From Candidatus Lustribacter sp. (GTDB lineage Bacteria; Vulcanimicrobiota; Vulcanimicrobiia; Vulcanimicrobiales; Vulcanimicrobiaceae), in contig OZ255842.1 in NCBI GenBank assembly GCA_965277805.1, positions 3,328,001 to 3,392,000 of the forward strand: DNA of 64,000 nucleotides, read 5' to 3'. The notes beneath the pieces are model-generated. The model had not been told where the DNA came from. It worked only from the letters and a program-made list of their open reading frames with translations, and did no database searches. Shown one piece after another: positions 1 through 64,000 of this stretch. The stretch's first letter is position 1. Each line of letters starts with the position of its first letter. Both the position numbers and the translations under genes were made by a program.

Positions 1-1364
1 ACGTCGGCCGGCGTTCCGGGACCGAGAATTTGACCCGTATAGATCGTGGGATACAAGTCGATGTAGTGGCGCCCGATGCGGCCGGGCGCGCGAATCGTGA
101 TCGCGACGTCGCCTTGGCTGTTGAAGCCGCACGCGTAGCCCAAGTAGCCGTTGTCGAGATCGAGCGTATACGTGTTGCCGGTTTCCGACCAGCCGATGCC
201 GGTGAGATGAATCGACACCGGGTCGCCGGGGTGAACGGCGGCGGGCGCGATCGGATCGAGCTCCGGCAAAATCGAATATGCGACCGTCGCCTCAACCGAT
301 GCGTCGGGCCCGCTCGCGGCGCGCGCGACGATGTGGTGCGGACCTCCCAGATCCGCCGGCGTTTTCACGTGCAGCACGAACGCGCCGCCGGCGTCGCTGC
401 GCACGGTCGTGAGGGGACCGCGCTGCGTTTCCCAGCCGGTCGCGCTCAAGCGGTTTCCGACGACGGTCTCCCATTCGACCGCGATCGCGCTCGCGGGGGC
501 AAAGCCGCTGCCGTGCAGCGTGAGCGGGCTGCCGACGGCGCCGCTCGTGTAGTCGACATCGAGGTGCGGCGTGCCGGGTAGCGGCGGCGGATCGACCGCG
601 ACCGCGCGCGGCAAGGCTTGCGCAGCTGCCGGCGCTGTCGCGAGCGCCGGTCCGCCAACGATGCGGAAACGCGCCGCGAGAATCATCGGGATGATCGCCT
701 GATAGTCGGGGCTCTGCTGCAAGTTGAGGTAGGGGCCGGCGTGACCTTCGATCGCTTGCAGCGTGTGGAAACCGGGTTCACCGCTGGCGCGGATCGTCAC
801 GCGTGCCGTGCCGTGCGTCGTGATGCCGGAGAGCCAGCCGGTTTGCGCGCCGTCGTAGAGCAGATGCCACACGGCTTGATAGAAGCGGTAACCGATCCCG
901 GTCATCGTGATCGTGATCGGCGTGCCGGACGGACCGGAAACCGGTTGCATGGTCAGGTGCGGGATCACGGTGAAGCCCTGATGCGCGACAAGCGCGCCGC
1001 CGCTTTCGGGATGCAGTTCCACGTCGTGGATGTAACCGAAATCTTCCGGTACGGTGAAACGCGCGGTCAACGCTCCGGCGGCGTCGCTCGATGCGACCAG
1101 CAGCGTTTGCGCCGATTCGGGCGCAACGATGCCGTAGAACTTCGGGCCCTCGACGCGCCAGTTCGGACGCGCGCTGCGCCATACCAGCGCGAAGCGCGCC
1201 CCGGGCGGCAGGCCCGTGGCGCGTGCGATCACCGTCGTTCCGACCTTCGCCGCGACCGGTGCGAACGTCAGACGCGCCTCGCTACTCTGCGCGGTCGCAG
1301 CGGAAACGACGGCGCAGCACAGGGCTGCCGCCGCGGTTAGCACCGCGAGCGGCCGGCGAATCAT
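1..1364 (-). CDS. Secreted protein with repeated Ig/IPT-like beta-sandwich units (partial, runs off the left edge)
   Basis: ATG at 1364 overlaps the stop of 1361..1897 (ATGA). Hand translation gives MIRRPLAVLTAAAALCCAVVSAATAQ (signal peptide), then repeats KVGTTVIARATGLP, SGPSGTPITITMTGIG, SGAVGSPLTLHGSGF and HPGDPVSIHLTGIG. Open to position 1, so absent from the ORF track. Confidence 0.75.
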   Translation of the reverse strand, partial: MIRRPLAVLTAAAALCCAVVSAATAQSSEARLTFAPVAAKVGTTVIARATGLPPGARFALVWRSARPNWRVEGPKFYGIVAPESAQTLLVASSDAAGALTARFTVPEDFGYIHDVELHPESGGALVAHQGFTVIPHLTMQPVSGPSGTPITITMTGIGYRFYQAVWHLLYDGAQTGWLSGITTHGTARVTIRASGEPGFHTLQAIEGHAGPYLNLQQSPDYQAIIPMILAARFRIVGGPALATAPAAAQALPRAVAVDPPPLPGTPHLDVDYTSGAVGSPLTLHGSGFAPASAIAVEWETVVGNRLSATGWETQRGPLTTVRSDAGGAFVLHVKTPADLGGPHHIVARAASGPDASVEATVAYSILPELDPIAPAAVHPGDPVSIHLTGIGWSETGNTYTLDLDNGYLGYACGFNSQGDVAITIRAPGRIGRHYIDLYPTIYTGQILGPGTPAD

Positions 1365-1897
1365 TTCGCGGCCGCGGGGTCCGTCTTCGCGACGATCTGC
1401 AAAACGGCGACGCCGACTTCCTGACCGATCGGCGCGAACGCGGCGGTATGCCCCGCGTTGTCCGTGGCCGCGGCCGTCCAGGTGAGCGTGCCCGTCGGAT
1501 GGTCGTGCGAGACCGGGTACGCCGCTGCGAAGTAGAGGGCGTGGCTGGGCACCGGAACGTTCGGCGGCGGATGCGGCTGATACACGAGCGGGACCTTCGC
1601 GCCTTCACCGGTGGTGACGACGACTTTGACCCCGCGCTGCGTGATTTGCTCACCCGTTAGCGGGACGCCGTTCGCATCGGCCACCACGGCCCGGAAGATG
1701 ATCGTGTCGCCGGGCGCAAAGACGCTCTGCGTCACGCACAACGCGCCCTGCACGCCTTTGCCTTGCCGAGCGCTCGTGACGACGTCGGCATTGAGGCGCA
1801 GCGCCGCGGCACCCGGGGCCGATTGTGCGGAAGCGGGCAGCGCACCGGTACAAAGACCCAAGAATGCGGAGACGGCGAGGCCGATGAGAATTCGCAT
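1361..1897 (-). CDS. Secreted hypothetical protein (beta-sandwich-like)
   Basis: Signal peptide ending ASA-Q; beta-rich body (CVTQSVFAPGDTIIFRAVV); translationally coupled to the downstream gene. Confidence 0.75.
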   Translation of the reverse strand: MRILIGLAVSAFLGLCTGALPASAQSAPGAAALRLNADVVTSARQGKGVQGALCVTQSVFAPGDTIIFRAVVADANGVPLTGEQITQRGVKVVVTTGEGAKVPLVYQPHPPPNVPVPSHALYFAAAYPVSHDHPTGTLTWTAAATDNAGHTAAFAPIGQEVGVAVLQIVAKTDPAAAK

Positions 1898-1938
1898 GTG
1901 GCGATACTTGGTTCGGCCGACATGGAAACCTTCTGCCG

Positions 1939-2880
1939 TCAGGTCAATGCGGCCGGAATTTTCTCACGAAAATGTTCGAACGTGGCGCGCAGACCACTCG
2001 CGAGATCCGTCTCGGCCGTCCAGTCGAGTTCGCGCGCCGCCTTTGCGCAGTCGAAGTACACGTCCCGGATATCTCCCGGCCGTCGCGGCGCGTGATCGAT
2101 CGGCGCGCTGAACCCGCTGGCCGAACACAACGCCTCGTAGATCGCGTTGACCGACGTCTTCCGTCCGGTCCCGATCGCGTAGATCTCACCCGACCCGCGC
2201 TTGAGTGCGGCGAGGTTCGCGCGAACGACATCTCCCACGTACACGTAGTCGCGCGTCTGCTCGCCGTCCCAATCGATTCGCACGCCGTTTCGCGCAAGAA
2301 ATTTTCCGATGAAGATCGCGATGACTCCGGCTTCGCCGTTCGGGTCCTGCCGAGGTCCGTAGACGTTGCCGTAGCGCAGCGCGGTGAAGTCGAGCCCATG
2401 TTCGGCCTGATAGAAGCGCAGGTAGTGCTCCGCGACCATTTTGGTGATGCCGTATGGAGAGACCGGGCGCTGTGGTGAAGCCTCGGTCACCGGCAGTTGC
2501 GCGAGATCTCCGTACGTGGCGGCGCTCGATGCGAAGATCACCTTTCGCGTTCCGGACGCCACCGCGGCATCGAGCACGTTGAGCAATCCGATCACGTTCA
2601 CTCCGGCGTCGAATTGCGGATCGCGCGATCCGATTGCGACGCTGTGTTGCGCCGCATGGTGACAGACGATCTCCGGATTGAACTCGTGAAATATTCTTTT
2701 GACGCCGGCGTCGCGGATATCCAAGTGCACGAACGACGCGCGCGAGTCGACGTTTTCGCGCCGTCCGCCACCATGCTGCCACAGGTTGTCGATCACGACG
2801 ACGTCGTGCGAACGGGCAACGAGCGCATCGACGATGTGTGAGCCGATGAATCCGGCTCCGCCGGTGACGATTATCCGCAT
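1939..2880 (-). CDS. NAD-dependent epimerase/dehydratase (UDP-glucose 4-epimerase-like)
   Basis: TGGAGFIG, YGITK (YxxxK), RYGNVYGPRQ, QTRDYVYVGDV. Confidence 0.93.
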   Translation of the reverse strand: MRIIVTGGAGFIGSHIVDALVARSHDVVVIDNLWQHGGGRRENVDSRASFVHLDIRDAGVKRIFHEFNPEIVCHHAAQHSVAIGSRDPQFDAGVNVIGLLNVLDAAVASGTRKVIFASSAATYGDLAQLPVTEASPQRPVSPYGITKMVAEHYLRFYQAEHGLDFTALRYGNVYGPRQDPNGEAGVIAIFIGKFLARNGVRIDWDGEQTRDYVYVGDVVRANLAALKRGSGEIYAIGTGRKTSVNAIYEALCSASGFSAPIDHAPRRPGDIRDVYFDCAKAARELDWTAETDLASGLRATFEHFREKIPAALT

Positions 2881-2940
2881 GACAATAGATATTCACACCA
2901 AACGAAGGTAGCGCCAAGATGCTCGCGGCCCACACGTACT

Positions 2941-2954
2941 AGGACCTTCGTCCC
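2941..2954. promoter_or_regulatory. Putative NarL/DosR-like operator AGGAC-CTTC-GTCCC
   Basis: Near-perfect GGAC-N4-GTCC palindrome in the divergent epimerase/kinase intergenic region. Confidence 0.55.
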
Positions 2955-3096
2955 CATCAAATTCTTGGGCACGTAAACCTTTCGCCAAGCACGTTTCCCG
3001 GCGCATACCGATGCTGTACATATGTTCTGACGTGTTCCTAAATTGCGCATGGCTAGCGACTAACCGCTCATTAACTCACTCGGCGCGGACGCAGCG

Positions 3097-5022
3097 ATGA
3101 ACTTCCGGCGCTGGCTGGCGATTCTCGTGCTCGTACCGCTCGTTCTCGTCGTCTGCACAACCGCCGGCCTCATCGCCCTCGCTCAGGCAACGCGTCAAGC
3201 CGAAGGCGACGCCCAACGCGTCTCGGAGCTCTATTCGAGCGTCTCCGAACTCACGCTGAGCCTGCTGCAATTGGAGCTGCAAGCGCGAGCGTATGTCTCA
3301 ACCGGCGATGTTAGCGATCTCGACGCCTATGAGGGCACGCGCCAAGCCTTCGACTTCCAAATGACACATCTGTACGCCGACTCGCGTCCCGAACCGGTCC
3401 TCGCAGCTCAAGTTCCGGGGTTGGAACGCCTCGCTCGGCAGACGCTCGCGCAATTGGATGCGGCCGTGCGCACCCGGCAGGCAAGCCGGCTCCCGCAAAG
3501 CGATCGCGGCGGAACGGAAATGTTCTCGGTTGCTCAAAAACAATTCGCGGACACCGCGTATCAACTCCGCGCGCGCCGTCTGGGCGGGCTCACGCACCTT
3601 TGGGACGAAGGCGCGGCCCTCATCGCAGTGGCGCTCACGTGCGGTCTCTGCGTCACGATCGTCTTGGCAATCGTGGCGCGCCGTCATCTCGCGCGCCGGA
3701 TCGAGTACGTCGAGCGCCGGGCGCACGCATACGAGACGAAGGACGATGCGGCAGCCCTTCCCCCGGTCGGCGGCGGCGACGAAATCGCCCACCTCGACGA
3801 CGCGCTGCGAACGATGGCGTCGACCATCCGCACGCGGGAATCCGAGCTGCGGGTCGCGCTGGGCGAAGCCGAGGCGGCCTCACGGGCGAAGTCGGCATTC
3901 GTCGCAACGATCAGCCACGAAATCCGGACCCCGCTCAACGGCGTGATCGGGATGAGCGAGCTGTTGGCGGAAGCCGACCTCGCGCCGCCGCTCCGCGAAT
4001 ACGTTGAAACCATCAGTACGTCGAGCAAGCTGCTGCTCGAGCTGATCAACGGCATCCTCGACTTCTCGAAGCTGTCGGCGGGGGCGCTGACGCTAAACGC
4101 CGGCCCGGTCATGGTCGAGCCGCTCGTTCGCGAAACGGCTGCGCTTTTTTCGCGGCAAGCGCGGGACGCGGGCCTGGATTTGCGCGTCGACATTGCGGCA
4201 AACGTCCCCCTGACGGTGGACGCCGACGCGTTGCGCTTGCGGCAGATTCTCGCCAATCTCATCGGAAATGCCGTGAAGTTTACGCCGGCCGGGTCCGTCA
4301 CGGTCTCGGTCGCAGGGGGCCCGATCATCGACGAACGGTCGACGCTGTGCTTCGACGTGATCGATACCGGGGTCGGAATAGACCCCTCGATGCAAGAGAC
4401 GATCTTCGAGCCCTTTCGGCAAGCCGACATGTCCACGACCCGCCGCTTCGGCGGCACGGGACTCGGACTATCGATCTCGCGCCACCTGGCCGCGATGATG
4501 AACGGCTCGATCGCGGTACGCAGCACCCCCGGCTCGGGCACGACCTTCTCCCTCAGCGTCCCGTTACGCGTCCTCTCGGCCGTTGCCGCCGCGTCGCCGG
4601 CCGGCGGCCCTCCATCGAACGCCGCCGGCGACGAGCGCCACGAAGCCGTCCTGCTGGTCGAGGACAACGAAGTCAACCAACGCGTCGCCACGCGCATGCT
4701 GCAGCGTTTGGGGCTCCACAGCGACGTCGCAGCCAACGGCAGCGAAGCGCTTGGCAGGCTGGAACGTTCGCGCTACGACCTCGTCTTCATGGATTTGCAG
4801 ATGCCGGTGATGGACGGCTTTGAAGCATCAACGGAACTGCGGCGCCGGGAGCAAGCGACCGGCGGACACGTTCCGATCATTGCAATGACCGCCAACGCGC
4901 TGCCGGAGGACCGGGAGGCCTGTTTCGCAGCCGGCATGGACGACCACGTTGCCAAGCCGGTGACGCTCGCCGAACTGCGCCGCGTCGTGCAGCGATGGCT
5001 TCCGGAACACGCCGACGCATGA
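3097..5022 (+). CDS. Hybrid sensor histidine kinase (TM-CHASE3-like-TM-HAMP-HisKA-HATPase-REC)
   Basis: [11 protein letters not shown]-box, [26 protein letters not shown] with VEDN, FMDLQMP, AKP. Confidence 0.95.
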
Positions 5023-5231
5023 AAGAAACGAAAGGATCAGCCGTGAAAATTTCTGATATCGCCCGGTTACTTGGTAGGCCGGAGGTCCAACAGCACGATC
5101 GCGCAGCTATACATCGGTGCTACTGGCGTTGCGGGTGTGAAGCCGTCAACGTCCGCGGTCTCTGTTACGAGGAGGGCTGGTCGTTCATGCCGTGCAGCCG
5201 GCATCCGTCCGCCGCCTGCGGTTCGTCCTAG
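5019..5231 (+). CDS. Small Cys/His-rich protein (WxCGC...CxxH)
   Basis: ATGA overlap with the kinase stop; motifs WRCGC and CSRH shared with 45650..45940 and 52368..52661. Confidence 0.55.
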
Positions 5232-5788
5232 GCGTCGCCGCTGTGATCGGTTTCACGGTCGAGCACGCGGACCAGCAGCTCTGAGCGCGATTTCGTTCCG
5301 GCCTTCCGCAGAATGTTCTTCACATGGTCGCCAACCGTGCCCTCGCTGATGAACAGATCGGCCGCGATTCGGGGGCTGCTGTAGCCCTTCAGGATGAATC
5401 CGAGAACTTCGCTTTCCCGGTTGGTCAACTTGAATCTCTTGCTCGCCAATGCAAGCGAGTTACTGCGCGCCCCGATGTCCTCGAGAAACGCCGCCACGTA
5501 GCCGTCGAGCTCTCCGGTGAGCGGGACCACGCGAAGCATCAGACCGGCCCCGAGTTCTTCATAGGCCGGCTCGCGGAACGCGCCGGCCAGTTTGCGTTCC
5601 CTCAGATGCGCCAGGCTTGCCCCCAGAAGCTTGCTGTTGACCAGATTCGGCGAGGAAAATTCCACTTGACCGCTGCGGTTCACGATGAAAAATTTCGGCG
5701 CATCCCGGCGCTGCAAGCGTGCGAGCGCCCGCTCGCCACGCGAGTTCACTGGCTCCTCATATTCATCGGATCTGCGGGCGATAGACAC
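5228..5788 (-). CDS. LuxR-family HTH regulator with a non-REC (PAS-like) N-terminus
   Basis: LTNRESEVL...IAADLFISEGTVGDHVKNILRK...SRSEL. Confidence 0.88.
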   Translation of the reverse strand: MSIARRSDEYEEPVNSRGERALARLQRRDAPKFFIVNRSGQVEFSSPNLVNSKLLGASLAHLRERKLAGAFREPAYEELGAGLMLRVVPLTGELDGYVAAFLEDIGARSNSLALASKRFKLTNRESEVLGFILKGYSSPRIAADLFISEGTVGDHVKNILRKAGTKSRSELLVRVLDRETDHSGDA

Positions 5789-5980
5789 TGACTCAGCAAC
5801 TCTCCATTAGAACCGACCCTCGTACGGCAACAATGCTGCGCATTGTATACGGTTCCTACCGCACGAACGTCCCGACTCGTTGAGTAAGGCGCATTCTTTT
5901 GCCCATTCAGCGTGCCGCGAAACGCGCGTAAGGCTGGGATGGATGGCTACAGCGTAATGCTTTTGTATGGACCGTTGCAA

Positions 5981-5994
5981 TGGACTATTGACCC
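5981..5994. promoter_or_regulatory. Putative NarL/DosR-like operator TGGAC-TATT-GACCC
   Basis: Matches the recurrent box; lies in the divergent luxR / response regulator intergenic region. Confidence 0.4.
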
Positions 5995-6148
5995 AAGCAA
6001 CGCGCAGACAAATGGGCATTTTCAGTGCCAATATCCCGTGTTCGGGGGAGTGCGCGCGATATCTGGTCCCGGGTATTTAGTTACATATCTTCCTGCAACG
6101 CGACGTACCTAACGTCGCAGGTCCACCTAAATTCCTAGGAGCCTACAA

Positions 6149-6787
6149 ATGCCGCCGCAACTGACAAATCGCACGCTGATCATTGAAAGCCAAGCTCTCT
6201 TCGCGAAGGCACTGGCTCAAGTGCTCTCACTGGATTCGTCGATAGAAGTCGTCGGCGATGCCGTTTCGGTAAGCGAAGCCTACATCGCCTCGACGCGTCC
6301 GGATATTATCCTGATCGATATCGACGGCGGCCTCGTCGATCTAACCGAAGCGGTAACGTGCAGTCGCAAAGTATCGCCGAATGTGAAAATTTGCACCTTG
6401 TCGATGCACTTGCAACCCGACGTAATGCAACGTTGTCTCAACGCCGGCGTCGACGGTTATATCGTCAAGGACGTTTCGCCTAACGAATTCATGCGCGCCA
6501 TCAAATCGGTCGCATCGGGCGAAACCTACGTCGACCCGCGCATCGCCGGTCGTCTGCTGCGCAGGCGATCGAGCCCCCAGCGTTACCCCGATCCCTGCGA
6601 TCTTTCGATGCGCGAAGTCGAAGTCGTCCGGTTGATCGTCGCCGGGATGTCGAACAAGGAAATCAGTTCGAACCTGCACCTCTCCGAAAAAACGATCAAA
6701 AATCACGTCAGCCGGATCTTTACCAAGTTCAATTGTACGGCGCGCACGCAGGCAGCAGTATATGCGCTGCGCTCGGGGTTAGTCTGA
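6149..6787 (+). CDS. NarL/FixJ-family response regulator (REC + LuxR HTH)
   Basis: AGGAG RBS; DIILIDID, YIVKD, GMSNKEISSNLHLSEKTIKNHVSRIFTK, RTQAAVYA. Confidence 0.95.
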   Translation: MPPQLTNRTLIIESQALFAKALAQVLSLDSSIEVVGDAVSVSEAYIASTRPDIILIDIDGGLVDLTEAVTCSRKVSPNVKICTLSMHLQPDVMQRCLNAGVDGYIVKDVSPNEFMRAIKSVASGETYVDPRIAGRLLRRRSSPQRYPDPCDLSMREVEVVRLIVAGMSNKEISSNLHLSEKTIKNHVSRIFTKFNCTARTQAAVYALRSGLV

Positions 6788-6802
6788 ACGCGGGGTTAAG
6801 GG

Positions 6803-6816
6803 TTACCAAAAGTCCC
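6803..6816. promoter_or_regulatory. Putative NarL/DosR-like operator (reverse GGGAC-TTTT-GGTAA)
   Basis: One perfect half-site with an AT spacer, about 70 nt upstream of 6888. Confidence 0.35.
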
Positions 6817-6887
6817 TTGTGCGATGCACCGCATGTGCGTAACGTCACATCGTGCATCCACCCTCAACTCGCGAAGCCTCCGGGAAT

Positions 6888-7304
6888 ATGAAGTCGATCC
6901 CACTCGGGATCATTGAGCCGCAGCGACTCTTCGCACCGTTCCTGAACCAGGTGCTATCCGAAGCCGGCTTCAGCGTCGTCATCTCGCTCGAAAGCCTTTC
7001 GCTCGACGAACTCGGGCGCAACGAACCGACGGTGGTATTCATCGATATCGACTTCATCGAAGTTGATCCGATCAATGCACTGCGCCAAATACGGCAGATC
7101 GTACCCAACGCTACGGTCTGCGCGTATACCGGCCGCGCCGACGAAGGCTGGGCGGCAGCGTGTATTCGGGCCGGCGCCAACTGCGTGATCAGCAAATCTG
7201 CTGCACCCACGGAGATCGTGGCCGGCATTCAGCGCGCGATGCGCGTCGGGTCGTACGTCGATCGCCGCTTCGACGGCGAAGACGAGTCCTCCGAAGAAAT
7301 TTAG
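6888..7304 (+). CDS. Stand-alone receiver-domain protein (NarL-type REC, no output domain)
   Basis: GIIEPQ, VVFIDID, CAYTG, VISKS, GSYVD; resembles the REC of 6149..6787. Confidence 0.85.
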   Translation: MKSIPLGIIEPQRLFAPFLNQVLSEAGFSVVISLESLSLDELGRNEPTVVFIDIDFIEVDPINALRQIRQIVPNATVCAYTGRADEGWAAACIRAGANCVISKSAAPTEIVAGIQRAMRVGSYVDRRFDGEDESSEEI

Positions 7305-7340
7305 TCGCAACCGTTACGGTCGAAAAGTCGTGCCGCCCTT

Positions 7341-7354
7341 AGGACGTTCGACTC
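7341..7354. promoter_or_regulatory. Putative NarL/DosR-like operator AGGAC-GTTC-GACTC
   Basis: Box just upstream of the priming glycosyltransferase. Confidence 0.4.
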
Positions 7355-7381
7355 TCTAAGCCTCACTGTCACTGCGCTACG

Positions 7382-8875
7382 ATGGGTGCCTCTACCCGAA
7401 CGACGCAGGGACCACACGTGAGCGCAAGTGTCAGTGGAGAAGCGACCACTTCTTACCACACTCCGAGCCTAACCATTGCGCCGACCAAACGCCGGCCGAA
7501 AGTTTTCGGTCGCCGCTGGGCGGCATTGCTCGTCGTCACCGACGTCACGATGTTTCTCTTGGCAGCCCTGACGGCAACCGAAATCGTCAAAGCCGGCAGC
7601 TACGTGCCGGCACCGGCCGACAGCATCCTGGTATCGACGATGATCTATGCGGCCTTCTGGCTCATCATCTTCGAACGTCTGGGACTGTATCGCCAATCGT
7701 TCGCGACGACGGTCAAGGACGAAATCTACTATACGGCCGCGGCGCTCGCGCTCGGCGCGCTACCGCAGTTTCTGCTCTTCACCTTCGTGCCGTCCGTATC
7801 GTCGTCGCGCTCCGTGCTGCTATTATCCGTGGCCATCGCTTCGGTGACAGTCGGGACCACTCGAGCCCTATTGCACCTTTCGCGCGCTCGTCTCAGCGAA
7901 CAATTTCCGCCGCGCATCGCCGTCGTCGGTCACGCCTCGCGGCTCGACTCGGCGTTGCAATCGCTCAATTTTCCGCCCAGCACGCGCGTGCTGCCCTTGA
8001 TCGAGCCCGACGTCGAGTCGACCTTGCTCGATCTCAACCTCACGCAAGACGAAAACCTCAACCGCGTGCCGTGGCTGCGCCAAGCGCGGGCCTGGGGCGC
8101 CGACACGATCCTCATGACCGAGATCCTGCCGCCGCACGTGTTGCCGCTACTGCTGGAAACCACGGCCCGGGACCGCATTAAAATCGCGTTTGCTCCGCCG
8201 CGCCTGTGCGCCCATGCCTATGAGTACACGCTCCGCACCGACGGTCATCAAGCGCTCATCGTGCCCTTCCGGCTCAGCGCGTGCCGTCCGATTGCGCGCG
8301 TCACCAAGCGCGCCTTCGATCTCGTTCTTGCCTCGGTCGCACTGATCGTCGCGACGCCGGTGATGCTGGCGGCGGCGGTGGCTATTTTGATCGATTCCGG
8401 CCACCCCATTTTCTTCACCCAGTCGCGCGTCGGGCGCAACGGCCAGGTGTTCGAAGTCCTGAAATTCCGCACGATGCGCGTCGACGCCGAAGGCGTGTCC
8501 GGTCCGGTTTGGGCGAGCGCGCGCGATCCGCGCAAAACTCGCCTCGGCTCGTTCTTACGCCGCACGAGCATCGATGAACTACCGCAGATCTTGAACGTGC
8601 TGCGCGGTGAGATGTCGATCGTCGGTCCGCGACCGGAACGCCCGGTTTTCGTGGAAGACTTTCGCCGCCAGCTGCCGCGCTACGACGAACGCCACCTCGT
8701 CCGCCCGGGGATCACCGGTTGGTCGCAAGTACACATGAAACGCGTGCTGTCCGTGAGCGACGTTTCGGAGAAACTAAGCCACGATCTGTTTTACGTCGAG
8801 AACTGGTCCTTCTTCATGGACGTGTCCGTCGTCGTGAAGACGGCAGCGGAGTTTTTGTTTCACCGGGCGGCGTAA
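7382..8875 (+). CDS. Polyprenyl-phosphate priming sugar transferase (WcaJ/CpsE family)
   Basis: KRAFDLV, KFRTM, RRTSIDELPQILNVLRGEMSIVGPRPE, RPGITGWSQV, DLFYVENWS. Start could be the GTG at 7418. Confidence 0.95.
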   Translation: MGASTRTTQGPHVSASVSGEATTSYHTPSLTIAPTKRRPKVFGRRWAALLVVTDVTMFLLAALTATEIVKAGSYVPAPADSILVSTMIYAAFWLIIFERLGLYRQSFATTVKDEIYYTAAALALGALPQFLLFTFVPSVSSSRSVLLLSVAIASVTVGTTRALLHLSRARLSEQFPPRIAVVGHASRLDSALQSLNFPPSTRVLPLIEPDVESTLLDLNLTQDENLNRVPWLRQARAWGADTILMTEILPPHVLPLLLETTARDRIKIAFAPPRLCAHAYEYTLRTDGHQALIVPFRLSACRPIARVTKRAFDLVLASVALIVATPVMLAAAVAILIDSGHPIFFTQSRVGRNGQVFEVLKFRTMRVDAEGVSGPVWASARDPRKTRLGSFLRRTSIDELPQILNVLRGEMSIVGPRPERPVFVEDFRRQLPRYDERHLVRPGITGWSQVHMKRVLSVSDVSEKLSHDLFYVENWSFFMDVSVVVKTAAEFLFHRAA

Positions 8876-10191
8876 TGCCGCGGTCCGGAGCGCCCGGCCT
8901 AGCCAGCCAAGCAGGGCTGGTCTTCTTCGGAAATTCGAGCGGCTACCTCGTTGCGATCGTGACCGGCATCGTCGTGGCGCGCACGCTCGGCCCCGCCGGC
9001 AAAGGCGTCGCGGCATATGCCATGCTCGTAATGTCCGTGTTTACGACGTTCGGCAGCGGCGTACAGTCCGGCATCATGCATGCTTGCGGACGTAACGCGC
9101 AGCCGCAAATCATCGCCTACGGAACCGCCCTGCGGCTGCTCGGGCTCGTGATGCTTCCGGCCGCCCTCGCCCTCGGTGTGGCCGCCGTGGTCGACCCGCA
9201 ACACGCCTCGTTGGCGTATGTGGCCTGCGCGGTCCCGTTTGCCGTCTACTGTCAGATCGCCAATGCCATCTTCATGCTGCACGGCGACATCCGTTCGACC
9301 GTCATCCAAGCCGCGATACCGCCGTTCGGCGTCGCCCTATTCACGATTCCGGCGCTGACGCTCCTTCACGGTGGTTTATCGGCGGTATTGGGTATTTGGT
9401 CCCTCATGTTTGCGGTGTCCGCCTGCTACGCGATGGTCCGACTGGGCCACTACCTGCCCCCCCTCACGCTTGCGGGCGGCCGCGACGCGCTCAGGGACCA
9501 GGCCTTGTACGGGCTAAAAAGCGGCGCGACATCGCTGGCTGGTTTTCTCAACTTGCGCGTCGACGTCTTTGTGATCGGCGCGATGCTCGACGCACGTACG
9601 CTGGGTATATACAGCCTCGCAGTGGCGACCGGCGAGCTGATGTGGCAGTTGAGCCGCCCGCTCGCGTTCAGCGCGATGGGCCGCGTCGCGGCCGCCGACC
9701 GCGAGCAGGCGATAGCGCTGACCTCCACCATCACGCGTTCAATCGTCGCGCTCGAAGCCGGACTCGGTGCACTGCTCTTTCTCGTCGCCCCCGCGGCAAT
9801 TGCGCTGGTGTATGGCCGGCAATATGCCGAATCGGCCACGATCGTTCGCGCGCTCATCCCCGGGCTTATCCTATATGCTGCGCAAATGCCGCTCGGGTTC
9901 TTCGTTTCGGCCAAAGATGGGAGGCCGTTCGCAATGCTGACGGTTCAAACGGTCTCTGTCTTTGCATGTGCGGCAATCAGCGTCCTCACGATCCCGTATC
10001 TGAACGTCCTCGGCGCCGCACTTGCTACCGTCGTGACCTATGGCGCAACCTGGTTTGCGACAGCGCTCCTCTTTGCGCACAGCACCGGCACGCCGTTGGC
10101 ACGCTTCACGTTCGTACGTGGCCCCGACCTCGAGCACGTCGGGCAGATGCTGCGGAGGCTCCTGCAGCCTCGCCGGGTCGCGGCGCAGTGA
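8875..10191 (+). CDS. Wzx-like oligosaccharide flippase 1
   Basis: TAATG coupling; about 12 TM segments; ARTLGPAGKG, NLRVDVFVIG...LGIYSLAV. Confidence 0.88.
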   Translation: MPRSGAPGLASQAGLVFFGNSSGYLVAIVTGIVVARTLGPAGKGVAAYAMLVMSVFTTFGSGVQSGIMHACGRNAQPQIIAYGTALRLLGLVMLPAALALGVAAVVDPQHASLAYVACAVPFAVYCQIANAIFMLHGDIRSTVIQAAIPPFGVALFTIPALTLLHGGLSAVLGIWSLMFAVSACYAMVRLGHYLPPLTLAGGRDALRDQALYGLKSGATSLAGFLNLRVDVFVIGAMLDARTLGIYSLAVATGELMWQLSRPLAFSAMGRVAAADREQAIALTSTITRSIVALEAGLGALLFLVAPAAIALVYGRQYAESATIVRALIPGLILYAAQMPLGFFVSAKDGRPFAMLTVQTVSVFACAAISVLTIPYLNVLGAALATVVTYGATWFATALLFAHSTGTPLARFTFVRGPDLEHVGQMLRRLLQPRRVAAQ

Positions 10192-11462
10192 TGCGCCGGT
10201 ATTTCGTTTGGGCGCTCCTCGCGTGCGTGATGGTCCTCGTTGCAATGGGCGCGGCAGTGCTCTCTCCGTCTTCTTCCGCCGGCTCCGCGCTGAGAATCGC
10301 CGCGCGCGCGACCAAGGGCGCTGCCGCCCGGCTGATTTCCACGTTAGGGACCTCGGGCAGCGCCGCGTCGGCAGCAGCGTCCGCGCAGGGTTCGACCCTG
10401 ACCGTTACGCCCGGTGGTCCCGGCCCGGGCGGCTTACAGAATGGACTAGAATATGCGGCGACCTTCCGGCCATATGGCGCAAATTCGGTATGGAACAGGC
10501 GCATCTCGGACCACCCGCTCATCGCGCAATTCAGCGCCGGCGTCCTCGAGCATCAATTTCCCGCCGGGAAAAACGACCGCCCGTTCCGTTCGAACGAAGC
10601 GGGCATCTATGACTACGGTCATCCAATTTTTTACGCGGCGGCGTCGGATCCGCTGGTGAACACCCGCTGCAACCAGTACTGCGGAACCTTTCCGCCGCGA
10701 ATTCGCATACCAGCCAAAGCACGGCCGGCCGGAGGCACCGACGCGCACTTCGAAATCATCCAGCCCGACGGTACCGACATTGGGATGTGGGCGACCAATG
10801 GCACCCCCAAGCGCGATTGGCAGTCCGGCGATACTGTCACCGCTGGCAATATCTCGAATTGCGGCAGCTTCTTCACCGGACCTGGCACGATGCCGGCTGG
10901 CCCGGCTCCGACTGCCGGCGGCGCGTGTCTGCGTGCCGGTGAAATCACTGCGGCAGAACTTCTCGCAGGGCACATCAATCACGCGCTCTTTGCCGCCGGT
11001 GCGTGCGCGCACGGCCGCCAATACCCGGCCGTGCCAGAAGCGTCGACGAACGAATGCACGAGCGGGATCGGTCCACCGTTGGGAGCGCGCGAGTGGTACG
11101 ACGTGCCATGTACTGATACGCAAGCGAATTCGCGTTTGCGGCCCTGGGAGAAAGCCATCCTGTGCGCGCTACACGATTATGGCGCGTACATGGAAGACAG
11201 CGGCGGCGGCGGTGGTACGTACTTCACCGGAATCGGCGTCGACGGAACCGAGTCAACCGAATCGGCGTTCGACTTCGGGCAGCCCGACCCGTTTTCAGCG
11301 CTTGCTTCGCAGGGCTGGTACTCGATCACGATTCCGAACGCCGACAAACAAGGCACGGCACGCGCGCGCTGGGTCGGCGCCGACGTTTGGAATCCACCCG
11401 GCGTCGACTTTCCTCATCACATACATTGGCTTGCGCCTTGCTCCGCGCAAGGGACCTGCTAG
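10191..11462 (+). CDS. Secreted/membrane-anchored Cys-rich hypothetical protein (paralog of 17366..18649)
   Basis: TGATG coupling; hydrophobic N-terminus MRRYFVWALLACVMVLVAMG; Ser/Ala linker; shares many motifs with the paralog. Confidence 0.85.
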   Translation: MRRYFVWALLACVMVLVAMGAAVLSPSSSAGSALRIAARATKGAAARLISTLGTSGSAASAAASAQGSTLTVTPGGPGPGGLQNGLEYAATFRPYGANSVWNRRISDHPLIAQFSAGVLEHQFPAGKNDRPFRSNEAGIYDYGHPIFYAAASDPLVNTRCNQYCGTFPPRIRIPAKARPAGGTDAHFEIIQPDGTDIGMWATNGTPKRDWQSGDTVTAGNISNCGSFFTGPGTMPAGPAPTAGGACLRAGEITAAELLAGHINHALFAAGACAHGRQYPAVPEASTNECTSGIGPPLGAREWYDVPCTDTQANSRLRPWEKAILCALHDYGAYMEDSGGGGGTYFTGIGVDGTESTESAFDFGQPDPFSALASQGWYSITIPNADKQGTARARWVGADVWNPPGVDFPHHIHWLAPCSAQGTC

Positions 11463-11509
11463 GCGGGCCGTACCGGGCCCGGCACGAAATGAAGACCGGT
11501 CCAATGCGA

Positions 11510-12916
11510 TCATGCTGAACTTGCGATTCGGCGTTGATCCAGTTGACTCAAATACGCGCTCCGGACAAACGCGCCAAGCAAAAACGCGGCCCATAGATAC
11601 TTGTAGAACATCAAATCAAGCGAGAGCGAATTCACGAAAAGTCCGAGCATCCCGGCCTCAACTGCCCTCCGCGCACTGAAAAGTGCCGGTGAAGAACGCG
11701 GTATCATGCGAGCGATGCGAAACTGGAAAAACCAGGCGGCGAGCACCAACGCGAGGCCGATGATGCCTAGTTCGACAGCGTTGCTCGCGATCAGACTGTG
11801 CGAATCTTGCGACCACGGGGCGATGAGGCGACCGTGCGCGTTGGCGAGGTACGATTGCGTGTAAGCGAGTCGGAACTGGTCCGCGCCGATTCCGAACCAC
11901 GGGCGATGCTTGAATGCATCTAACGCGATGCCCCAGATCGAGTAGCGGCCGCCCGCCTCAGCCTGGCCGGGATCGGTGAACCGGATCCAGACGTTGGGAA
12001 ACGGTATGCTAGCCAACAACCCGGCCCCGGCGATCAGACTTAATTGTACCCGCTCGCCGTAAAAAATCATCAGATAAACCCACATGATGGCGATCGCGAT
12101 GAACGAGCCGCGGGTACCACTGACGAACACGGCAGCGAACATCACCAGCAGTGCCCCGGCGAAAAGCACTTTACGCCAGCCCTTGAAATGGAGCATCGCA
12201 ACGAGAGCCAAGGCGATCGGCATGAGTAGTGCAGCTGAGAAGTGGTCGGCGTTCACATACGACGTGTCGTTCATCTTGATGGCCAGGCGGCCGTTCGCAG
12301 TAGCGCCACTAATGCGGCTGGGCGCATGCTGGAAGATCCAGACGCCGAAAGCAGCGAACGCCGTTCCGCCGCCCAATGCCGCACCGAGAATTGCCCACAG
12401 TTCGCCCTCGCTTATTCGGATCATCGACGCGATGACGAAGATAAGGAACAGCTCGATAGTCGCCGTGAGGACCTCGTTATGGTACATCGGAACTTCCGAC
12501 CACATATACGACGCAACGCTCCAGCCCAAATACGCCGCCCATGCTATCGCCACCGCCGGTGCGCCGATGACGCGACGCCGGTCGGTCAGCACGAGCACCA
12601 TCGCGATCGCCGACGCCAATCCGAGAAATTTCGTGATCGTGCCTCCGCCGGTCTGTAAAAGCGTATCGAACGGCACGACAAAAACGTAGGCGCATAGTGG
12701 AAACAGGACCGGACGCGCGAAGCAAAGCGACGCCGCCGCGGCACCGATCGCTGCGAGTATCGCGAGCTTGACCGGAAAGTTGAGGTTCGCTAACCCCTGA
12801 CCCGAGACCACGAGCCCGAGAAGCACCGCCAACGCGAGCAGCAGTAGGAGAGGCAATCGGCCAATGCGAGGCAGCTGCCGTATCGAGAAAGAGCTCGCGC
12901 TGTTTGCTGGTTGCAT
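11510..12916 (-). CDS. O-antigen ligase / Wzy polymerase family membrane protein
   Basis: Multi-TM; VSGTRGSF, GRYSIW, PWFGIG, DSHS(LI). Start taken at MQPANS. Confidence 0.88.
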   Translation of the reverse strand: MQPANSASSFSIRQLPRIGRLPLLLLLALAVLLGLVVSGQGLANLNFPVKLAILAAIGAAAASLCFARPVLFPLCAYVFVVPFDTLLQTGGGTITKFLGLASAIAMVLVLTDRRRVIGAPAVAIAWAAYLGWSVASYMWSEVPMYHNEVLTATIELFLIFVIASMIRISEGELWAILGAALGGGTAFAAFGVWIFQHAPSRISGATANGRLAIKMNDTSYVNADHFSAALLMPIALALVAMLHFKGWRKVLFAGALLVMFAAVFVSGTRGSFIAIAIMWVYLMIFYGERVQLSLIAGAGLLASIPFPNVWIRFTDPGQAEAGGRYSIWGIALDAFKHRPWFGIGADQFRLAYTQSYLANAHGRLIAPWSQDSHSLIASNAVELGIIGLALVLAAWFFQFRIARMIPRSSPALFSARRAVEAGMLGLFVNSLSLDLMFYKYLWAAFLLGAFVRSAYLSQLDQRRIASSA

Positions 12917-12968
12917 TCGATGCCCAGCGTATCCCGTCGTGAGTAGCTCGGGCAGGGCCCATTGGGGT

Positions 12969-12982
12969 AGTCTTGTGGTCCC
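12969..12982. promoter_or_regulatory. Putative NarL/DosR-like operator (reverse GGGAC-CACA-AGACT)
   Basis: Half-site match in the divergent wzy / 13031 intergenic region. Confidence 0.3.
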
Positions 12983-13030
12983 TCTCGTCCAAGGTGCGCC
13001 CAATGCGCAGCCACAATTGCGCTCACTACG

Positions 13031-13954
13031 ATGCTGCAGACGTTATACCGGCACGATGGGTGGGCCATCGGACTCATCCGCGCCGGCGCCGCCGCGCTGA
13101 TTGCGGGTGGCATTCCGCCGATCGAGTGGTTGCATCTACACGACCGGCGCGCCTTTGCGGCCGATCCGTTTCTCATCGAAGAAGGCGGCAGTCGATTCTG
13201 TTTCTTCGAGGCATTGCCGTATGCGACTAATCGCGGCAAGATCGCGTATGCGGTACTCGACGGCCAACCGGGGAGGCCGCAGGTTCACGACGCCATCGTC
13301 GCGCCGTTTCATCTCTCCTATCCCTATCTGCTGCGGCACGAGGGCGAGATTTTGTGCATTCCGGAAGCCGGCGAGAGCGGGCGCGTGATCGCGTATGCCG
13401 CACGCAACTTCCCCGACGGCTGGTACGAGCGCCACACCCTCATCAACGGCTTTGCAGGCGTCGATCCGACGATCTTCCGGCACAACGGCCGCTGGTGGAT
13501 GCTGGCGACGGACGGCCGCGCGCATTGGAATGCGGAACTGCACGCCTGGTACGCCGATGAGTTGTTCGGCACGTGGAAGCCGCACCCGGGGAATCCGGTC
13601 AAGCGCGACCTCGCGGGCACGCGTCCGGCCGGACGTCCGTTCGTCATCGAAGGCCGGACCTATCGTCCGTCACAAGACTGCACGCTCCGCTACGGGCGCC
13701 GGCTCATCGTCAACGAGCTGCTCGAACTATCGCCCGACGGTTTTCGCGAACGCGCGGTGAGCATCGTCGAACCGGATCCGGCCGGACCTTTTGCCGACGG
13801 GCTGCACACGGCCAACGTGTGCGGCGACGTCATCGCCGTCGACGGCAATCACCTGCACTTCGAAGCGCGTCAGGCGGCGCGGGCCATCGTCGCGCGCCTG
13901 CGCGGGTTCCGCGCCAAAAGGCCCCTCAGCAATCCGGCGCCCCAAGCGATCTGA
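13031..13954 (+). CDS. Five-bladed beta-propeller, GINT1-N-like (glucosamine inositolphosphorylceramide transferase N-terminal family)
   Basis: FAADPFL, FFEA, FHLSYPYL, IPEAG, VDPTIF, HPGNPV, RPAGRPF, RPSQDC..RYG, GLHT. Confidence 0.75.
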   Translation: MLQTLYRHDGWAIGLIRAGAAALIAGGIPPIEWLHLHDRRAFAADPFLIEEGGSRFCFFEALPYATNRGKIAYAVLDGQPGRPQVHDAIVAPFHLSYPYLLRHEGEILCIPEAGESGRVIAYAARNFPDGWYERHTLINGFAGVDPTIFRHNGRWWMLATDGRAHWNAELHAWYADELFGTWKPHPGNPVKRDLAGTRPAGRPFVIEGRTYRPSQDCTLRYGRRLIVNELLELSPDGFRERAVSIVEPDPAGPFADGLHTANVCGDVIAVDGNHLHFEARQAARAIVARLRGFRAKRPLSNPAPQAI

Positions 13955-14862
13955 CAGGCGGGGAAAAACACGAATGAGGCCGCCGTGACGAGCGCGCTCT
14001 CCGACCGCGGCCGCGCAAGCCAAATCCCGATCGCGTAGCATGCGAACAGCGCGGCGACGAGCCGGCGCGACGGCGTGAGCAGCAGCAGCGCGGCAGCGAC
14101 GAGCGCGAACGGCGGCAGCAGATGCCGCATACGGAGCTCGTTCGGATGGCGGCGCAGCGTTTGCGCGCGCCAATAACCGTAGTTGCCCCACTGCCGAATC
14201 GCGGCGAAGGGGCCGCGTTTGACGCGATACGCGCTGATCGCCGGGACTTGTAACGTGAGGTAACCGAGTTGCCGGAGGCGCGCGGCCAGTTCCGCATCCT
14301 CGTTCGCCTTCCAGCGCTCGTCAAAGCCGCCCGCCGCCGCCAGCGCCTGCTGACGCCAGGCGCCCAAGTAAACGTTATTCGTTTGGCGCACCGCCGCAGC
14401 GCGCCGGAATCCGGCGCCGCCTAGGCCGAACGGATTCGTATAAAGCGCGACGACCAGTGCGCGCTCGAACGATGATTCGGGTTGCGGAACCTGGCAGCCG
14501 CCGACGCATCCAACCGTCGGGGGCGCGGCTTCGAACGCCTCGAGAATCGTCCGGATGTAGTCCGGTGCGTACGTCGTGTGCGCGTCGAGGCGGATGATGA
14601 TTTCGTCCGGCCGCGCATGTTCGATGCCGGCATTGAGCGACGCCGGAATCGAGCGCCGCGAATTGCTGACGACCATGCCGACGATTTCCGAGCCGGCAAA
14701 CCAGCGTTCCGCGAACTCGCGGCTGCCGTCGTCCGAACCGTTATCGACGATCACGAAGAACAGCCGGTCGAAGCCGACGTCTTGCGCGTCGAGACTCGCG
14801 AGAACGTCGCCGAGATTTTCGATCTCGTTGTAAACCGGCATGACGAGGGTCGCGCACAACAT
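13870..14862 (-). CDS. Glycosyltransferase family 2 (ExoA-like)
   Basis: VDNGSDDGS, RLDAH, GAWR, GFDE..NEDAEL, QW.NYGYWR. Confidence 0.9.
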   Translation of the reverse strand: MLCATLVMPVYNEIENLGDVLASLDAQDVGFDRLFFVIVDNGSDDGSREFAERWFAGSEIVGMVVSNSRRSIPASLNAGIEHARPDEIIIRLDAHTTYAPDYIRTILEAFEAAPPTVGCVGGCQVPQPESSFERALVVALYTNPFGLGGAGFRRAAAVRQTNNVYLGAWRQQALAAAGGFDERWKANEDAELAARLRQLGYLTLQVPAISAYRVKRGPFAAIRQWGNYGYWRAQTLRRHPNELRMRHLLPPFALVAAALLLLTPSRRLVAALFACYAIGIWLARPRSESALVTAASFVFFPACQIAWGAGLLRGLLARNPRRRATMARAA

Positions 14863-14934
14863 GATAAGGGAATTCTAAACCTTCGCGAACGCTCGCTTAG
14901 AGTGCCGGACGGCCCCGCACCGCCGGGCCGCCTT

Positions 14935-14948
14935 GGGGCTTTTGGGCC
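14935..14948. promoter_or_regulatory. Putative NarL/DosR-like operator GGGGC-TTTT-GGGCC
   Basis: Degenerate box in the divergent GT2/acyltransferase intergenic region. Confidence 0.3.
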
Positions 14949-15005
14949 CTCCCACAGCCCGCGAAAAATGCGACACTTCCCCTAGCCGACGACGGGGAGG
15001 GCAGT

Positions 15006-16109
15006 TTGGTATTTCGAAACGTGCAGGCGTTGCGCGCTGCAGCGGCGCTGCTGGTCGTCGGCGTGCATGTCGGGAATGCAAACGGTTTCGAAGCGCGCTA
15101 TCTGTCACCGTCTCCGGTACTCACGCACGTCCTCGGCACGGCCGGCTGGTACGGCGTCGACTTGTTCTTCGTCATTAGCGGTTTCATCATGACGGTAACG
15201 ACCTGGTCGCTCTTCGGGAGCGCGAAGAACGGGTTCACGTTCTTGTTGCGGCGGATAACGCGCATCTATCCACCTTACTGGGTCGCCTTGGTGCCGATCC
15301 TGATCGTCTATCTGCTTCGCCCCGGCTTGGTCGACTCACACGCCGCCGGCCCGCCGAATATCTTGGCGTCTTTTTTACTGTTTCCTCAGAACGGCGAGCC
15401 ATTGCTGCTCGTGTCGTGGACCCTCGTCTTCGAGATGGCGTTCTACCTGGTATTTGCCGTCGCCCTGATGTTTGGACGCCGTCGATTGCCGGTCGTTTTG
15501 ACGCTATGGACATTGGGAATTGTATTTGCCGCCTGGCAGTGGTCGAGCAGTCCGAACGCTGCGCTGCGCTTTCTCGGCAACCCCCTACCGATCGAGTTCC
15601 TATTTGGGATCGGTACCGGGACACTCGTGATGCGAGGCATCTTGAAACGCCCCGCCCTGGCGATCGCAGTAGGGCTCCTTCCGGTGGTCGTGCTCATGAT
15701 TCACGATACCGTCGGCAAAGGTCTCGATCCGACGCTCTGGGGCCGCGCCGTCGGAGCGGGTTTCGGATTCGCCGCGATTCTTTACGGCGCGGTCGTGCTC
15801 GAGAAGGCGCGCAGCGTGATTTTTCCGCGCTGGCTCGATGCACTCGGTGACGCCTCATACGCGATGTATCTCTGGCACATCCCGGTGCTCACGGCACTGG
15901 GACTGCTCGTCGCACATCTACACGCGCGGAGCGTCCTCTCGCACATCGTGCTGCTAGCGGTCGCTTTTGGCTCGGTGATCGCCGTCTCGCTTGCGATCTT
16001 CCGCTTTATCGAGCGTCCGTTGACCCGCGCGCTGCACCGCGCGATCACGCCGCACCGGGCGCGGCCACGTACGCGACGGCTGCCCGTTTCGGCGGCGGTG
16101 CTCGAATGA
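15006..16109 (+). CDS. Acyltransferase family 3 (ExoZ/OafA-like)
   Basis: QALRAAAA, GVDLFFVISGF, RRITRIYPPYW, SWTLVFE, GDASYAMYLWH, IERP. Confidence 0.93.
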   Translation: MVFRNVQALRAAAALLVVGVHVGNANGFEARYLSPSPVLTHVLGTAGWYGVDLFFVISGFIMTVTTWSLFGSAKNGFTFLLRRITRIYPPYWVALVPILIVYLLRPGLVDSHAAGPPNILASFLLFPQNGEPLLLVSWTLVFEMAFYLVFAVALMFGRRRLPVVLTLWTLGIVFAAWQWSSSPNAALRFLGNPLPIEFLFGIGTGTLVMRGILKRPALAIAVGLLPVVVLMIHDTVGKGLDPTLWGRAVGAGFGFAAILYGAVVLEKARSVIFPRWLDALGDASYAMYLWHIPVLTALGLLVAHLHARSVLSHIVLLAVAFGSVIAVSLAIFRFIERPLTRALHRAITPHRARPRTRRLPVSAAVLE

Positions 16110-17398
16110 GCGCGATCGCCAAATCACCGGCGAAATGGTGGCCGGCCGCAGCCGCGGTCATCGCGGGCATCCTCATCCGCGTTGCGCTGCTTCCCGGCAA
16201 AGGTTTTCCCGACGATATCTCGGCGTTCGAACAGTGGGCGCTTGCCCTTGGTACGACCGGAACGGCGGGTTTCTATGCCGACACGAGCGGCTTGCGCTAC
16301 CCGGTGCTGGACTACCCGCCCGGATACATGTACGTTCTGCTGCTCGTCGGAAAGCTGTACACGCAGCTGTGCCACTGCAGCACGGATGACGGGCTGCTGC
16401 TGAAAATCCTCGAGAAACTGCCGGCCGTTCTGGCCGACTTCGGCGTCGCGTTCGCGACCTATGGCATCGCCCGGACGATCGCCACCGAACGCCGCGCCCG
16501 AGTGGCCGCCGCCGCGGTTTTGGTGCTGCCGCCGCTGTGGATCGTTTCCGCGTACTGGGGACAAGTCGATTCGGTCGCGTGCTTCGCGCTGCTGCTCACC
16601 TTATGGGCTGCCGCCGGCCGGCGCTGGATCGTGATGTGGACGCTCTTTGCCTGCACCGTGCTGATTAAACCGCAAGCTGCGCCGCTGCTGCCGTTACTGC
16701 TCGTGTGGGAATGGCGCGCCGGAGGAACGCCGGCACGGTTCGCGGCCGGTCTCGGATCGGCCGCGATCATCGCCTATCTGAGTACGCTCCCGTTCATGGC
16801 GGACCACGCACCGGTTGCCGCGTTCCGCTGGCTGCTCGAACGATACACCAACGGCATCAGCAAATATCCGTACAACACGACCGGCGGTTTCACGCTTTAC
16901 GGCATCTCGGGAAATTATTATCAAAGCGACGCGCAGACGGTCCTCGGTCTACCGCTGCACACCTGGGGTATAGCGCTCTTTCTCGCCCTGCTGGCCGGCG
17001 TCACCGTGAAGCTGAACGTTCTGCTGCGTGAATCACCGGCGCGCTTACAACTGCTGACTTCCGCCTACGTCGTGCTGGCCGGGTTTTTCGTGTTGAGCAC
17101 GCGCATGCACGAGCGGTACCTGATGCCGGCCCTCGTGGTCGGCGCAATCGTGGCCTGCGCCGACCGGCGGCACGCCTTTACCGTGCTCGCATTTGCGGCG
17201 ACCTTCAGCGTCAACTGCGCCTTCATCCTGAGCGGATTTTACGGCGGCGCGCACCATCCGTTGACGCTGCTGGTGGCACACGTCTGCTCAGCGGTCAACG
17301 TGGCGACGTTCCTCGTTGTCGCCGCCACGTTTTTCGCAACGCGCGCGCCACAACCGGAGGCCCGTCTAACAGGTCCCCTGCGCGCTGCATGGCGCTAG
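16106..17398 (+). CDS. GT-C membrane glycosyltransferase (Gpi18/ALG6-like)
   Basis: DYPPG, WGQVDS, KPQA, TRMHERY; multi-TM. Confidence 0.82.
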   Translation: MSAIAKSPAKWWPAAAAVIAGILIRVALLPGKGFPDDISAFEQWALALGTTGTAGFYADTSGLRYPVLDYPPGYMYVLLLVGKLYTQLCHCSTDDGLLLKILEKLPAVLADFGVAFATYGIARTIATERRARVAAAAVLVLPPLWIVSAYWGQVDSVACFALLLTLWAAAGRRWIVMWTLFACTVLIKPQAAPLLPLLLVWEWRAGGTPARFAAGLGSAAIIAYLSTLPFMADHAPVAAFRWLLERYTNGISKYPYNTTGGFTLYGISGNYYQSDAQTVLGLPLHTWGIALFLALLAGVTVKLNVLLRESPARLQLLTSAYVVLAGFFVLSTRMHERYLMPALVVGAIVACADRRHAFTVLAFAATFSVNCAFILSGFYGGAHHPLTLLVAHVCSAVNVATFLVVAATFFATRAPQPEARLTGPLRAAWR

Positions 17399-18649
17399 CC
17401 AGTGAATGTGATCGACGAAATCGACGCCGCTGGGATTCCAGGGGCTTGCACCGACCCAGCGCGTCCCCTGCGCGCTGCCGTACGACTGCACCTTGATCGA
17501 CGACCAGCCTTGCGCGGCCAGCGTTGCGAAAGGGCTGATATAGTTCGGCCCATTGAAGTCATACCACGGTTCTTCGTCTTCGACGCCGGCGCCGGTTCCG
17601 GTAAAGTACGTGCCGCCACCGCCGTTATCGCCCATGTAGCCGCCGTAGACGTTGAGCGCGCAGAGAATTGCCTTCTCCCAGGGGTGCAGCGCAGCGTTTG
17701 CCTGGGTCGTCGAGCACGGGACGTCATACCATTCGCGTCCGCCGAGGGGCGGTCCGACGCCGCTCGTGCACTGCTGCGTCGAGGCGCCGTTTTCCGCCGG
17801 ATACTGCGCACCGATCGCGCATTGGCCGGTGATGATGATCGCATGATTGATCTGACCGGCAATCAACTCCGCCGCCGTTATGATGCCGGCATTGGTGCAG
17901 TAACCGGCCGCGGTCGGACCCGGTCCCGCGCTGAGCCAACCGGAAGCGCTTACGATCGAGCCGCAGTTGGCAGTATTGGACGCAGAAAGCGTTTGCCCCG
18001 ACTGCCAGTTACCGGCGGGCTTCGTTACGCCCCACATGCTGATGTCCGTGCCGTCGGGCTGCACCACGTCCAAATGTGAATCGCTTCCGCCCGCGGGCCG
18101 CGCGACGGCAGGGATGTGAATCGTTGCGGGCATGCCGCCGTTGTCGGGCGCGCCGCAATAGAGCGTGCACTTCACCGAAACGAGCGGGTCGGTAGCCGTT
18201 GCGATGAAACGCGGATGGCCGTAGTCGTAAATGCCGGCCTCGTTGGCCCGGATCGTCTGGGTGTTCAGGCCCCCAGGAAACTGATTTGCAACGATCGCTG
18301 CGCTCGAGGCAAGGTATGTCGGATGCGCTGAGACTTTGTTATTGAAGGGCGAGGTCGACGCGTACGGCGTAAAACTGACCGGGTAGTCCTGCGCGTTTAC
18401 AAAAACGGCCGTGCTAAACGCTGTCGCCGACCCCCCGGTTGCCGTCGCGGCCGGCGCCGGCCCCTGCGTCGGCGTCGCGCCGGCTACCACCGGCGTCGTG
18501 GTTGGTGAATTGGCCGGCGTCGTCACTGGAACCGTACCGCCGGTTGCCGGCAGGGCTTGCGGGGCGCTCGTGCCGCCTCCGCCCCCACCGCACCCGGCAA
18601 GGAGGCAAAGCAGCAAGAGACGACTCGTATGTGCGGGTCCTAAAAGCAT
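17366..18649 (-). CDS. Lipoprotein, Cys-rich hypothetical (paralog of 10191..11462)
   Basis: Lipobox LLAGC, poly-Gly, Pro/Thr/Ala linker; same C-terminus HIHWLAPCSAQGTC as the paralog. Confidence 0.85.
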   Translation of the reverse strand: MLLGPAHTSRLLLLCLLAGCGGGGGGTSAPQALPATGGTVPVTTPANSPTTTPVVAGATPTQGPAPAATATGGSATAFSTAVFVNAQDYPVSFTPYASTSPFNNKVSAHPTYLASSAAIVANQFPGGLNTQTIRANEAGIYDYGHPRFIATATDPLVSVKCTLYCGAPDNGGMPATIHIPAVARPAGGSDSHLDVVQPDGTDISMWGVTKPAGNWQSGQTLSASNTANCGSIVSASGWLSAGPGPTAAGYCTNAGIITAAELIAGQINHAIIITGQCAIGAQYPAENGASTQQCTSGVGPPLGGREWYDVPCSTTQANAALHPWEKAILCALNVYGGYMGDNGGGGTYFTGTGAGVEDEEPWYDFNGPNYISPFATLAAQGWSSIKVQSYGSAQGTRWVGASPWNPSGVDFVDHIHWLAPCSAQGTC

Positions 18650-18822
18650 ACTTGCGCATGGTGCCTGATGCCCCGCCAAAACACCGACAGACAAGCAAGC
18701 AAACTTTACACAACCATTCCCCGAACGGGCCTTGCAATTTCGAAAATGTCCTGCACGCTTGCCTGCACGCTCGAATGGAGAATAAACAAACGAGCCCGGC
18801 CCGTCAATAGTCGCGCCGCGCG

Positions 18823-18836
18823 GGGACTTTTAGCCC
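18823..18836. promoter_or_regulatory. Putative NarL/DosR-like operator GGGAC-TTTT-AGCCC
   Basis: Strong box ending about 36 nt before ATG 18873, in a divergent intergenic region. Confidence 0.55.
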
Positions 18837-18872
18837 TGTAGCAGGCGGGTGGCATTCCTTACACTTTGATCG

Positions 18873-19880
18873 ATGGAGACGGAGAGCGCCCCCGAACTGA
18901 GCATCGTCGTCCCGGTCTTCAACGAAGAAGGGAACGTCGGCGAACTCGTTCGGCGGATCAACGGCATTTTGACCGCCCTGCCGGGACGGCCGGCGTTCGA
19001 GATGTGCTTCGTCAACGACGGGAGCAGTGACGGCACCCTGGCGCAATTGCAGCGCGCAGCGGAAGAGTATCCGGGCGTCGTGATCGTCAATCTCTCGCGC
19101 AACTTCGGGCATCAAATCGCCGCCACCGCCGGCCTCGACATCGCCCGGGGCGATGCGGTCGTCCTCATGGACGGCGACCTGCAAGATCCGCCCGAACTCA
19201 TCGCCCAATTCGTTGCCAAGTGGCGCGAAGGCTACGACGTCGTCTACGCGACTCGGCGCACGCGGCGCGGCGAGAGCGTGTTCAAACTCGTCACGGCGAA
19301 GGTCTTCTACCGCGTCATCAAGGCGATGACCAACGTATCCATACCGGTCGATACGGGCGATTTCCGATTGATGAGCCGCCGCGTCGTCGACGCACTCGGC
19401 CGCACCCGCGAGCGTCACCGCTTCTTACGCGGACTGGTCAGCTGGGTCGGCTACCGTCAAATCGGCATCGAATACGATCGGGCCGAACGCCACTCCGGCC
19501 AAACGAAATATCCGCTTTCCAAGATGCTCAAGTTTGCGATCGACGGGATCACATCGTTTTCACAAATCCCGTTGCGCATATCCACCTATCTTGGGTTCGC
19601 GACGAGCACGTTTGCCTTTCTTTACGCCATCGTCGTGCTCGCCTTGCAGTTCGCTCATCTGAACTTTCCGGGTTACACCTCGACGATGCTGGCCATCCTC
19701 TTCATCGGCGGCATTCAGCTCGTCGGAATCGGCATTTTAGGCGAGTATGTCGGCCGCATTTACGACGAGATCAAAGCGCGTCCGCTCTATCTCATCGCCG
19801 ACCTCCAGCGCTCGCCGGCACGCGTCAACCTCACGGTGCAGACATACGCTCGCGATGCCCGTGAAGTGATGGTGAGTTGA
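18873..19880 (+). CDS. Polyisoprenyl-phosphate glycosyltransferase (GtrB/ArnC/CsbB-like GT2)
   Basis: NLSRNFGHQ, DGDLQDPPE, DTGDFRLMSR, two C-terminal TMs, GEYVGRIYDEIKARPLY. Confidence 0.93.
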   Translation: METESAPELSIVVPVFNEEGNVGELVRRINGILTALPGRPAFEMCFVNDGSSDGTLAQLQRAAEEYPGVVIVNLSRNFGHQIAATAGLDIARGDAVVLMDGDLQDPPELIAQFVAKWREGYDVVYATRRTRRGESVFKLVTAKVFYRVIKAMTNVSIPVDTGDFRLMSRRVVDALGRTRERHRFLRGLVSWVGYRQIGIEYDRAERHSGQTKYPLSKMLKFAIDGITSFSQIPLRISTYLGFATSTFAFLYAIVVLALQFAHLNFPGYTSTMLAILFIGGIQLVGIGILGEYVGRIYDEIKARPLYLIADLQRSPARVNLTVQTYARDAREVMVS

Positions 19881-21556
19881 CCACTGCGGCGGCGGTCCGG
19901 TTCCGTGGTCTTTCGCGCGACGCCGTCTTAACCAACACCTTCAGGGTGCTCGCACTGGCCGTCATCGTGGCCGGAATCCTGTTGCGTTTTTCGGGCTTGG
20001 AGCGAAAGCTTTACAGTTACGATGAAGCGACGACGTCGCTGCGCGCCGCGGGCTACACGCTCGAAGACTACTACGGCGGCGCCTTCGACGGCCGCGTCGT
20101 GCCGAATTCATCGTTCCTCGCCTATCAGCACGTCACCGGGGCGAAAGACGCTGCCGCTGCCGTCCGTTCGCTGGCAGTCGAAGATCCGCAGCATCCGCCG
20201 CTGTACTATCTCCTCGAGCGTGCTTGGTCGAACGCATTCGGCGATACGGTCGCGCAACGCCGGGCCGTGTCGGCGGTCGCGGGAACGCTGTTGCTCGGTG
20301 CCGTCTTTTGGCTCTGCGTCGAAATTTTCGGATCGGTCGATGCAGGTCTGATCGGCGCAGCGCTGATGGCCGTTTCACCGTTCTTCGTCATCTATTCGCA
20401 GCAAGCGCGGGAGTACGCGCTCTGGGGGCTTTGCATCGCGGTCGCCAGCGCCGTTCTCGTGCGGGCGATGCGCGGCGAAACACTGAGCTGGCTCTGGTAC
20501 GCTGCGGCTGCGGCACTCGGACTGTATACCGATCTGATTTTCGCCTACGTTCTGGCCGGGCACGCGCTCTACGTGGCCGCCGTTGCCGTGCACGAGCGCA
20601 CGGTTCGCCCTGTCGTGCGTTTTGCGATTGCGGCGGCCGCCGCGCTCGCGGCATACGCGCCGTGGTTGCTGGCGGTCTATCGCGGGCGCAACCTGCTCAC
20701 GAACAACGACTATCTCGGCGCGGCGTTGCCGGCGAAGATCTTCGCGCTCAAGTGGATCTTCAATACCGGAGCGGTCTTCTTCGACCTCGACTACCAGCAC
20801 GTCGCCGCGGCGGTGCTGCTCGTGCCGATCTTCGCACTCGTGCTCGCCGCCTTCGTCGCCTTGGCGAAATACGCGCCGGCGCGCATTTGGGTGCCGGTAT
20901 ACGCACTCGGCGCGACGACCGCGCTGGCATTTCTGCTGCCCGATCTCGTGCGGCACGAAAGCCGGTCGACCGTCGCGCGCTACCTCCTGCCGGCGTGGCT
21001 TGCGATCGAATTGGCCGTCGCCTACCTCCTCGCCGGCGGCTTGCAGAACGCGCGGCCGTTTCCGCGGCGGCTGATGTCACTGCTCGCATTCTGCGCGCTC
21101 GCCGTGTGCGGCCTCGCCTCGGTGTCGGCCGACGCGCGCGGAGAGACGAGTTGGGCCGAGGGCAAGAGCATTGCCGGGCTCGGACCGATATCGCGCATCG
21201 TCAACGCTACCGCGCATCCGACGGTGGTCTACATTGCCGATCCCGCGCGATTCGATTTCGCGTCGCTCGCGCTGAGCAACGAACTGCGGCCCGACGCCGG
21301 CGTGCAGCAATTCGTCTTCGGCCGCAGCGGGGCGCGCGTCGCCGGCACGCCGGGTACGTTCGTACTCGACCCGACAGCGCGCGTACGCGAATCGCTCGCG
21401 CAATCCGGCCTCGTTTTACGGCAGGTCTATGCCGACGGCGACACCGGTCCCGCGGCTATTCGCGACCTGCGAGCGCAGACCGCGGTTCTGCGGCGCGATC
21501 AGGGTGAAGACGTCAGTGGCTTATCGCTCTGGAGCGCGGCGCGGAGGGCGCCATGA
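19877..21556 (+). CDS. GT-C glycosyltransferase (ArnT/PMT, GT39/83-like)
   Basis: YSYDE, QHPPLYY, YSQQAREYALW; multi-TM. Confidence 0.85.
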   Translation: MTTAAAVRFRGLSRDAVLTNTFRVLALAVIVAGILLRFSGLERKLYSYDEATTSLRAAGYTLEDYYGGAFDGRVVPNSSFLAYQHVTGAKDAAAAVRSLAVEDPQHPPLYYLLERAWSNAFGDTVAQRRAVSAVAGTLLLGAVFWLCVEIFGSVDAGLIGAALMAVSPFFVIYSQQAREYALWGLCIAVASAVLVRAMRGETLSWLWYAAAAALGLYTDLIFAYVLAGHALYVAAVAVHERTVRPVVRFAIAAAAALAAYAPWLLAVYRGRNLLTNNDYLGAALPAKIFALKWIFNTGAVFFDLDYQHVAAAVLLVPIFALVLAAFVALAKYAPARIWVPVYALGATTALAFLLPDLVRHESRSTVARYLLPAWLAIELAVAYLLAGGLQNARPFPRRLMSLLAFCALAVCGLASVSADARGETSWAEGKSIAGLGPISRIVNATAHPTVVYIADPARFDFASLALSNELRPDAGVQQFVFGRSGARVAGTPGTFVLDPTARVRESLAQSGLVLRQVYADGDTGPAAIRDLRAQTAVLRRDQGEDVSGLSLWSAARRAP

Positions 21557-22383
21557 TCGCCGCACACTCGTTCCTGCCGCTGGTGTCGATCGTCGTTCCG
21601 ACGAAAGACCGGCCCGAAGAGATCGCGCGCATGCTCCGTTCGGTGCGTGCACAGCCGACCCGGCCCCTCGAAGTCATCGTGGTGGACCAATCGGCTCGCG
21701 CCTACGAACTCGAGCCGTTTCCGGAGCTTTTGCACGTGCACGACCCGCGAATCGGCGGCGCCTCGGCGGCACGCAATTACGGCATCGGGATCGCCGCCGG
21801 AGAAGTCATCCTATTTCTCGACGACGACGTCGTGCTCGAATCGGACTGCGTTGGCGAAATCGCGCGCGCGTTCGCGTCACGCCCCGAACTCGTGGGCGCC
21901 CAGTGCGCGATTCACAATCCGTGGGACGACGCGCCGCCCTCGCTCTACGACGTTTCGACGCGCATCTTCGAACACGGCTTCTTCGATTCGCGGCCGAAGA
22001 AGCGTCGCGGCGAGGCGATTCCGCGCTTGATCGACGGTTTGGCCTCGGCCTACCGCTACGATCTGCTGCGTTACGAAAACTTCGATGAAAACTTGCCGGG
22101 ATATAGCCTGGCCGAAGATTGGGATCTCACCAAGCGCGCGGCCCGTCACGGCGCGCTCACGATCGTGCCCGAGGCGCGCGTGCGCCACCTGCACTCATCC
22201 ACCAATCGCCACGATGCGACGGCCTACATGGCGCTGCGCCGCACCAACATTCTCTATCTCTACGAAAAACTCGAGGCGGCGCGCGACCTGCGCAACCGGT
22301 TCTGGAAACAGTGGTGGATCTTCGGCGAAACCTTGCGCGGGCTCAGGCTCGGGCGGAAGCGACGGCAACGTCGTCTTCGCTGA
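21553..22383 (+). CDS. Glycosyltransferase family 2
   Basis: VVPTKDR, VVDQS, ARNYG, FLDDD, FDENL..Y..AEDWD. Confidence 0.9.
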   Translation: MIAAHSFLPLVSIVVPTKDRPEEIARMLRSVRAQPTRPLEVIVVDQSARAYELEPFPELLHVHDPRIGGASAARNYGIGIAAGEVILFLDDDVVLESDCVGEIARAFASRPELVGAQCAIHNPWDDAPPSLYDVSTRIFEHGFFDSRPKKRRGEAIPRLIDGLASAYRYDLLRYENFDENLPGYSLAEDWDLTKRAARHGALTIVPEARVRHLHSSTNRHDATAYMALRRTNILYLYEKLEAARDLRNRFWKQWWIFGETLRGLRLGRKRRQRRLR

Positions 22384-23599
22384 CGGTCTCCACCCGGCGC
22401 AACACCGGCTCGATCGCGATGCTCCGGTACGCCGCTAACAGCTCCGACCCGATCGAGCGCCAATCGTACTCGGTAACGCGCCGGTTGGCCGCTGACACGA
22501 GCGTATAGCGCGCGCCTTCCGACGACAACAGCCCCGCGAGCGCATCGGCAAAATTAAGCGGTTCGTCGCGGACCATCAACTCGACCCCCGGACTGCACTT
22601 GAGACCGAACGCGCCGGCGGTCGTCGTGAGCACCGGACGCCCCGCAGCCCACGCCTCGAGGATGCGCAGCCGCGTTCCGCTGCTCGCGACGATCGGCGCC
22701 GCAACGACGGTCGCCGCTGCCAGATGTTCGTCCATCGATGCCGGGTTTGCCACCGCCTCGACGTTCGGGTAGCGCTGCAGCTCCGCTTCGAGCGCCGGGC
22801 TCATGCGTCCGGCGACGCGCACGACGACGAACGGAATGATCGCGCGCAGGCGCGGCAAGCCGGTGCGCAAGAACCAGCGCAACCCGAGGACGTTCGGGCG
22901 CCAATCCATGCTGCCGGTGATCAGCACGGTGCACGGGTCGGGCTGAACCGAACGGAGCGGCGCGTAATGCGCGATGTCGACGCCGTTGGCTACGATTGCC
23001 GCTTTCGACCGCACGCCCGGTGCGAAACGCTCGAAGTCGGCCAGATCCCCTTCGGCACACGTCGCGACGAGTGCCGCGCGATCGATCAGCGCCCGTTCTT
23101 GGCTGCGCACCCGCATCGCATCGAACATCAGCGCAACGCGCGCCGCCGGCGATTCGGTGAGCGCGCGCCGGCTCAACAGCGCGGACTCGCAATTGTGAGC
23201 GTTGTAGACGATCGGGATCGCGTCCAGGCGCGGCAATGCGGCCCGCATCGGCAAGTCGGTTTGAATCGCAACATAGGGAAAGCGTCCGAGGCGATTGGCA
23301 ACGTACTCGCGCAGCGCCGGACTCGCCCAGCCGGCGGTGAGCGTCGATTCGCCTGGCAGCACCGCACGCGCGAGACGGCCGAAACCGCCGCGTGAATTCG
23401 TACCGCGCGGGAAGCTCGCGTAATCGTCGACGATGGCGGCGAAATCAGCCGGGATCGCGCCCGGCTCGTCGGCAACGACGAGATCGACCGCATAGCGCTT
23501 CGAGAGCGCATCGATCATCCAGTAGTTGCGCAGCAATGCACCGCCGTTACGCAACCATGGCGCTTGACCGCACAGGAATAAAACTCGGGGCTTAGCCAT
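22343..23599 (-). CDS. Glycosyltransferase family 4
   Basis: NAHNCE, VANGVD, GSMDWRPN, SGTRLRILEAWAAG. Confidence 0.9.
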   Translation of the reverse strand: MAKPRVLFLCGQAPWLRNGGALLRNYWMIDALSKRYAVDLVVADEPGAIPADFAAIVDDYASFPRGTNSRGGFGRLARAVLPGESTLTAGWASPALREYVANRLGRFPYVAIQTDLPMRAALPRLDAIPIVYNAHNCESALLSRRALTESPAARVALMFDAMRVRSQERALIDRAALVATCAEGDLADFERFAPGVRSKAAIVANGVDIAHYAPLRSVQPDPCTVLITGSMDWRPNVLGLRWFLRTGLPRLRAIIPFVVVRVAGRMSPALEAELQRYPNVEAVANPASMDEHLAAATVVAAPIVASSGTRLRILEAWAAGRPVLTTTAGAFGLKCSPGVELMVRDEPLNFADALAGLLSSEGARYTLVSAANRRVTEYDWRSIGSELLAAYRSIAIEPVLRRVETVSEDDVAVASARA

Positions 23600-24686
23600 A
23601 ACGTTCTCCGGGCGCATAGAGTGCGAGATACGATTGGTGCTGACGGCGAATGTGGAAGTCGCGCTCGAAACGCGCTCGAGCTGCGCAACCCAATCGCCGG
23701 CGAAGTTCCGGATCGTGCCGCAGCGTGAGGAGCGCATCGCGCAGCGCGGCCGGCTGCCGCGCCGGCACCAGCAGCGCGCTCTCTCCGTCCGTCACCGCGG
23801 CGCGAGTTGCGCCGACGTCGGTTGCCACGATCGCGCAGCCCGCGCGCATGGCCTCGAGTAATGCGAGGCTCAAGCCCTCCGCGTGGGAGGCCTGAACGTA
23901 GACGTCCAGGCCCGCGAGATAGCCTTCGGACTGCTCGATATAGCCGGCGTAGTGCACGTTGCTGCCGGCAGCCTGTACGCGCGAGGTCAGGGTCCCCGCT
24001 CCGGCCACCGCAAAGACGGTGTCCGGATCGGGAAAGTCCGCGGCAACTGCCAAGAAGTCGAGGATGCCCTTCTCCTCGTTGAGGCGGCCGAGCGTTCCGG
24101 CCACGAAACTGCCGATGCGAACGGCGGGCGCGCGCGTTGCCGCCGCATCGGAATCCGCGACCGCGTTGAGCACGTGCCGGCGCGTTCCGAGCGGTGTAAT
24201 CCGCGGCAGCATGCCGGCGTCGGGTACCGTCGTTACATCGCTGAACATCGCGGTCCAGCGGTCGACCGTATTGTAGAGCCGGAGCTTTGGTCCGGTGTCG
24301 ACCCAACCGTGACACGTGCTGACGATGCGGACGCCGCGGATGCGGCCGGCGAGCCGCGCCGCACGCGCGATGATGTTCGCGCGGTAACCGTGCGAGTGAA
24401 CGACGTCGACGGGCCGGCGCGCGAAGTGTTGACCGAGCTTCGTGATCGCGCTGTCGAAACCGTGCGAGTAGTGATTGCTCAAGCTCGCGACCGGAAATCC
24501 CTCAGCGGCAAGCACCAGTCCGAGCTCGCTCGGAGAGAAGGTGACCAGCGACGGTTCGACGTTTCCGCTTGCACGCTGTTCGCGCATGAGCAACGCGACG
24601 ACACGTTCTTTGCCCCACAAATAACGATTGCCGCCGTTCATTGCATCGACGAGGTGGGCGACGCGAAGCGCCCTCGATTCCGCCAC
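23592..24686 (-). CDS. Glycosyltransferase family 4
   Basis: HSHGY, TCHGW, GRLNEEKG, EGLSLALLEAM, TDVG. Confidence 0.92.
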   Translation of the reverse strand: MAESRALRVAHLVDAMNGGNRYLWGKERVVALLMREQRASGNVEPSLVTFSPSELGLVLAAEGFPVASLSNHYSHGFDSAITKLGQHFARRPVDVVHSHGYRANIIARAARLAGRIRGVRIVSTCHGWVDTGPKLRLYNTVDRWTAMFSDVTTVPDAGMLPRITPLGTRRHVLNAVADSDAAATRAPAVRIGSFVAGTLGRLNEEKGILDFLAVAADFPDPDTVFAVAGAGTLTSRVQAAGSNVHYAGYIEQSEGYLAGLDVYVQASHAEGLSLALLEAMRAGCAIVATDVGATRAAVTDGESALLVPARQPAALRDALLTLRHDPELRRRLGCAARARFERDFHIRRQHQSYLALYAPGERYG

Positions 24687-24744
24687 TCGCTCAGACTAGC
24701 GTAGGCCCCGTCAACGGCCAACGGCCGGAAGATGCAAGAGTACG

Positions 24745-24758
24745 GGGTCTTTCGGCAC
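24745..24758. promoter_or_regulatory. Putative NarL/DosR-like operator GGGTC-TTTC-GGCAC
   Basis: Degenerate box in the divergent GT4/GT2 intergenic region. Confidence 0.35.
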
Positions 24759-24797
24759 TGGAGCGAATTGCTTGCTTCGTGGTCAGATAAGGGGCCG

Positions 24798-25877
24798 ATG
24801 CGCACACTCCCGCGCCGTCTCCCCGTTAGTCTCGTGGTCCCGGCCTACAACAGCGAACGTTTCATTCGTGCCGCACTAGAGAGTGCCGCCGGACGGCAGT
24901 CGCATACGCCTTCCGAGATCATCGTGGTCGACGATGGATCAACCGATCGCACCGGCGATGTCGCTGCGGAATTCGGCGCACGCGTGATCCGTCTGCCCGC
25001 GAATTTCGGGCCCGCGGCAGCGCGCAACGCCGGCGCGATCGCCGCGCGCCAGCCGTGGCTCGCGTTTCTCGACGCCGATGACGTATGGCTCAACGGCAAA
25101 CTTGCGGCGCAGTGGGAAGCGATCGAGCGCTGGCCCGAAGCCGGTTTCTGTTTCACCGACTACGACGTGGTGAGCGCCGAAGGCGCGATATCGGCACACG
25201 AGATGACCAGCGACGGCGGTTACGCGTACGGCCAGGCAAGTGCGCGTTACGGGTGCGCGGTCCGCTTCGATTGCGGGGCCTTAGCCGAACCGCTGGCGCG
25301 CTCGATGTTCGTCCGTCAATCGTCGGTGCTCGTGCGGCGATCGCTCTTCATCACCAGCGGCGGCTACGACGAGCGCATGCGCCTTTCCGAGGACTACGAG
25401 TTCTTCTTGCGCCTGACCGGTCATGCGCCGGCCGTCTCGATCGAGCGCCCGCTCGTCATCTATCACCGGCGCGATAGCTCGCTATCGGTCGATCCGCTGG
25501 CCGAAGTCGCATCGATCGATCGCATGTGGGGATCGATCCTCGACCGCCCGGCCCGCTACCCGGCCGGGATCGCCCGCTTGATCGAAGCGCGGCGGCCGGC
25601 CATGCTGCAAAAAGGGTGCCGCATCGCGTTGCGTCTGGGCCGCTTTGACGCCGCGATCGGGTTCGCGCGAGCGGCGGCGGCCGTGCGGATTTCGCCGGCT
25701 GCCGTGCTTTTGCTCGCCCTCGCGCACGCGCTGAACAATGCGAGCGGACGGAGTTGCTTCCGCACCCTCAGGTCGCTCTGGCGCGCTCGTCCGGCGCGGC
25801 CGTCGTGCCTAGGACGGCTGCGGCACGTGGCGTCGCAGGCGGTGATAAAACAGCCGCACGTCGTCGGCCGTCACTAG
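24798..25877 (+). CDS. Glycosyltransferase family 2
   Basis: VVPAYN, VVDDGSTD, ARNAG, FLDADDVW, SEDYEF. Confidence 0.9.
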   Translation: MRTLPRRLPVSLVVPAYNSERFIRAALESAAGRQSHTPSEIIVVDDGSTDRTGDVAAEFGARVIRLPANFGPAAARNAGAIAARQPWLAFLDADDVWLNGKLAAQWEAIERWPEAGFCFTDYDVVSAEGAISAHEMTSDGGYAYGQASARYGCAVRFDCGALAEPLARSMFVRQSSVLVRRSLFITSGGYDERMRLSEDYEFFLRLTGHAPAVSIERPLVIYHRRDSSLSVDPLAEVASIDRMWGSILDRPARYPAGIARLIEARRPAMLQKGCRIALRLGRFDAAIGFARAAAAVRISPAAVLLLALAHALNNASGRSCFRTLRSLWRARPARPSCLGRLRHVASQAVIKQPHVVGRH

Positions 25878-27167
25878 CCACTGTTCGCGTAATCCGATTC
25901 CGGTCTTGCGCCGGAAGTACAGCGACTTGAACGCGACCACACCGACGTAGGTGACGGTCGTCGCCGCCGCGGCACCGTTCATCCCGAACCTCGGAAGCAA
26001 GAATAGCGTCAGCACCGCGCACAGCACCGCCGACGTTCCTTGAATCGCGAATATCAACAATGGCCGCCGTACTTGGACCAGGATGAAGTACCCGAGAAAC
26101 GTCTCGACGGCGTAGACCACGAGTCCCGGCAGGAGGATCCGCAAAACCGTTCCAGCACCGGCGAATGCGGCGCCGTACACGTGCACGATCAGCCACGGCC
26201 CGGCGACGAAGAGTACGACGCCGAGCCCTACCTGCAGCGCCACCATGCTGCGCATCAAGGCGGCAGTGAGCTTGGCCGCTTCAGCAAACGCATCGCCGGC
26301 AATATTTTCGAGCGCGGCCCAAATCACCGGCAAGCTGAGGCTCCACAGCAGCTCGCCGGTCGAAACGGCCAGGGTGTAGATGCCGAGCAACCGCGGTCCC
26401 AGCAGCGCGCTGATCAAGAACACATCGATGCGAAGATTGATGTAGCCGGCAACCGTTGCCAAGCTCGACCGGCTCCCGAAGTTCAGCTGCTCGCGAATCA
26501 GGAAGGCTAGCGAGTGTTCGTTCCGGCTCGGACCGGAGCGCGCGATGCGGCGCCGTAACACGAGCGCCGTGTAACCTGCAGCAGCGGCTTGCGCTACGAT
26601 CCAGAGCGCCAAGGCCTGATAGCTCGAGACGTGCCAGATCACCAGCGCGGCGATGACAACAGCGCTGAAAGCGACCGAGGTGATCGCCCCCTGCCAGGCA
26701 ACCGCCGCGGTCGCGCCCATGGCGAGCAGCAATCCGCGGCCACCCTGCGCGTAAAGCGCAAACGGAATTGCCAGCGCCGCGCCTAGCAACGGGCGCTGCG
26801 AGGGCGCGATGAGCCCAATTGCGAGCGCGACGAGCGCGCACGGGATTGCCGCCGCCGCGACGACGCCGATCGTCGCCGCGTAGATGCGCGCAATCGAGTC
26901 GGTTTTGCGGCCGGCTTGCATGAGGACCGCGCCGGTGATGCCGTCGGTACCGATCAGCACCATCGAAAGCGCGATGACGGCATACGCGAGCACGGCTTTG
27001 CCGTCGGGGCCGAGCGTGCGCGCCTGGGCTATGCCGGCGGCAATGCCCGCCAGTTGCCCGAGCACGCCGACCGAGAACAACCCGGCGATGCGCCGCAGCA
27101 GCGACCGCGACCGGGCGAGCCCGGCCGGCGCGGCCTGCGGCTCAGCGCTGGGGAGCGGGTCGCGCAA
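25809..27167 (-). CDS. Wzx-like oligosaccharide flippase 2
   Basis: ARTLGPDGK, NLRIDVFLIS...LGIYTLAVSTGELLW; paralog of 8875..10191. Confidence 0.88.
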   Translation of the reverse strand: MRDPLPSAEPQAAPAGLARSRSLLRRIAGLFSVGVLGQLAGIAAGIAQARTLGPDGKAVLAYAVIALSMVLIGTDGITGAVLMQAGRKTDSIARIYAATIGVVAAAAIPCALVALAIGLIAPSQRPLLGAALAIPFALYAQGGRGLLLAMGATAAVAWQGAITSVAFSAVVIAALVIWHVSSYQALALWIVAQAAAAGYTALVLRRRIARSGPSRNEHSLAFLIREQLNFGSRSSLATVAGYINLRIDVFLISALLGPRLLGIYTLAVSTGELLWSLSLPVIWAALENIAGDAFAEAAKLTAALMRSMVALQVGLGVVLFVAGPWLIVHVYGAAFAGAGTVLRILLPGLVVYAVETFLGYFILVQVRRPLLIFAIQGTSAVLCAVLTLFLLPRFGMNGAAAATTVTYVGVVAFKSLYFRRKTGIGLREQWLVTADDVRLFYHRLRRHVPQPS

Positions 27168-28065
27168 TGTGTCTGAACAGACGCAGCGTGTCCTCGACCA
27201 TGCCGCGCTTGTTGTGCCAGAGCCAGTGGCGCATCGCTATGTAGCACGCGATACGTTCGCGCTGGTCGAGCGAAGCGCGAGCGATCCCCGCGCAGAGCTC
27301 CCAGAACCAGCGAAAGTGCGGCGTCTGATTGATCAACTTTCCGCGGCTGTTCAGATCGAACCACGCGGCCCGGTCGTCGAGGGTCGGATTCGACAAGACG
27401 GAGCCGCCGGCGTGGTAACGCTCGAAGAACAGATACTCCGGGATCTCGACGATGCGTCCGCGCAATGCGATCTCTCCAAGCAAGATCATGTCGGCCGCGA
27501 TGTAGGCCCCGAGCAAATTCGTCTCGCGCAGCGCCGACGTACGGAACAGGCCGAACACCGGGTCGCACATCGACCCCTCGTCGCAGCGGTACGCATACTT
27601 CGCGAACCGCTGGCTCGGGCGCGGCTCGCCCAGTTCCAAGCTGTGTTCCCGGGTGTCGATTTGCCGGCCGTCGGCATCGATCATGATCATCCGCGGGTAA
27701 GCGAGCACCACGTCCGGCGCCGCATCGAGTACCTCGACGCACCGCTGGATATTCGTCGGCGCGAGCACGTCGTCGTGGGCCGCGTGCCGGAAATAGCGCC
27801 CGCGCGCGAGGTGAATAACGCGGTTGTAGTTTGCAGCGGCACCGAGATTCTGCTCGTTGCGAAAGTATTTGATGCGCGGATCGCTTTCCGCGTAGCGGCG
27901 GCAGATCGCTTCCGTCGCATCGGTCGATGCGTTGTCGGAGATGAGCAACTCGAAATCGCGGTACGTTTGATCCAAGATCGAACGCAGCGCCTCTTCGAGA
28001 TAGCGCGCTCCATTGTACACCGGCATCCCGATCGTGACGGCCGGATTGCGTACTTCGTCCGTCAT
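27142..28065 (-). CDS. Glycosyltransferase family 2
   Basis: GMPVYNG, ISDNASTD, NLGAAANYN, AAHDD. Confidence 0.92.
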   Translation of the reverse strand: MTDEVRNPAVTIGMPVYNGARYLEEALRSILDQTYRDFELLISDNASTDATEAICRRYAESDPRIKYFRNEQNLGAAANYNRVIHLARGRYFRHAAHDDVLAPTNIQRCVEVLDAAPDVVLAYPRMIMIDADGRQIDTREHSLELGEPRPSQRFAKYAYRCDEGSMCDPVFGLFRTSALRETNLLGAYIAADMILLGEIALRGRIVEIPEYLFFERYHAGGSVLSNPTLDDRAAWFDLNSRGKLINQTPHFRWFWELCAGIARASLDQRERIACYIAMRHWLWHNKRGMVEDTLRLFRHIARPAPQR

Positions 28066-28066
28066 C

Positions 28067-28984
28067 TTACGCCGGCTGGAAAATCAGGCCGTTGCGATCG
28101 GCCCGCGTTTGGCCATCGAAACGTGCGGCGATTTCATCCGGAACGCGCGCGCCGTCGCACAGGCGTTTGAAATCGCGCAGCGACGTGCCGGCGGGAGCCG
28201 AGTCGACGTTGGGTGCCCCGCGCCCGGCGATGACGTCTTCGATGTCGATCGTCCGGAAGTCGAAACTGTAGCGGGTGCGGCCGCTCGTGTTTGCGACCGT
28301 CGAGTGCATCTGCGCGCCCGAAAACGCAATCGCGCCCCCGGGCGGGAACACCAAGCGCACCTCGGGTTGCAATTCGAGTTCCTCCAGCGCGTGCGGCTGC
28401 CAGCGGGTGTCGCTCTTGACGTGCTGCGCGGCATTTTTCCGCTGATTGGTATTCCAATCATAGTAGTCGAAGAGGCGCGAGTCGTTGACGACGCCCCGCT
28501 CCCAATAACGCGGATGAAATGCCATCCCGCTCTCCGATGAGAATTCGTAGATCGGCATCCACCAGTTCACTTGCTGGAACGGCGACGACCACCACGTGTC
28601 GCGATGCGGATGGTGCGCGTAGGCGACGCCGGAGGTCAAATAGCCGTGCGAGGTCGAGATGCGCAGACGCGGGACGTCTAAATAGGTCGTCTCGGGATCG
28701 CAGCCGGACGCGGCAAGGCGGGCGGCAATCTCAGCCCACGACACGGGGTGATGGATGAACTCCGGCTTCACGCGGCCCAGGATGGCGGCGAACTCTTCGA
28801 CCGGCATGTGATGCTGCGCGAGGCACGGATCCACGTCCGGAAAGGCTTCCTCGAGCATGAGCCGGGCGTGCTTGACGATTTGGAGATCCGCATCGAAACG
28901 CGTGAGCAAGAACACGCGTCCCTCATAGATGCGGCGCCGGCGCTCGGCCTCGTCGAAGGAAGGATCGATCTCGATCGTGTTCAC
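28067..28984 (-). CDS. Putative Fe(II)/2-oxoglutarate dioxygenase-fold protein (PhyH-like)
   Basis: HxD (HRDTW), VNWWMPI, distal H (QMHST), RYSFDFR. Confidence 0.6.
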   Translation of the reverse strand: MNTIEIDPSFDEAERRRRIYEGRVFLLTRFDADLQIVKHARLMLEEAFPDVDPCLAQHHMPVEEFAAILGRVKPEFIHHPVSWAEIAARLAASGCDPETTYLDVPRLRISTSHGYLTSGVAYAHHPHRDTWWSSPFQQVNWWMPIYEFSSESGMAFHPRYWERGVVNDSRLFDYYDWNTNQRKNAAQHVKSDTRWQPHALEELELQPEVRLVFPPGGAIAFSGAQMHSTVANTSGRTRYSFDFRTIDIEDVIAGRGAPNVDSAPAGTSLRDFKRLCDGARVPDEIAARFDGQTRADRNGLIFQPA

Positions 28985-30192
28985 GCAATTGCTCCTAAGG
29001 GCGCATCGGCCGTGATGACCCGCGAATAGATCTCGAGCGACTCGAGCTTCTCGGCCACCTCGTTGCGGTAGATCGAGTTCATGACGATCACCTCATCGGG
29101 CGGCTCGTTGCGCAGCCGCTCGGGGGCCACGATTTCCTTACCGCTTCCGATGAGGAACTTACCGTGCCGGTAGGGGTTCACGTCGGTCACGTAGGCGATC
29201 TCGTCGTCGATTTTCAGCGTCGTCATGAACGCCACGCACTTGGAGCCGGAACCCCAGATGGCGATGCGCTTCCCGAGCCGGCCGGCGCGCTCGAAGTACT
29301 CGCTCCACGCCGCCACCGTTTCGCCCACGTTCCGCTCGAAGGTTTCGATGTCGCTTAGGATGTCGGCCGGCTGATCCAGCGTTAGGGAGTAACGCGGGCC
29401 GGGCCGTTCGGCCGTTTTTGCTTCCAGCATCAGGTACTGATCGTCGTATCCGACGCGAACGTCCGTGACGTCGAAGCGTTGCGCTTCGAATGCGCGGGCC
29501 AGCGAACCCGGCGTGAAGTAGCCGCAATGTTCGAAGTAGATGTCCCAGTATGCGGTGTCGCGCAGGATCCGGCGCATCTCGGGCAGCTCGAAAAATATCG
29601 GCGTGGGCCGGTTACCGACCGCGTCTCGAATCGTCCGCAAAAAGCCCGCGACATCGGGAATGTGCTCGAGTGCATGGCGGCAAGCGATGAAGTCCGCCGG
29701 AATCGAGGCGTGCTGCGGGCCGTAGAATTCGTTCAAGAAGGTGACGTTTTCGGCAGCGACGCCGGTGAGGCGCTCGTGAACCGACGTCGAGTCGATGCCG
29801 ATGCCGCGCACGCGGCCGAGTTCGGCCATGCGCGCGAGGAACGTCCCTTTGCCGCAACCGATTTCGACGACGAGCTTCCCGAACAGATCGTGGTCGGCGA
29901 GCAGGCGTTCGATCAGCGCGTCTTCGAATTCCGAGAAGGTGGCGGAAAACGTTTGGGTTTCCTCGTACGCCGGATCGTAGCGCAGGCGCTTGAGATCGAA
30001 GGCCGTGTTGGTGATGTAGCCGCACACGTCGCAGACGGCGATCCGCAGGTCGCCGCGCGGGAACGCCCGTCCGGCTTCGCGTGATTCCGTCACGAGACAG
30101 CTGTTCACCGGGATGTTGTCCACGCTGTAAAAAAGCTGGAGCGCCTCGCTCGCACAGCTCGGGCAGAAACCGCTAACCGGTCGCATGTTCAA
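28981..30192 (-). CDS. NDP-sugar C-methyltransferase family (Zn-binding N-terminus, class I SAM)
   Basis: CPSC...CDVC, EIGCGKG, HALEHI, DIYFEH, WGSGSK, DVNPYRHG. Confidence 0.88.
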   Translation of the reverse strand: MNMRPVSGFCPSCASEALQLFYSVDNIPVNSCLVTESREAGRAFPRGDLRIAVCDVCGYITNTAFDLKRLRYDPAYEETQTFSATFSEFEDALIERLLADHDLFGKLVVEIGCGKGTFLARMAELGRVRGIGIDSTSVHERLTGVAAENVTFLNEFYGPQHASIPADFIACRHALEHIPDVAGFLRTIRDAVGNRPTPIFFELPEMRRILRDTAYWDIYFEHCGYFTPGSLARAFEAQRFDVTDVRVGYDDQYLMLEAKTAERPGPRYSLTLDQPADILSDIETFERNVGETVAAWSEYFERAGRLGKRIAIWGSGSKCVAFMTTLKIDDEIAYVTDVNPYRHGKFLIGSGKEIVAPERLRNEPPDEVIVMNSIYRNEVAEKLESLEIYSRVITADAPLGAIA

Positions 30193-31465
30193 CGTCCTTT
30201 GGTTCGAAGCGAAGTTCGGGAATCGGGATTACGAACGTTCCGCCGCCGGCGCGATAAGCGGCCTGCTGCGTCATGATCTCCTCGGCGAAGTTCCAAGCGA
30301 GGATCAAGAGCACGTCGGGCGGATCCTTGAGAATTTCTGCCGGATCGACGATCGGAATGTGGCTACCGCCCATATAGCGGCCGATCTTGAACGGGTTGAG
30401 ATCCGCCACGTAGTCGACGAGGCTCGAGTCGATGCCGAAATAACTGAGGAGGGTGTTCGCCTTGGCGGCTGCACCGTAGGCCGCGATGCGCTTGCCGTCA
30501 GCCTTGAGCGTGCGCAGCGTCGTCATGACCCGCCCTTTGAGGGCGTCGATACGCTCTGCAAAGTCACGGTAGAAGGCGAAATCGAGCAGCCCCGTTTCCT
30601 GTTCGGCCGCCAGCAGTTCGCGCACGCTGTCTTCGACCGCTTTGAACGGCGAGACGAAGACGCGCAGCGATCCGCCGTGAATCCGCGTGCGCTCGACCCG
30701 GTTCAAGTACAAGCCGTGGCTGCGAAACAAACGGTCGAGCGAGGTAACCGAGAAATAACACAGATGCTGATGATAGATCGTGTCGAATTCGCGGTGTTCG
30801 ATCAGGTCGGCAACGTACGGACATTCGATGACGGCCGTCCCGGTCGGCGCGAGCAGCGTGACGATGCCGTCGACGAAGCCGTTCAGGTCGGCAACGTGAG
30901 CCAGAACGTTGTTGGCTAAGAACAGATCGGCGCTCAGCCCGGCACTGTTCAGTTCGCGCGCGAGCCGGGCGGTGAAGAAGTCGTTGATCGTCGGGATGCC
31001 CTGCGTGTTGGCGGAGCCGGCCGGGCCGTCGGCGGGATCGATGCCGAGAACCGGGATGTCGTGCTCTTGAAAAACGCGCAGCATATAGCCGTCGTTACTC
31101 GCGGCCTCGATGACCAGGCTCGTGGGGCCGAGGCGCTTGCGGGCAATCAAATCCTCCGCGCTGTCCGCGAAATGCTTCATCAACGAGGGCGAGACCGACG
31201 AGAAATACGGATACGAGCGGCAGAACAGAATGCTCGGATCGACGGTCTGAGCGATCTGCACGAGCGAGCACGCCGGGCAGAACAGCACGTCGAGAGGAAC
31301 GATGTGTTCGGGTTCGCCCAACTGCTCGGCCGTCGGAAGCGCGTCGGCGAGCGGCGTGGATCCGAGGGAGAGAACGGGCCGGAGCCCGCTCTCTCCGCAC
31401 GAACGGCAGGCGGTGATGTTCGTGTAGACTGCGGCGGTTTCGCCGGCGAGCTCAGCCTGCAGCAA
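30173..31465 (-). CDS. NDP-4-keto-6-deoxyhexose C3-methyltransferase-like (TylCIII/EryBIII family)
   Basis: CRSC...[47 protein letters not shown]. Confidence 0.92.
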
Positions 31466-32513
31466 CGGGCACCTCCGTTTGCGAACGCGCCGTCAGCCAG
31501 CGCAACCCTTCGTCGACGCGTCCGGAGTCGATCAGGCTTTGCAGCTTCGCGATCCGTTTGTAGCGCGGTCCTTCGAAGTCGTCGAGGGAAAGTCCGAGTT
31601 GCGTGTACGTCTTGTAGAGTTCGCGCGCGCCGCGGCGGGCATTCCAGATCATCGGTGTCTTGGGGAAGGTGCGCGCGTATTTATCGCAGTTGACGCGGTA
31701 CGTGCGCGAATCGGCGTTATTGCCGGCGGCGAACTCCACCCGCGAGCCGGGAACCGTATCCCGCACGATTTCGGCGAGATCGCGAACCAGGTAGTTGTCC
31801 TCGGTGCGGCCCACGTTGAAAACTTCGTTGTGGATCAAAGCGCGCGGCGCTTCGAGCACCGCTGCCATGGCCCGCGAGATGTCTTCGATGTGGACGATCG
31901 GACGCCACGCCATCCCGTCGCTTTTCATGTAGACGGTGCCTTGAGTGACCGCATACGCCACGAGGTTGTTCAACACCAAATCGAATCGCAAGCGGGGCGA
32001 CACGCCGAACGCGGTCGCATTGCGCATGAAGGTCGGCGAGAAACGGTCGTCCGCCAGTTTGGTGATATCCCGTTCGCTCCACACCTTCGAGGTGCCGTAC
32101 GGCGTAACCGGATTGAACGGCGCATCCTCGGCGAGGAAGCCGTCGCCGCCGGCGCCGTAATAACTGCACGACGAAGAGAAAATGAACCGCTCGACGCCCG
32201 CCTCTTTCGCGAGCTCCGCAATGCGAACCGACGCGCGGTGGTTGATCTCGTACGTCAGCTCGGGGTTCAGATCGCCGAGCGGATCGTTCGAAAGGCCGGC
32301 CAGATGAATGACCGCATCGTAACCGTCGAAGTCGGCGACGACGACGTCGCGAATATCTTTGCGGACGGCGGGAATTGCCGCCGGCTCGGGACCGTAGGTG
32401 CTCTCGGCGAAAAGTTCGCTGTCTAGCCCCGTGACGTCATGACCGCGCTCCGACAGTACCCGGCTCATGACTGTCCCAATATAGCCGGCGTGTCCGGTCA
32501 GTAGTACTCGCAT
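31452..32513 (-). CDS. NAD-dependent epimerase/dehydratase (SDR)
   Basis: [41 protein letters not shown]. Confidence 0.92.
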
Positions 32514-33321
32514 CTGATGGTTCCCGATCCTTTCGACGGTTTATTTTCCAGGGTGCGTTGCCGCTCTGCCAGAGCGTTTCGAGCAAAATTTTCTCGCGAA
32601 TGGTATCCATGCATTGCCAGAACGATTCGTGGCGATACGCCATGAGCTGGCCGGCGCGCGCGAGACGCTCCAGCGGTTCCTTTTCGAAATGCGTTGCGTC
32701 GCCGTCGATGTAGTCGAAGATCTCCGGTTCGAGGACGAAGAAGGCGCCGTTGATCCAGCCTTCCTGGGCCTGCGGTTTTTCCGAAAACTCGACGATCTGA
32801 TCGCCGGTGAGTTCGAGGTGGCCGAAGCGCGCCGGCGGACGGACGGCCGTCAACGTTGCGAGCTTGCCGTGTGAGCGGTGGAACGCGAGCAGTTCGTCGA
32901 GATCCACATCGGATACGCCGTCACCCCAGGTGAGCATGAACGTCGACGAGCCCAGATACGGTGCGAGCCGCTTGATGCGGCCGCCGGTCTGCGTTTGCAG
33001 CGCTGTATCGACGAGCCGGATGTTCCAGTCGACGGTTTGGCCTTTATGAACCTTCACGCGGCCGTCGGCAAGGCTCACCGAGAGGTCGTGCCCGAGCTCC
33101 GTTTGGTCGAGCACGTAACGTTTGATGACTTCGCCTTTGTAGCCGAGCGCGATAACGAAATCTTTATGATCGTAGGCGGCATAATGATTCATGATGTGCC
33201 ACATGATCGGAATGCCGCCGATCTCCACCATCGGCTTCGGTTTCGTTTCCGTCTCTTCAGCGAGGCGGGAACCGGTGCCGCCGGCAAGGATCGCGACCTT
33301 TAACGGCGGTGTTGCTGTCAT
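32437..33321 (-). CDS. rfbF: Glucose-1-phosphate cytidylyltransferase
   Basis: [49 protein letters not shown]. Confidence 0.93.
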
Positions 33322-33418
33322 ATGATCAACGCGCTCCTGTGCTGGCAACGAAAGAGGTGCAAGGTACCAAATCGGTACCCTACGCAATCGTAATATTGCG
33401 GTCTAACAGGAGCGAGAG

Positions 33419-34117
33419 TCAGGCGTCCCGGCGTGTTAGTCCAAAGGTCACCCACTCGTCGTCGACGTGCAATATCTCGCGCTCGCCGGCCGCGTCCGCG
33501 CCGGCCGAGCACGCGACCGTGAGAACGTGCCGCTCGTCGACGGACACGTTGCTGAACGTGAGCTCGCCGGGCGCGTTCGGCGCGCGCAACGCACCGCCGG
33601 CGTCGAATGCGAACGCCTGTGGTTGAAAATTCCGCGCGCGATCGAGCGCTTTGGCGGCGGCTTCTTTGCGCGTCCATAGCAACGTGAATGCACGCGCGCG
33701 CAGCGGCTGAGCTAGCGCGCGAATCGACGCCGCCTCAGCCGGCGTACAGCTGGCCTCGATCAGCGCCGCTTCCGGCTCGTGCTCCGGAATCGCTTCCGCA
33801 TCGATGCCGACCGGCCCAGCGCACACAACCGCACATGCCACCAGCGTACGCGCATGCGTCAAACTGAACGTGAGACTGCTTCCGGCGAGCACCGGGCGGC
33901 CGGTCTCCGTGCGCTCGAATCGCCAATCCGCCGGATGCCCGGTTCCGGCCCGGGAGAGCGCCATGCGAAGCACGCCGTGTGCGGTAACGTACGCATTGCG
34001 GTCGGACGCGAGCACCAATTCCGACGCCCGCCGCCGTTCGCAGTCGTCGAGCTGGTTTGCCAGAAGACGTAACGACCGATCGCTCAAATCGTCAGGGTGG
34101 GCCCAAGCAATCAGCAC
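33419..34117 (-). CDS. 4'-phosphopantetheinyl transferase (Sfp type)
   Basis: GRPVL, FSLTH, VGIDAE, WTRKEAAAKA; divergent from the NRPS. Confidence 0.9.
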   Translation of the reverse strand: MLIAWAHPDDLSDRSLRLLANQLDDCERRRASELVLASDRNAYVTAHGVLRMALSRAGTGHPADWRFERTETGRPVLAGSSLTFSLTHARTLVACAVVCAGPVGIDAEAIPEHEPEAALIEASCTPAEAASIRALAQPLRARAFTLLWTRKEAAAKALDRARNFQPQAFAFDAGGALRAPNAPGELTFSNVSVDERHVLTVACSAGADAAGEREILHVDDEWVTFGLTRRDA

Positions 34118-34198
34118 GCTGGTCTTTACCCAAACGTCCCGCTAGTGCCGTCCCCGGGGTCTCTCCGTCGCCGCTGCCCGTCGTGAGACAGTTTATGC

Positions 34199-37100
34199 AT
34201 GAGCTCACCCGCTCGCCTGCCGAGTGCCGGCGCCGAACCTGCAGCCTACCCGCTTTCGGCCGTCCAGGAAGGGATGCTCTTCGATAGCCTCCGCGGCGAT
34301 TGCTCCGGACGCGGCATCGAGGTGCTCGTGCTCGAGCTTCACGGCACGCTGGACGCGCAACGGCTGGAGACGGCCTGGCAACGCGTGTCCGCGCGCCACG
34401 ACGCGTTGCGCACGTCGTTCTCGCTCACGGCGGATCGCCCGCTGCAGCACGTCCGGGGCTTCGCCGATCTGCCGTTCACGGTCGAGGACGTCGCGCTCAG
34501 CGGTCCCGACGAACGTGACTGGTACGTTCGCGCATGCGTTCAAACGGAGCGCCGCCGCGGCTTCGCGCTGGACGAGCCGCCGCTGCAACGCGTGCGGCTC
34601 ATTCGCTTCGGAGAGAACGCGCAGGTCCTCATCTGGACGAATCACCACGCGATCATGGACGGGCGCTCGCGCCGCATCGTGTTGCGCGAGATCGTCGACG
34701 CCTACTCGAACCTCACGCCGCTGCGGCCGGCGACCCCATACCGCCGTCATATCGCGTGGCTCGAAGAGCAGCGGTTCGCCGCTTCCGACGCGTTCTGGCG
34801 CGAACGCTTGCGCGGCTTTGCGGCGCCGACCCCACTGCCGGCGGCCTTCCATGCGTTGCCGGAGAGCACCGGCCTGCCCGAATCGGTCGAGCGCACCTTG
34901 ACCGGCAGCGAGGCCCAACGCGTGCTCGATTTTGCTCGCGCGCAGAACCTCACCGTGGGCCTACTGGTGCAGGCGGGCTGGTCGCTCGTGCTCGCCCGCC
35001 ACGCCGCCACGGCCGACGTCGTTTTCGGCACCGTCCGCGCGGGCCGGCACGCGAGTGACGGGGCCGATGCGGTCGGCTTGCTAATCGCGACGCCGCCGCT
35101 GCGCGTCAACGTGGATGAACGCGCGCCGCTCGTGCCCTGGCTACGCGAGGTGCGCGCGCGCTGGGACGAGCTTCGCGACCACGAGCACGTTCCGTTGCGC
35201 TCGATCGCCGCGAGCAGCGAGATTCCGGCCCCGCAACGGCTCTTCGAGACGCTGGTCGTCTACGAGCGTGAGACGTTCATGCGCGCGGTTGCGGATGACG
35301 TCGACCCGGAAGGCCTGCTCGGCATTCAACGTGCGTCTCTTTATGAGAATACCGGCTTCCCGCTCAGCCTGCACGCGGCCGGTACCACCGAACTGCAGAT
35401 GCGTCTGCAATACGATACGGCCCGGTTCGGCCCAAGCGATGCGGCCCGCCTGATCGACGAAGTGGTCACGATCGTCCGCGCATTTCCCGAACATGCCGGC
35501 GGCTCCGTCGCCGATGTGCCGTCGCTGACGCCCGCCGAGAGCGCGCGCCTCATCACGCAGTGGAACCGCGTGACGCCCTACCCGCATGAGGCATCGGCTC
35601 ACGAACTCTTCCACGCACAGGCCCTGCGCACGCCCACGGCGATTGCGCTCCAGCTCGGTACGGCCACGATGACCTACCGCGAGCTGGACCGCCAAAGCGG
35701 AACGATCGCCGCGCAGTTGCGCGCGCGCGGAATCGGGCGCGGCGACTTCGTCGCACTGCATGCCGAGCGCTCGTTCGAGATGGTGACCGGCTTGCTGGGC
35801 ATCCTCAAAGCCGGCGCGGCCTCGATTCCACTCGACATGCACTACCCGCCCGACCGTCTCGCGACGGTCCTGCGCGACGGCGCCGTCCGCATCATCCTCG
35901 TGCAGGCACCGCTGTTCGATGAGCTGCGTCCGGTCCTCGAGCTCCTCGGATCGGACGCGCCGGAGATGCTCGACATCGCCCCGCTTGCCGGCGCGTCGTG
36001 TCCGCCGTTCCACGCCGCGTACACCGGCGCGCTCGAACCGGCGCACGTGATGTATACGTCCGGTTCGACCGGCGCTCCGAAGTGCGCCGTGATACCGCAT
36101 CAAGCGATCGTCCGTACCGTCTGCGGCACCGATTATCTGCGCTTCGCCGCCGGCGAAACGTTCTTCGCTTTCGTGCCGCTGACGTTCGACGTCGCGATCC
36201 TCGAGATCTGGGGGCCCTTGCTCCATGGCGCGCGGCTCGTGCTGTGTCCGCCGGGCTTGCCGTCGCTCGACGTACTGGCGAGCACGATCGAGGCGCAAGG
36301 CGTTACGACCCTGTGGCTGACGACCGCGCTCTTCGAACAGGTCGTCGAGGAAGCGCTCTCGCACTTGGGCGGGCTGCGGCAATTGATCGTCGGCGGCGAC
36401 GTGATGTCGCCCGCGCATGCGCGCCGTATCATGACCGCGTTCCCCGCGCTTCAGCTCGTCAACGTTTACGGTCCGACCGAAGCGACCGTCCTGATCACCG
36501 CGCACCCGCTCGCGTCGCCGCCCAACGCACCCATTCCGCTCGGCGCACCGATCCCCAACGCAACGGTCTACATCCTCGATGCGAAGCAGCGGCCGGTTCC
36601 GGTCGGCGTGCCCGGTGAAATCTACACCGGCGGCGCCGGCGTCGCTCTGGGCTATCTCGGGCGGCCCGATCTGACGGCCGAACGGTTCGTTCCCGATCCG
36701 TTCTCGACGCAGCCGGACGCAACGATGTACCGCAGCGGCGATCTCGCGCGTTGGCGCGACGACGGCACGATCGATTTTCTCGGCCGCGTCGACTCGCAAG
36801 TGAAGATTCGCGGCGTTCGCATCGAACTCGGGGCGATCGAGTCGGCCCTCACCGATCATCCGCTGATTGCTGAAGCGGTGGTCGTCGCGCGGGGATCCGG
36901 CGCCGCCGGTAAGCAGCTGGCAGCCTATGTCGTTCGCCGGGCCGCGACGCTGGACGCGCGCGAGGTCAAGGCGTTTCTTGCAACGCGTCTCGCCGCACCG
37001 AGCATCCCATCCACCGTCGCCTTCGTGCCCACGATCCCGCGCACGGCGACGGGGAAGTTCGACCGCAAAGCGCTGCCCGATCCGGCTGCATTCGCCGGCG

Positions 37101-38116
37101 ATGACGAACCCGTCGCGCGGCGGCAAGCGGAAACGCCGCTGGAGATCGCGCTGGCCGGCGAAGTGGCGTCAGTTCTCGGCCTCGACGATGTCGGTCTCGA
37201 TGATGACTTCTACGCCTGCGGCGGCGACTCGCTGCGCGCGATGCGGCTCGTCGCGCGCCTGCGGGAGATATTCGGCCCGCAACTGACGGTGCAAGATCTG
37301 ATTGCAGCTCCCACGGTCGCCGCGCTCAGCCGCGTTGCCGGCGAGCTGCGTCACGACGCCCGGGCGCTACGCCCGCAGCGGCTACGTGCCGAGCGCGCCA
37401 CCGGCTCGCTGGCCCCTGTCTTTTTCTTGCACGGCGATCTCATCGGCGGCGGCCGGTATTGCGCGGAGGTTGCCCGGCGCGTTTCACCCGGCCGGCCGTT
37501 CTTCTCCCTCTCGCCGCACGGCACCGAGGGCGATGACTTCCCCGGCTCGATCGAGTCGATGGCCCGCGAAAACTGCGCCGCGATTCGCGAGCGCTATCCG
37601 CATGGCCCGGTGATTCTCGGCGGCTACTGCAACGGCGGCCTCGTGGCCTACGAAATGGCGCGCCAACTCGAACGCGCCGGCGTTACCGTCGCCGGGCTCG
37701 CGATCGTCGACGGCTTCATCTTCAACACCGAACGCTCGGCGCTCTCGGACTTCATGCGCCGCCAAGCGCGCCGTCATCTCCAACGCTTGGGGCTCGGCCG
37801 CGCGGTGGTACCGCCGGACGCAGAGCTCGCGAGCTGGCAAGTGCGGCACGAGAGCCTGGTGGAATCATGGTACGACGCGATGGCGCGTTATGTGCCGGCC
37901 CGCTACTCGGGGCGCACGACGCTGTTGTGGACCGGCGAAATGGCAGCGCGTTCCGAAGGTCTGACGCGCACCTGGAAACGCGTCGCGCCCAACGCCGTCG
38001 AGGGCGGCATCATTCCGGGCACGCACTTGACCGCGATCACGCGCCACCTCAACGAAACGAGCGCTATCCTTGCGGAAGCGCTCGAAGGCCGATTCGCCGC
38101 CGCCGCGGGCGGCTAG
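34199..38116 (+). CDS. Single-module NRPS, C-A-PCP-TE
   Basis: C: HHAIMDG. A: YTSGSTG.PK, YGPTE, YRSGDL, GRVDSQVKIRG.RIELG.IE, GKFDRKAL. PCP: GGDSL. TE: GGYCNGG...GTH. Confidence 0.95.
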   Translation: MSSPARLPSAGAEPAAYPLSAVQEGMLFDSLRGDCSGRGIEVLVLELHGTLDAQRLETAWQRVSARHDALRTSFSLTADRPLQHVRGFADLPFTVEDVALSGPDERDWYVRACVQTERRRGFALDEPPLQRVRLIRFGENAQVLIWTNHHAIMDGRSRRIVLREIVDAYSNLTPLRPATPYRRHIAWLEEQRFAASDAFWRERLRGFAAPTPLPAAFHALPESTGLPESVERTLTGSEAQRVLDFARAQNLTVGLLVQAGWSLVLARHAATADVVFGTVRAGRHASDGADAVGLLIATPPLRVNVDERAPLVPWLREVRARWDELRDHEHVPLRSIAASSEIPAPQRLFETLVVYERETFMRAVADDVDPEGLLGIQRASLYENTGFPLSLHAAGTTELQMRLQYDTARFGPSDAARLIDEVVTIVRAFPEHAGGSVADVPSLTPAESARLITQWNRVTPYPHEASAHELFHAQALRTPTAIALQLGTATMTYRELDRQSGTIAAQLRARGIGRGDFVALHAERSFEMVTGLLGILKAGAASIPLDMHYPPDRLATVLRDGAVRIILVQAPLFDELRPVLELLGSDAPEMLDIAPLAGASCPPFHAAYTGALEPAHVMYTSGSTGAPKCAVIPHQAIVRTVCGTDYLRFAAGETFFAFVPLTFDVAILEIWGPLLHGARLVLCPPGLPSLDVLASTIEAQGVTTLWLTTALFEQVVEEALSHLGGLRQLIVGGDVMSPAHARRIMTAFPALQLVNVYGPTEATVLITAHPLASPPNAPIPLGAPIPNATVYILDAKQRPVPVGVPGEIYTGGAGVALGYLGRPDLTAERFVPDPFSTQPDATMYRSGDLARWRDDGTIDFLGRVDSQVKIRGVRIELGAIESALTDHPLIAEAVVVARGSGAAGKQLAAYVVRRAATLDAREVKAFLATRLAAPSIPSTVAFVPTIPRTATGKFDRKALPDPAAFAGDDEPVARRQAETPLEIALAGEVASVLGLDDVGLDDDFYACGGDSLRAMRLVARLREIFGPQLTVQDLIAAPTVAALSRVAGELRHDARALRPQRLRAERATGSLAPVFFLHGDLIGGGRYCAEVARRVSPGRPFFSLSPHGTEGDDFPGSIESMARENCAAIRERYPHGPVILGGYCNGGLVAYEMARQLERAGVTVAGLAIVDGFIFNTERSALSDFMRRQARRHLQRLGLGRAVVPPDAELASWQVRHESLVESWYDAMARYVPARYSGRTTLLWTGEMAARSEGLTRTWKRVAPNAVEGGIIPGTHLTAITRHLNETSAILAEALEGRFAAAAGG

Positions 38117-39021
38117 AAGCCGATGAACCGGCCGAGGAGTCCGAAGATGTTGCTCGTCACGGCGGAACCGCCTTTGCGAGCAGCCGGTACGTAAACGACG
38201 TCGTTCTTCTGCAACGTCAGATCGGAGGCGATGTCTCCCTTTTGCAATTCGTTGTAGAGGTTGACCGTGTACACTTTCGTCTGGCCGCCGCCGAGATCGC
38301 GCGTGACGCGGATTGCGTTGAGGTCGGCATTCGAGTTCGCGGAATTGCCGGCTTTTGCAATCGCCGTCGATAACCGGTCACCTTCGCTGATCGAGACCTC
38401 GCCGGGTTTGTCGACGGCGCCCACGACTTCGACGTTGAAGGTTACCGGGCTCGGAACGTAGACAACCGAGTCGTTCGAGAGCACGGCGTCGGCACTCGTG
38501 TTGCCGCGGCGAAGGATGTCTTGCAGCGACGCATCGCGGACGCCCGAGACATCGCTGATGCGCGCCACCGGGTAGTCGCCGTTGGTCGGCCCCATGCCGC
38601 CGGCGGTCGCAATCGCATCGGTGACGTGACTGTTGAAGGGCAGCGTGTATTTTCCGGGCGTCTTGACGTTCCCGAGGACCATCACCGTGAGTTGCCCTTC
38701 GCTCACCACGCCGACCGACACGATCGGGGCACGCAGAAATTTCGAGAGCGCACGCGTCAGCGTCGCCGAGGCCTCGGCCGGCGTTTCGCTGCCGAGCGAG
38801 ATGCGCCCGATCATCGGATATTGCACCGTCGAGTCCGGCAGCACGGTAACGGTTTGGGTCAAGGTCGGCTCGCCGTAAACCGAGACGGCCAATTGATCGC
38901 CCGCATGGATATGGTAGTCGGCAGCGGTGGGCGCTCCCGTCGCGGCGAGCAACGGCACGGCCAGTACCGCCTGAAGCGCGAACGTGAAAGCAAAGGCCGC
39001 ACCGGCCCGCGTCGTGTTCAT
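38113..39021 (-). CDS. Polysaccharide export protein (Wza/OPX: Poly_export + SLBB)
   Basis: YHIHAGDQLAVSVYG, YPMIG, VLGNVKTPG, NDVVYVP; amphipathic C-terminal helix. Confidence 0.9.
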   Translation of the reverse strand: MNTTRAGAAFAFTFALQAVLAVPLLAATGAPTAADYHIHAGDQLAVSVYGEPTLTQTVTVLPDSTVQYPMIGRISLGSETPAEASATLTRALSKFLRAPIVSVGVVSEGQLTVMVLGNVKTPGKYTLPFNSHVTDAIATAGGMGPTNGDYPVARISDVSGVRDASLQDILRRGNTSADAVLSNDSVVYVPSPVTFNVEVVGAVDKPGEVSISEGDRLSTAIAKAGNSANSNADLNAIRVTRDLGGGQTKVYTVNLYNELQKGDIASDLTLQKNDVVYVPAARKGGSAVTSNIFGLLGRFIGF

Positions 39022-41243
39022 CCGAGACTCCGATCCGCATCCGCATCGGATGCAAGCGCAGGACGCAGTGCCGCTCCGGCAACGAAAAAGTAGTCTTCGT
39101 CGACGAGCGAACGCTGCGGCTTCACCCGGTTCGCGACCGTACCGATCACGTTCGCGACCCCCATGTTGTGTAGTTTCGCAAGCGAACGGCGGACGTCGTG
39201 CGAATCGGTCGAGTCGATCGAAAGGACCAGCACCGTTCCGTCGGCCTTGGCCGCCAGGATCGCCGCGTCGACGACCGGCATGAGCGCGGGCGCATCGATG
39301 ATAACGGTCTGATACGTCTCCAGCAGCTCTTCGAGCAATTCGTCGAACCGCCGCGACTGAATCAGCTTGACGGAGTTCGGCGTACGCGTACCGCTCGTGA
39401 GCAGATCTAGGCCTTCGTGCTCCGTGGCCATGACAACGTCGCGCAACTCGGCCGTGCCGACGAGAACGTCGCTCAGACCCCGGCCGAGTTCCTGGTTGAG
39501 CTTATCGTGGAGCGAAGGGCGGCGCAGGTCGGCGTCGATCAGCAACACGCGCGGTTCGACGTGTGCCATCGTTATGGCGGTGTTCAGCGCGACCGTCGAC
39601 TTTCCATCACCCTGAGAGGGGCTCGTGACCGTGATGCAACGCATGCGCTTATCGGCCGTTGCGCTGTAACGAAGTGACGTTACGAGTTGGAGGAACGACT
39701 CGATTGCAAACGAGCGCAGCCACGGCTCGTCGGTATCGTCGGCGGCGGAAGGCGCGGGCGGCAGTTTCCCGGAGTTCGGGAGCCGCTGCAGCGCGCCGAG
39801 TTGCGGTACCGACGCGAGCACCGGCAATTCGAGTTCGTCCTCGATTTGGCTTTCGTCACGGATGCGCCGATCGAACATAAACACGAGCAGCGTCACGATA
39901 ATGCCCAAAACCAGACTCGAAAACGCTCCTAGCACGATGTTCAGCTTGAGATCGGGACGCTGCGACGCGTCGTTTGCGGAGGCGGGCGAGGTGACGGTAA
40001 CGTCACTCAATGCGGTGGCCTTGCCGATATTCGCATCGTTTAATTTCTGGCGCAAGGCAGTGACCACATCTTCGGCAAGTTTAGCGTCACGCTGCAGCCC
40101 CAGCAGGCTTGTTGCCTTACCAGGCAACGATGCGAGCTGCGGTCGCATGTCCCCGCGCTGCCGATTCAGTTGCGCCATCTGCGCCGAGTCCGAGGCAATT
40201 TGCGCGCGCAGAGCAGCGGCTTGCTGGGTGAGTTGAACGTACAGCGGATTCGGCATCGTTTCCGCCTGGGCCACGATCGTCGCCGGCGACTGGGCAATCT
40301 CGTGCTGCAGTTCCGCCTGCTGGCGTTTGAGGCCGATCACGGTCGGATGCTGGTCGGTGTACTGTTGTTCGGCTACTTGAAGTTGCACCTTCGCTTGGGC
40401 GAGTTGCTGCTGCAGCTGACTCAGGACGGGGTTAGGCTGGACCTCCGTTTGGCCGGCGACCGTGGGGCCGATGTGGTTGAGTTGCGCGGTGATACTCGCC
40501 AGCTGAGCCGTCGCTTGACCGCGATCGACCTCGGTCGCGTTGATTTTTGCTTCCAGCCCGGCCGCGGCGTTCATGACATTCTGCGTTTGCGTCTGCAGGT
40601 CGGCCATGTTGTTTTTCGCTTGGAACGCGGTGAGCGCCGCATCAGCCACGGCGGCTTTGCGCTGCGCCGCCGGAAGCTGAGCCGACAGTGTCTTGACGGC
40701 GTCGTCTGCTTGTTGTCCGACGAGCGATCGTTCGTGATCGACGAACGCCCCGGCGAACGCGTTGGCAACCGTCGCCGACATCTCGGGACTCGACCACGTC
40801 ACCGCCAGGTCCAGGATGTTGGTATTGACGACGCTCTGGACTTTCACGTGCGAGAGCAGTGCCCCGGGCGACATCGGTAGCTTCAGCTCGTCGATGACGG
40901 CGTTGGCGACCGGATTTTCCTGGAACAATTCGGCGTACGTTTCGGAAGACTGTACTCCCGTCGCCGCGAGCAGCGCGTTCAAAAGCGGCAGCGTAGTATT
41001 CCCGCTCTCGGCACCCGGAGTGGTGACCGGTCCACCGCTGCCCGCAATCAGCTTCACGTGCGTCGTGTAGCTCCGCGGCATGAACATCGTATACGCAGCG
41101 ATGAGCAAGAACGAACCGGCGGCGACACACGCAAAGATCCGCTTGCGCCGGAGGAGAGCTTGCCACAAACGCGTCCACTCAAATTCAGGCGCCGCCTCCG
41201 CTTGGGCCGGTCGCGGGGCTTGCCCGGATGCGAGTTGATACAT
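39018..41243 (-). CDS. Polysaccharide co-polymerase / BY-kinase (Wzc-like)
   Basis: Two TMs around a coiled-coil; Walker A SPSQGDGKST, LIDADLRRP, IIDAP. Confidence 0.92.
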   Translation of the reverse strand: MYQLASGQAPRPAQAEAAPEFEWTRLWQALLRRKRIFACVAAGSFLLIAAYTMFMPRSYTTHVKLIAGSGGPVTTPGAESGNTTLPLLNALLAATGVQSSETYAELFQENPVANAVIDELKLPMSPGALLSHVKVQSVVNTNILDLAVTWSSPEMSATVANAFAGAFVDHERSLVGQQADDAVKTLSAQLPAAQRKAAVADAALTAFQAKNNMADLQTQTQNVMNAAAGLEAKINATEVDRGQATAQLASITAQLNHIGPTVAGQTEVQPNPVLSQLQQQLAQAKVQLQVAEQQYTDQHPTVIGLKRQQAELQHEIAQSPATIVAQAETMPNPLYVQLTQQAAALRAQIASDSAQMAQLNRQRGDMRPQLASLPGKATSLLGLQRDAKLAEDVVTALRQKLNDANIGKATALSDVTVTSPASANDASQRPDLKLNIVLGAFSSLVLGIIVTLLVFMFDRRIRDESQIEDELELPVLASVPQLGALQRLPNSGKLPPAPSAADDTDEPWLRSFAIESFLQLVTSLRYSATADKRMRCITVTSPSQGDGKSTVALNTAITMAHVEPRVLLIDADLRRPSLHDKLNQELGRGLSDVLVGTAELRDVVMATEHEGLDLLTSGTRTPNSVKLIQSRRFDELLEELLETYQTVIIDAPALMPVVDAAILAAKADGTVLVLSIDSTDSHDVRRSLAKLHNMGVANVIGTVANRVKPQRSLVDEDYFFVAGAALRPALASDADADRSLG

Positions 41244-41265
41244 GGCTTCGATTCCTCCGACGTGA

Positions 41266-42153
41266 CTACAAGAAGAGCAAACGGGTCAGCAAAAAGACCG
41301 CGTTCGTAAGATTGCCGTGTGACTGCTTGGCGATGGGAACGTACACCGTGTCGCCTTTGCGCATGCGTGGGTCGAAGCGAGCGTCACCCTTCTCCAGCGC
41401 CTGGTAAAGATCGACGGGATGCGAAGCCGTCTTTCCATCGTCTTCCGTTCGCGTGACGACGACGCGCGTCAGATCGGCCTGTGACGATGCGTCGTTGCCG
41501 GCCTTGGCGATTGCGATCGACAACCGGTCGCCCTCGTTGAGCGAGAGCACGCCCGGATGATTGACCGCGCCGAGAACCTTGATGTCGAACGTCGCCGGGC
41601 CCGGTACGTAGACGGCGGCCCGATCTGTTAAGCGGATATCGCGGTCAGGGTCGCCGCCGCGCAGCAGCTTGTCCAGCGATATGTGGTAGGTCGTCCCGTC
41701 TTGCAGCGCGATGCGCGCGACCGGATACTCGCCGTTGATCGATGTATCCATTCCGCCGGCCGCCGCAATGGCGTCGCTGAGCCGTGCGCCGGGAGCCAGC
41801 GCGTATTCGCCGGAGTTGGTCACGTCGCCAAGGACGAGGACGTCGATATGTCCCGCGCTGATCACGTTTACCGACACGCGCGGATCGCGAACGTAACGCT
41901 TCAGGACGGCCGCGATCGCATCGCTCGCCCCCTGCGGTGTCGCACCCGCAACGCGAACTTCACCGATCAGCGGCAATCCGATCGTACCGTCGCTCGCAAC
42001 GGTAACCTGTTGCGAGATGTCGCTTTCACCCGAGATCTGCACGTTGAGCTGATCGCCGGCATGCACCACCGTCTGCGGCGGCGGCGAATCCGCCAACAGC
42101 GTTCCGGTGGTCGAAAGCAGCGCGGCGCAGCACAGCGCCAAGATCAAACGCAT
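41266..42153 (-). CDS. Second polysaccharide export protein (Wza/OPX)
   Basis: HAGDQLNVQISG, LPLIG, GDRLSIAIAKAG, GDTVYVP; paralog of 38113..39021. Confidence 0.9.
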   Translation of the reverse strand: MRLILALCCAALLSTTGTLLADSPPPQTVVHAGDQLNVQISGESDISQQVTVASDGTIGLPLIGEVRVAGATPQGASDAIAAVLKRYVRDPRVSVNVISAGHIDVLVLGDVTNSGEYALAPGARLSDAIAAAGGMDTSINGEYPVARIALQDGTTYHISLDKLLRGGDPDRDIRLTDRAAVYVPGPATFDIKVLGAVNHPGVLSLNEGDRLSIAIAKAGNDASSQADLTRVVVTRTEDDGKTASHPVDLYQALEKGDARFDPRMRKGDTVYVPIAKQSHGNLTNAVFLLTRLLFL

Positions 42154-42758
42154 CAATCCGTGGCCACGAAGAGCGTGAAGTGTTCTTCCTGCAACGCGTT
42201 GACCGCCGCAACGCCGGCGGGCACCAGCATCATGCCGGGCAGCAGATGACCGGTCAGCGTTTGCAGTGACGTTCCGCAACGGCTGGCGAGTTGGGTCAGG
42301 GCGTTTTGGCAAACAAAAAAGGAGGCATGCCGGCGCTGCAGGTCGGTGATCGCCCAGCCCTGCGGCGCGCGCAGAAACGGATTTCCCGCCGTTGTGGACG
42401 TTACGCGGTCGCCCGCACTTCGAAGCAGCTGCGCGAGCGCGTACGTATTCCACGCATCGTCGTCCAATCCGAGGGCGACGCCGTTGCGATAGAACACGGC
42501 AGCGGCGTGAAGCGTCCCCGGACCCTCACCGAATCCGGTTTCGTATGCGTTGAGCGAGTTGTACATGAACCCGAACACCGCTCCGTCGGCGACCTGCCCG
42601 CTCGCAAACGCTTGACGATGCGAAAACGGCAAGCGTAGCCGCGCTTCGAAGGCAGGGCGGTCGAACGTTGCGCTCGCAGCCGAAGCCGGGAGCGCAAGTC
42701 CGGCCGAAGCCGCGCTCATCGCTCCGGCGGCCAAGAAGGCCGCTCGCTTTACGGGCAT
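42153..42758 (-). CDS. Exported DsrE/DsrF-like protein
   Basis: Tat-like leader KRAAFL; C-terminal FFVCQNAL...VPAGVAAVNALQEEHF. Confidence 0.65.
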   Translation of the reverse strand: MPVKRAAFLAAGAMSAASAGLALPASAASATFDRPAFEARLRLPFSHRQAFASGQVADGAVFGFMYNSLNAYETGFGEGPGTLHAAAVFYRNGVALGLDDDAWNTYALAQLLRSAGDRVTSTTAGNPFLRAPQGWAITDLQRRHASFFVCQNALTQLASRCGTSLQTLTGHLLPGMMLVPAGVAAVNALQEEHFTLFVATD

Positions 42759-43474
42759 CCGACCGGCGGTGCCGCGATCGGACCGCTGCCGCTGCCGGCG
42801 CTGAGCGCCGCTAAGCCGAAGAGTAAGGGTGCGAGGAAGAGTGCGTTATGCTTCGCAGCCACCGGCGCGGGCGGAAATTCGGTCGGGGGCGCGGGTGCTA
42901 CTGCGACGGGCTGATCGTCCGGCGGCGCAGCGGGCACATCCGCCACCGCTACCGGTGCGGCTGCGGGGACAACGGGCGCCGGCGGCACGACCGCCGCGAC
43001 GTGCGCGGGCGGCGCCGTTCGATGGGCGATCACCTTGCCTGGCTGACGCACGAGCGAAAGATTGCCGCATTTCGCAGGCATGTAGAGGGCCAAGACCTGG
43101 CCGTGCGAAGGAACGTCGACTTCCCAGCCATGCGTGCCGGCCGGGATGATGACGTCGTGCAGCGCGTAGACTTTGCCGCCGGCTTGCCAGGTCATCGAAT
43201 CGAGATGTCGCGGAACGGTGACCCAGGCAACGCGCGACGAGTCGATAGCGGCGTGAAACTGCGCGTACTCTCCGGGAGTCAGGCCGAGACGCGCCGCCGC
43301 CGCCGAAACGATACCTTCGTTACGGGCCACGCTAGCGCGCATTTCGGCTGTCGAGCGGCTCGTGCCGAGCAACGGCGCGGACCCCAGCTCGGCGATGACC
43401 GTCGGCTTCGCTAACGCGGGCGCTCCGCATAATGCGACGCATGCGGCGGCGAGAAAAATTCGTTGAGCAATCAT
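42749..43474 (-). CDS. Secreted Pro-rich protein with a C-terminal hydrophobic anchor
   Basis: Signal peptide ending ALA-K, KCGNLS motif, Pro/Ala/Val linker, ALFLAPLLFGLAALSAG. Confidence 0.75.
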   Translation of the reverse strand: MIAQRIFLAAACVALCGAPALAKPTVIAELGSAPLLGTSRSTAEMRASVARNEGIVSAAAARLGLTPGEYAQFHAAIDSSRVAWVTVPRHLDSMTWQAGGKVYALHDVIIPAGTHGWEVDVPSHGQVLALYMPAKCGNLSLVRQPGKVIAHRTAPPAHVAAVVPPAPVVPAAAPVAVADVPAAPPDDQPVAVAPAPPTEFPPAPVAAKHNALFLAPLLFGLAALSAGSGSGPIAAPPVGCP

Positions 43475-43506
43475 CGGCGTGCCTTCCTGAAGTCTGTGAC
43501 GAGAGA

Positions 43507-43944
43507 CTACCATGTCATGCGCGGCGCCGGATGTGCTGCACGGGTCGTTCGGCTTAGGGCCTTTGCCCTAGGCGACGGCTGGTGAACGTACATCGAGTGG
43601 GCATTGTGGGAAACGGTTTCCGGCGCGTCGCTCCGCACGATACGAAGGAGACGGTCCATCCGTGCGGCGATAAGGATACGGCGTAGTGTCGGCGTCAGAT
43701 TTACAAGGGAAACGTTCTCCGCGCCCAGGCGGCGCGTGAGCAAAACGACTTCCGCCAATGCGGCAGCCCCGAGCCAGGCGCGAGTGAGATCGATGGTCAC
43801 TGGGCCGGAGGCCCAGCCGAAGGCCTCGTGCAGCGCCGGCTGTGCGCAAGAGTCGAATTGGCCGTTCAAGCGGATGATCAAGGTGGCCCCTCTCCATAGA
43901 AGCTGCGGACGAGAATAAGAATAAACGGGCGCTCGCAGACGCAC
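43507..43944 (-). CDS. STAS-domain (anti-sigma antagonist-like) protein
   Basis: IIRLNGQFD, VTIDLT, LVNLTPTLRRIL..ARMDRL; the usual DSSG phospho-site appears replaced by GAAA. Confidence 0.6.
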   Translation of the reverse strand: MRLRAPVYSYSRPQLLWRGATLIIRLNGQFDSCAQPALHEAFGWASGPVTIDLTRAWLGAAALAEVVLLTRRLGAENVSLVNLTPTLRRILIAARMDRLLRIVRSDAPETVSHNAHSMYVHQPSPRAKALSRTTRAAHPAPRMTW

Positions 43945-43969
43945 GAGCGCTGGAAGTCGCGAATGTTAC

Positions 43970-43983
43970 GGGACCAATGGCCT
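43970..43983. promoter_or_regulatory. Putative NarL/DosR-like operator GGGAC-CAAT-GGCCT
   Basis: Strong box directly upstream of the STAS...wza-wzc-wza unit. Confidence 0.5.
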
Positions 43984-45634
43984 ATTGCTGTTGCCGGCGT
44001 ACGATCGCGATCGATGGGCCGGTTGGGTCCTTCAGAGTAAAGACGACGCGCGCACGCGGATCCGGAATTCCCGCAGCCAGCCATTTGGTGACGTATGGAC
44101 GCTCACTCGCGTACTCGCTGTCGAGTACGACGTAGCGCGGATTGACTTGCTCCACATAGCGCAAAGCCGTGGCGGCATCGGGCGCGTACGGTAGCATCCA
44201 CCACGTGCCGCCCGCGTAGAATACCGACTGGTCGCTGATGCTCAGGATGCGCGCGCCGGCGCCGCCGTTCTGCGCGAGCCACGTCCCGGCCGTCCGCTCG
44301 ACGAGCGACTGAGCATCGTCGACGAACCGGATCTTAGTCGAAAACAAGAGCGCGAGCAAGCACACAGCGAGGAGCGCCGGCGCTGCAAGGGCCACGAAGC
44401 GATTGGACACGCGCCGGGCGATCGCGGCCTCGGTCACGGCGATGCCGTTCGCGGCCCAAACGATCAAGAGTGGCACGAAGCCTACGAAGTAGCGATCCCA
44501 AAAGTGAAAAACGGAGGCCAGGGCGATCGCAATGACCACGCCGTACGCGACCAGGATCGCCTGATTCCAAACCCGGCGCCGCGACCATGGTCCGGCACAA
44601 AATCCAAATGCTGCGAGCAGGCTGAGCGCCACGGTCCCGCACAACGGGGAGATAATGACGTGAGCGATTTCGCGCACGTGCCGGGCGAGATTCTGCAGCC
44701 CGAAGAGCGCGACGGTTCCGAACCCGGGCTTCGCGCGGCCCGGCGGCTCGAAGTAGTACGCCTGGTCGAGCTCGGGCCCGGTTTGCTTCAAATTGCGGTC
44801 GATGGCATCGGCGGCAACCGTGTAACTCATGCCGCTCTTCATCCGCAATCCGATATCCAGGTTCAAGACGCTCTTGCCCTCGATGCGGATGTGACCGGCA
44901 TGCGAGGTTAAGAACGCGACGTACGGCGCGACCAGGACAAGGAACGGAAGGACCAGCGCAAGCATCACGACGGCGGCGCTGCGGCTGTTGGCGCGCCACA
45001 GCACGAACGTGACGAGCACGACGACGGCGGCCAGCCCCCATAGCAGGGCCCCTTCGGGGCGCGTGAGATAGGCCAGCGCGAGTGCGATGCTGCAAGCGGG
45101 GGCATCGGCCGCGCGCCCGCCGTTGACGATGCGCAACAAGAAGTGAACGCCGGTGGCTGCCAGCGTCAGGAACAGCATATCGGCGAGGACGACCGTCGAG
45201 AGCTGGACGGCAAACGGGAGAACGGCGGTTATGAGCGCTGCCGCATATCCCGCCGCCCGTCCGTAACAGGTGGCCGCGATGCCGTACGCGGGAAAGATGA
45301 ACGCCGCGCCGCTGAGCAAGGACACGTCGACGCCGGCCTGCGCGACGTCGCCGGCAAGCGGAAGCAGCGCGGCGATTGCGAGCGGGTACAACGGCGGAAA
45401 GACGAACATCGTCGTCCCGCGCAAGCCGACATATCCATGCCCGGCGACGAGATTGGCCGCGATTCTCGCGTACTCGGCTCCGTCCCACGTGATCTCACTC
45501 GGCCCGTGCCAAACGAGCCATGCGATGCGGACCGCAAGCGCGCAGAGCGCGATGCCGAGCAGCATGACGACCGTGGACACGTGCCCTACGGCCCGTGCCT
45601 GAGATCCGCCGGCGGTCGCTACGCGCGTCGACAC
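43982..45634 (-). CDS. GT-C glycosyltransferase (ArnT/PMT-like), intact copy
   Basis: WDGAEY, FPPLYP, YLTRPEG, WDRYF; C-terminal extracytoplasmic domain present. Confidence 0.85.
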   Translation of the reverse strand: MSTRVATAGGSQARAVGHVSTVVMLLGIALCALAVRIAWLVWHGPSEITWDGAEYARIAANLVAGHGYVGLRGTTMFVFPPLYPLAIAALLPLAGDVAQAGVDVSLLSGAAFIFPAYGIAATCYGRAAGYAAALITAVLPFAVQLSTVVLADMLFLTLAATGVHFLLRIVNGGRAADAPACSIALALAYLTRPEGALLWGLAAVVVLVTFVLWRANSRSAAVVMLALVLPFLVLVAPYVAFLTSHAGHIRIEGKSVLNLDIGLRMKSGMSYTVAADAIDRNLKQTGPELDQAYYFEPPGRAKPGFGTVALFGLQNLARHVREIAHVIISPLCGTVALSLLAAFGFCAGPWSRRRVWNQAILVAYGVVIAIALASVFHFWDRYFVGFVPLLIVWAANGIAVTEAAIARRVSNRFVALAAPALLAVCLLALLFSTKIRFVDDAQSLVERTAGTWLAQNGGAGARILSISDQSVFYAGGTWWMLPYAPDAATALRYVEQVNPRYVVLDSEYASERPYVTKWLAAGIPDPRARVVFTLKDPTGPSIAIVRRQQQ

Positions 45635-45649
45635 GATGGACGAGGGAAT

Positions 45650-45940
45650 TTAGTGGAGCGAACGGCGCGGAGCGCGCAGTCCTGGCTCGTCACCCTTGAT
45701 CGTCGTTGCAAACCGGGTGCCCGCCGGAACGGCCTCGCGGGGACTCCGGCGGCGCGCCATGTATTCACCGTGCACGGCGCAGCCGACGAAGTGGACCGAG
45801 TCGAAATCTTTTCCGACGCACGCGCAGCCGCAGGCCCACGAGGCACCGACGCACGTCGTGCCGACGCGCAGTACCGGCTCCGCCGCCGGAGCGATCGGAC
45901 ACTCTTTGAGGCGTAAACGGATCGAGAGCAGTGCATCCAT
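45650..45940 (-). CDS. Small Cys/His-rich protein (WxCGC...CxxH), copy A
   Basis: WACGCAC...GCAVH; conserved in the duplicate at 52368..52661. Confidence 0.65.
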   Translation of the reverse strand: MDALLSIRLRLKECPIAPAAEPVLRVGTTCVGASWACGCACVGKDFDSVHFVGCAVHGEYMARRRSPREAVPAGTRFATTIKGDEPGLRAPRRSLH

Positions 45941-46014
45941 CGAATAAGGTTAGCGCGCACGGCGCCGCAACGCATGGGTCAAGCTGCCCAAAACGGCAGG
46001 GCCGATCGGTGCTC

Positions 46015-46570
46015 CTACGCCGTTCGTTTGACCGGCTCGACGCCATGCGCCGGACCGAGACGCGTTCGTGTCGCTGCGAAGCCCGCCTTGAGCAGCGACT
46101 GTACAAGACGGTAACCCGCTGTCGGCGTCCTAATGATCTTGAATGTGTTGGTGGCCGGCGCAAAGTGCGCGCTCGCCGAACCACCGAAGCGCATGAGCCA
46201 AAGCGGGTTCGAGGATCCGAAACGATGCCGTATGCGTGAACGTGTGCGTGGTCGACCGTCGACGTTGCTGTGCGGCGGCACCACCATCGACTCTTGCGTG
46301 AAATCGGGATGCGTCGCCGGTGAAGCTTGATCGAGCTCGAGTTCGCCGGGGATGTAGCCCGGCTTATTGGCCGCCACCGCGTACTGGGTTATCTTACCAG
46401 TCGGCGGATCGAGTGTGCCGATATTTTGCTGACCGAAATCCGAGTATAAAATTTGACCGTCGACGTTTTGGATCACATCGTGCTGCTGCACCAAATGTTC
46501 GGCAGATCGTACGACGTGATGATGACGTGGGTGGCCGCGCCCTTCAGACGCGGCACGGTTTTCAGAGCCC
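46015..46570 (-). pseudogene. Chimeric remnant: internally deleted Vgb-like propeller fragment (about 46120-46570) fused to an acyltransferase 3' end (46015-46115)
   Basis: YSDFGQQN.G.LDP.TGK, ATHPDFTQESMV and FKII.TPT match 56578..58248; YRLVQSLLKAGFA...VEPVKRTA matches the end of 52736..53869. Confidence 0.88.
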
Positions 46571-46763
46571 TGTTTTCTGTATAGGCGCGCGCGCTCGCCG
46601 GCGCGACGTTGGATATGCTTCACGGCGCCTAGCGTCGAGGGTCATATGGCATGGTGCGCGTAGGAACCGCGGCCCCTCGCTCTAGGTGTTCGACGCGAGG
46701 TACAATGCAAAGCCATGGTACCAACCGGTTCGTCGTCGCCCGGAAGTCGGCGATCGGCCCCAC

Positions 46764-48317
46764 ATGCCTGACAACCCCTCCCGCACAAAAATCGACATAG
46801 CCGCCGGTACGATCGCGATACTCGCTATTGCGATCGCAGCTGTCACGCGCATCGGGGGGATTTTCCGCTACACGGATTTCTTCGGTGACGAGGCTCGTGA
46901 CGCGCTTCGAGTCCTCGCGATGCACGCCGGGTCCTGGCCTACACTGGGTCCGGAAACGCAGGTTGGGTGGCAGCTGCCGCCCCTTTACTATTACCTGATC
47001 TTTCCGGCGACGCTCTTCGGACCGCATCCGCTCTTGCAAGCACTTCCGAACGCCGTTCTCTCAGTGCTCGCAGTCGCATTGCTGATGCTTCTGGTCTATC
47101 GCCTGCTCGAGGGCGTCAACGAAGAACGTCGCCGTATCATCGCGTCGGTGTGCGGGCTTTGGTGGAGCGTTTTATTCGCCGACTTGTTCCTCAATAACCG
47201 AGAATGGAATCCGAGTTCCATTCCGTTTTTCATGCTCTGCTTCGTCCTGCTTCTGACCGAGCAGCATCGGCAGCCCCGTCTCGCCGTAAAGGCCGGCATA
47301 TGGGTCGCGATCGGTATTTGCCTGGCAATTCTCGAGAGCTTGCACGGCAGCACGCTCCTCGTAATGCCCGTCGTTTTCTTGGGCGTGACCGCGTTTGACA
47401 TAAGCCGTTGCGCTCGCGATCCGCGCCGGTGGATTGCACCGTTCGTTTCGTTACTCACCATGGGCCTTTGCCTGACGCCCTACTGGGCCGGCGAGGCGAC
47501 ACGCGGATGGGCAAATTCCCGTGCGTTCGTTAGCTCGATCTTCGCACACGGGTCCGCCGCACCGACAGTTCTGATCCGCCTCAATACGGTACGGGCGGCA
47601 TGGACGTCGATGAGCGAGCAAGTGTTCTTCGTCGATGGCGGACCCTGGCTCAAGCTCGCTGGCATCTCCGTCCTGGTCGCATTGCCGATCTTCGCGGTGC
47701 TATTGCGCTTTCGTGGCGATCGCCGTCTTCTCGCGATTCTCGTCTTTCTATGGGCCGTCTATCTCTATGCTTCGTCGAACTATTATCCTAATCCAAACTA
47801 TATCCATTACAAGTTGCCGTTACTGCTCGTGCCGATCGTTCTTACCGCGTTCATCGCGGCGAGGTTCGATGGAAGTTGGCGCGGCAGAACCGGCGTCGCA
47901 TTGCTGGCCGGCTGGATCGCAATTTCCCTCTTTCTGAACGCCCGGCTCGATGCGGATTATTTGGTTTCCAAGGCGGGAGCGGAACGGGTCATGACAGTGG
48001 ATGATATGGTTGCCGCTCTCCAGTCATTACCTGCCGGATCGACCGTCTTTCAAGAGCCAGACAAATATAACGATGAATTATCGCTCGAATATCTTGGAAC
48101 GGGCGTGGTGCACCGGGGCTTGCGGTTCGTCGCATCGCCTCAGGTGGGCGAATTCGTCATCCAGCCGCGATATGATTACCGTCATTCGAGCCGTGAAAAC
48201 TATGAGACGTCGGACTTCCACCTGCGTCCGCTCGAACCGATAACATCGCCGCTTCTGAGTCACGTGCTGCAGCCTTTCGCCGAGGCGCCGGCCTACCGGA
48301 TCTATGTGCTAAAGTAG
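46764..48317 (+). CDS. GT-C glycosyltransferase (ArnT-like)
   Basis: GDEARD, PTLGP, LPPLYYY, WNPSSIPFF; multi-TM. Confidence 0.8.
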   Translation: MPDNPSRTKIDIAAGTIAILAIAIAAVTRIGGIFRYTDFFGDEARDALRVLAMHAGSWPTLGPETQVGWQLPPLYYYLIFPATLFGPHPLLQALPNAVLSVLAVALLMLLVYRLLEGVNEERRRIIASVCGLWWSVLFADLFLNNREWNPSSIPFFMLCFVLLLTEQHRQPRLAVKAGIWVAIGICLAILESLHGSTLLVMPVVFLGVTAFDISRCARDPRRWIAPFVSLLTMGLCLTPYWAGEATRGWANSRAFVSSIFAHGSAAPTVLIRLNTVRAAWTSMSEQVFFVDGGPWLKLAGISVLVALPIFAVLLRFRGDRRLLAILVFLWAVYLYASSNYYPNPNYIHYKLPLLLVPIVLTAFIAARFDGSWRGRTGVALLAGWIAISLFLNARLDADYLVSKAGAERVMTVDDMVAALQSLPAGSTVFQEPDKYNDELSLEYLGTGVVHRGLRFVASPQVGEFVIQPRYDYRHSSRENYETSDFHLRPLEPITSPLLSHVLQPFAEAPAYRIYVLK

Positions 48318-48333
48318 GCTTCCGGAAAATGAG

Positions 48334-49125
48334 CTAGAATCGACGGCGGCCAAAAAGGCGGCCGCGATAAATCCGCCCCAGCTGACGGAGATAGTTGAAG
48401 ATTTCTTTTTGATTCAATTTCGAGTCGCCCGCGAGACGATCCGTGAACACGTATGGTACTTCAAGCGCGCGGCCGTAGCGGGCCTTGGCGATCACTTCGA
48501 GACCGATCTTGAAACCAATCGGGTCGATTTCAATGCCGTCGAGCGACGAGCGCCGAACGAGAAAGAAGCCCGACGTGATATCGCGCACGCGCGTCAATGG
48601 CTTCGCTAATGCGATGGCAACCAGCGAAGTGATGCGGCGCCGCATCGGCCAGTTCTCGATACCGCCTCCCGGCACATAGCGCGACCCGATCGCCAAGCCA
48701 TACTCGCCCGAGGCCAGCGCCACAATCATCTCGGGGATCACTTTTGGGTCGTGAGAGAAGTCCGCATCGATTGCGCCCACGACATCGGATTCCGGCCTGG
48801 CGAAGCGCCAGCCGTCGATCACGGCCGATGACAAACCCAGCTTGCCGGGCCGATGCAGACAGCGCACAGGATACACCTCAGCCAAGGCATCGACGACCGC
48901 GCCGGTGCCGTCGGGCGAGTTGTCGTCGACGACGATGATCTCACCATCGAGGCGATGTGCCCTGAATACAGAGACGAGAGAAGCAATTAGCCGTTCGATG
49001 CCGGCGGCCTCATTGTAGGTCGGTACGACGATCGAGAACTTCAGCGCACGCGCTGCCCGGCCGCTTTCAGCTTCTTCCACGTGAAGCACGGTTTGCGCTA
49101 GCAAGTTCGAACCGGAGTAAGCCAT
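48334..49125 (-). CDS. Polyprenol-phosphate mannose synthase-like GT2 (DPM1 family)
   Basis: VVPTYNE, VDDNSPDGTG, DADFSHDP, GSRYVPGG, GFKIGLE, GDSKL. True start may be downstream. Confidence 0.92.
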   Translation of the reverse strand: MAYSGSNLLAQTVLHVEEAESGRAARALKFSIVVPTYNEAAGIERLIASLVSVFRAHRLDGEIIVVDDNSPDGTGAVVDALAEVYPVRCLHRPGKLGLSSAVIDGWRFARPESDVVGAIDADFSHDPKVIPEMIVALASGEYGLAIGSRYVPGGGIENWPMRRRITSLVAIALAKPLTRVRDITSGFFLVRRSSLDGIEIDPIGFKIGLEVIAKARYGRALEVPYVFTDRLAGDSKLNQKEIFNYLRQLGRIYRGRLFGRRRF

Positions 49126-49248
49126 CGCTGTGCCGCCTTACGACAAATGCCGGAAACACCGGCAGAGTGCGGATGTTCAAACGAGAATTTTGGTTAGTAA
49201 AGCTGCATGTTTTAGCGTTTGCAGCGGTGCCGAACCTTCAGTGTTTTT

Positions 49249-49284
49249 GGTACTTTAGTCGGTGAGCGTTAGGACCTATGCCGC
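49249..49284. promoter_or_regulatory. Tandem putative operators GGTAC-TTTA-GTCGG (49249) and AGGAC-CTAT-GCCGC (49271)
   Basis: Two degenerate boxes 22 nt apart in a divergent intergenic region. Confidence 0.35.
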
Positions 49285-49410
49285 ACTCGAACGGTTTGGC
49301 CCACCGATTCGTGGTAAACTCGCTTGGACGCAACGGCGGATCCTGTGTTTTGGATCGGACCACGGCGATGAACATTAAGGCGCACAAAATGCGGAGGGGA
49401 AGTCCAGGGA

Positions 49411-50938
49411 TTGCAGCCTGCCGATGATCGGCCAGCGGTAGCGCGCGTTTCGGTAGCGCAACCAGCGGTACTCCTTATCGTCGCTGTTTGCGCGGTCATG
49501 TTCGGGCTTTCTGTTTTTGCCCTTGGCCGCGCAAGTCTATGGTTTGACGAGGGCGCGACGGTCGCTTATGCGCGCCTAGGTTGGGCGGCTCTCGCTCATG
49601 CTATGACCAAGAGCGACGTCTTTTTTGTCTTCTATTATGCACTGATTCATTTGTGGAGCGTTCCGTTCGGTGACAGCGAAACGGCCTTGCGAATGCTATC
49701 GGCGATGTGCGCTGCCACCGCTGTGGGAGCGATCGCTGCCGTCGCGTGGCGACTTGCCGGTCCGCGCGCGGCAGTAATAGCGGCGATCATGACGGTTGCA
49801 AATCCATTCGGGCTCAGTTTGGCGCGCGAAGCACGCCCGTATTCGATGCTGTTGCTCTTCAGCGCGCTCACGGCGCTGGCATTTCTCCGCGCTGAGCGGC
49901 GGCCGACGGCAGGGAACTGGATCGGATTCGCGCTTACTGCCACGATCGCGGCATACGTTCACCTCTTCGCATTGCTGGCCGTTTTGGCGTTCGTCATCTG
50001 GGCGGCACTCTTCCGGCGCGATCTGTTTCGAACGGGATTGTTACTCACTACCGTCGGGATTGGCATCGGGGTGCTGCCGATCCTCATCGTTGTCTCAACC
50101 TACAGCGCGCCGAACTCGTGGATCTCCGCGACCGGCTCTCCAAAGGCGATCGTCGGACTTCTCGTATCCTTTGCTGGCTCGCGCGTGCCTCTGGTATTGG
50201 CTGGGCTAGTGGTTGCCGCGGCCATATGGATCGCTCGCAACCGACCGTCAACGATAGCGGGATGGCGAGTCGCTTTCGTAGCGAGTTGGCTCGTCATTCC
50301 GATAGTCGTGGCGTACAGCGTTTCTTTCCTGAAGCCCATTTTCGTGGCTAACTATCTGGTCGAGGCACTGCCCGCGTTTATCATCGGTATCGCGATCGCG
50401 GCATCGCTGCTTCCGCGCGTCTTCGCCGTCGGAGTTGTGGTACTATGGGCTGTCCTCGCGGTTCCCGGTATTCGAGCATCGTATACGAATGTCGTCGAAG
50501 ATTGGCGCGGAGCGGCGCAATCGGTGCTGGGCAACCAATTGCCGTCTGACGAAGTCGCGGTCTTTCCCGCCCCCGGGATCGTCGTTTTCGACTACTATTC
50601 GCGTCGTCTGCGCCTGCAGCGTCCCACCGTCATCTTTCCGGCCGCGGAATCGGACGTCTTCCCGCTTGACACGCGGACGGACACGCGTCAAGGGTCGCTC
50701 CCTTCAGTGGCTCCGTCGGTGTGCAGATTGTGGGTTATACTTGATCCGCTTCGAGACGATCCGGAAAACGAGCCGATCTCGAAGCGATTTCTCGCCACGA
50801 TTCCGGCGCGCTTCAAACTCGCGCAACGGGAGCGCTTCGTTCGCATTAGCGTTCTGCGCTTTGATTTCGCCAGAGTCGGTCGCGGCCGGTTCGTGTCCGG
50901 CGCATCAGCAAAACCCTGCGACGCCCCCCCAGTCTTAG
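49411..50938 (+). CDS. GT-C glycosyltransferase (PMT/mannosyltransferase-like); as sequenced the frame stays open to 51855
   Basis: SLWFDE, ALRMLS, REARPYS, EDWRGAA. Family-like sequence ends near 50870; the TAG at 50936-50938 would be in frame with one fewer C in the C7 run at 50924-50930. Confidence 0.75.
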
Positions 50939-51059
50939 CACGCTCAGGCGCCGGAGACGAGGGCTTTGCGCCGGTCGAATACGTCGTGAACGATCGCGGG
51001 CGAGCTCGGGCACTTCCGCATCCTCAAGCCAGTGCACGAAGCCCACATGGAACACGCGG

Positions 51060-52347
51060 ATTCGACGAGCATTGCGAGTCGTCGACGAAACGGATTTTGC
51101 TCGAGAACAAAAGCGCGAGCAAGAACGCCACGGCGAGCGATCGCGGTTTCGGCCACGGCGATGCCGTTGGCGGCCCAAGCGATCAAGAGCGGCACGAAGC
51201 CGACGAAGTAGCGATCCCAAAAATGGAAGACGGAGGCGAGGGCGATTGCGATAACGGCGCCGTACGCGACCAGAATGGCCTGGTTCCACACCCGCCGCCG
51301 CGACCACGATCCGGCGAAAAAACCAACCGCAGCGAGCACGCAGAAGACCACGCTCCCGCACAGCGGAGAAATGATGACGTGAGCGATCTCGCGGATGTGC
51401 CGGATGAGATTCTGCGCGCCGAAGCGGGCGACGGTGCCGAACGCCGGCTTTACCCGGTCCCGCGGCTCGAAGTAATACGCCTGGTCGAGCTCGGGGCCGA
51501 CTTGCTTCAAATTGCGGTCGATGCCGTCGGCCGCAACGGTGTAGCTCATGCCGCGGTCCATGCGCAACCCGATATCCAGGTTCAAGAGGCTCTTGCCCTC
51601 GATGCGGATGTGGCCGGCGTGGGAGGTCAAGAATGCGACGTACGGCGCGGACAGCACCAAAAAGGGGAGGACGAGCGCGAGCATGAGCACGGCACCGCGC
51701 TGCCGGCCCGCGCGCCGGGGCGCGAATCGAACGAGGACGACGCCGGCAGCCAATCCCCACAGCAAGACTCCTTCGGGCCGCGTCAGATAGGCGAGCGCGA
51801 ACGCGACGCTGCAGGCAACGGCTTCGGCCGTGCGCCCGCCGTTGACGATGCGTAACAAGAAGTGCATGCCGGTTGCCGCCAGCGTGAGAAAGAGCATATC
51901 GGCAAGGACGACCGTCGAAAGCTGGACCGCAAACGGGAGAACGGCCGCGAGCAGCGCGGCGGCGTAGCCCGCTTTTCGTCCGTAACAGCTTGCCGTGATG
52001 CCGTACATGGGTAAGACGAACGCTGCGCCGCTGAGCAGCGACACGTCCAAGCCGGCCTGCGCGACGTCATGGGCCAACGGCAGCAGCGCTGCGATGGCGA
52101 GCGGGTACAACGGAGGAAAGACGAACATCGTCGTCCCGCGCAGACCGACGTATCCGTGCCCCGCGATGAGGTTGGCCGCGATTCTCGCGTACTCGGCGCC
52201 GTCCCACGTGATCTCGCTCGGTCCATGCCAGACGAGCCACGCCAGCCGGATCGCGACGGCAAAGAGCGCGATGCCGAGCAGCACCGCGAGCGTCGAGACC
52301 CCTCCTTCAGCCCGCGCGTGAGCGCGTTCGGCAGTTGCTGCGCGCAT
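51060..52347 (-). pseudogene. Truncated duplicate of the GT-C gene 43982..45634
   Basis: Near-identical protein up to GIAVAETAIAR, then a deletion of about 40 nt with frameshift (LLALLFSSKIRFVDD continues in another frame); C-terminal domain absent. Confidence 0.82.
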
Positions 52348-52367
52348 TCAAACGGCGTCGCGCGGTA

Positions 52368-52661
52368 TTAACGCACGGGGCGGCGATGCACGCCCGGACT
52401 CGGCAAATCGCCCTTGATCGTCGATGCATACCGCGTGGCCGCCGCAACGGCCTCGCGCGAGCCCGTGGGACGCGCCATGTATTCACGGTGCACTGCGCAT
52501 CCGACGAAGTGCACGGAATCAAAGTCTTCCCCGACGCAGGCGCAACCGCATTCCCACAATGCGCCGACGCAGGTCGTGCCGACTCGGAGAACGGGCTCCG
52601 CCGGCGGGGCGAGCGGACACTCTTTGAGACGTAGCCGGAGCTCGAGCAGCGATGCATCCAT
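52368..52661 (-). CDS. Small Cys/His-rich protein (WxCGC...CxxH), copy B
   Basis: WECGCAC...GCAVH; frame conserved with 45650..45940. Confidence 0.65.
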   Translation of the reverse strand: MDASLLELRLRLKECPLAPPAEPVLRVGTTCVGALWECGCACVGEDFDSVHFVGCAVHREYMARPTGSREAVAAATRYASTIKGDLPSPGVHRRPVR

Positions 52662-52735
52662 TGCATAAAGGTATCGTGGGCGGTTCCCATGCGCATGGGT
52701 CAAGCTGCCCTAAACCGGTGGGCCGATCGGCGCGC

Positions 52736-53869
52736 CTACGCCGCCCGCTTCAGCGGCTCGATTTCGTACCTGGGATCGAGACGCGCTCGTATCGCGGCGA
52801 GCAGCGGCGCGAAGCCGGTCTTGAGCAGCGGCTGCTCCAGCCGGTAGGTGATGAGGCTCGCGAACGCGATCGAAACGATCAGCGATAACACGTAGAGCCA
52901 CGGCCCGGCAACTCCGGCCGCGTGCAGCCAGACCGAGATTTCGAGGTGCCACAGGTAGAGGTTGTACGAAATCGCCGACAGGAAAACGATCGCTCTGGAT
53001 GCGACGAGGCCGCGCAGCGTCTGACTCGAGAACGACGTCGAGAGCGCGAGGACGATACAGAGCGGACCGATCAGCACGCGGTGATCGTTCAGCCAGCCGT
53101 GCGCCGCATCGGCGCTGACGGTTGCACCGACGCGGCTTGCCGCGCCCAGCGCCGCAAGGGCGATTGCGAACGTGGCGGCCGCCAGGGCACTCGACGTCGC
53201 GGTGATCGAGACGCCGCGCGCGCGCGACCACAGCAACGCGTATGCCGCGAACATGCCCGCACCGAAAACGTCGAGAAAGGCCGGTAGCTGGTTCATCCAA
53301 AGGAAGCTCGTTCCGAGTCCCAGCACGGCAATGACGACCCGGTACGTCTCCGAAAGCGCGACCAGGGCCAGGTAGCCGAACAACGGGGAGCGCCGGAAGA
53401 GCGGCGCGACGAACGGGAAGATCGCGTAGAACTGCACTTCGATGCCGATCGTCCACAACGGTCCGCTGATCGACCCGAACGTTGCGGTGCTCAGCGTGTG
53501 CAGGAACGTCAGATGCGCGAACACCTGCCTGGCGGCGTCCGCCGGCGACGAGAATTGACCGCGATAGACGAGGGCGAAAACCGCGACCGCAAGCACGTAT
53601 GACGGAACGATCTTGAGCGCCCGGCGCTCGAAAAATTTCCGCGTGCCCGGTTCGCTCCGGCCTTCGAACATCGCCCGCGCGTGCGGATAGAATAAACAAA
53701 AGCCGCTGATGAAAAAGAACAGGTCGACGCCGAGAAATCCGGCTTCGGCGATGAAGTTCAAGGGACCCAATGCTTGCCCGCTCACCAGCCATTCGTGATA
53801 GAGAACGACGAGAGTGATGGCGATGCCGCGCAAGCCGTCGAGAACATCGAGCCGCTCCGATCTCGACAT
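52736..53869 (-). CDS. Acyltransferase family 3
   Basis: LDGLRGIA, GVDLFFFISGF, RRALKIVPSY, LWTIGIEVQFY, ISYNLYLWH, EQP. Confidence 0.93.
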   Translation of the reverse strand: MSRSERLDVLDGLRGIAITLVVLYHEWLVSGQALGPLNFIAEAGFLGVDLFFFISGFCLFYPHARAMFEGRSEPGTRKFFERRALKIVPSYVLAVAVFALVYRGQFSSPADAARQVFAHLTFLHTLSTATFGSISGPLWTIGIEVQFYAIFPFVAPLFRRSPLFGYLALVALSETYRVVIAVLGLGTSFLWMNQLPAFLDVFGAGMFAAYALLWSRARGVSITATSSALAAATFAIALAALGAASRVGATVSADAAHGWLNDHRVLIGPLCIVLALSTSFSSQTLRGLVASRAIVFLSAISYNLYLWHLEISVWLHAAGVAGPWLYVLSLIVSIAFASLITYRLEQPLLKTGFAPLLAAIRARLDPRYEIEPLKRAA

Positions 53870-53905
53870 ATTCTCGCTAATGCCCCGGACCGGCCGGGTC
53901 TAAAA

Positions 53906-54736
53906 CTATTCCGGCTGCGTGATGCTCTCGATGGCGCTCAACCACACACCGGCGATCGCTGCATATCCGCCCGCTCCGCAGGGGTGAATGCCATCCGGAA
54001 AATGCGCGCTGTCGCGTGGCACGGCAGTCGCCATTGCGGACGCAAGCGTCACGTGCATTCCGCGATTTGCGTACGCCGTGACGATCGACTTGAGACTCGG
54101 CGCCGGCGCACCGCACGTCTTTGCTCCAGCGAACGCTTGAAGCACGCACGGCTCGACCTTCGGGCTGTCGACCACGGGCGCAACGATGACGTACACGTCC
54201 GGCTTGGCCGCGAAGATCTGGCCCAGCACCAGATCCATCGAAGCAACGATGTTCGTCAGCGTATAACCGGCGTCGTGTTGCTCCAGGCGAAGCATGTCGT
54301 TCGTGCCGGCCATGAGCAGGACCACATCCGGGTCGTCGGAGGCCATCGCTTTGCGCAACAGCGATCCGTACAACTGACCGGGACCGGGATCCGATGGGAA
54401 CGAGCGCAAGACGTACCCGGGCCATCCCTCGTGCCGTTTTTCTTCGATCGCATCCGAAAAGTCGGAGCGCGATCCCACGAACGTCGCATGGTACCCGCTT
54501 TGCTGGAGCAGCGATCCCAGCGGTCCGCGATAACCGCCTTCGCTGCCCGCCGTTCCGAATGCGCCCACACCGGCGGTGATGGAGTCGCCGAGCGCCATAA
54601 TTCTGAGCGGGATATGCTTTGAAACCAAGGTGCTTTGGGCGTCGGATCGAGGCGCTCGCGCAAACAGCAAAACCGCGGCCGCACAAAGAGCAGCCGCGAA
54701 TCTCGAAACGGTTGAAACACCGCGCCGGAAATTCAC
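53906..54736 (-). CDS. Secreted SGNH/GDSL hydrolase
   Basis: IMALGDSIT, HEGWPG, AGTND, DGIHP; signal peptide. Start uncertain. Confidence 0.9.
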   Translation of the reverse strand: MNFRRGVSTVSRFAAALCAAAVLLFARAPRSDAQSTLVSKHIPLRIMALGDSITAGVGAFGTAGSEGGYRGPLGSLLQQSGYHATFVGSRSDFSDAIEEKRHEGWPGYVLRSFPSDPGPGQLYGSLLRKAMASDDPDVVLLMAGTNDMLRLEQHDAGYTLTNIVASMDLVLGQIFAAKPDVYVIVAPVVDSPKVEPCVLQAFAGAKTCGAPAPSLKSIVTAYANRGMHVTLASAMATAVPRDSAHFPDGIHPCGAGGYAAIAGVWLSAIESITQPE

Positions 54737-55144
54737 GCACGCGTGGTTTCATCCGACGGCCGGTGCGGCTCCTTTTGTACGAAACCGCTCTTACCAACGC
54801 TTTACGGTTTTATGCCGGCCGATCGACATACAACGCAAACTGTTTGCACGGCTGACCGTTGGCGGCCGGCTTCCGGCAGATGAGGGCCGTGAGCTGCGGC
54901 CTCGTGGTGCCCTGATCGTTCGCGACGTACGTTTCATGCTGCTCCGGACAGAGATAACAAAACGCTCTCGCCGGTGCGACGGTGGTTCGAGCTTTCACGC
55001 GCAGAGCGTAGCACCGCGGCCGGGTGCGGTCATGAAACCTTCGGGCAGAGAAAGTCGGCAATCGGCCCAACGCACGCGTGACGGTATGCACAAAACATAC
55101 AAAAAAGCGGGTGTTAATTCCGAGCGCGGGGTATGCTTTTCCGT

Positions 55145-55378
55145 ATGGGAACACAGGAGAGGACGCGCGAACGCCGCTCCGGCCCCGGAAGTTGCGGACA
55201 CGTAACATCCGAGGGCAAACGGTGCCGCGCTATCCCGCGCTGGCGGTGCGGTACGTGCAAGGGCGTGATGTGCGGCGTGCACGTGGTTCGTCATCGCGAT
55301 CGCGTGAGCTGTCCGGGCTGCCTCGAGCCCGCACGGCCATTTCGCAAACGCGGCGCCGACCGCCGGCATTCGGACTAG
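55145..55378 (+). CDS. Small putative zinc-finger protein (B-box-like)
   Basis: C..H...C...CGTC...CGVH...CPGC; stop abuts the convergent gene. Confidence 0.45.
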   Translation: MGTQERTRERRSGPGSCGHVTSEGKRCRAIPRWRCGTCKGVMCGVHVVRHRDRVSCPGCLEPARPFRKRGADRRHSD

Positions 55379-55936
55379 TTAACTACCGACGCCGTATTCA
55401 CGGCCGACGTCGTGCATGGCAGTCGTCAAAATGACGTGAAAGTCCGCGTTCACGGCCGGCGTGAAGTGCTTGTCCATATCGCCCATGATGTCGTGATGGA
55501 TCTGATGCGACATGAGGACTTCCAGCATGTAACCCACGTCGTAGCGTCCGTTGGGGGTCATTCCGGCATGGTAGAGCGCGCTGGCCAGCGCTGAGCTCGC
55601 GGCCGGGTCCGGCTGCGCCGTCCTCGGCAGCGGAATCAGCATGTTATGAGCTTTCTTCAGCGCATCGTCGACGGCAAACGTAAAAACGTCGTAAAACGAC
55701 GCAACGCGAGCCGCCCCATATTGCCGAATCAGTTTGTCGTTTTCGGATGCGGCCTGCGAGCCCGCAAGGCGTTGCATGAGCCGATGGGAATCGAACCGGC
55801 CGGCGCCTCCACCCGCATCGACCACAGCCATGGTCAAATGCAGGTGCGGAAACCCGTGATAGACCGTCGCCCAGGACGCCGCGGGCATCGCGACGGCCAG
55901 CATGCCGGCCAAAGCCAGACGGTTGAAAAAGCGCAT
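55379..55936 (-). CDS. Secreted all-helical His/Met-rich hypothetical protein
   Basis: GAGG RBS; signal peptide ending SWA-T; LMSHQIHHDIMGDMDKH, DFHVIL. Confidence 0.8.
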   Translation of the reverse strand: MRFFNRLALAGMLAVAMPAASWATVYHGFPHLHLTMAVVDAGGGAGRFDSHRLMQRLAGSQAASENDKLIRQYGAARVASFYDVFTFAVDDALKKAHNMLIPLPRTAQPDPAASSALASALYHAGMTPNGRYDVGYMLEVLMSHQIHHDIMGDMDKHFTPAVNADFHVILTTAMHDVGREYGVGS

Positions 55937-55939
55937 TCC

Positions 55940-56509
55940 TCAAAACCCCTCATGATGCGTGAAGCCCAAATATGCCGCGTGACCGACGATCTGAACTTCA
56001 TCGATGTTGACGTAGCCGCGTTCGCGGTTTGCGGGATGGGTTACGACCACGCCGGCGCTGTGCACGCCCGGCTTCAAGCGCGGACTGGTGTAAAGCAAAA
56101 CGTGCGGGCGCCGCTGCGCTGAATAGAAGCTGATCTGCCGCGACGGCCGGCCCGGCACGACGATCGTGCCGATACCGCCGTTCGGGCCGGACACGCCGTA
56201 CAGGCGGAACCCTTCACCGTTGAAGATCATGGTCAAGGCGTCGCCGGGATGGTAGCTGCGCGCGCTCCGGCCCAGAAAGCGTCCGTCGAACCGGTCGTGG
56301 ACGAACTCCCAATGCCCCGAATAGGCTAGCCGATTGAAATCTTGCGCATTGGGCTGCGCTCCGCCGGCCGTGGCCTCACGGGGGGGCGGGGTGCCGGCCG
56401 GGGCCGTCGTCTGAGGCGCCGGACCGCACGACGCCCCCAAGAGCAGCACGAGAAGGCCCGCCGGGCCCCATCGTCCGCCCCCAGCGCCGCGCTCTTCTCC
56501 AGACGTCAT
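55940..56509 (-). CDS. Putative lipoprotein with a CBM-like beta-sandwich
   Basis: LLGASC lipobox-like; YSGHW, GDALTMIFNG..FRLYG..GPNGG, VNIDEV. Confidence 0.65.
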   Translation of the reverse strand: MTSGEERGAGGGRWGPAGLLVLLLGASCGPAPQTTAPAGTPPPREATAGGAQPNAQDFNRLAYSGHWEFVHDRFDGRFLGRSARSYHPGDALTMIFNGEGFRLYGVSGPNGGIGTIVVPGRPSRQISFYSAQRRPHVLLYTSPRLKPGVHSAGVVVTHPANRERGYVNIDEVQIVGHAAYLGFTHHEGF

Positions 56510-56550
56510 CTGGCGGCCGTTCCCCCGAATCCGCCCGCACAAGCATAACC

Positions 56551-56564
56551 GGGACTAAAGACTA
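56551..56564. promoter_or_regulatory. Putative NarL/DosR-like operator GGGAC-TAAA-GACTA
   Basis: GGGACTAAAG matches the DosR consensus core; about 42 nt upstream of 56509. Confidence 0.5.
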
Positions 56565-56577
56565 CCCGGGCTCTGCC

Positions 56578-58248
56578 TTACGGCAGCGGTTCGACATGCA
56601 CGATCTGCGCGCCGTGATTGCTGCCCGTCCAGAATGTGACCGTGCTCGTCGAGTTGTCGACCCAAACGCGCCGGGTGTTGGTATCGGTCGGCAACTGCCA
56701 CTCCGCGAACTGACCGGTCGACGGATCGAGCCGGGTGATGCGGTCGGTCACCATTGAGCCCGTCCACACGTCGCCGTTCTTGTCCGCCACCACATCGTAG
56801 GGCGAGTCGAACGGGGTCGGCAGCTCGAACTCTTTGATCGTGCCGTCATCGGCCTTCGTGTCGTACATCCCGATGCGGTTGGCGCCGTATTCCGCGAACC
56901 AGAACAGGCCGGTCTTGTCATCGACGCGGCCGCGGCGCGGATGCGAAAGCGGGGTGGGCGTCTGGATGATCTTGAACGCGTTGGCGGCCGGCGTGAAGTG
57001 CGCGATCGCAGCACCGCCGAAGTCCATCAGCCAGAGCGTATTCGCGCTATCGGAGACCATGCCGTAGGCGTTGAACGTATGCGTGGTCGAGCCCGGATAA
57101 TAGTACGGCCCGAGCGATTGGAACGTGCCGGTCTTGACGTCGAGGCCGCGGAACGAGTGGTCATCCTGATTGTTCGTCCACACTTTGCCGTCGACGCTGC
57201 TGTGCACCGGCATCACCATCGACTCTTGCGTGAAGTCGGGATGGGTCGCGGCCGGCACCGGGTAGGTAGTGAACGTTTTCGTCTTGCGGTCGAAGCGATC
57301 GATCTGACCCTGGAACATATTGGCGAGCCAGAGATTGCCGTCGGGATCCTGGTCGAGTTCGAGTTCGCCGGTGATGTAGCCCGGCTTGTTCGCCGGCACC
57401 GCGTATTGCGTCACCTTACCGGTTTTCGGATCGAGCATGCCGAGGTTTTGCTGACCGAAGTCCGAGTACCAGAGCATGCCGTCGGGCGTTTGGATCACGT
57501 CGTGCGGTTGAACGATTTTGCTTGGCAGATCGTACGACGTGATGATGACGTGGGTCGCGGCTCCCTTGAGCCGCGGCAGCGTTTTCAGCGCCCACTTGCG
57601 CGGACCGGAACTCTGATTGATCGTCGCGAGATAGTCGGCCACTTCATCGGGGAAGGGCGGCCGCGGACGGTTCGTCTTGAACGCCTGCGGCCGCAGCCAG
57701 AAACTGTTGTTGGCGTAATTGACCATCCGCGGCAGCACGATGTTCTTGAATTCGGCCGCGGTGTGATACGAATCGACGACGCGCTGAATCGTGTGGCAGT
57801 CGACGCATCCGAGCAGACCGTTCTTCTGTTCCGTCGTGCCGGGCATGCTGATGAGCCAATCGCCGTTGGACATCTGATCTTCGAGGTCGCGGGCCTTCGC
57901 GAGTGCGAGATCGCGATGCGCCGGCGCACCCGGCGCGACCGAGATGGTTGCGACTTTCGGAAGTACGTAACCGGCGGCGCGAATCGTCAGCCCGTATGCG
58001 CCGGGCGCGAGACGCGAAGCCGGAAAGCGATAGACGCCGTGTTCGTCGGTGATGACGGTAACGGCGATCGTTGAGCCCGGTGACCGGGCGGTGACGTCGA
58101 CGCCCTCCATCGGTCCCTCGGCGCTCGAACTCACCACGCCGCTGAGCGCCACCGCGAGCGGCTGTTGGGCTCGCAGCGAACCCGCGAGTTCGATCGTGAA
58201 TCCGGCCGTTAAAACAAGCGCGAGTAGTCCGAGAGTGCGAAAGCGCAT
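56578..58248 (-). CDS. Secreted protein: carboxypeptidase-regulatory-like domain + CxxCH + Vgb-like beta-propeller
   Basis: TDEHGVYRF..L.PGAY.LTIRAAGY; CVDCH; propeller blades PHDV, LWYSDFG, FWFAEYGANRIG, SPYDV. Confidence 0.88.
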   Translation of the reverse strand: MRFRTLGLLALVLTAGFTIELAGSLRAQQPLAVALSGVVSSSAEGPMEGVDVTARSPGSTIAVTVITDEHGVYRFPASRLAPGAYGLTIRAAGYVLPKVATISVAPGAPAHRDLALAKARDLEDQMSNGDWLISMPGTTEQKNGLLGCVDCHTIQRVVDSYHTAAEFKNIVLPRMVNYANNSFWLRPQAFKTNRPRPPFPDEVADYLATINQSSGPRKWALKTLPRLKGAATHVIITSYDLPSKIVQPHDVIQTPDGMLWYSDFGQQNLGMLDPKTGKVTQYAVPANKPGYITGELELDQDPDGNLWLANMFQGQIDRFDRKTKTFTTYPVPAATHPDFTQESMVMPVHSSVDGKVWTNNQDDHSFRGLDVKTGTFQSLGPYYYPGSTTHTFNAYGMVSDSANTLWLMDFGGAAIAHFTPAANAFKIIQTPTPLSHPRRGRVDDKTGLFWFAEYGANRIGMYDTKADDGTIKEFELPTPFDSPYDVVADKNGDVWTGSMVTDRITRLDPSTGQFAEWQLPTDTNTRRVWVDNSTSTVTFWTGSNHGAQIVHVEPLP

Positions 58249-58299
58249 CGTCAAGTCACCTCGGCGCAGGTCTTCCGTTACGCCGGCCGGGCCAACCTG

Positions 58300-59184
58300 C
58301 TACGCCGGCGCAGGCGCCGTCCAGATCGTGCCGTCGGCAAAGCGAATGGCATCGACGCCGGCGGTGATCCGTGCGACGTACTGCGCCGCATCACCCCAAC
58401 CGAGCCACACCGAACCGCCGTTCATCACCACGCCGCGAAAGGTGATGCGCGTGGATGTATTGAGCGTCGAAATCGCGCCGTGCGGATACGCGCCGCGCAC
58501 GAGCGCGGTCTGGTGCTGGATCGGGTTGCCGTCGCGATCGTAGAACGTGTAGGCGAATTGGATCGCGTCGATGCGCTTCTCGTTGTCATTGGCAAACGAC
58601 AGCGCCGTGTCCACGCGATCGTAGAGGCTGTTGGCGCGCTGCGAGACGATGCGCAAGATGCGAATGTGCGCGGCATCGGTGCTCGGATCGTGCGTCGTTT
58701 GCGGCGGTAGCGCGGACGTCTCGCGCGTCTTGCCCTGCCACTTCGATCCGTCGGCGAACGTCGCGTCGTCGACCGAAACCAGGATGTGCGCGATCGGCTC
58801 GTAGAGATTCGTGTCCTGATCGCCCGCGTAGAGCACCGATCCCGATGCGTAGCTCGGAAAGTGCGCGCTCGCGGCGCGATCGTGGACGATCGCAACCTGC
58901 GGCGCGAAACGCCCGCGGGTCGAGGTGTGCTCTTCGCCGATTGCGGCGCCGTTGCCGTCGATGAGCAGATAAGTGAATTCGATCGACGTTGCCGCTGCGG
59001 CCGCGTGATTTTCGAAGGTGAGTCCGGCATCCGCCGTGCTGCTCAGGATCTCGATCGGCGACGCGCCGCTCGCGGGACCCGACGTCTCGTCCGTCCCCGC
59101 CGGCGCCGGCGCGGTGGTGAGCGCAGCACATGCCGCCAGAGCAACCAAGAGAGCGGCTAGTCGGCGAACGCCCATGCACGGCAT
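58300..59184 (-). CDS. Secreted protein with two tandem homologous beta domains
   Basis: LTFEN...IEFTY..IDGNG...RG.F...VDDATFADGSKW versus LSFAN...IQFAY..YDRDG...RG.Y...VDAIRFADGTIW. Confidence 0.75.
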   Translation of the reverse strand: MPCMGVRRLAALLVALAACAALTTAPAPAGTDETSGPASGASPIEILSSTADAGLTFENHAAAAATSIEFTYLLIDGNGAAIGEEHTSTRGRFAPQVAIVHDRAASAHFPSYASGSVLYAGDQDTNLYEPIAHILVSVDDATFADGSKWQGKTRETSALPPQTTHDPSTDAAHIRILRIVSQRANSLYDRVDTALSFANDNEKRIDAIQFAYTFYDRDGNPIQHQTALVRGAYPHGAISTLNTSTRITFRGVVMNGGSVWLGWGDAAQYVARITAGVDAIRFADGTIWTAPAPA

Positions 59185-59199
59185 GGGCAGCCTATACCC

Positions 59200-60156
59200 T
59201 TATAAGCGCCCCATGGCGGAGGGCGCGAGGATCTCTTTCGCGTCGAAGCCTTTGTCGATGACCTTGTACTTCGCTTGAAGGTCGATGACGGGTTGGAAAT
59301 CGGCCGGGTCGAGATGATCGCCGAACGGCGCCCGCGCCGCGTGTTCGAGCACGGCTTGATCGACGCCCGAATACGCCGCCAGCAACGGCAGCATCTCTTG
59401 CGGATGCGCGTTCGCATAGCGCGACGCTTCGGCCATCGCCTGCGCGAAGCGGTGCACGACGTCCGGGTTTTTGGCAGCGTACGACGCCAAGCCCCACCAC
59501 GGCGCGATCATGAACTTCTGGGCCACCGCATCGTAGGGCTTACCGAACAAACGCACTTTGCCCGTTTCGAGCGCGACGGTGGCGTTGGGGCTCTGCAACG
59601 TCATCGCATCGATGCGGCCCGCATCCAACGCCGCGACCATCGCCGTCTGCGGAATCTCCAGCACCTTAATGCTCGACCAATCGCCGCCGTGCTGTTCGAT
59701 CCAGGCCTGCGTTGCGGTCGCGTTGAGATCGCCGCGGGCGATCGCGAGTCCGAACGTCTTGCCATTGAGGTCGGCCGCCGTTTTGAACGGCGCGTTCTTG
59801 CCGACCAGGATCATGCCGTACGGAACCGTCTCGGAGGCGTTGAACACCGGGCCCGCTGCGAACATCTGCATCGGAATGCCGTGGGCGTAGGCGGTCACGA
59901 CCGAAAACGCGCTGCCGCTGCCGATGTCGGCCGAACCGCCCACAACGGCGGCCACGATCGCGGCGCCGCTGTTCATCTGCGCGTGCACGACGTCCAAGCC
60001 GTACTTGCGAAAGAGCCCGACCTTCTCGGCGTAGACGGCCGGGCCCGGTGCGGTTCCGGCGGTCGAGACGAGCGTCACCTTCGTGAGCGCTTGTGCGCCG
60101 GCGCGACGCGGTAGCGCCAGCGCCGAGAGCGCAAGCAACGCGGACGAACGCTTCAT
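59200..60156 (-). CDS. ABC transporter substrate-binding protein (NMT1/SsuA/TauA-like)
   Basis: GLFRKYGLDV, SGAAIVAAVVGGSADIG, DLNGKT, ALDAGRIDA, YANAHP. Confidence 0.88.
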   Translation of the reverse strand: MKRSSALLALSALALPRRAGAQALTKVTLVSTAGTAPGPAVYAEKVGLFRKYGLDVVHAQMNSGAAIVAAVVGGSADIGSGSAFSVVTAYAHGIPMQMFAAGPVFNASETVPYGMILVGKNAPFKTAADLNGKTFGLAIARGDLNATATQAWIEQHGGDWSSIKVLEIPQTAMVAALDAGRIDAMTLQSPNATVALETGKVRLFGKPYDAVAQKFMIAPWWGLASYAAKNPDVVHRFAQAMAEASRYANAHPQEMLPLLAAYSGVDQAVLEHAARAPFGDHLDPADFQPVIDLQAKYKVIDKGFDAKEILAPSAMGRL

Positions 60157-60158
60157 CG

Positions 60159-60620
60159 TCAAGCGGTGAAGAACTGTCCGGGTAGCGGGATCATCTCGAC
60201 TTGCTTGTTCTCGGCAGACTTGCCGTCGAACGGCCGGCCGTCGGGAAACGCGCGGCCGTCGCGGGGCCACTGTTCGGCCGCGCCGCTGCGCAGCATCACG
60301 AGATTTTCCGGCGCGCTGCTGACGAACCAGTAGCACACCTCGCGCGGAATCATCACGCCCTCGTATTTGGTGAGCACCTTGACGGTGTCTTCCGTGCCGA
60401 TGTGAAACGTCGCTTCGCCCTGCAACACGATGAACGAGTGATCCTCGTATTTGTGCATGTGCAGCGCGTTCTCACCGCCAGACGCGTAGACTTTCACGGT
60501 CAGCTTGAGCAGATCGGTCTTGGCTACGTGGTTGTCGAACCGGCCCTGCGCGAGCAGCGGGGAATCGAGATTGAAGAATTGCGCCTGGGGCGTGGTTTTG
60601 ACGTCGGTCTCAACGGACAT
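60159..60620 (-). CDS. Cupin domain protein
   Basis: GENALHMHKYEDHSFIVLQGEATF, GVMIPR; GAGGAG RBS. Confidence 0.88.
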   Translation of the reverse strand: MSVETDVKTTPQAQFFNLDSPLLAQGRFDNHVAKTDLLKLTVKVYASGGENALHMHKYEDHSFIVLQGEATFHIGTEDTVKVLTKYEGVMIPREVCYWFVSSAPENLVMLRSGAAEQWPRDGRAFPDGRPFDGKSAENKQVEMIPLPGQFFTA

Positions 60621-61740
60621 ATGCGTTCTCCTCGAGTCGGTCGGCCAGTCCGTAGAGACGGATGGCATTGTCGCGAATAAGTTTGTTCTGGAGGTCCTTC
60701 GGCAGGTTGCCGATGTGATGGATCACGTTCTCGCGCGAGTGCGGGAACGTCATGTTCGGGTGCGGGTAGTCGTTGGACCACATCAAGTTGTCATGGCCCC
60801 ACCACGAGAACTGGCGCGTACCCGAGAAGTCCTCGAGCCACGTGCAGTAGACGTGTTCGTTGAAGATCTCACTCGGCAGGCGCGTAATGCCGAGGTCTTC
60901 CTTGGCGCGGAAGCGCTCGAAATAGTAGTCCCATTGCTGCAGCACGAACGGCAGCCAGCCGCATTCGCTCTCGGCCAGGACCACGCGCAGCTTCGGGTGC
61001 CGGTCGAACACGCCCGAGAAGATGAGGTCGAAGAGCGCGTTGATGGTATCGTTCTGTTTCTTGTTGACCGCGCCGCGGATTTTCTCCGAACCCTTGAGGC
61101 TCTTCATCGTACGCGCGTACGAGTGACCGGTGAGGATGTGCATGTGCACCGGAGCGCCGGCCTCGGCTGCCGCTGCCCAGAGCGGTTCGTAATGACGCGA
61201 CGTAAACGGCAGCGCCGCATCCGGCACTTGCCAGATCATTGCGCCGGTGAGGCCCAGATCGAGGCCGCGGTGCAATTCTTTGACGGCCGCGTCCATGTCG
61301 TACGACGCGATGCACGTCACGCCGAAGAAATGCTTCGGCGCGGTCCGGCAAAATTCGGCCAGCCAGTCGTTGTACACCGCGAACGCGGCTTGCTGCGTTG
61401 CACCGTCGTCGAGTCCGAAGATCGCCATGCCGTCGTTCGGAAAGAGAATTTCGGCTTCGACGCCGTCGCGCTGCTGGTCGGCGAGTCGCGCCAGCGGATC
61501 GCCCGATCCGGCGGGCTGGTTCGTGGTTTTGAAGCCGACGAGGCCGACCAATTCCAAAACCGGCGCGCGGAACGGATCCGGTATCCGCTGCCACAAGTCG
61601 CTCGGCTCCATGACGTGCGAATCGGTCGAGATCAAGAGCGGCAGCGCGTTCATCGCGGCACGATCCGCAGCGCTCAGTTCGCCGAGCGCGGCCAGCGTAC
61701 GGGCTTCGGTCGCGTCGGTCTCGGGATGCATCATGTTCAT
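60610..61740 (-). CDS. Amidohydrolase family 2 (ACMSD/LigJ-like decarboxylase/hydrolase)
   Basis: ISTDSHVMEP, YNDWLAEFC, VHMHILTG, GVFDRHPKL, WSNDYPH. Confidence 0.92.
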   Translation of the reverse strand: MNMMHPETDATEARTLAALGELSAADRAAMNALPLLISTDSHVMEPSDLWQRIPDPFRAPVLELVGLVGFKTTNQPAGSGDPLARLADQQRDGVEAEILFPNDGMAIFGLDDGATQQAAFAVYNDWLAEFCRTAPKHFFGVTCIASYDMDAAVKELHRGLDLGLTGAMIWQVPDAALPFTSRHYEPLWAAAAEAGAPVHMHILTGHSYARTMKSLKGSEKIRGAVNKKQNDTINALFDLIFSGVFDRHPKLRVVLAESECGWLPFVLQQWDYYFERFRAKEDLGITRLPSEIFNEHVYCTWLEDFSGTRQFSWWGHDNLMWSNDYPHPNMTFPHSRENVIHHIGNLPKDLQNKLIRDNAIRLYGLADRLEENAYVR

Positions 61741-61810
61741 CGTTTAGCGCCCATCCTCTCACCCGTTATCGCACAAGGGACCTGAAATCTCCCGCGAAAG
61801 GACGCGCTTC

Positions 61811-62785
61811 ATGCCGCTTCGCCGCAGTGACTTCGCCAAACTCGCCGGAATCGCCGCACTGACGGGCCTCGCCGGCGGGCCCCAGACGGCGGCGGCGCAA
61901 GACCTTCGCACCGTGCGCATGCTCTCCGTCCCTTCCGACGGATCGAAGGCGCTGCTTTACGCGCAGCAAGCGGGACTCTTCCGCAAGCACGGCATCCAAG
62001 CCGACGTCCAGCCGCTGGGCAGCGGCGCGGCCATCTTCGCAGCGCTGCTGGGCGGCTCGGCCGAGTTCGGCGCCGGCAGTCTCTTTCCGGTCTTCAGCGC
62101 GTACAACCACAACGTGCCGCTGCGCATCATCGCGCCGATTTCGCTATATGAGAGCGCGCAGCCCGACTCGGTGCTGCTCGTGCATAAAGACTCGCCGATC
62201 CGCTCGCCGCGCGATCTGAGCGGCAAGAGCATGGGCGGCAACACGTCGACCGACATCTACGTTGCCGCAACGCGCGCATGGGTCGATCAAAACGGCGGCG
62301 ACGGCAAGTCGATCCGCGCGATCGAGCTGCAGCCCGCCGAGCAACTCGCCGCGCTCGAGGCCGGCCGCATCGATGCCTGCGTGCTGAAAGCCCCGCTCTT
62401 CACCGTCGGCCTCGACTCGGGCAAACTTCGGATGCTGGGCAAGCCGCTGGATGCGATCGGACCGCGCTTTCTGCTTTCGGCCTGGGTTGCGACCGTCGAC
62501 TACATCGCAAAGAATCCCGATATCGTCAATGCCTTCGTCGCGGCCTGCGGCGAGGCCGCGCGCTACACGAACGCGCACCCGCTCGAAACGATCAACTTGG
62601 TCGCAACGTTTTCCGGACTCGATCCGGCGCTGCTGCAGCACAGCGTGCGCTCGATCACGGCCGATGCGATCACGCCGGCCGACGTGCAGCGGCCGCTCGA
62701 TTTCGCCTACAAGTACGGGATCATCGACAAACCGTTCGATGCGAGCGCGGTGCTCGCCGCCAGCGTTCCGATTTCGCGGCGTTAG
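61811..62785 (+). CDS. ABC transporter substrate-binding protein (NMT1/SsuA-like), Tat-like leader
   Basis: LRRSDF leader; GLFRKHG, SGAAIFAALLGGS, ALEAGRIDA, YTNAHP. Confidence 0.88.
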   Translation: MPLRRSDFAKLAGIAALTGLAGGPQTAAAQDLRTVRMLSVPSDGSKALLYAQQAGLFRKHGIQADVQPLGSGAAIFAALLGGSAEFGAGSLFPVFSAYNHNVPLRIIAPISLYESAQPDSVLLVHKDSPIRSPRDLSGKSMGGNTSTDIYVAATRAWVDQNGGDGKSIRAIELQPAEQLAALEAGRIDACVLKAPLFTVGLDSGKLRMLGKPLDAIGPRFLLSAWVATVDYIAKNPDIVNAFVAACGEAARYTNAHPLETINLVATFSGLDPALLQHSVRSITADAITPADVQRPLDFAYKYGIIDKPFDASAVLAASVPISRR

Positions 62786-62788
62786 GGC

Positions 62789-64000
62789 ATGTGGCACGAG
62801 GAAACGGACGTCGTCGTCGTCGGTGCCGGCGCGATGGGGCTTCCGGCGGCGATCGCTGCGCGCGAGGCCGGCGCGTCGGTAATCGTCGTTGAGGCCGAGG
62901 CCGACATCGGCGGCCACGCCATGGTCAGCGGCGGCAACGTTCCGCTCGGCGGCGGCACGAGCGCGCAAAAGAAATACGGGATCGAGGACACGCCGGATCT
63001 CCTGTTCCAGGATCTGACCGATTGGTCGATCGTCGAGCCCAACGGGCATCCCGATTACCGCTACAACGATCGCGAGATCGTGCGGGCCTTCGCCGATGCC
63101 AACGTCATGACGTTCGATTGGCTCGTCGGCCACGGCGTCGTCTTCGTCGATAAGGAGCCCGACACGCGCGGCGGCAACGCGATCGGCAACTCCGCGCCTC
63201 GCGAGATGCACGCCGCCGCAATGGATTGGCCGTTGGCGCAAACGGGCCGGCCGGCCGCCGCCGATGTCGCCGCCACCCTCTCGACCGGCAACGGTCTGAT
63301 GCGTCCGCTCGAAGTTGCCGCGCGCAAGGCGGGCGTGCAAATCTTGCTCGAACACCGCATGACGGCGATCCAACGCGAAGCGCCGCTCGCCGGCCGCGTG
63401 CTCGGGATCACCGTTACACACGCCGGCGAGACGCGCAACATCCGGGCACGCAAAGGCGTGATCGTCGCAACGGGCGGCTCGCAGGGCAACATCGAGTTCC
63501 GGCGCATGTTCGATCCGCGTCTGACCGAAGAGTACTGCGGCCTTGCCGGGATGCCGTGGTCGGATCAAGACGCGAGCGGCGAGCTGGCCGCCATGGCGGT
63601 CGGCGCGTCGCTCTGGGGGCTCGCGAATCAGGTCGGCGAATTCGGCTGGCCGATCACGAAACCCGGACTCATCGGCTGCCAGTACAACTACGTCAACCTC
63701 CAGTGGATGCCCGGCAGCCCGGTCTTTCACAAAGCGCGCGCGTCGGGTCTGCGCGTGAAGGACTGGCACGACGTCATCCTCGTGAACATGCTCGGCCGGC
63801 GCTTTTACGATGAGACGGGGCCGCACTTTTCCGCCAACAACTACGGCTCGGTCGATCCATACGAGCCGCTCAGCTACCGCAACGCACAGAACGTGCGCTA
63901 TGCACCCAACAACTGGCTGAACGCGGCGCTGGCGGGCATCGGCGAAACTCGCAACGGCGGCGGGCCGATCTGGGCGATTTTCGATGCGGCCGCGGTCGAA
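62789..64000 (+). CDS. FAD-dependent oxidoreductase (fumarate reductase / 3-ketosteroid dehydrogenase / TcuA family), partial
   Basis: Hand translation MWHEETDVVVVGAGAMGLPAAIAAREAGASVIVVE...GGHAMVSGG, KGVIVATGG, ILVNMLGRRFYDE; open to the window end. Confidence 0.9.
   Translation, partial: MWHEETDVVVVGAGAMGLPAAIAAREAGASVIVVEAEADIGGHAMVSGGNVPLGGGTSAQKKYGIEDTPDLLFQDLTDWSIVEPNGHPDYRYNDREIVRAFADANVMTFDWLVGHGVVFVDKEPDTRGGNAIGNSAPREMHAAAMDWPLAQTGRPAAADVAATLSTGNGLMRPLEVAARKAGVQILLEHRMTAIQREAPLAGRVLGITVTHAGETRNIRARKGVIVATGGSQGNIEFRRMFDPRLTEEYCGLAGMPWSDQDASGELAAMAVGASLWGLANQVGEFGWPITKPGLIGCQYNYVNLQWMPGSPVFHKARASGLRVKDWHDVILVNMLGRRFYDETGPHFSANNYGSVDPYEPLSYRNAQNVRYAPNNWLNAALAGIGETRNGGGPIWAIFDAAAVE

Follow-up and report, generated by a model that had tools for sequence, protein, structure and literature searches.

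A single-module nonribosomal peptide synthetase (NRPS) and an Sfp/HetI-type 4'-phosphopantetheinyl transferase (PPTase) form an optional accessory cassette of one type of exopolysaccharide (EPS) locus in soil bacteria. We put at about even the chance that the NRPS makes a short-acyl aliphatic amino acid, with which its thioesterase (TE) esterifies a lipid-linked repeat unit. The role assigned to NRPS thioesterases is the release of small molecules; transfer to a glycan instead of release, as we infer here, would be an unusual job for an NRPS-type enzyme. A sequence-only reading of the window (the whole stretch of 64,000 nucleotides analyzed here) had proposed the module as a glycan-aminoacylation system. 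Of this proposal, the glycan-locus context and the fit of an N-acyl product stood up, while the link to CDP-sugars did not; the type of TE gave no evidence of transfer.

The same reading had described a C-A-PCP-TE gene and a divergent Sfp-type PPTase gene, and the open reading frames, domains, and motifs of both were confirmed, with 81 nt between the two genes. The NRPS is a genuine NRPS module, as all four of its domains score above the Pfam cut-off: Condensation (residues 16-451), AMP-binding (471-820, with its C-terminal part at 880-953), PP-binding (985-1045), and Thioesterase (1099-1285). The catalytic motifs are intact (HHAIMDG in the C domain, GGDSL in the PCP, and GGYCNGG with Asp1171 and His1276 in the TE), and no catalytic residue varies across the 31 rows of the family alignment. 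The gene is under purifying selection, with a dN/dS of 0.13-0.23 in comparison with G003. A genome-wide search of the host (Eremiobacterota) gave one match to a condensation domain, that of the NRPS itself. The PPTase is the sole Sfp-type PPTase found in the genome, the second ACPS match being presumably AcpS; its database gene call is 198 amino acids long, and homologues cover the full 232. The system is small, consisting of two genes and one 140-kDa enzyme.

The reported arrangement of the neighboring genes also proved correct. The PPTase gene lies directly upstream of, and co-oriented with, a run of genes starting with rfbF, whose ATG (33321) is 97 nt past the PPTase stop, and the stop codons of the NRPS (38114-38116, +) and wza (38113-38115, -) overlap in the sequence CTAG. 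A 5521-bp short-read contig spanning 32917-38437 showed 0 differences; it probably comes from the source sample and as such checks the assembly only. A sigma-70 promoter scan of 33200-34400 gave no site.

Table 1. Coordinates of the NRPS, its domains, and the surrounding EPS genes in the window.
Feature	Position	Strand	Basis or remark
NRPS, single-module C-A-PCP-TE, 1305 aa	34199..38116	+	ORF list, Pfam, family alignment, dN/dS
Condensation domain, DCL-derived Arg-rich chain-start clade (HHxxxDG-R; FGxxRxxR)	34244..35551	+	sequence comparison, family alignment
Adenylation domain, code DVLWIGVVLK	35609..37057	+	family alignment and nearest outside A domains
Peptidyl carrier domain, Ser1011 invariant	37151..37333	+	Pfam, family alignment
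Thioesterase, Cys1144-Asp1171-His1276	37406..38083	+	alignment, comparison with solved structures
Sfp/HetI-type PPTase	33419..34117	-	ACPS E 2e-14; best NCBIfam match is HetI/Sfp type
rfbF-SDR-C-methyltransferase x2-dioxygenase-like-GT2-wzx2 run	25809..33321	-	profile searches, locus comparison
Priming polyprenyl glycosylphosphotransferase, EPS core	7382..8875	+	Pfam/NCBIfam, locus comparison
wzx1 flippase, common to NRPS-bearing loci	8719..10191	+	true start probably near 8875
Cys-rich, probably secreted protein, no known family	10191..11462	+	paralogue at 17366-18694 (-)
Wzy/O-antigen-ligase-like polymerase, core	11510..13003	-	Pfam/NCBIfam, locus comparison
GT2 (GT2a), core	13870..14862	-	Pfam, locus comparison
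GT2 (GT2c), core	21553..22383	+	locus comparison, tree
GT4b-GT4a pair, core	22343..24686	-	Pfam, locus comparison
wza, export protein	38113..39021	-	Pfam, metagenome loci
wzc, chain-length regulator/tyrosine kinase, EPS core	39018..41243	-	Pfam/NCBIfam, locus comparison

The surrounding locus is of the Wzx/Wzy-dependent type, with a priming transferase, glycosyltransferases, Wzx, Wzy, Wza, and Wzc. The Cys-rich protein is present in one or two copies in each examined locus of the same EPS type. As a minor qualification of the earlier description, the window also encodes a Vgb-lyase-family propeller protein (56578-58254).

The NRPS family comprises 30 listed full-length homologues with 47-80% identity, and the genomic context is known for 4 of these and for 2 further members, leaving 26 of the 30 without context. 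We found that the retrieved metagenome loci (50-54% identity), which are kin rather than independent draws and extend at most 10 kb per side (two of the six contigs measure only 5-6 kb), all lie in the same type of EPS locus (6/6), and the homologue in G003 is also in a glycan locus. Homologues lying mostly outside glycan loci, which would have spoken against the proposal, were thus not what the retrieved loci showed. The gene order has been reshuffled in at least four ways, with the NRPS remaining inside the EPS locus. In L037, L038, and L040, the NRPS is followed immediately by wza in the same orientation (with a gap of a few nucleotides in L038), and in L039 and L042, a polysaccharide pyruvyl transferase gene directly adjoins the NRPS. 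The PPTase accompanies the NRPS in five of the six metagenome loci, the sixth contig stopping within the NRPS, and is kept in the EPS locus even where the two genes are apart; in L039, L041, and L042, it is found just upstream of, and co-oriented with, GT4b-GT4a. The pairs (L039,L042) and (L037,L040) are common to the NRPS and EPS-gene trees, and in the GT2c tree, the NRPS-bearing and NRPS-lacking loci are split (98/97).

An EPS locus of the same type without the NRPS-PPTase cassette is present in the complete genomes G005 and G051. The cassette is rare, being found in 2 of 348 family genomes (a tally that includes genomes G352 and G431), and plasmid searches gave no NRPS orthologue, every match having less than 60% identity. 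The rfbF run, which includes a dioxygenase-like gene with a weak PhyH match, is a separate accessory cassette, independent of the NRPS: it occurs in none of the six metagenome loci (within the 5-20 kb fetched), while G005 has the run and lacks the NRPS family. The proposed link of the NRPS to this run is therefore not sustained, and a CDP-sugar acceptor is rejected.

As a control, we analyzed other NRPS loci of the phylum and found that at least 3 of 13 are inside EPS loci; these three (G021, G229, and G024) have a hybrid PKS-NRPS, different from our NRPS, in another EPS locus. This count comes from searching for wza with the Pfam profile and retrieving more of the surrounding sequence, an insensitive tblastn control having given 0 of 13. 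It is a lower bound, since for the other 10 loci the verdict depends on where wza lies and on that tblastn. Thus, the pairing of NRPS and EPS genes recurs in the phylum.

The C domain groups with the DCL clade (McyB, PvdL C3, TycB, and SrfA-C). In contrast to canonical DCL domains of elongation modules, it has no epimerisation domain or upstream module before it, and the residue following HHxxxDG is Arg in 28 of 31 family rows, as compared to Trp in 24 of 24 DCL rows. Further family-specific arginines are R158 (28/31), R334 (28/31), and R357 (29/31); L, V, and N predominate at these positions in canonical DCL domains. The domain occupies the position of a starter C, being the first domain of the first module with no donor carrier in the cluster. 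Its Arg-rich clade begins assembly lines in G184, G244, and Gemmatirosa, and six of seven high-scoring DGR domains were N-terminal in a representative-protein search, which was dominated by giant NRPSs and used solely as an outgroup set. Because the clade stands almost only at chain starts, the C domain probably takes an acyl-CoA. This is also suggested by R158, which aligns, by its offset from HHxxxDG, with RzmA R148, a residue that limits the donor to acetyl according to the relevant extract of PMC7804268. An AlphaFold model confirmed the fold of the domain (pLDDT 89.0), and the arginines would be placed in its tunnel. Literature searches gave neither a published description of an Arg-rich, DCL-derived starter C clade nor, considered given the arginines, anything on a ureido-forming C domain, and the DGR motif had no match in a viral collection.

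The arginines raise the alternative that the C domain, rather than the TE, faces the glycan, with R156, R158, R280, R334, and R357 binding an anionic sugar substrate (a uronate-bearing repeat unit, a nucleotide sugar, or a lipid-PP-sugar). The domain would then pass the amino acid to the sugar or condense the amino acid with an acyl group derived from a sugar, leaving the TE to edit or release. The family specificity of R158, R334, and R357 fits this proposal, as does a precedent, the C domain of streptothricin ORF18, which, according to PMC11546977, couples an amino sugar to a beta-lysyl chain carried by a PCP. ORF18 (PCP-C) resembles our case as an NRPS part joining an amino acid chain to a sugar; it differs in its antibiotic pathway, HQxxxDM motif, free amino-sugar acceptor, and stand-alone A domains. 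Both Gemmatirosa DGR domains are directly behind glycosyltransferase genes, one of them belonging to a second single-module NRPS of the clade, behind a GT2 gene in a glycan locus. The glycan specificity of the clade that this suggested is weakened by the lines of G184 and G244, which the clade likewise starts and where no glycan gene was detected in 40-60 kb. Moreover, CoA binding, as in chain-start relatives, may explain R156 and R280, and neither a sugar aminotransferase nor a UDP-glucose dehydrogenase is present among the 57 window proteins scanned. We consider this alternative improbable.

The A-domain code DVLWIGVVLK is identical in 29 of 31 family rows. The closest outside A domains carry a DAFWLGGTFK-type code and, by this comparison, the NRPS code derives from the Val clade, which points to a small aliphatic amino acid (Val/Ala/Abu type) as the predicted substrate. 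The parts of the enzyme are nearest to the first C and the Val-type A-T-TE(Cys) ends of multi-module lines from the same and neighboring phyla. Together with the rarity of the cassette, this could indicate a passenger, that is, what is left of a collapsed multi-module cluster (its first C joined to its last A-T-TE) after landing in an EPS island of variable content, functionally unlinked to it. A mere remnant is at odds with an intact gene under purifying selection, with the conservation of a new specificity code, and with its retention while sequences diverged by about 50% and the locus was rearranged repeatedly; we regard this explanation as largely refuted and its chance as very slim.

In the TE, all 31 rows have Asp1171 at position I, 30 of the 31 have a Cys-Asn dipeptide, and W1213, H1217, and W1224 are family-specific lid residues; an AlphaFold model of PCP-TE confirmed the fold (pLDDT 82.1). 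The nearest outside TEs carry Cys in 105 of 105 cases (Cys-Asn in 90 of 105), and TEs of this broad clade also stand at the end of ordinary peptide lines, as seen in G005, G184, and Gemmatirosa. Thus, the GxCxG motif is no evidence for transfer, and the Cys-TE is ruled out as a mark of either transfer or ring formation. The ring-forming TEs ObiF1 (beta-lactone) and SulM (monobactam) share the Cys nucleophile, and SulM the Cys-Asn; their catalytic Asp is at position II rather than I, and the A code of our NRPS is not indicative of a beta-hydroxy or beta-amino residue. Against glycan transfer stand the generic nature of the Cys-TE, the Arg-rich C clade not being glycan-specific, the occurrence of the EPS locus without the cassette, the small number of homologues with context and their kinship, the non-zero background of other NRPS loci inside EPS loci, and the closest solved architecture, AB3403, belonging to a pathway of another design.

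A starter C with a TE is the usual recipe for a released lipo-amino acid. The enzyme might then make a free N-acyl amino acid (a signal, surfactant, or matrix small molecule) by TE hydrolysis, co-regulated with the EPS, whose locus encodes its own LuxR-type regulators. The termination of normal peptide lines by the Cys-TE clade agrees with this possibility, and so does AB3403 of Acinetobacter baumannii (PDB 4ZXH/4ZXI), which has the same C-A-PCP-TE architecture, Cys nucleophile, and Asp at position I, and whose TE is the best sequence match to ours among solved structures. AB3403 differs in that a free-standing A domain and a free-standing carrier supply the donor, and its pathway has no defined product according to PMC10510592. 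No free-standing A domain or carrier was found in our window or the six loci, which sets the NRPS apart from AB3403/EntF-type terminal modules; it sits in an EPS locus, and its DCL-derived C domain scores weakly against that of AB3403 (E 1e-7). Release is also difficult to reconcile with the PPTase being the only gene that travels with the NRPS, with no dedicated exporter or second tailoring gene, and with both genes being within glycan operons in several arrangements. In addition, R158 would predict a very short acyl group, making a poor surfactant. We judge a released product, the main rival reading, rather unlikely, though clearly less so than sugar handling by the C domain.

The preferred reading, glycan transfer by the TE, can be laid out in four steps. 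In its favor are the constant EPS context across the reshuffled metagenome loci, the adjacency to wza, GT4b-GT4a, and pyruvyl transferase genes, the pairs common to the NRPS and EPS-gene trees, the intact catalytic residues under purifying selection, the chain-start position of the C domain in a genome with no other such domain, and the second single-module NRPS of its clade in a Gemmatirosa glycan locus. By established NRPS chemistry, and with the motifs intact, the PPTase would first prime Ser1011. Judging from its code, the A domain would load the small aliphatic amino acid, and the starter C would N-acylate it with a short or anionic acyl group, e.g. acetyl or succinyl, taken from a soluble acyl-CoA. 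Such a soluble donor makes an upstream module unnecessary, and a C domain at a chain start, with no module ahead of it, agrees with the N-acyl-aminoacyl product suggested earlier. Last, and least certain, the Cys TE may take over the N-acyl-aminoacyl group and esterify a hydroxyl group on the repeat unit with it, while this unit is bound to undecaprenyl-PP in the cytoplasm, ahead of Wzx flipping. An O-ester is favored over an amide because of the lack of a sugar aminotransferase among the scanned window proteins. In other EPS loci, acetyl-, succinyl-, or pyruvyl-transferases fill the same tailoring slot. A D-aminoacyl donor supplied in trans by a free carrier/ligase set (G000:C1:1.62 Mb) is not favored, as this set comes with WbqC-like and acetyltransferase genes of its own and is 1.7 Mb distant from the locus.

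Envelope polymers and glycolipids are aminoacylated by Dlt (DltA/DltC), Vibrio AlmEFG, and WbqC-type O-antigen systems, in which the ligase, the carrier, and the transferase (an MBOAT, an acyltransferase, or WbqC) are separate proteins, and to our knowledge, carrier-based aminoacylation of envelope polymers is known only with free-standing parts. As in these systems, adenylation and a phosphopantetheinyl carrier would bring an amino acid to a surface glycan or glycolipid; in contrast to them, the NRPS fuses the ligase, the carrier, a presumed N-acyltransferase, and a presumed transferase in one polypeptide. It scores 216.7 bits against DltA TIGR01734, below the cut-off of 559.85, and no MBOAT or carrier gene is a conserved neighbor in the window or the metagenome loci, so that the free-standing parts of a Dlt/Alm-type system are missing here. 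Like the starter C domains of RzmA, HolA, and CdaPS1, our C domain is at a chain start without an upstream module and has Arg at the RzmA-148 position; unlike them, it groups with the DCL clade, and there is no RzmA-type starter among the 44 PDB matches listed for it. Off-loading onto a sugar by an assembly-line TE has a parallel in Pks13, whose TE, according to PMC12933137, passes mycolate to trehalose. Pks13 differs in that it is a PKS, its acyl chain is long, and its acceptor is a free disaccharide; its TE is a weak sequence match (E about 4e-4).

A search at the title and abstract level, with most subscription journals outside it, gave no paper that deals with this NRPS family or with an EPS repeat unit as the substrate of an NRPS. 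The chances that the fused NRPS is an EPS tailoring transferase, its starter C acylating an amino acid and its TE loading a lipid-linked repeat unit, seem to us evenly balanced. With natural comparators that have the EPS locus but lack the cassette (G005 and G051), and given its small size, the system is directly testable in vitro. If the proposal is true, NRPS chemistry would gain a new output and EPS a substituent of a new class, and regions annotated as NRPS plus saccharide in genome mining would sometimes be one pathway and not two neighbors. It would also mean that assembly-line enzymes were recruited to Wzx/Wzy EPS loci of Eremiobacterota on at least two occasions, in this NRPS family and in the PKS-NRPS of G021, G229, and G024, which would point to peptide-decorated exopolysaccharides as a class.

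The C-A-PCP-TE gene and the divergent PPTase described in the sequence-only reading were both found, as was the overlap of the NRPS and wza stops, which lies in CTAG. They are surrounded by a complete Wzx/Wzy exopolysaccharide (EPS) locus, which comprises a priming transferase, wzy, wzc, two each of wzx, wza, and acyltransferase-3 genes, several GT2/GT4 genes, and the rfbF-SDR-C-methyltransferase run. The stretch 32917-38437 showed zero differences to one short-read contig, which probably comes from the source sample itself. The genome (G000; 5.53 Mb, single contig) contains one condensation domain, four carrier domains, and two ACPS-family genes, while tblastn with the window PPTase recovered only itself. 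In the nearest relative (G003, a Candidatus Eremiobacteraeota MAG; ~94% identity, syntenic), the NRPS and several neighboring genes are broken by frameshifts, probably sequencing indels. Elsewhere in G000, a stand-alone A-PCP-TE, which would rely on the window PPTase or AcpS for priming, has related A-T-TE genes in G003, G005, and G006, and a separate cluster resembles a glycan aminoacylation set built on a free-standing carrier.

Coordinates of the features in the window and in the genomes compared
Feature	Location	Strand	Remark
NRPS, C-A-PCP-TE	window 34199-38116	+	1305 aa
PPTase	window 33419-34117	-	divergent from NRPS
rfbF-SDR-two C-methyltransferases-PhyH-like dioxygenase (weak match)-GT2-wzx2	window 25809-33321	-	common to G005; probable CDP-linked branched-sugar cassette
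Cys-rich family, first copy	window 10191-11462	+	
Cys-rich family, second copy	window 17366-18694	-	
Several PMT_2 (GT-C) membrane glycosyltransferases, polyprenol-phosphate GT2 genes	window 18873-21556, 43982-45634, 48334-52347		
Genes resembling paralogues	window 49411 and 50944-52347		within stretch matching G003 twice
Carboxypeptidase-regulatory-like domain fused to Vgb-lyase-family propeller	window 56578-58254	-	Vgb-family gene also in NRPS cluster of G005
Stand-alone A-PCP-TE, GFCSG	G000:C1:212264-214819 (L032:8265-10820)		aligned A-domain code without conserved Asp
WbqC-like protein, free 99-aa carrier, hexapeptide acyltransferase, AMP ligase, GT-like protein, methyltransferase	G000:C1:1619700-1627500 (L109:7707-15488)		
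Second assembly line	G021:C5:55600-98300 (L086, L112, L113)		
Second assembly line	G229:C3:1414600-1446000 (L088, L089, L114)		
Second assembly line	G024:C155:5400-35500 (L092, L093)		
Multi-module NRPS line	G184:C51:263000-301000 (L076, L077, L080)		first gene C-A-T-E-C-T behind TauD, layout as in Gemmatirosa
Multi-module NRPS line	G005:C1:960000-995000		
Multi-module NRPS line	G244:C27:7400-20400		
Multi-module NRPS line, DGR starter C and Cys-TE; single-module C(DGR)-A-T-TE(Ser)	Gemmatirosa kalamazoonensis (cultured) plasmid 2, NZ_CP007130.1 ~592000-647000 (L063, L061, L062)		region also holds PAPS-supply and carbamoyltransferase genes
RuBisCO large-subunit gene	L059:409-1905		directly adjoins NRPS-lacking EPS locus of G051

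The best 120 of 3141 matches included 30 full-length C-A-PCP-TE homologues (1274-1341 aa, 47-80% identity) and two partial ones, one of them labelled Ca. Lustribacter. Across the 31-row family alignment, His149/His150/Asp154, Ser1011, Cys1144, Asp1171, and His1276 are invariant. Relative to G003, dN/dS was 0.17 for C, 0.23 for A, and 0.13 for PCP-TE, with 0.03-0.27 for the neighboring genes. The cassette is rare (2/348 family genomes), and no orthologue besides that of its own genome was found among 401 phylum genomes sampled.

A family-specific pattern matched one genome record and six metagenome loci. In these loci, the glycan-locus context expected by the sequence-only reading was borne out, as all six hold genes belonging to one and the same EPS locus type, with 50-54% identity to the window and 52-83% among themselves. 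Genomic context covers the 4 of the 30 listed homologues that match the retrieved loci, not the remaining 26. L038, L039, and L042 contain priming GT, wzx, wzy, GTs, and wza, with wzc additionally in L038 and L039; L041 contains wzy and GTs, and L037 and L040, contigs of 5-6 kb, contain wza and the Cys-rich gene. Gene order varies: the NRPS directly precedes wza in three loci and follows GT2c, with a pyruvyl transferase in between, in two. PPTase and NRPS are divergently oriented in L038, L040, and L041; in L039 and L042 the PPTase has moved apart from the NRPS, and in L039, L041, and L042 it heads GT4b-GT4a. The NRPS and EPS-gene trees share two supported pairs and are otherwise poorly resolved. 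The Cys-rich protein, probably secreted, gave no Pfam or NCBIfam match; each examined locus of this EPS type has one or two copies, with the NRPS present or absent.

The same core EPS locus also occurs without the cassette. In G005 (one contig, same genus), it carries the entire rfbF run with neither NRPS nor PPTase, and all C domains of this genome lie at 0.96-0.99 Mb. The search for C domains in G051 (one contig), which has a related EPS locus, gave none. Conversely, rfbF was found in 0/6 metagenome NRPS loci, within the 5-20 kb of each. Thus, the NRPS and CDP-sugar cassettes are independent add-ons, and the proposed tie of the NRPS to the rfbF run did not hold. The domains are intact, under selection, and linked to one EPS locus type, and we consider it very improbable that the cassette is a passenger. 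The EPS-linked single-module NRPS cassette is real and conserved.

As a control, we analyzed 13 other NRPS loci in Eremiobacterota. A tblastn search with the window genes, an insensitive test, detected no Wzx/Wzy/Wza core; Pfam wza searches on longer sequence placed three loci (G021, G229, and G024; three genera) within another EPS locus. All three have a priming GT and UDP-glucose dehydrogenase, with WecG and wza in G021 and G229, wzx in G021, and wzy in G024. Their assembly line comprises A-T, a KS-AT-ACP(-aminotransferase)-C-A(Gly-type)-T hybrid, and an end that is C-A-T-TE, C-T-TE, or a separate TE, accompanied in some by a PPTase and type II TE. The C domains are of the ordinary DGW type, and the TEs score 110-114 bits on the TE profile of the window family, the terminal TE belonging to the Cys clade. 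This is a different machine, which may supply EPS with a lipopeptide anchor or decoration. EPS loci thus hold 7/7 of the NRPS family (window plus six) versus at least 3/13 of the background, a comparison given no p-value because the family loci are kin and not independent draws. This second system makes assembly-line enzymes a recurrent feature of EPS loci in the phylum.

The best solved-structure matches of the C domain are DCL domains (McyB, E 8e-69; PvdL C3, BacC, TycB, and SrfA-C), and neither an E domain nor an upstream module was found for it. HHxxxDG-R and FGxxRxxR are common to the family and one clade, which separates from DGW-type DCL with support of 97/96 (SH-aLRT 99 in another tree). 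R156 occurs in 28/31 family, 13/15 clade, and 0/24 DCL rows, and R280 in 31/31, 15/15, and 0/24, respectively. DGR was found in 8 of 1061 C-family domains (237 large proteins); seven were high-scoring, six of those N-terminal. Wherever context existed, the DGR domain starts the line: in G184 and G244, with no glycan genes detected nearby, and twice on the Gemmatirosa plasmid. There, a multi-module line begins behind a GT4, with TauD, a second GT4, and an ABC-transporter ATPase nearby, and a single C(DGR)-A-T-TE(Ser) follows a GT2 and faces genes of the sulfotransferase and acyltransferase-3/SGNH types. In this single module, Pro replaces the first His and the carrier is GGHSL. A further single-module protein with the layout C(DGR)-A-T-TE and a TE of the Cys clade, P0343 (1397 aa, JGI), falls outside the family. 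The DGR clade is probably a DCL-derived starter clade that would bind acyl-CoA. The family-specific extra arginines are R158, R334, and R357. By offset alignment, R158 corresponds to RzmA R148, where Arg goes with a C2, Met with a C6, and Ala with a C8 donor (PMC7804268). By this analogy, the donor is expected to be short or carboxylated.

The A-domain code, mapped through a LgrA alignment that yields familiar codes on other A domains, is DVLWIGVVLK in 29/31 family rows. The nearest outside A domains (45-48%) carry DAFWLGGTFK or DALWLGGTFK, which we take to be Val codes, and relative to them the pocket is altered at 236, 322, 330, and 331. Our best guess for the substrate is a small aliphatic alpha-amino acid. 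Judged by sequence, the NRPS resembles a fusion, within a single module, of two parts of multi-module lines, their first C and their last, Val-type A-T-TE.

The closest solved structure to the TE is AB3403, likewise a Cys enzyme. The catalytic Asp is at position II in ObiF and SulM and kept at position I in AB3403 (PMC11298585, PMC6668435); the window TE also has it at position I. The Cys was rejected as a clue to the acceptor, since it is present in 105/105 nearest outside TEs. One may speculate that the family-specific lid residues W1213, H1217, and W1224 help shape an acceptor site. It is improbable that the C domain is instead the glycan-facing catalyst.

Dlt, Alm, WbqC, and succinoglycan serve as comparisons. 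At about even odds, we favor a mechanism in which the A domain would load an amino acid, which would be N-acylated from acyl-CoA and transferred by the TE to a lipid-linked repeat unit. Precedents are the off-loading onto trehalose by the Pks13 TE (PMC12933137), streptothricin ORF18 (PMC11546977), and the AB3403 pathway layout (PMC10510592). Release of a free N-acyl amino acid is the less likely, still appreciable, alternative. The literature searched, with most subscription journals outside that search, gave no description of the NRPS family, the DGR clade, or an NRPS that modifies the repeat unit of an EPS. If transfer were confirmed, the cassette would be a new form of carrier-based envelope decoration.
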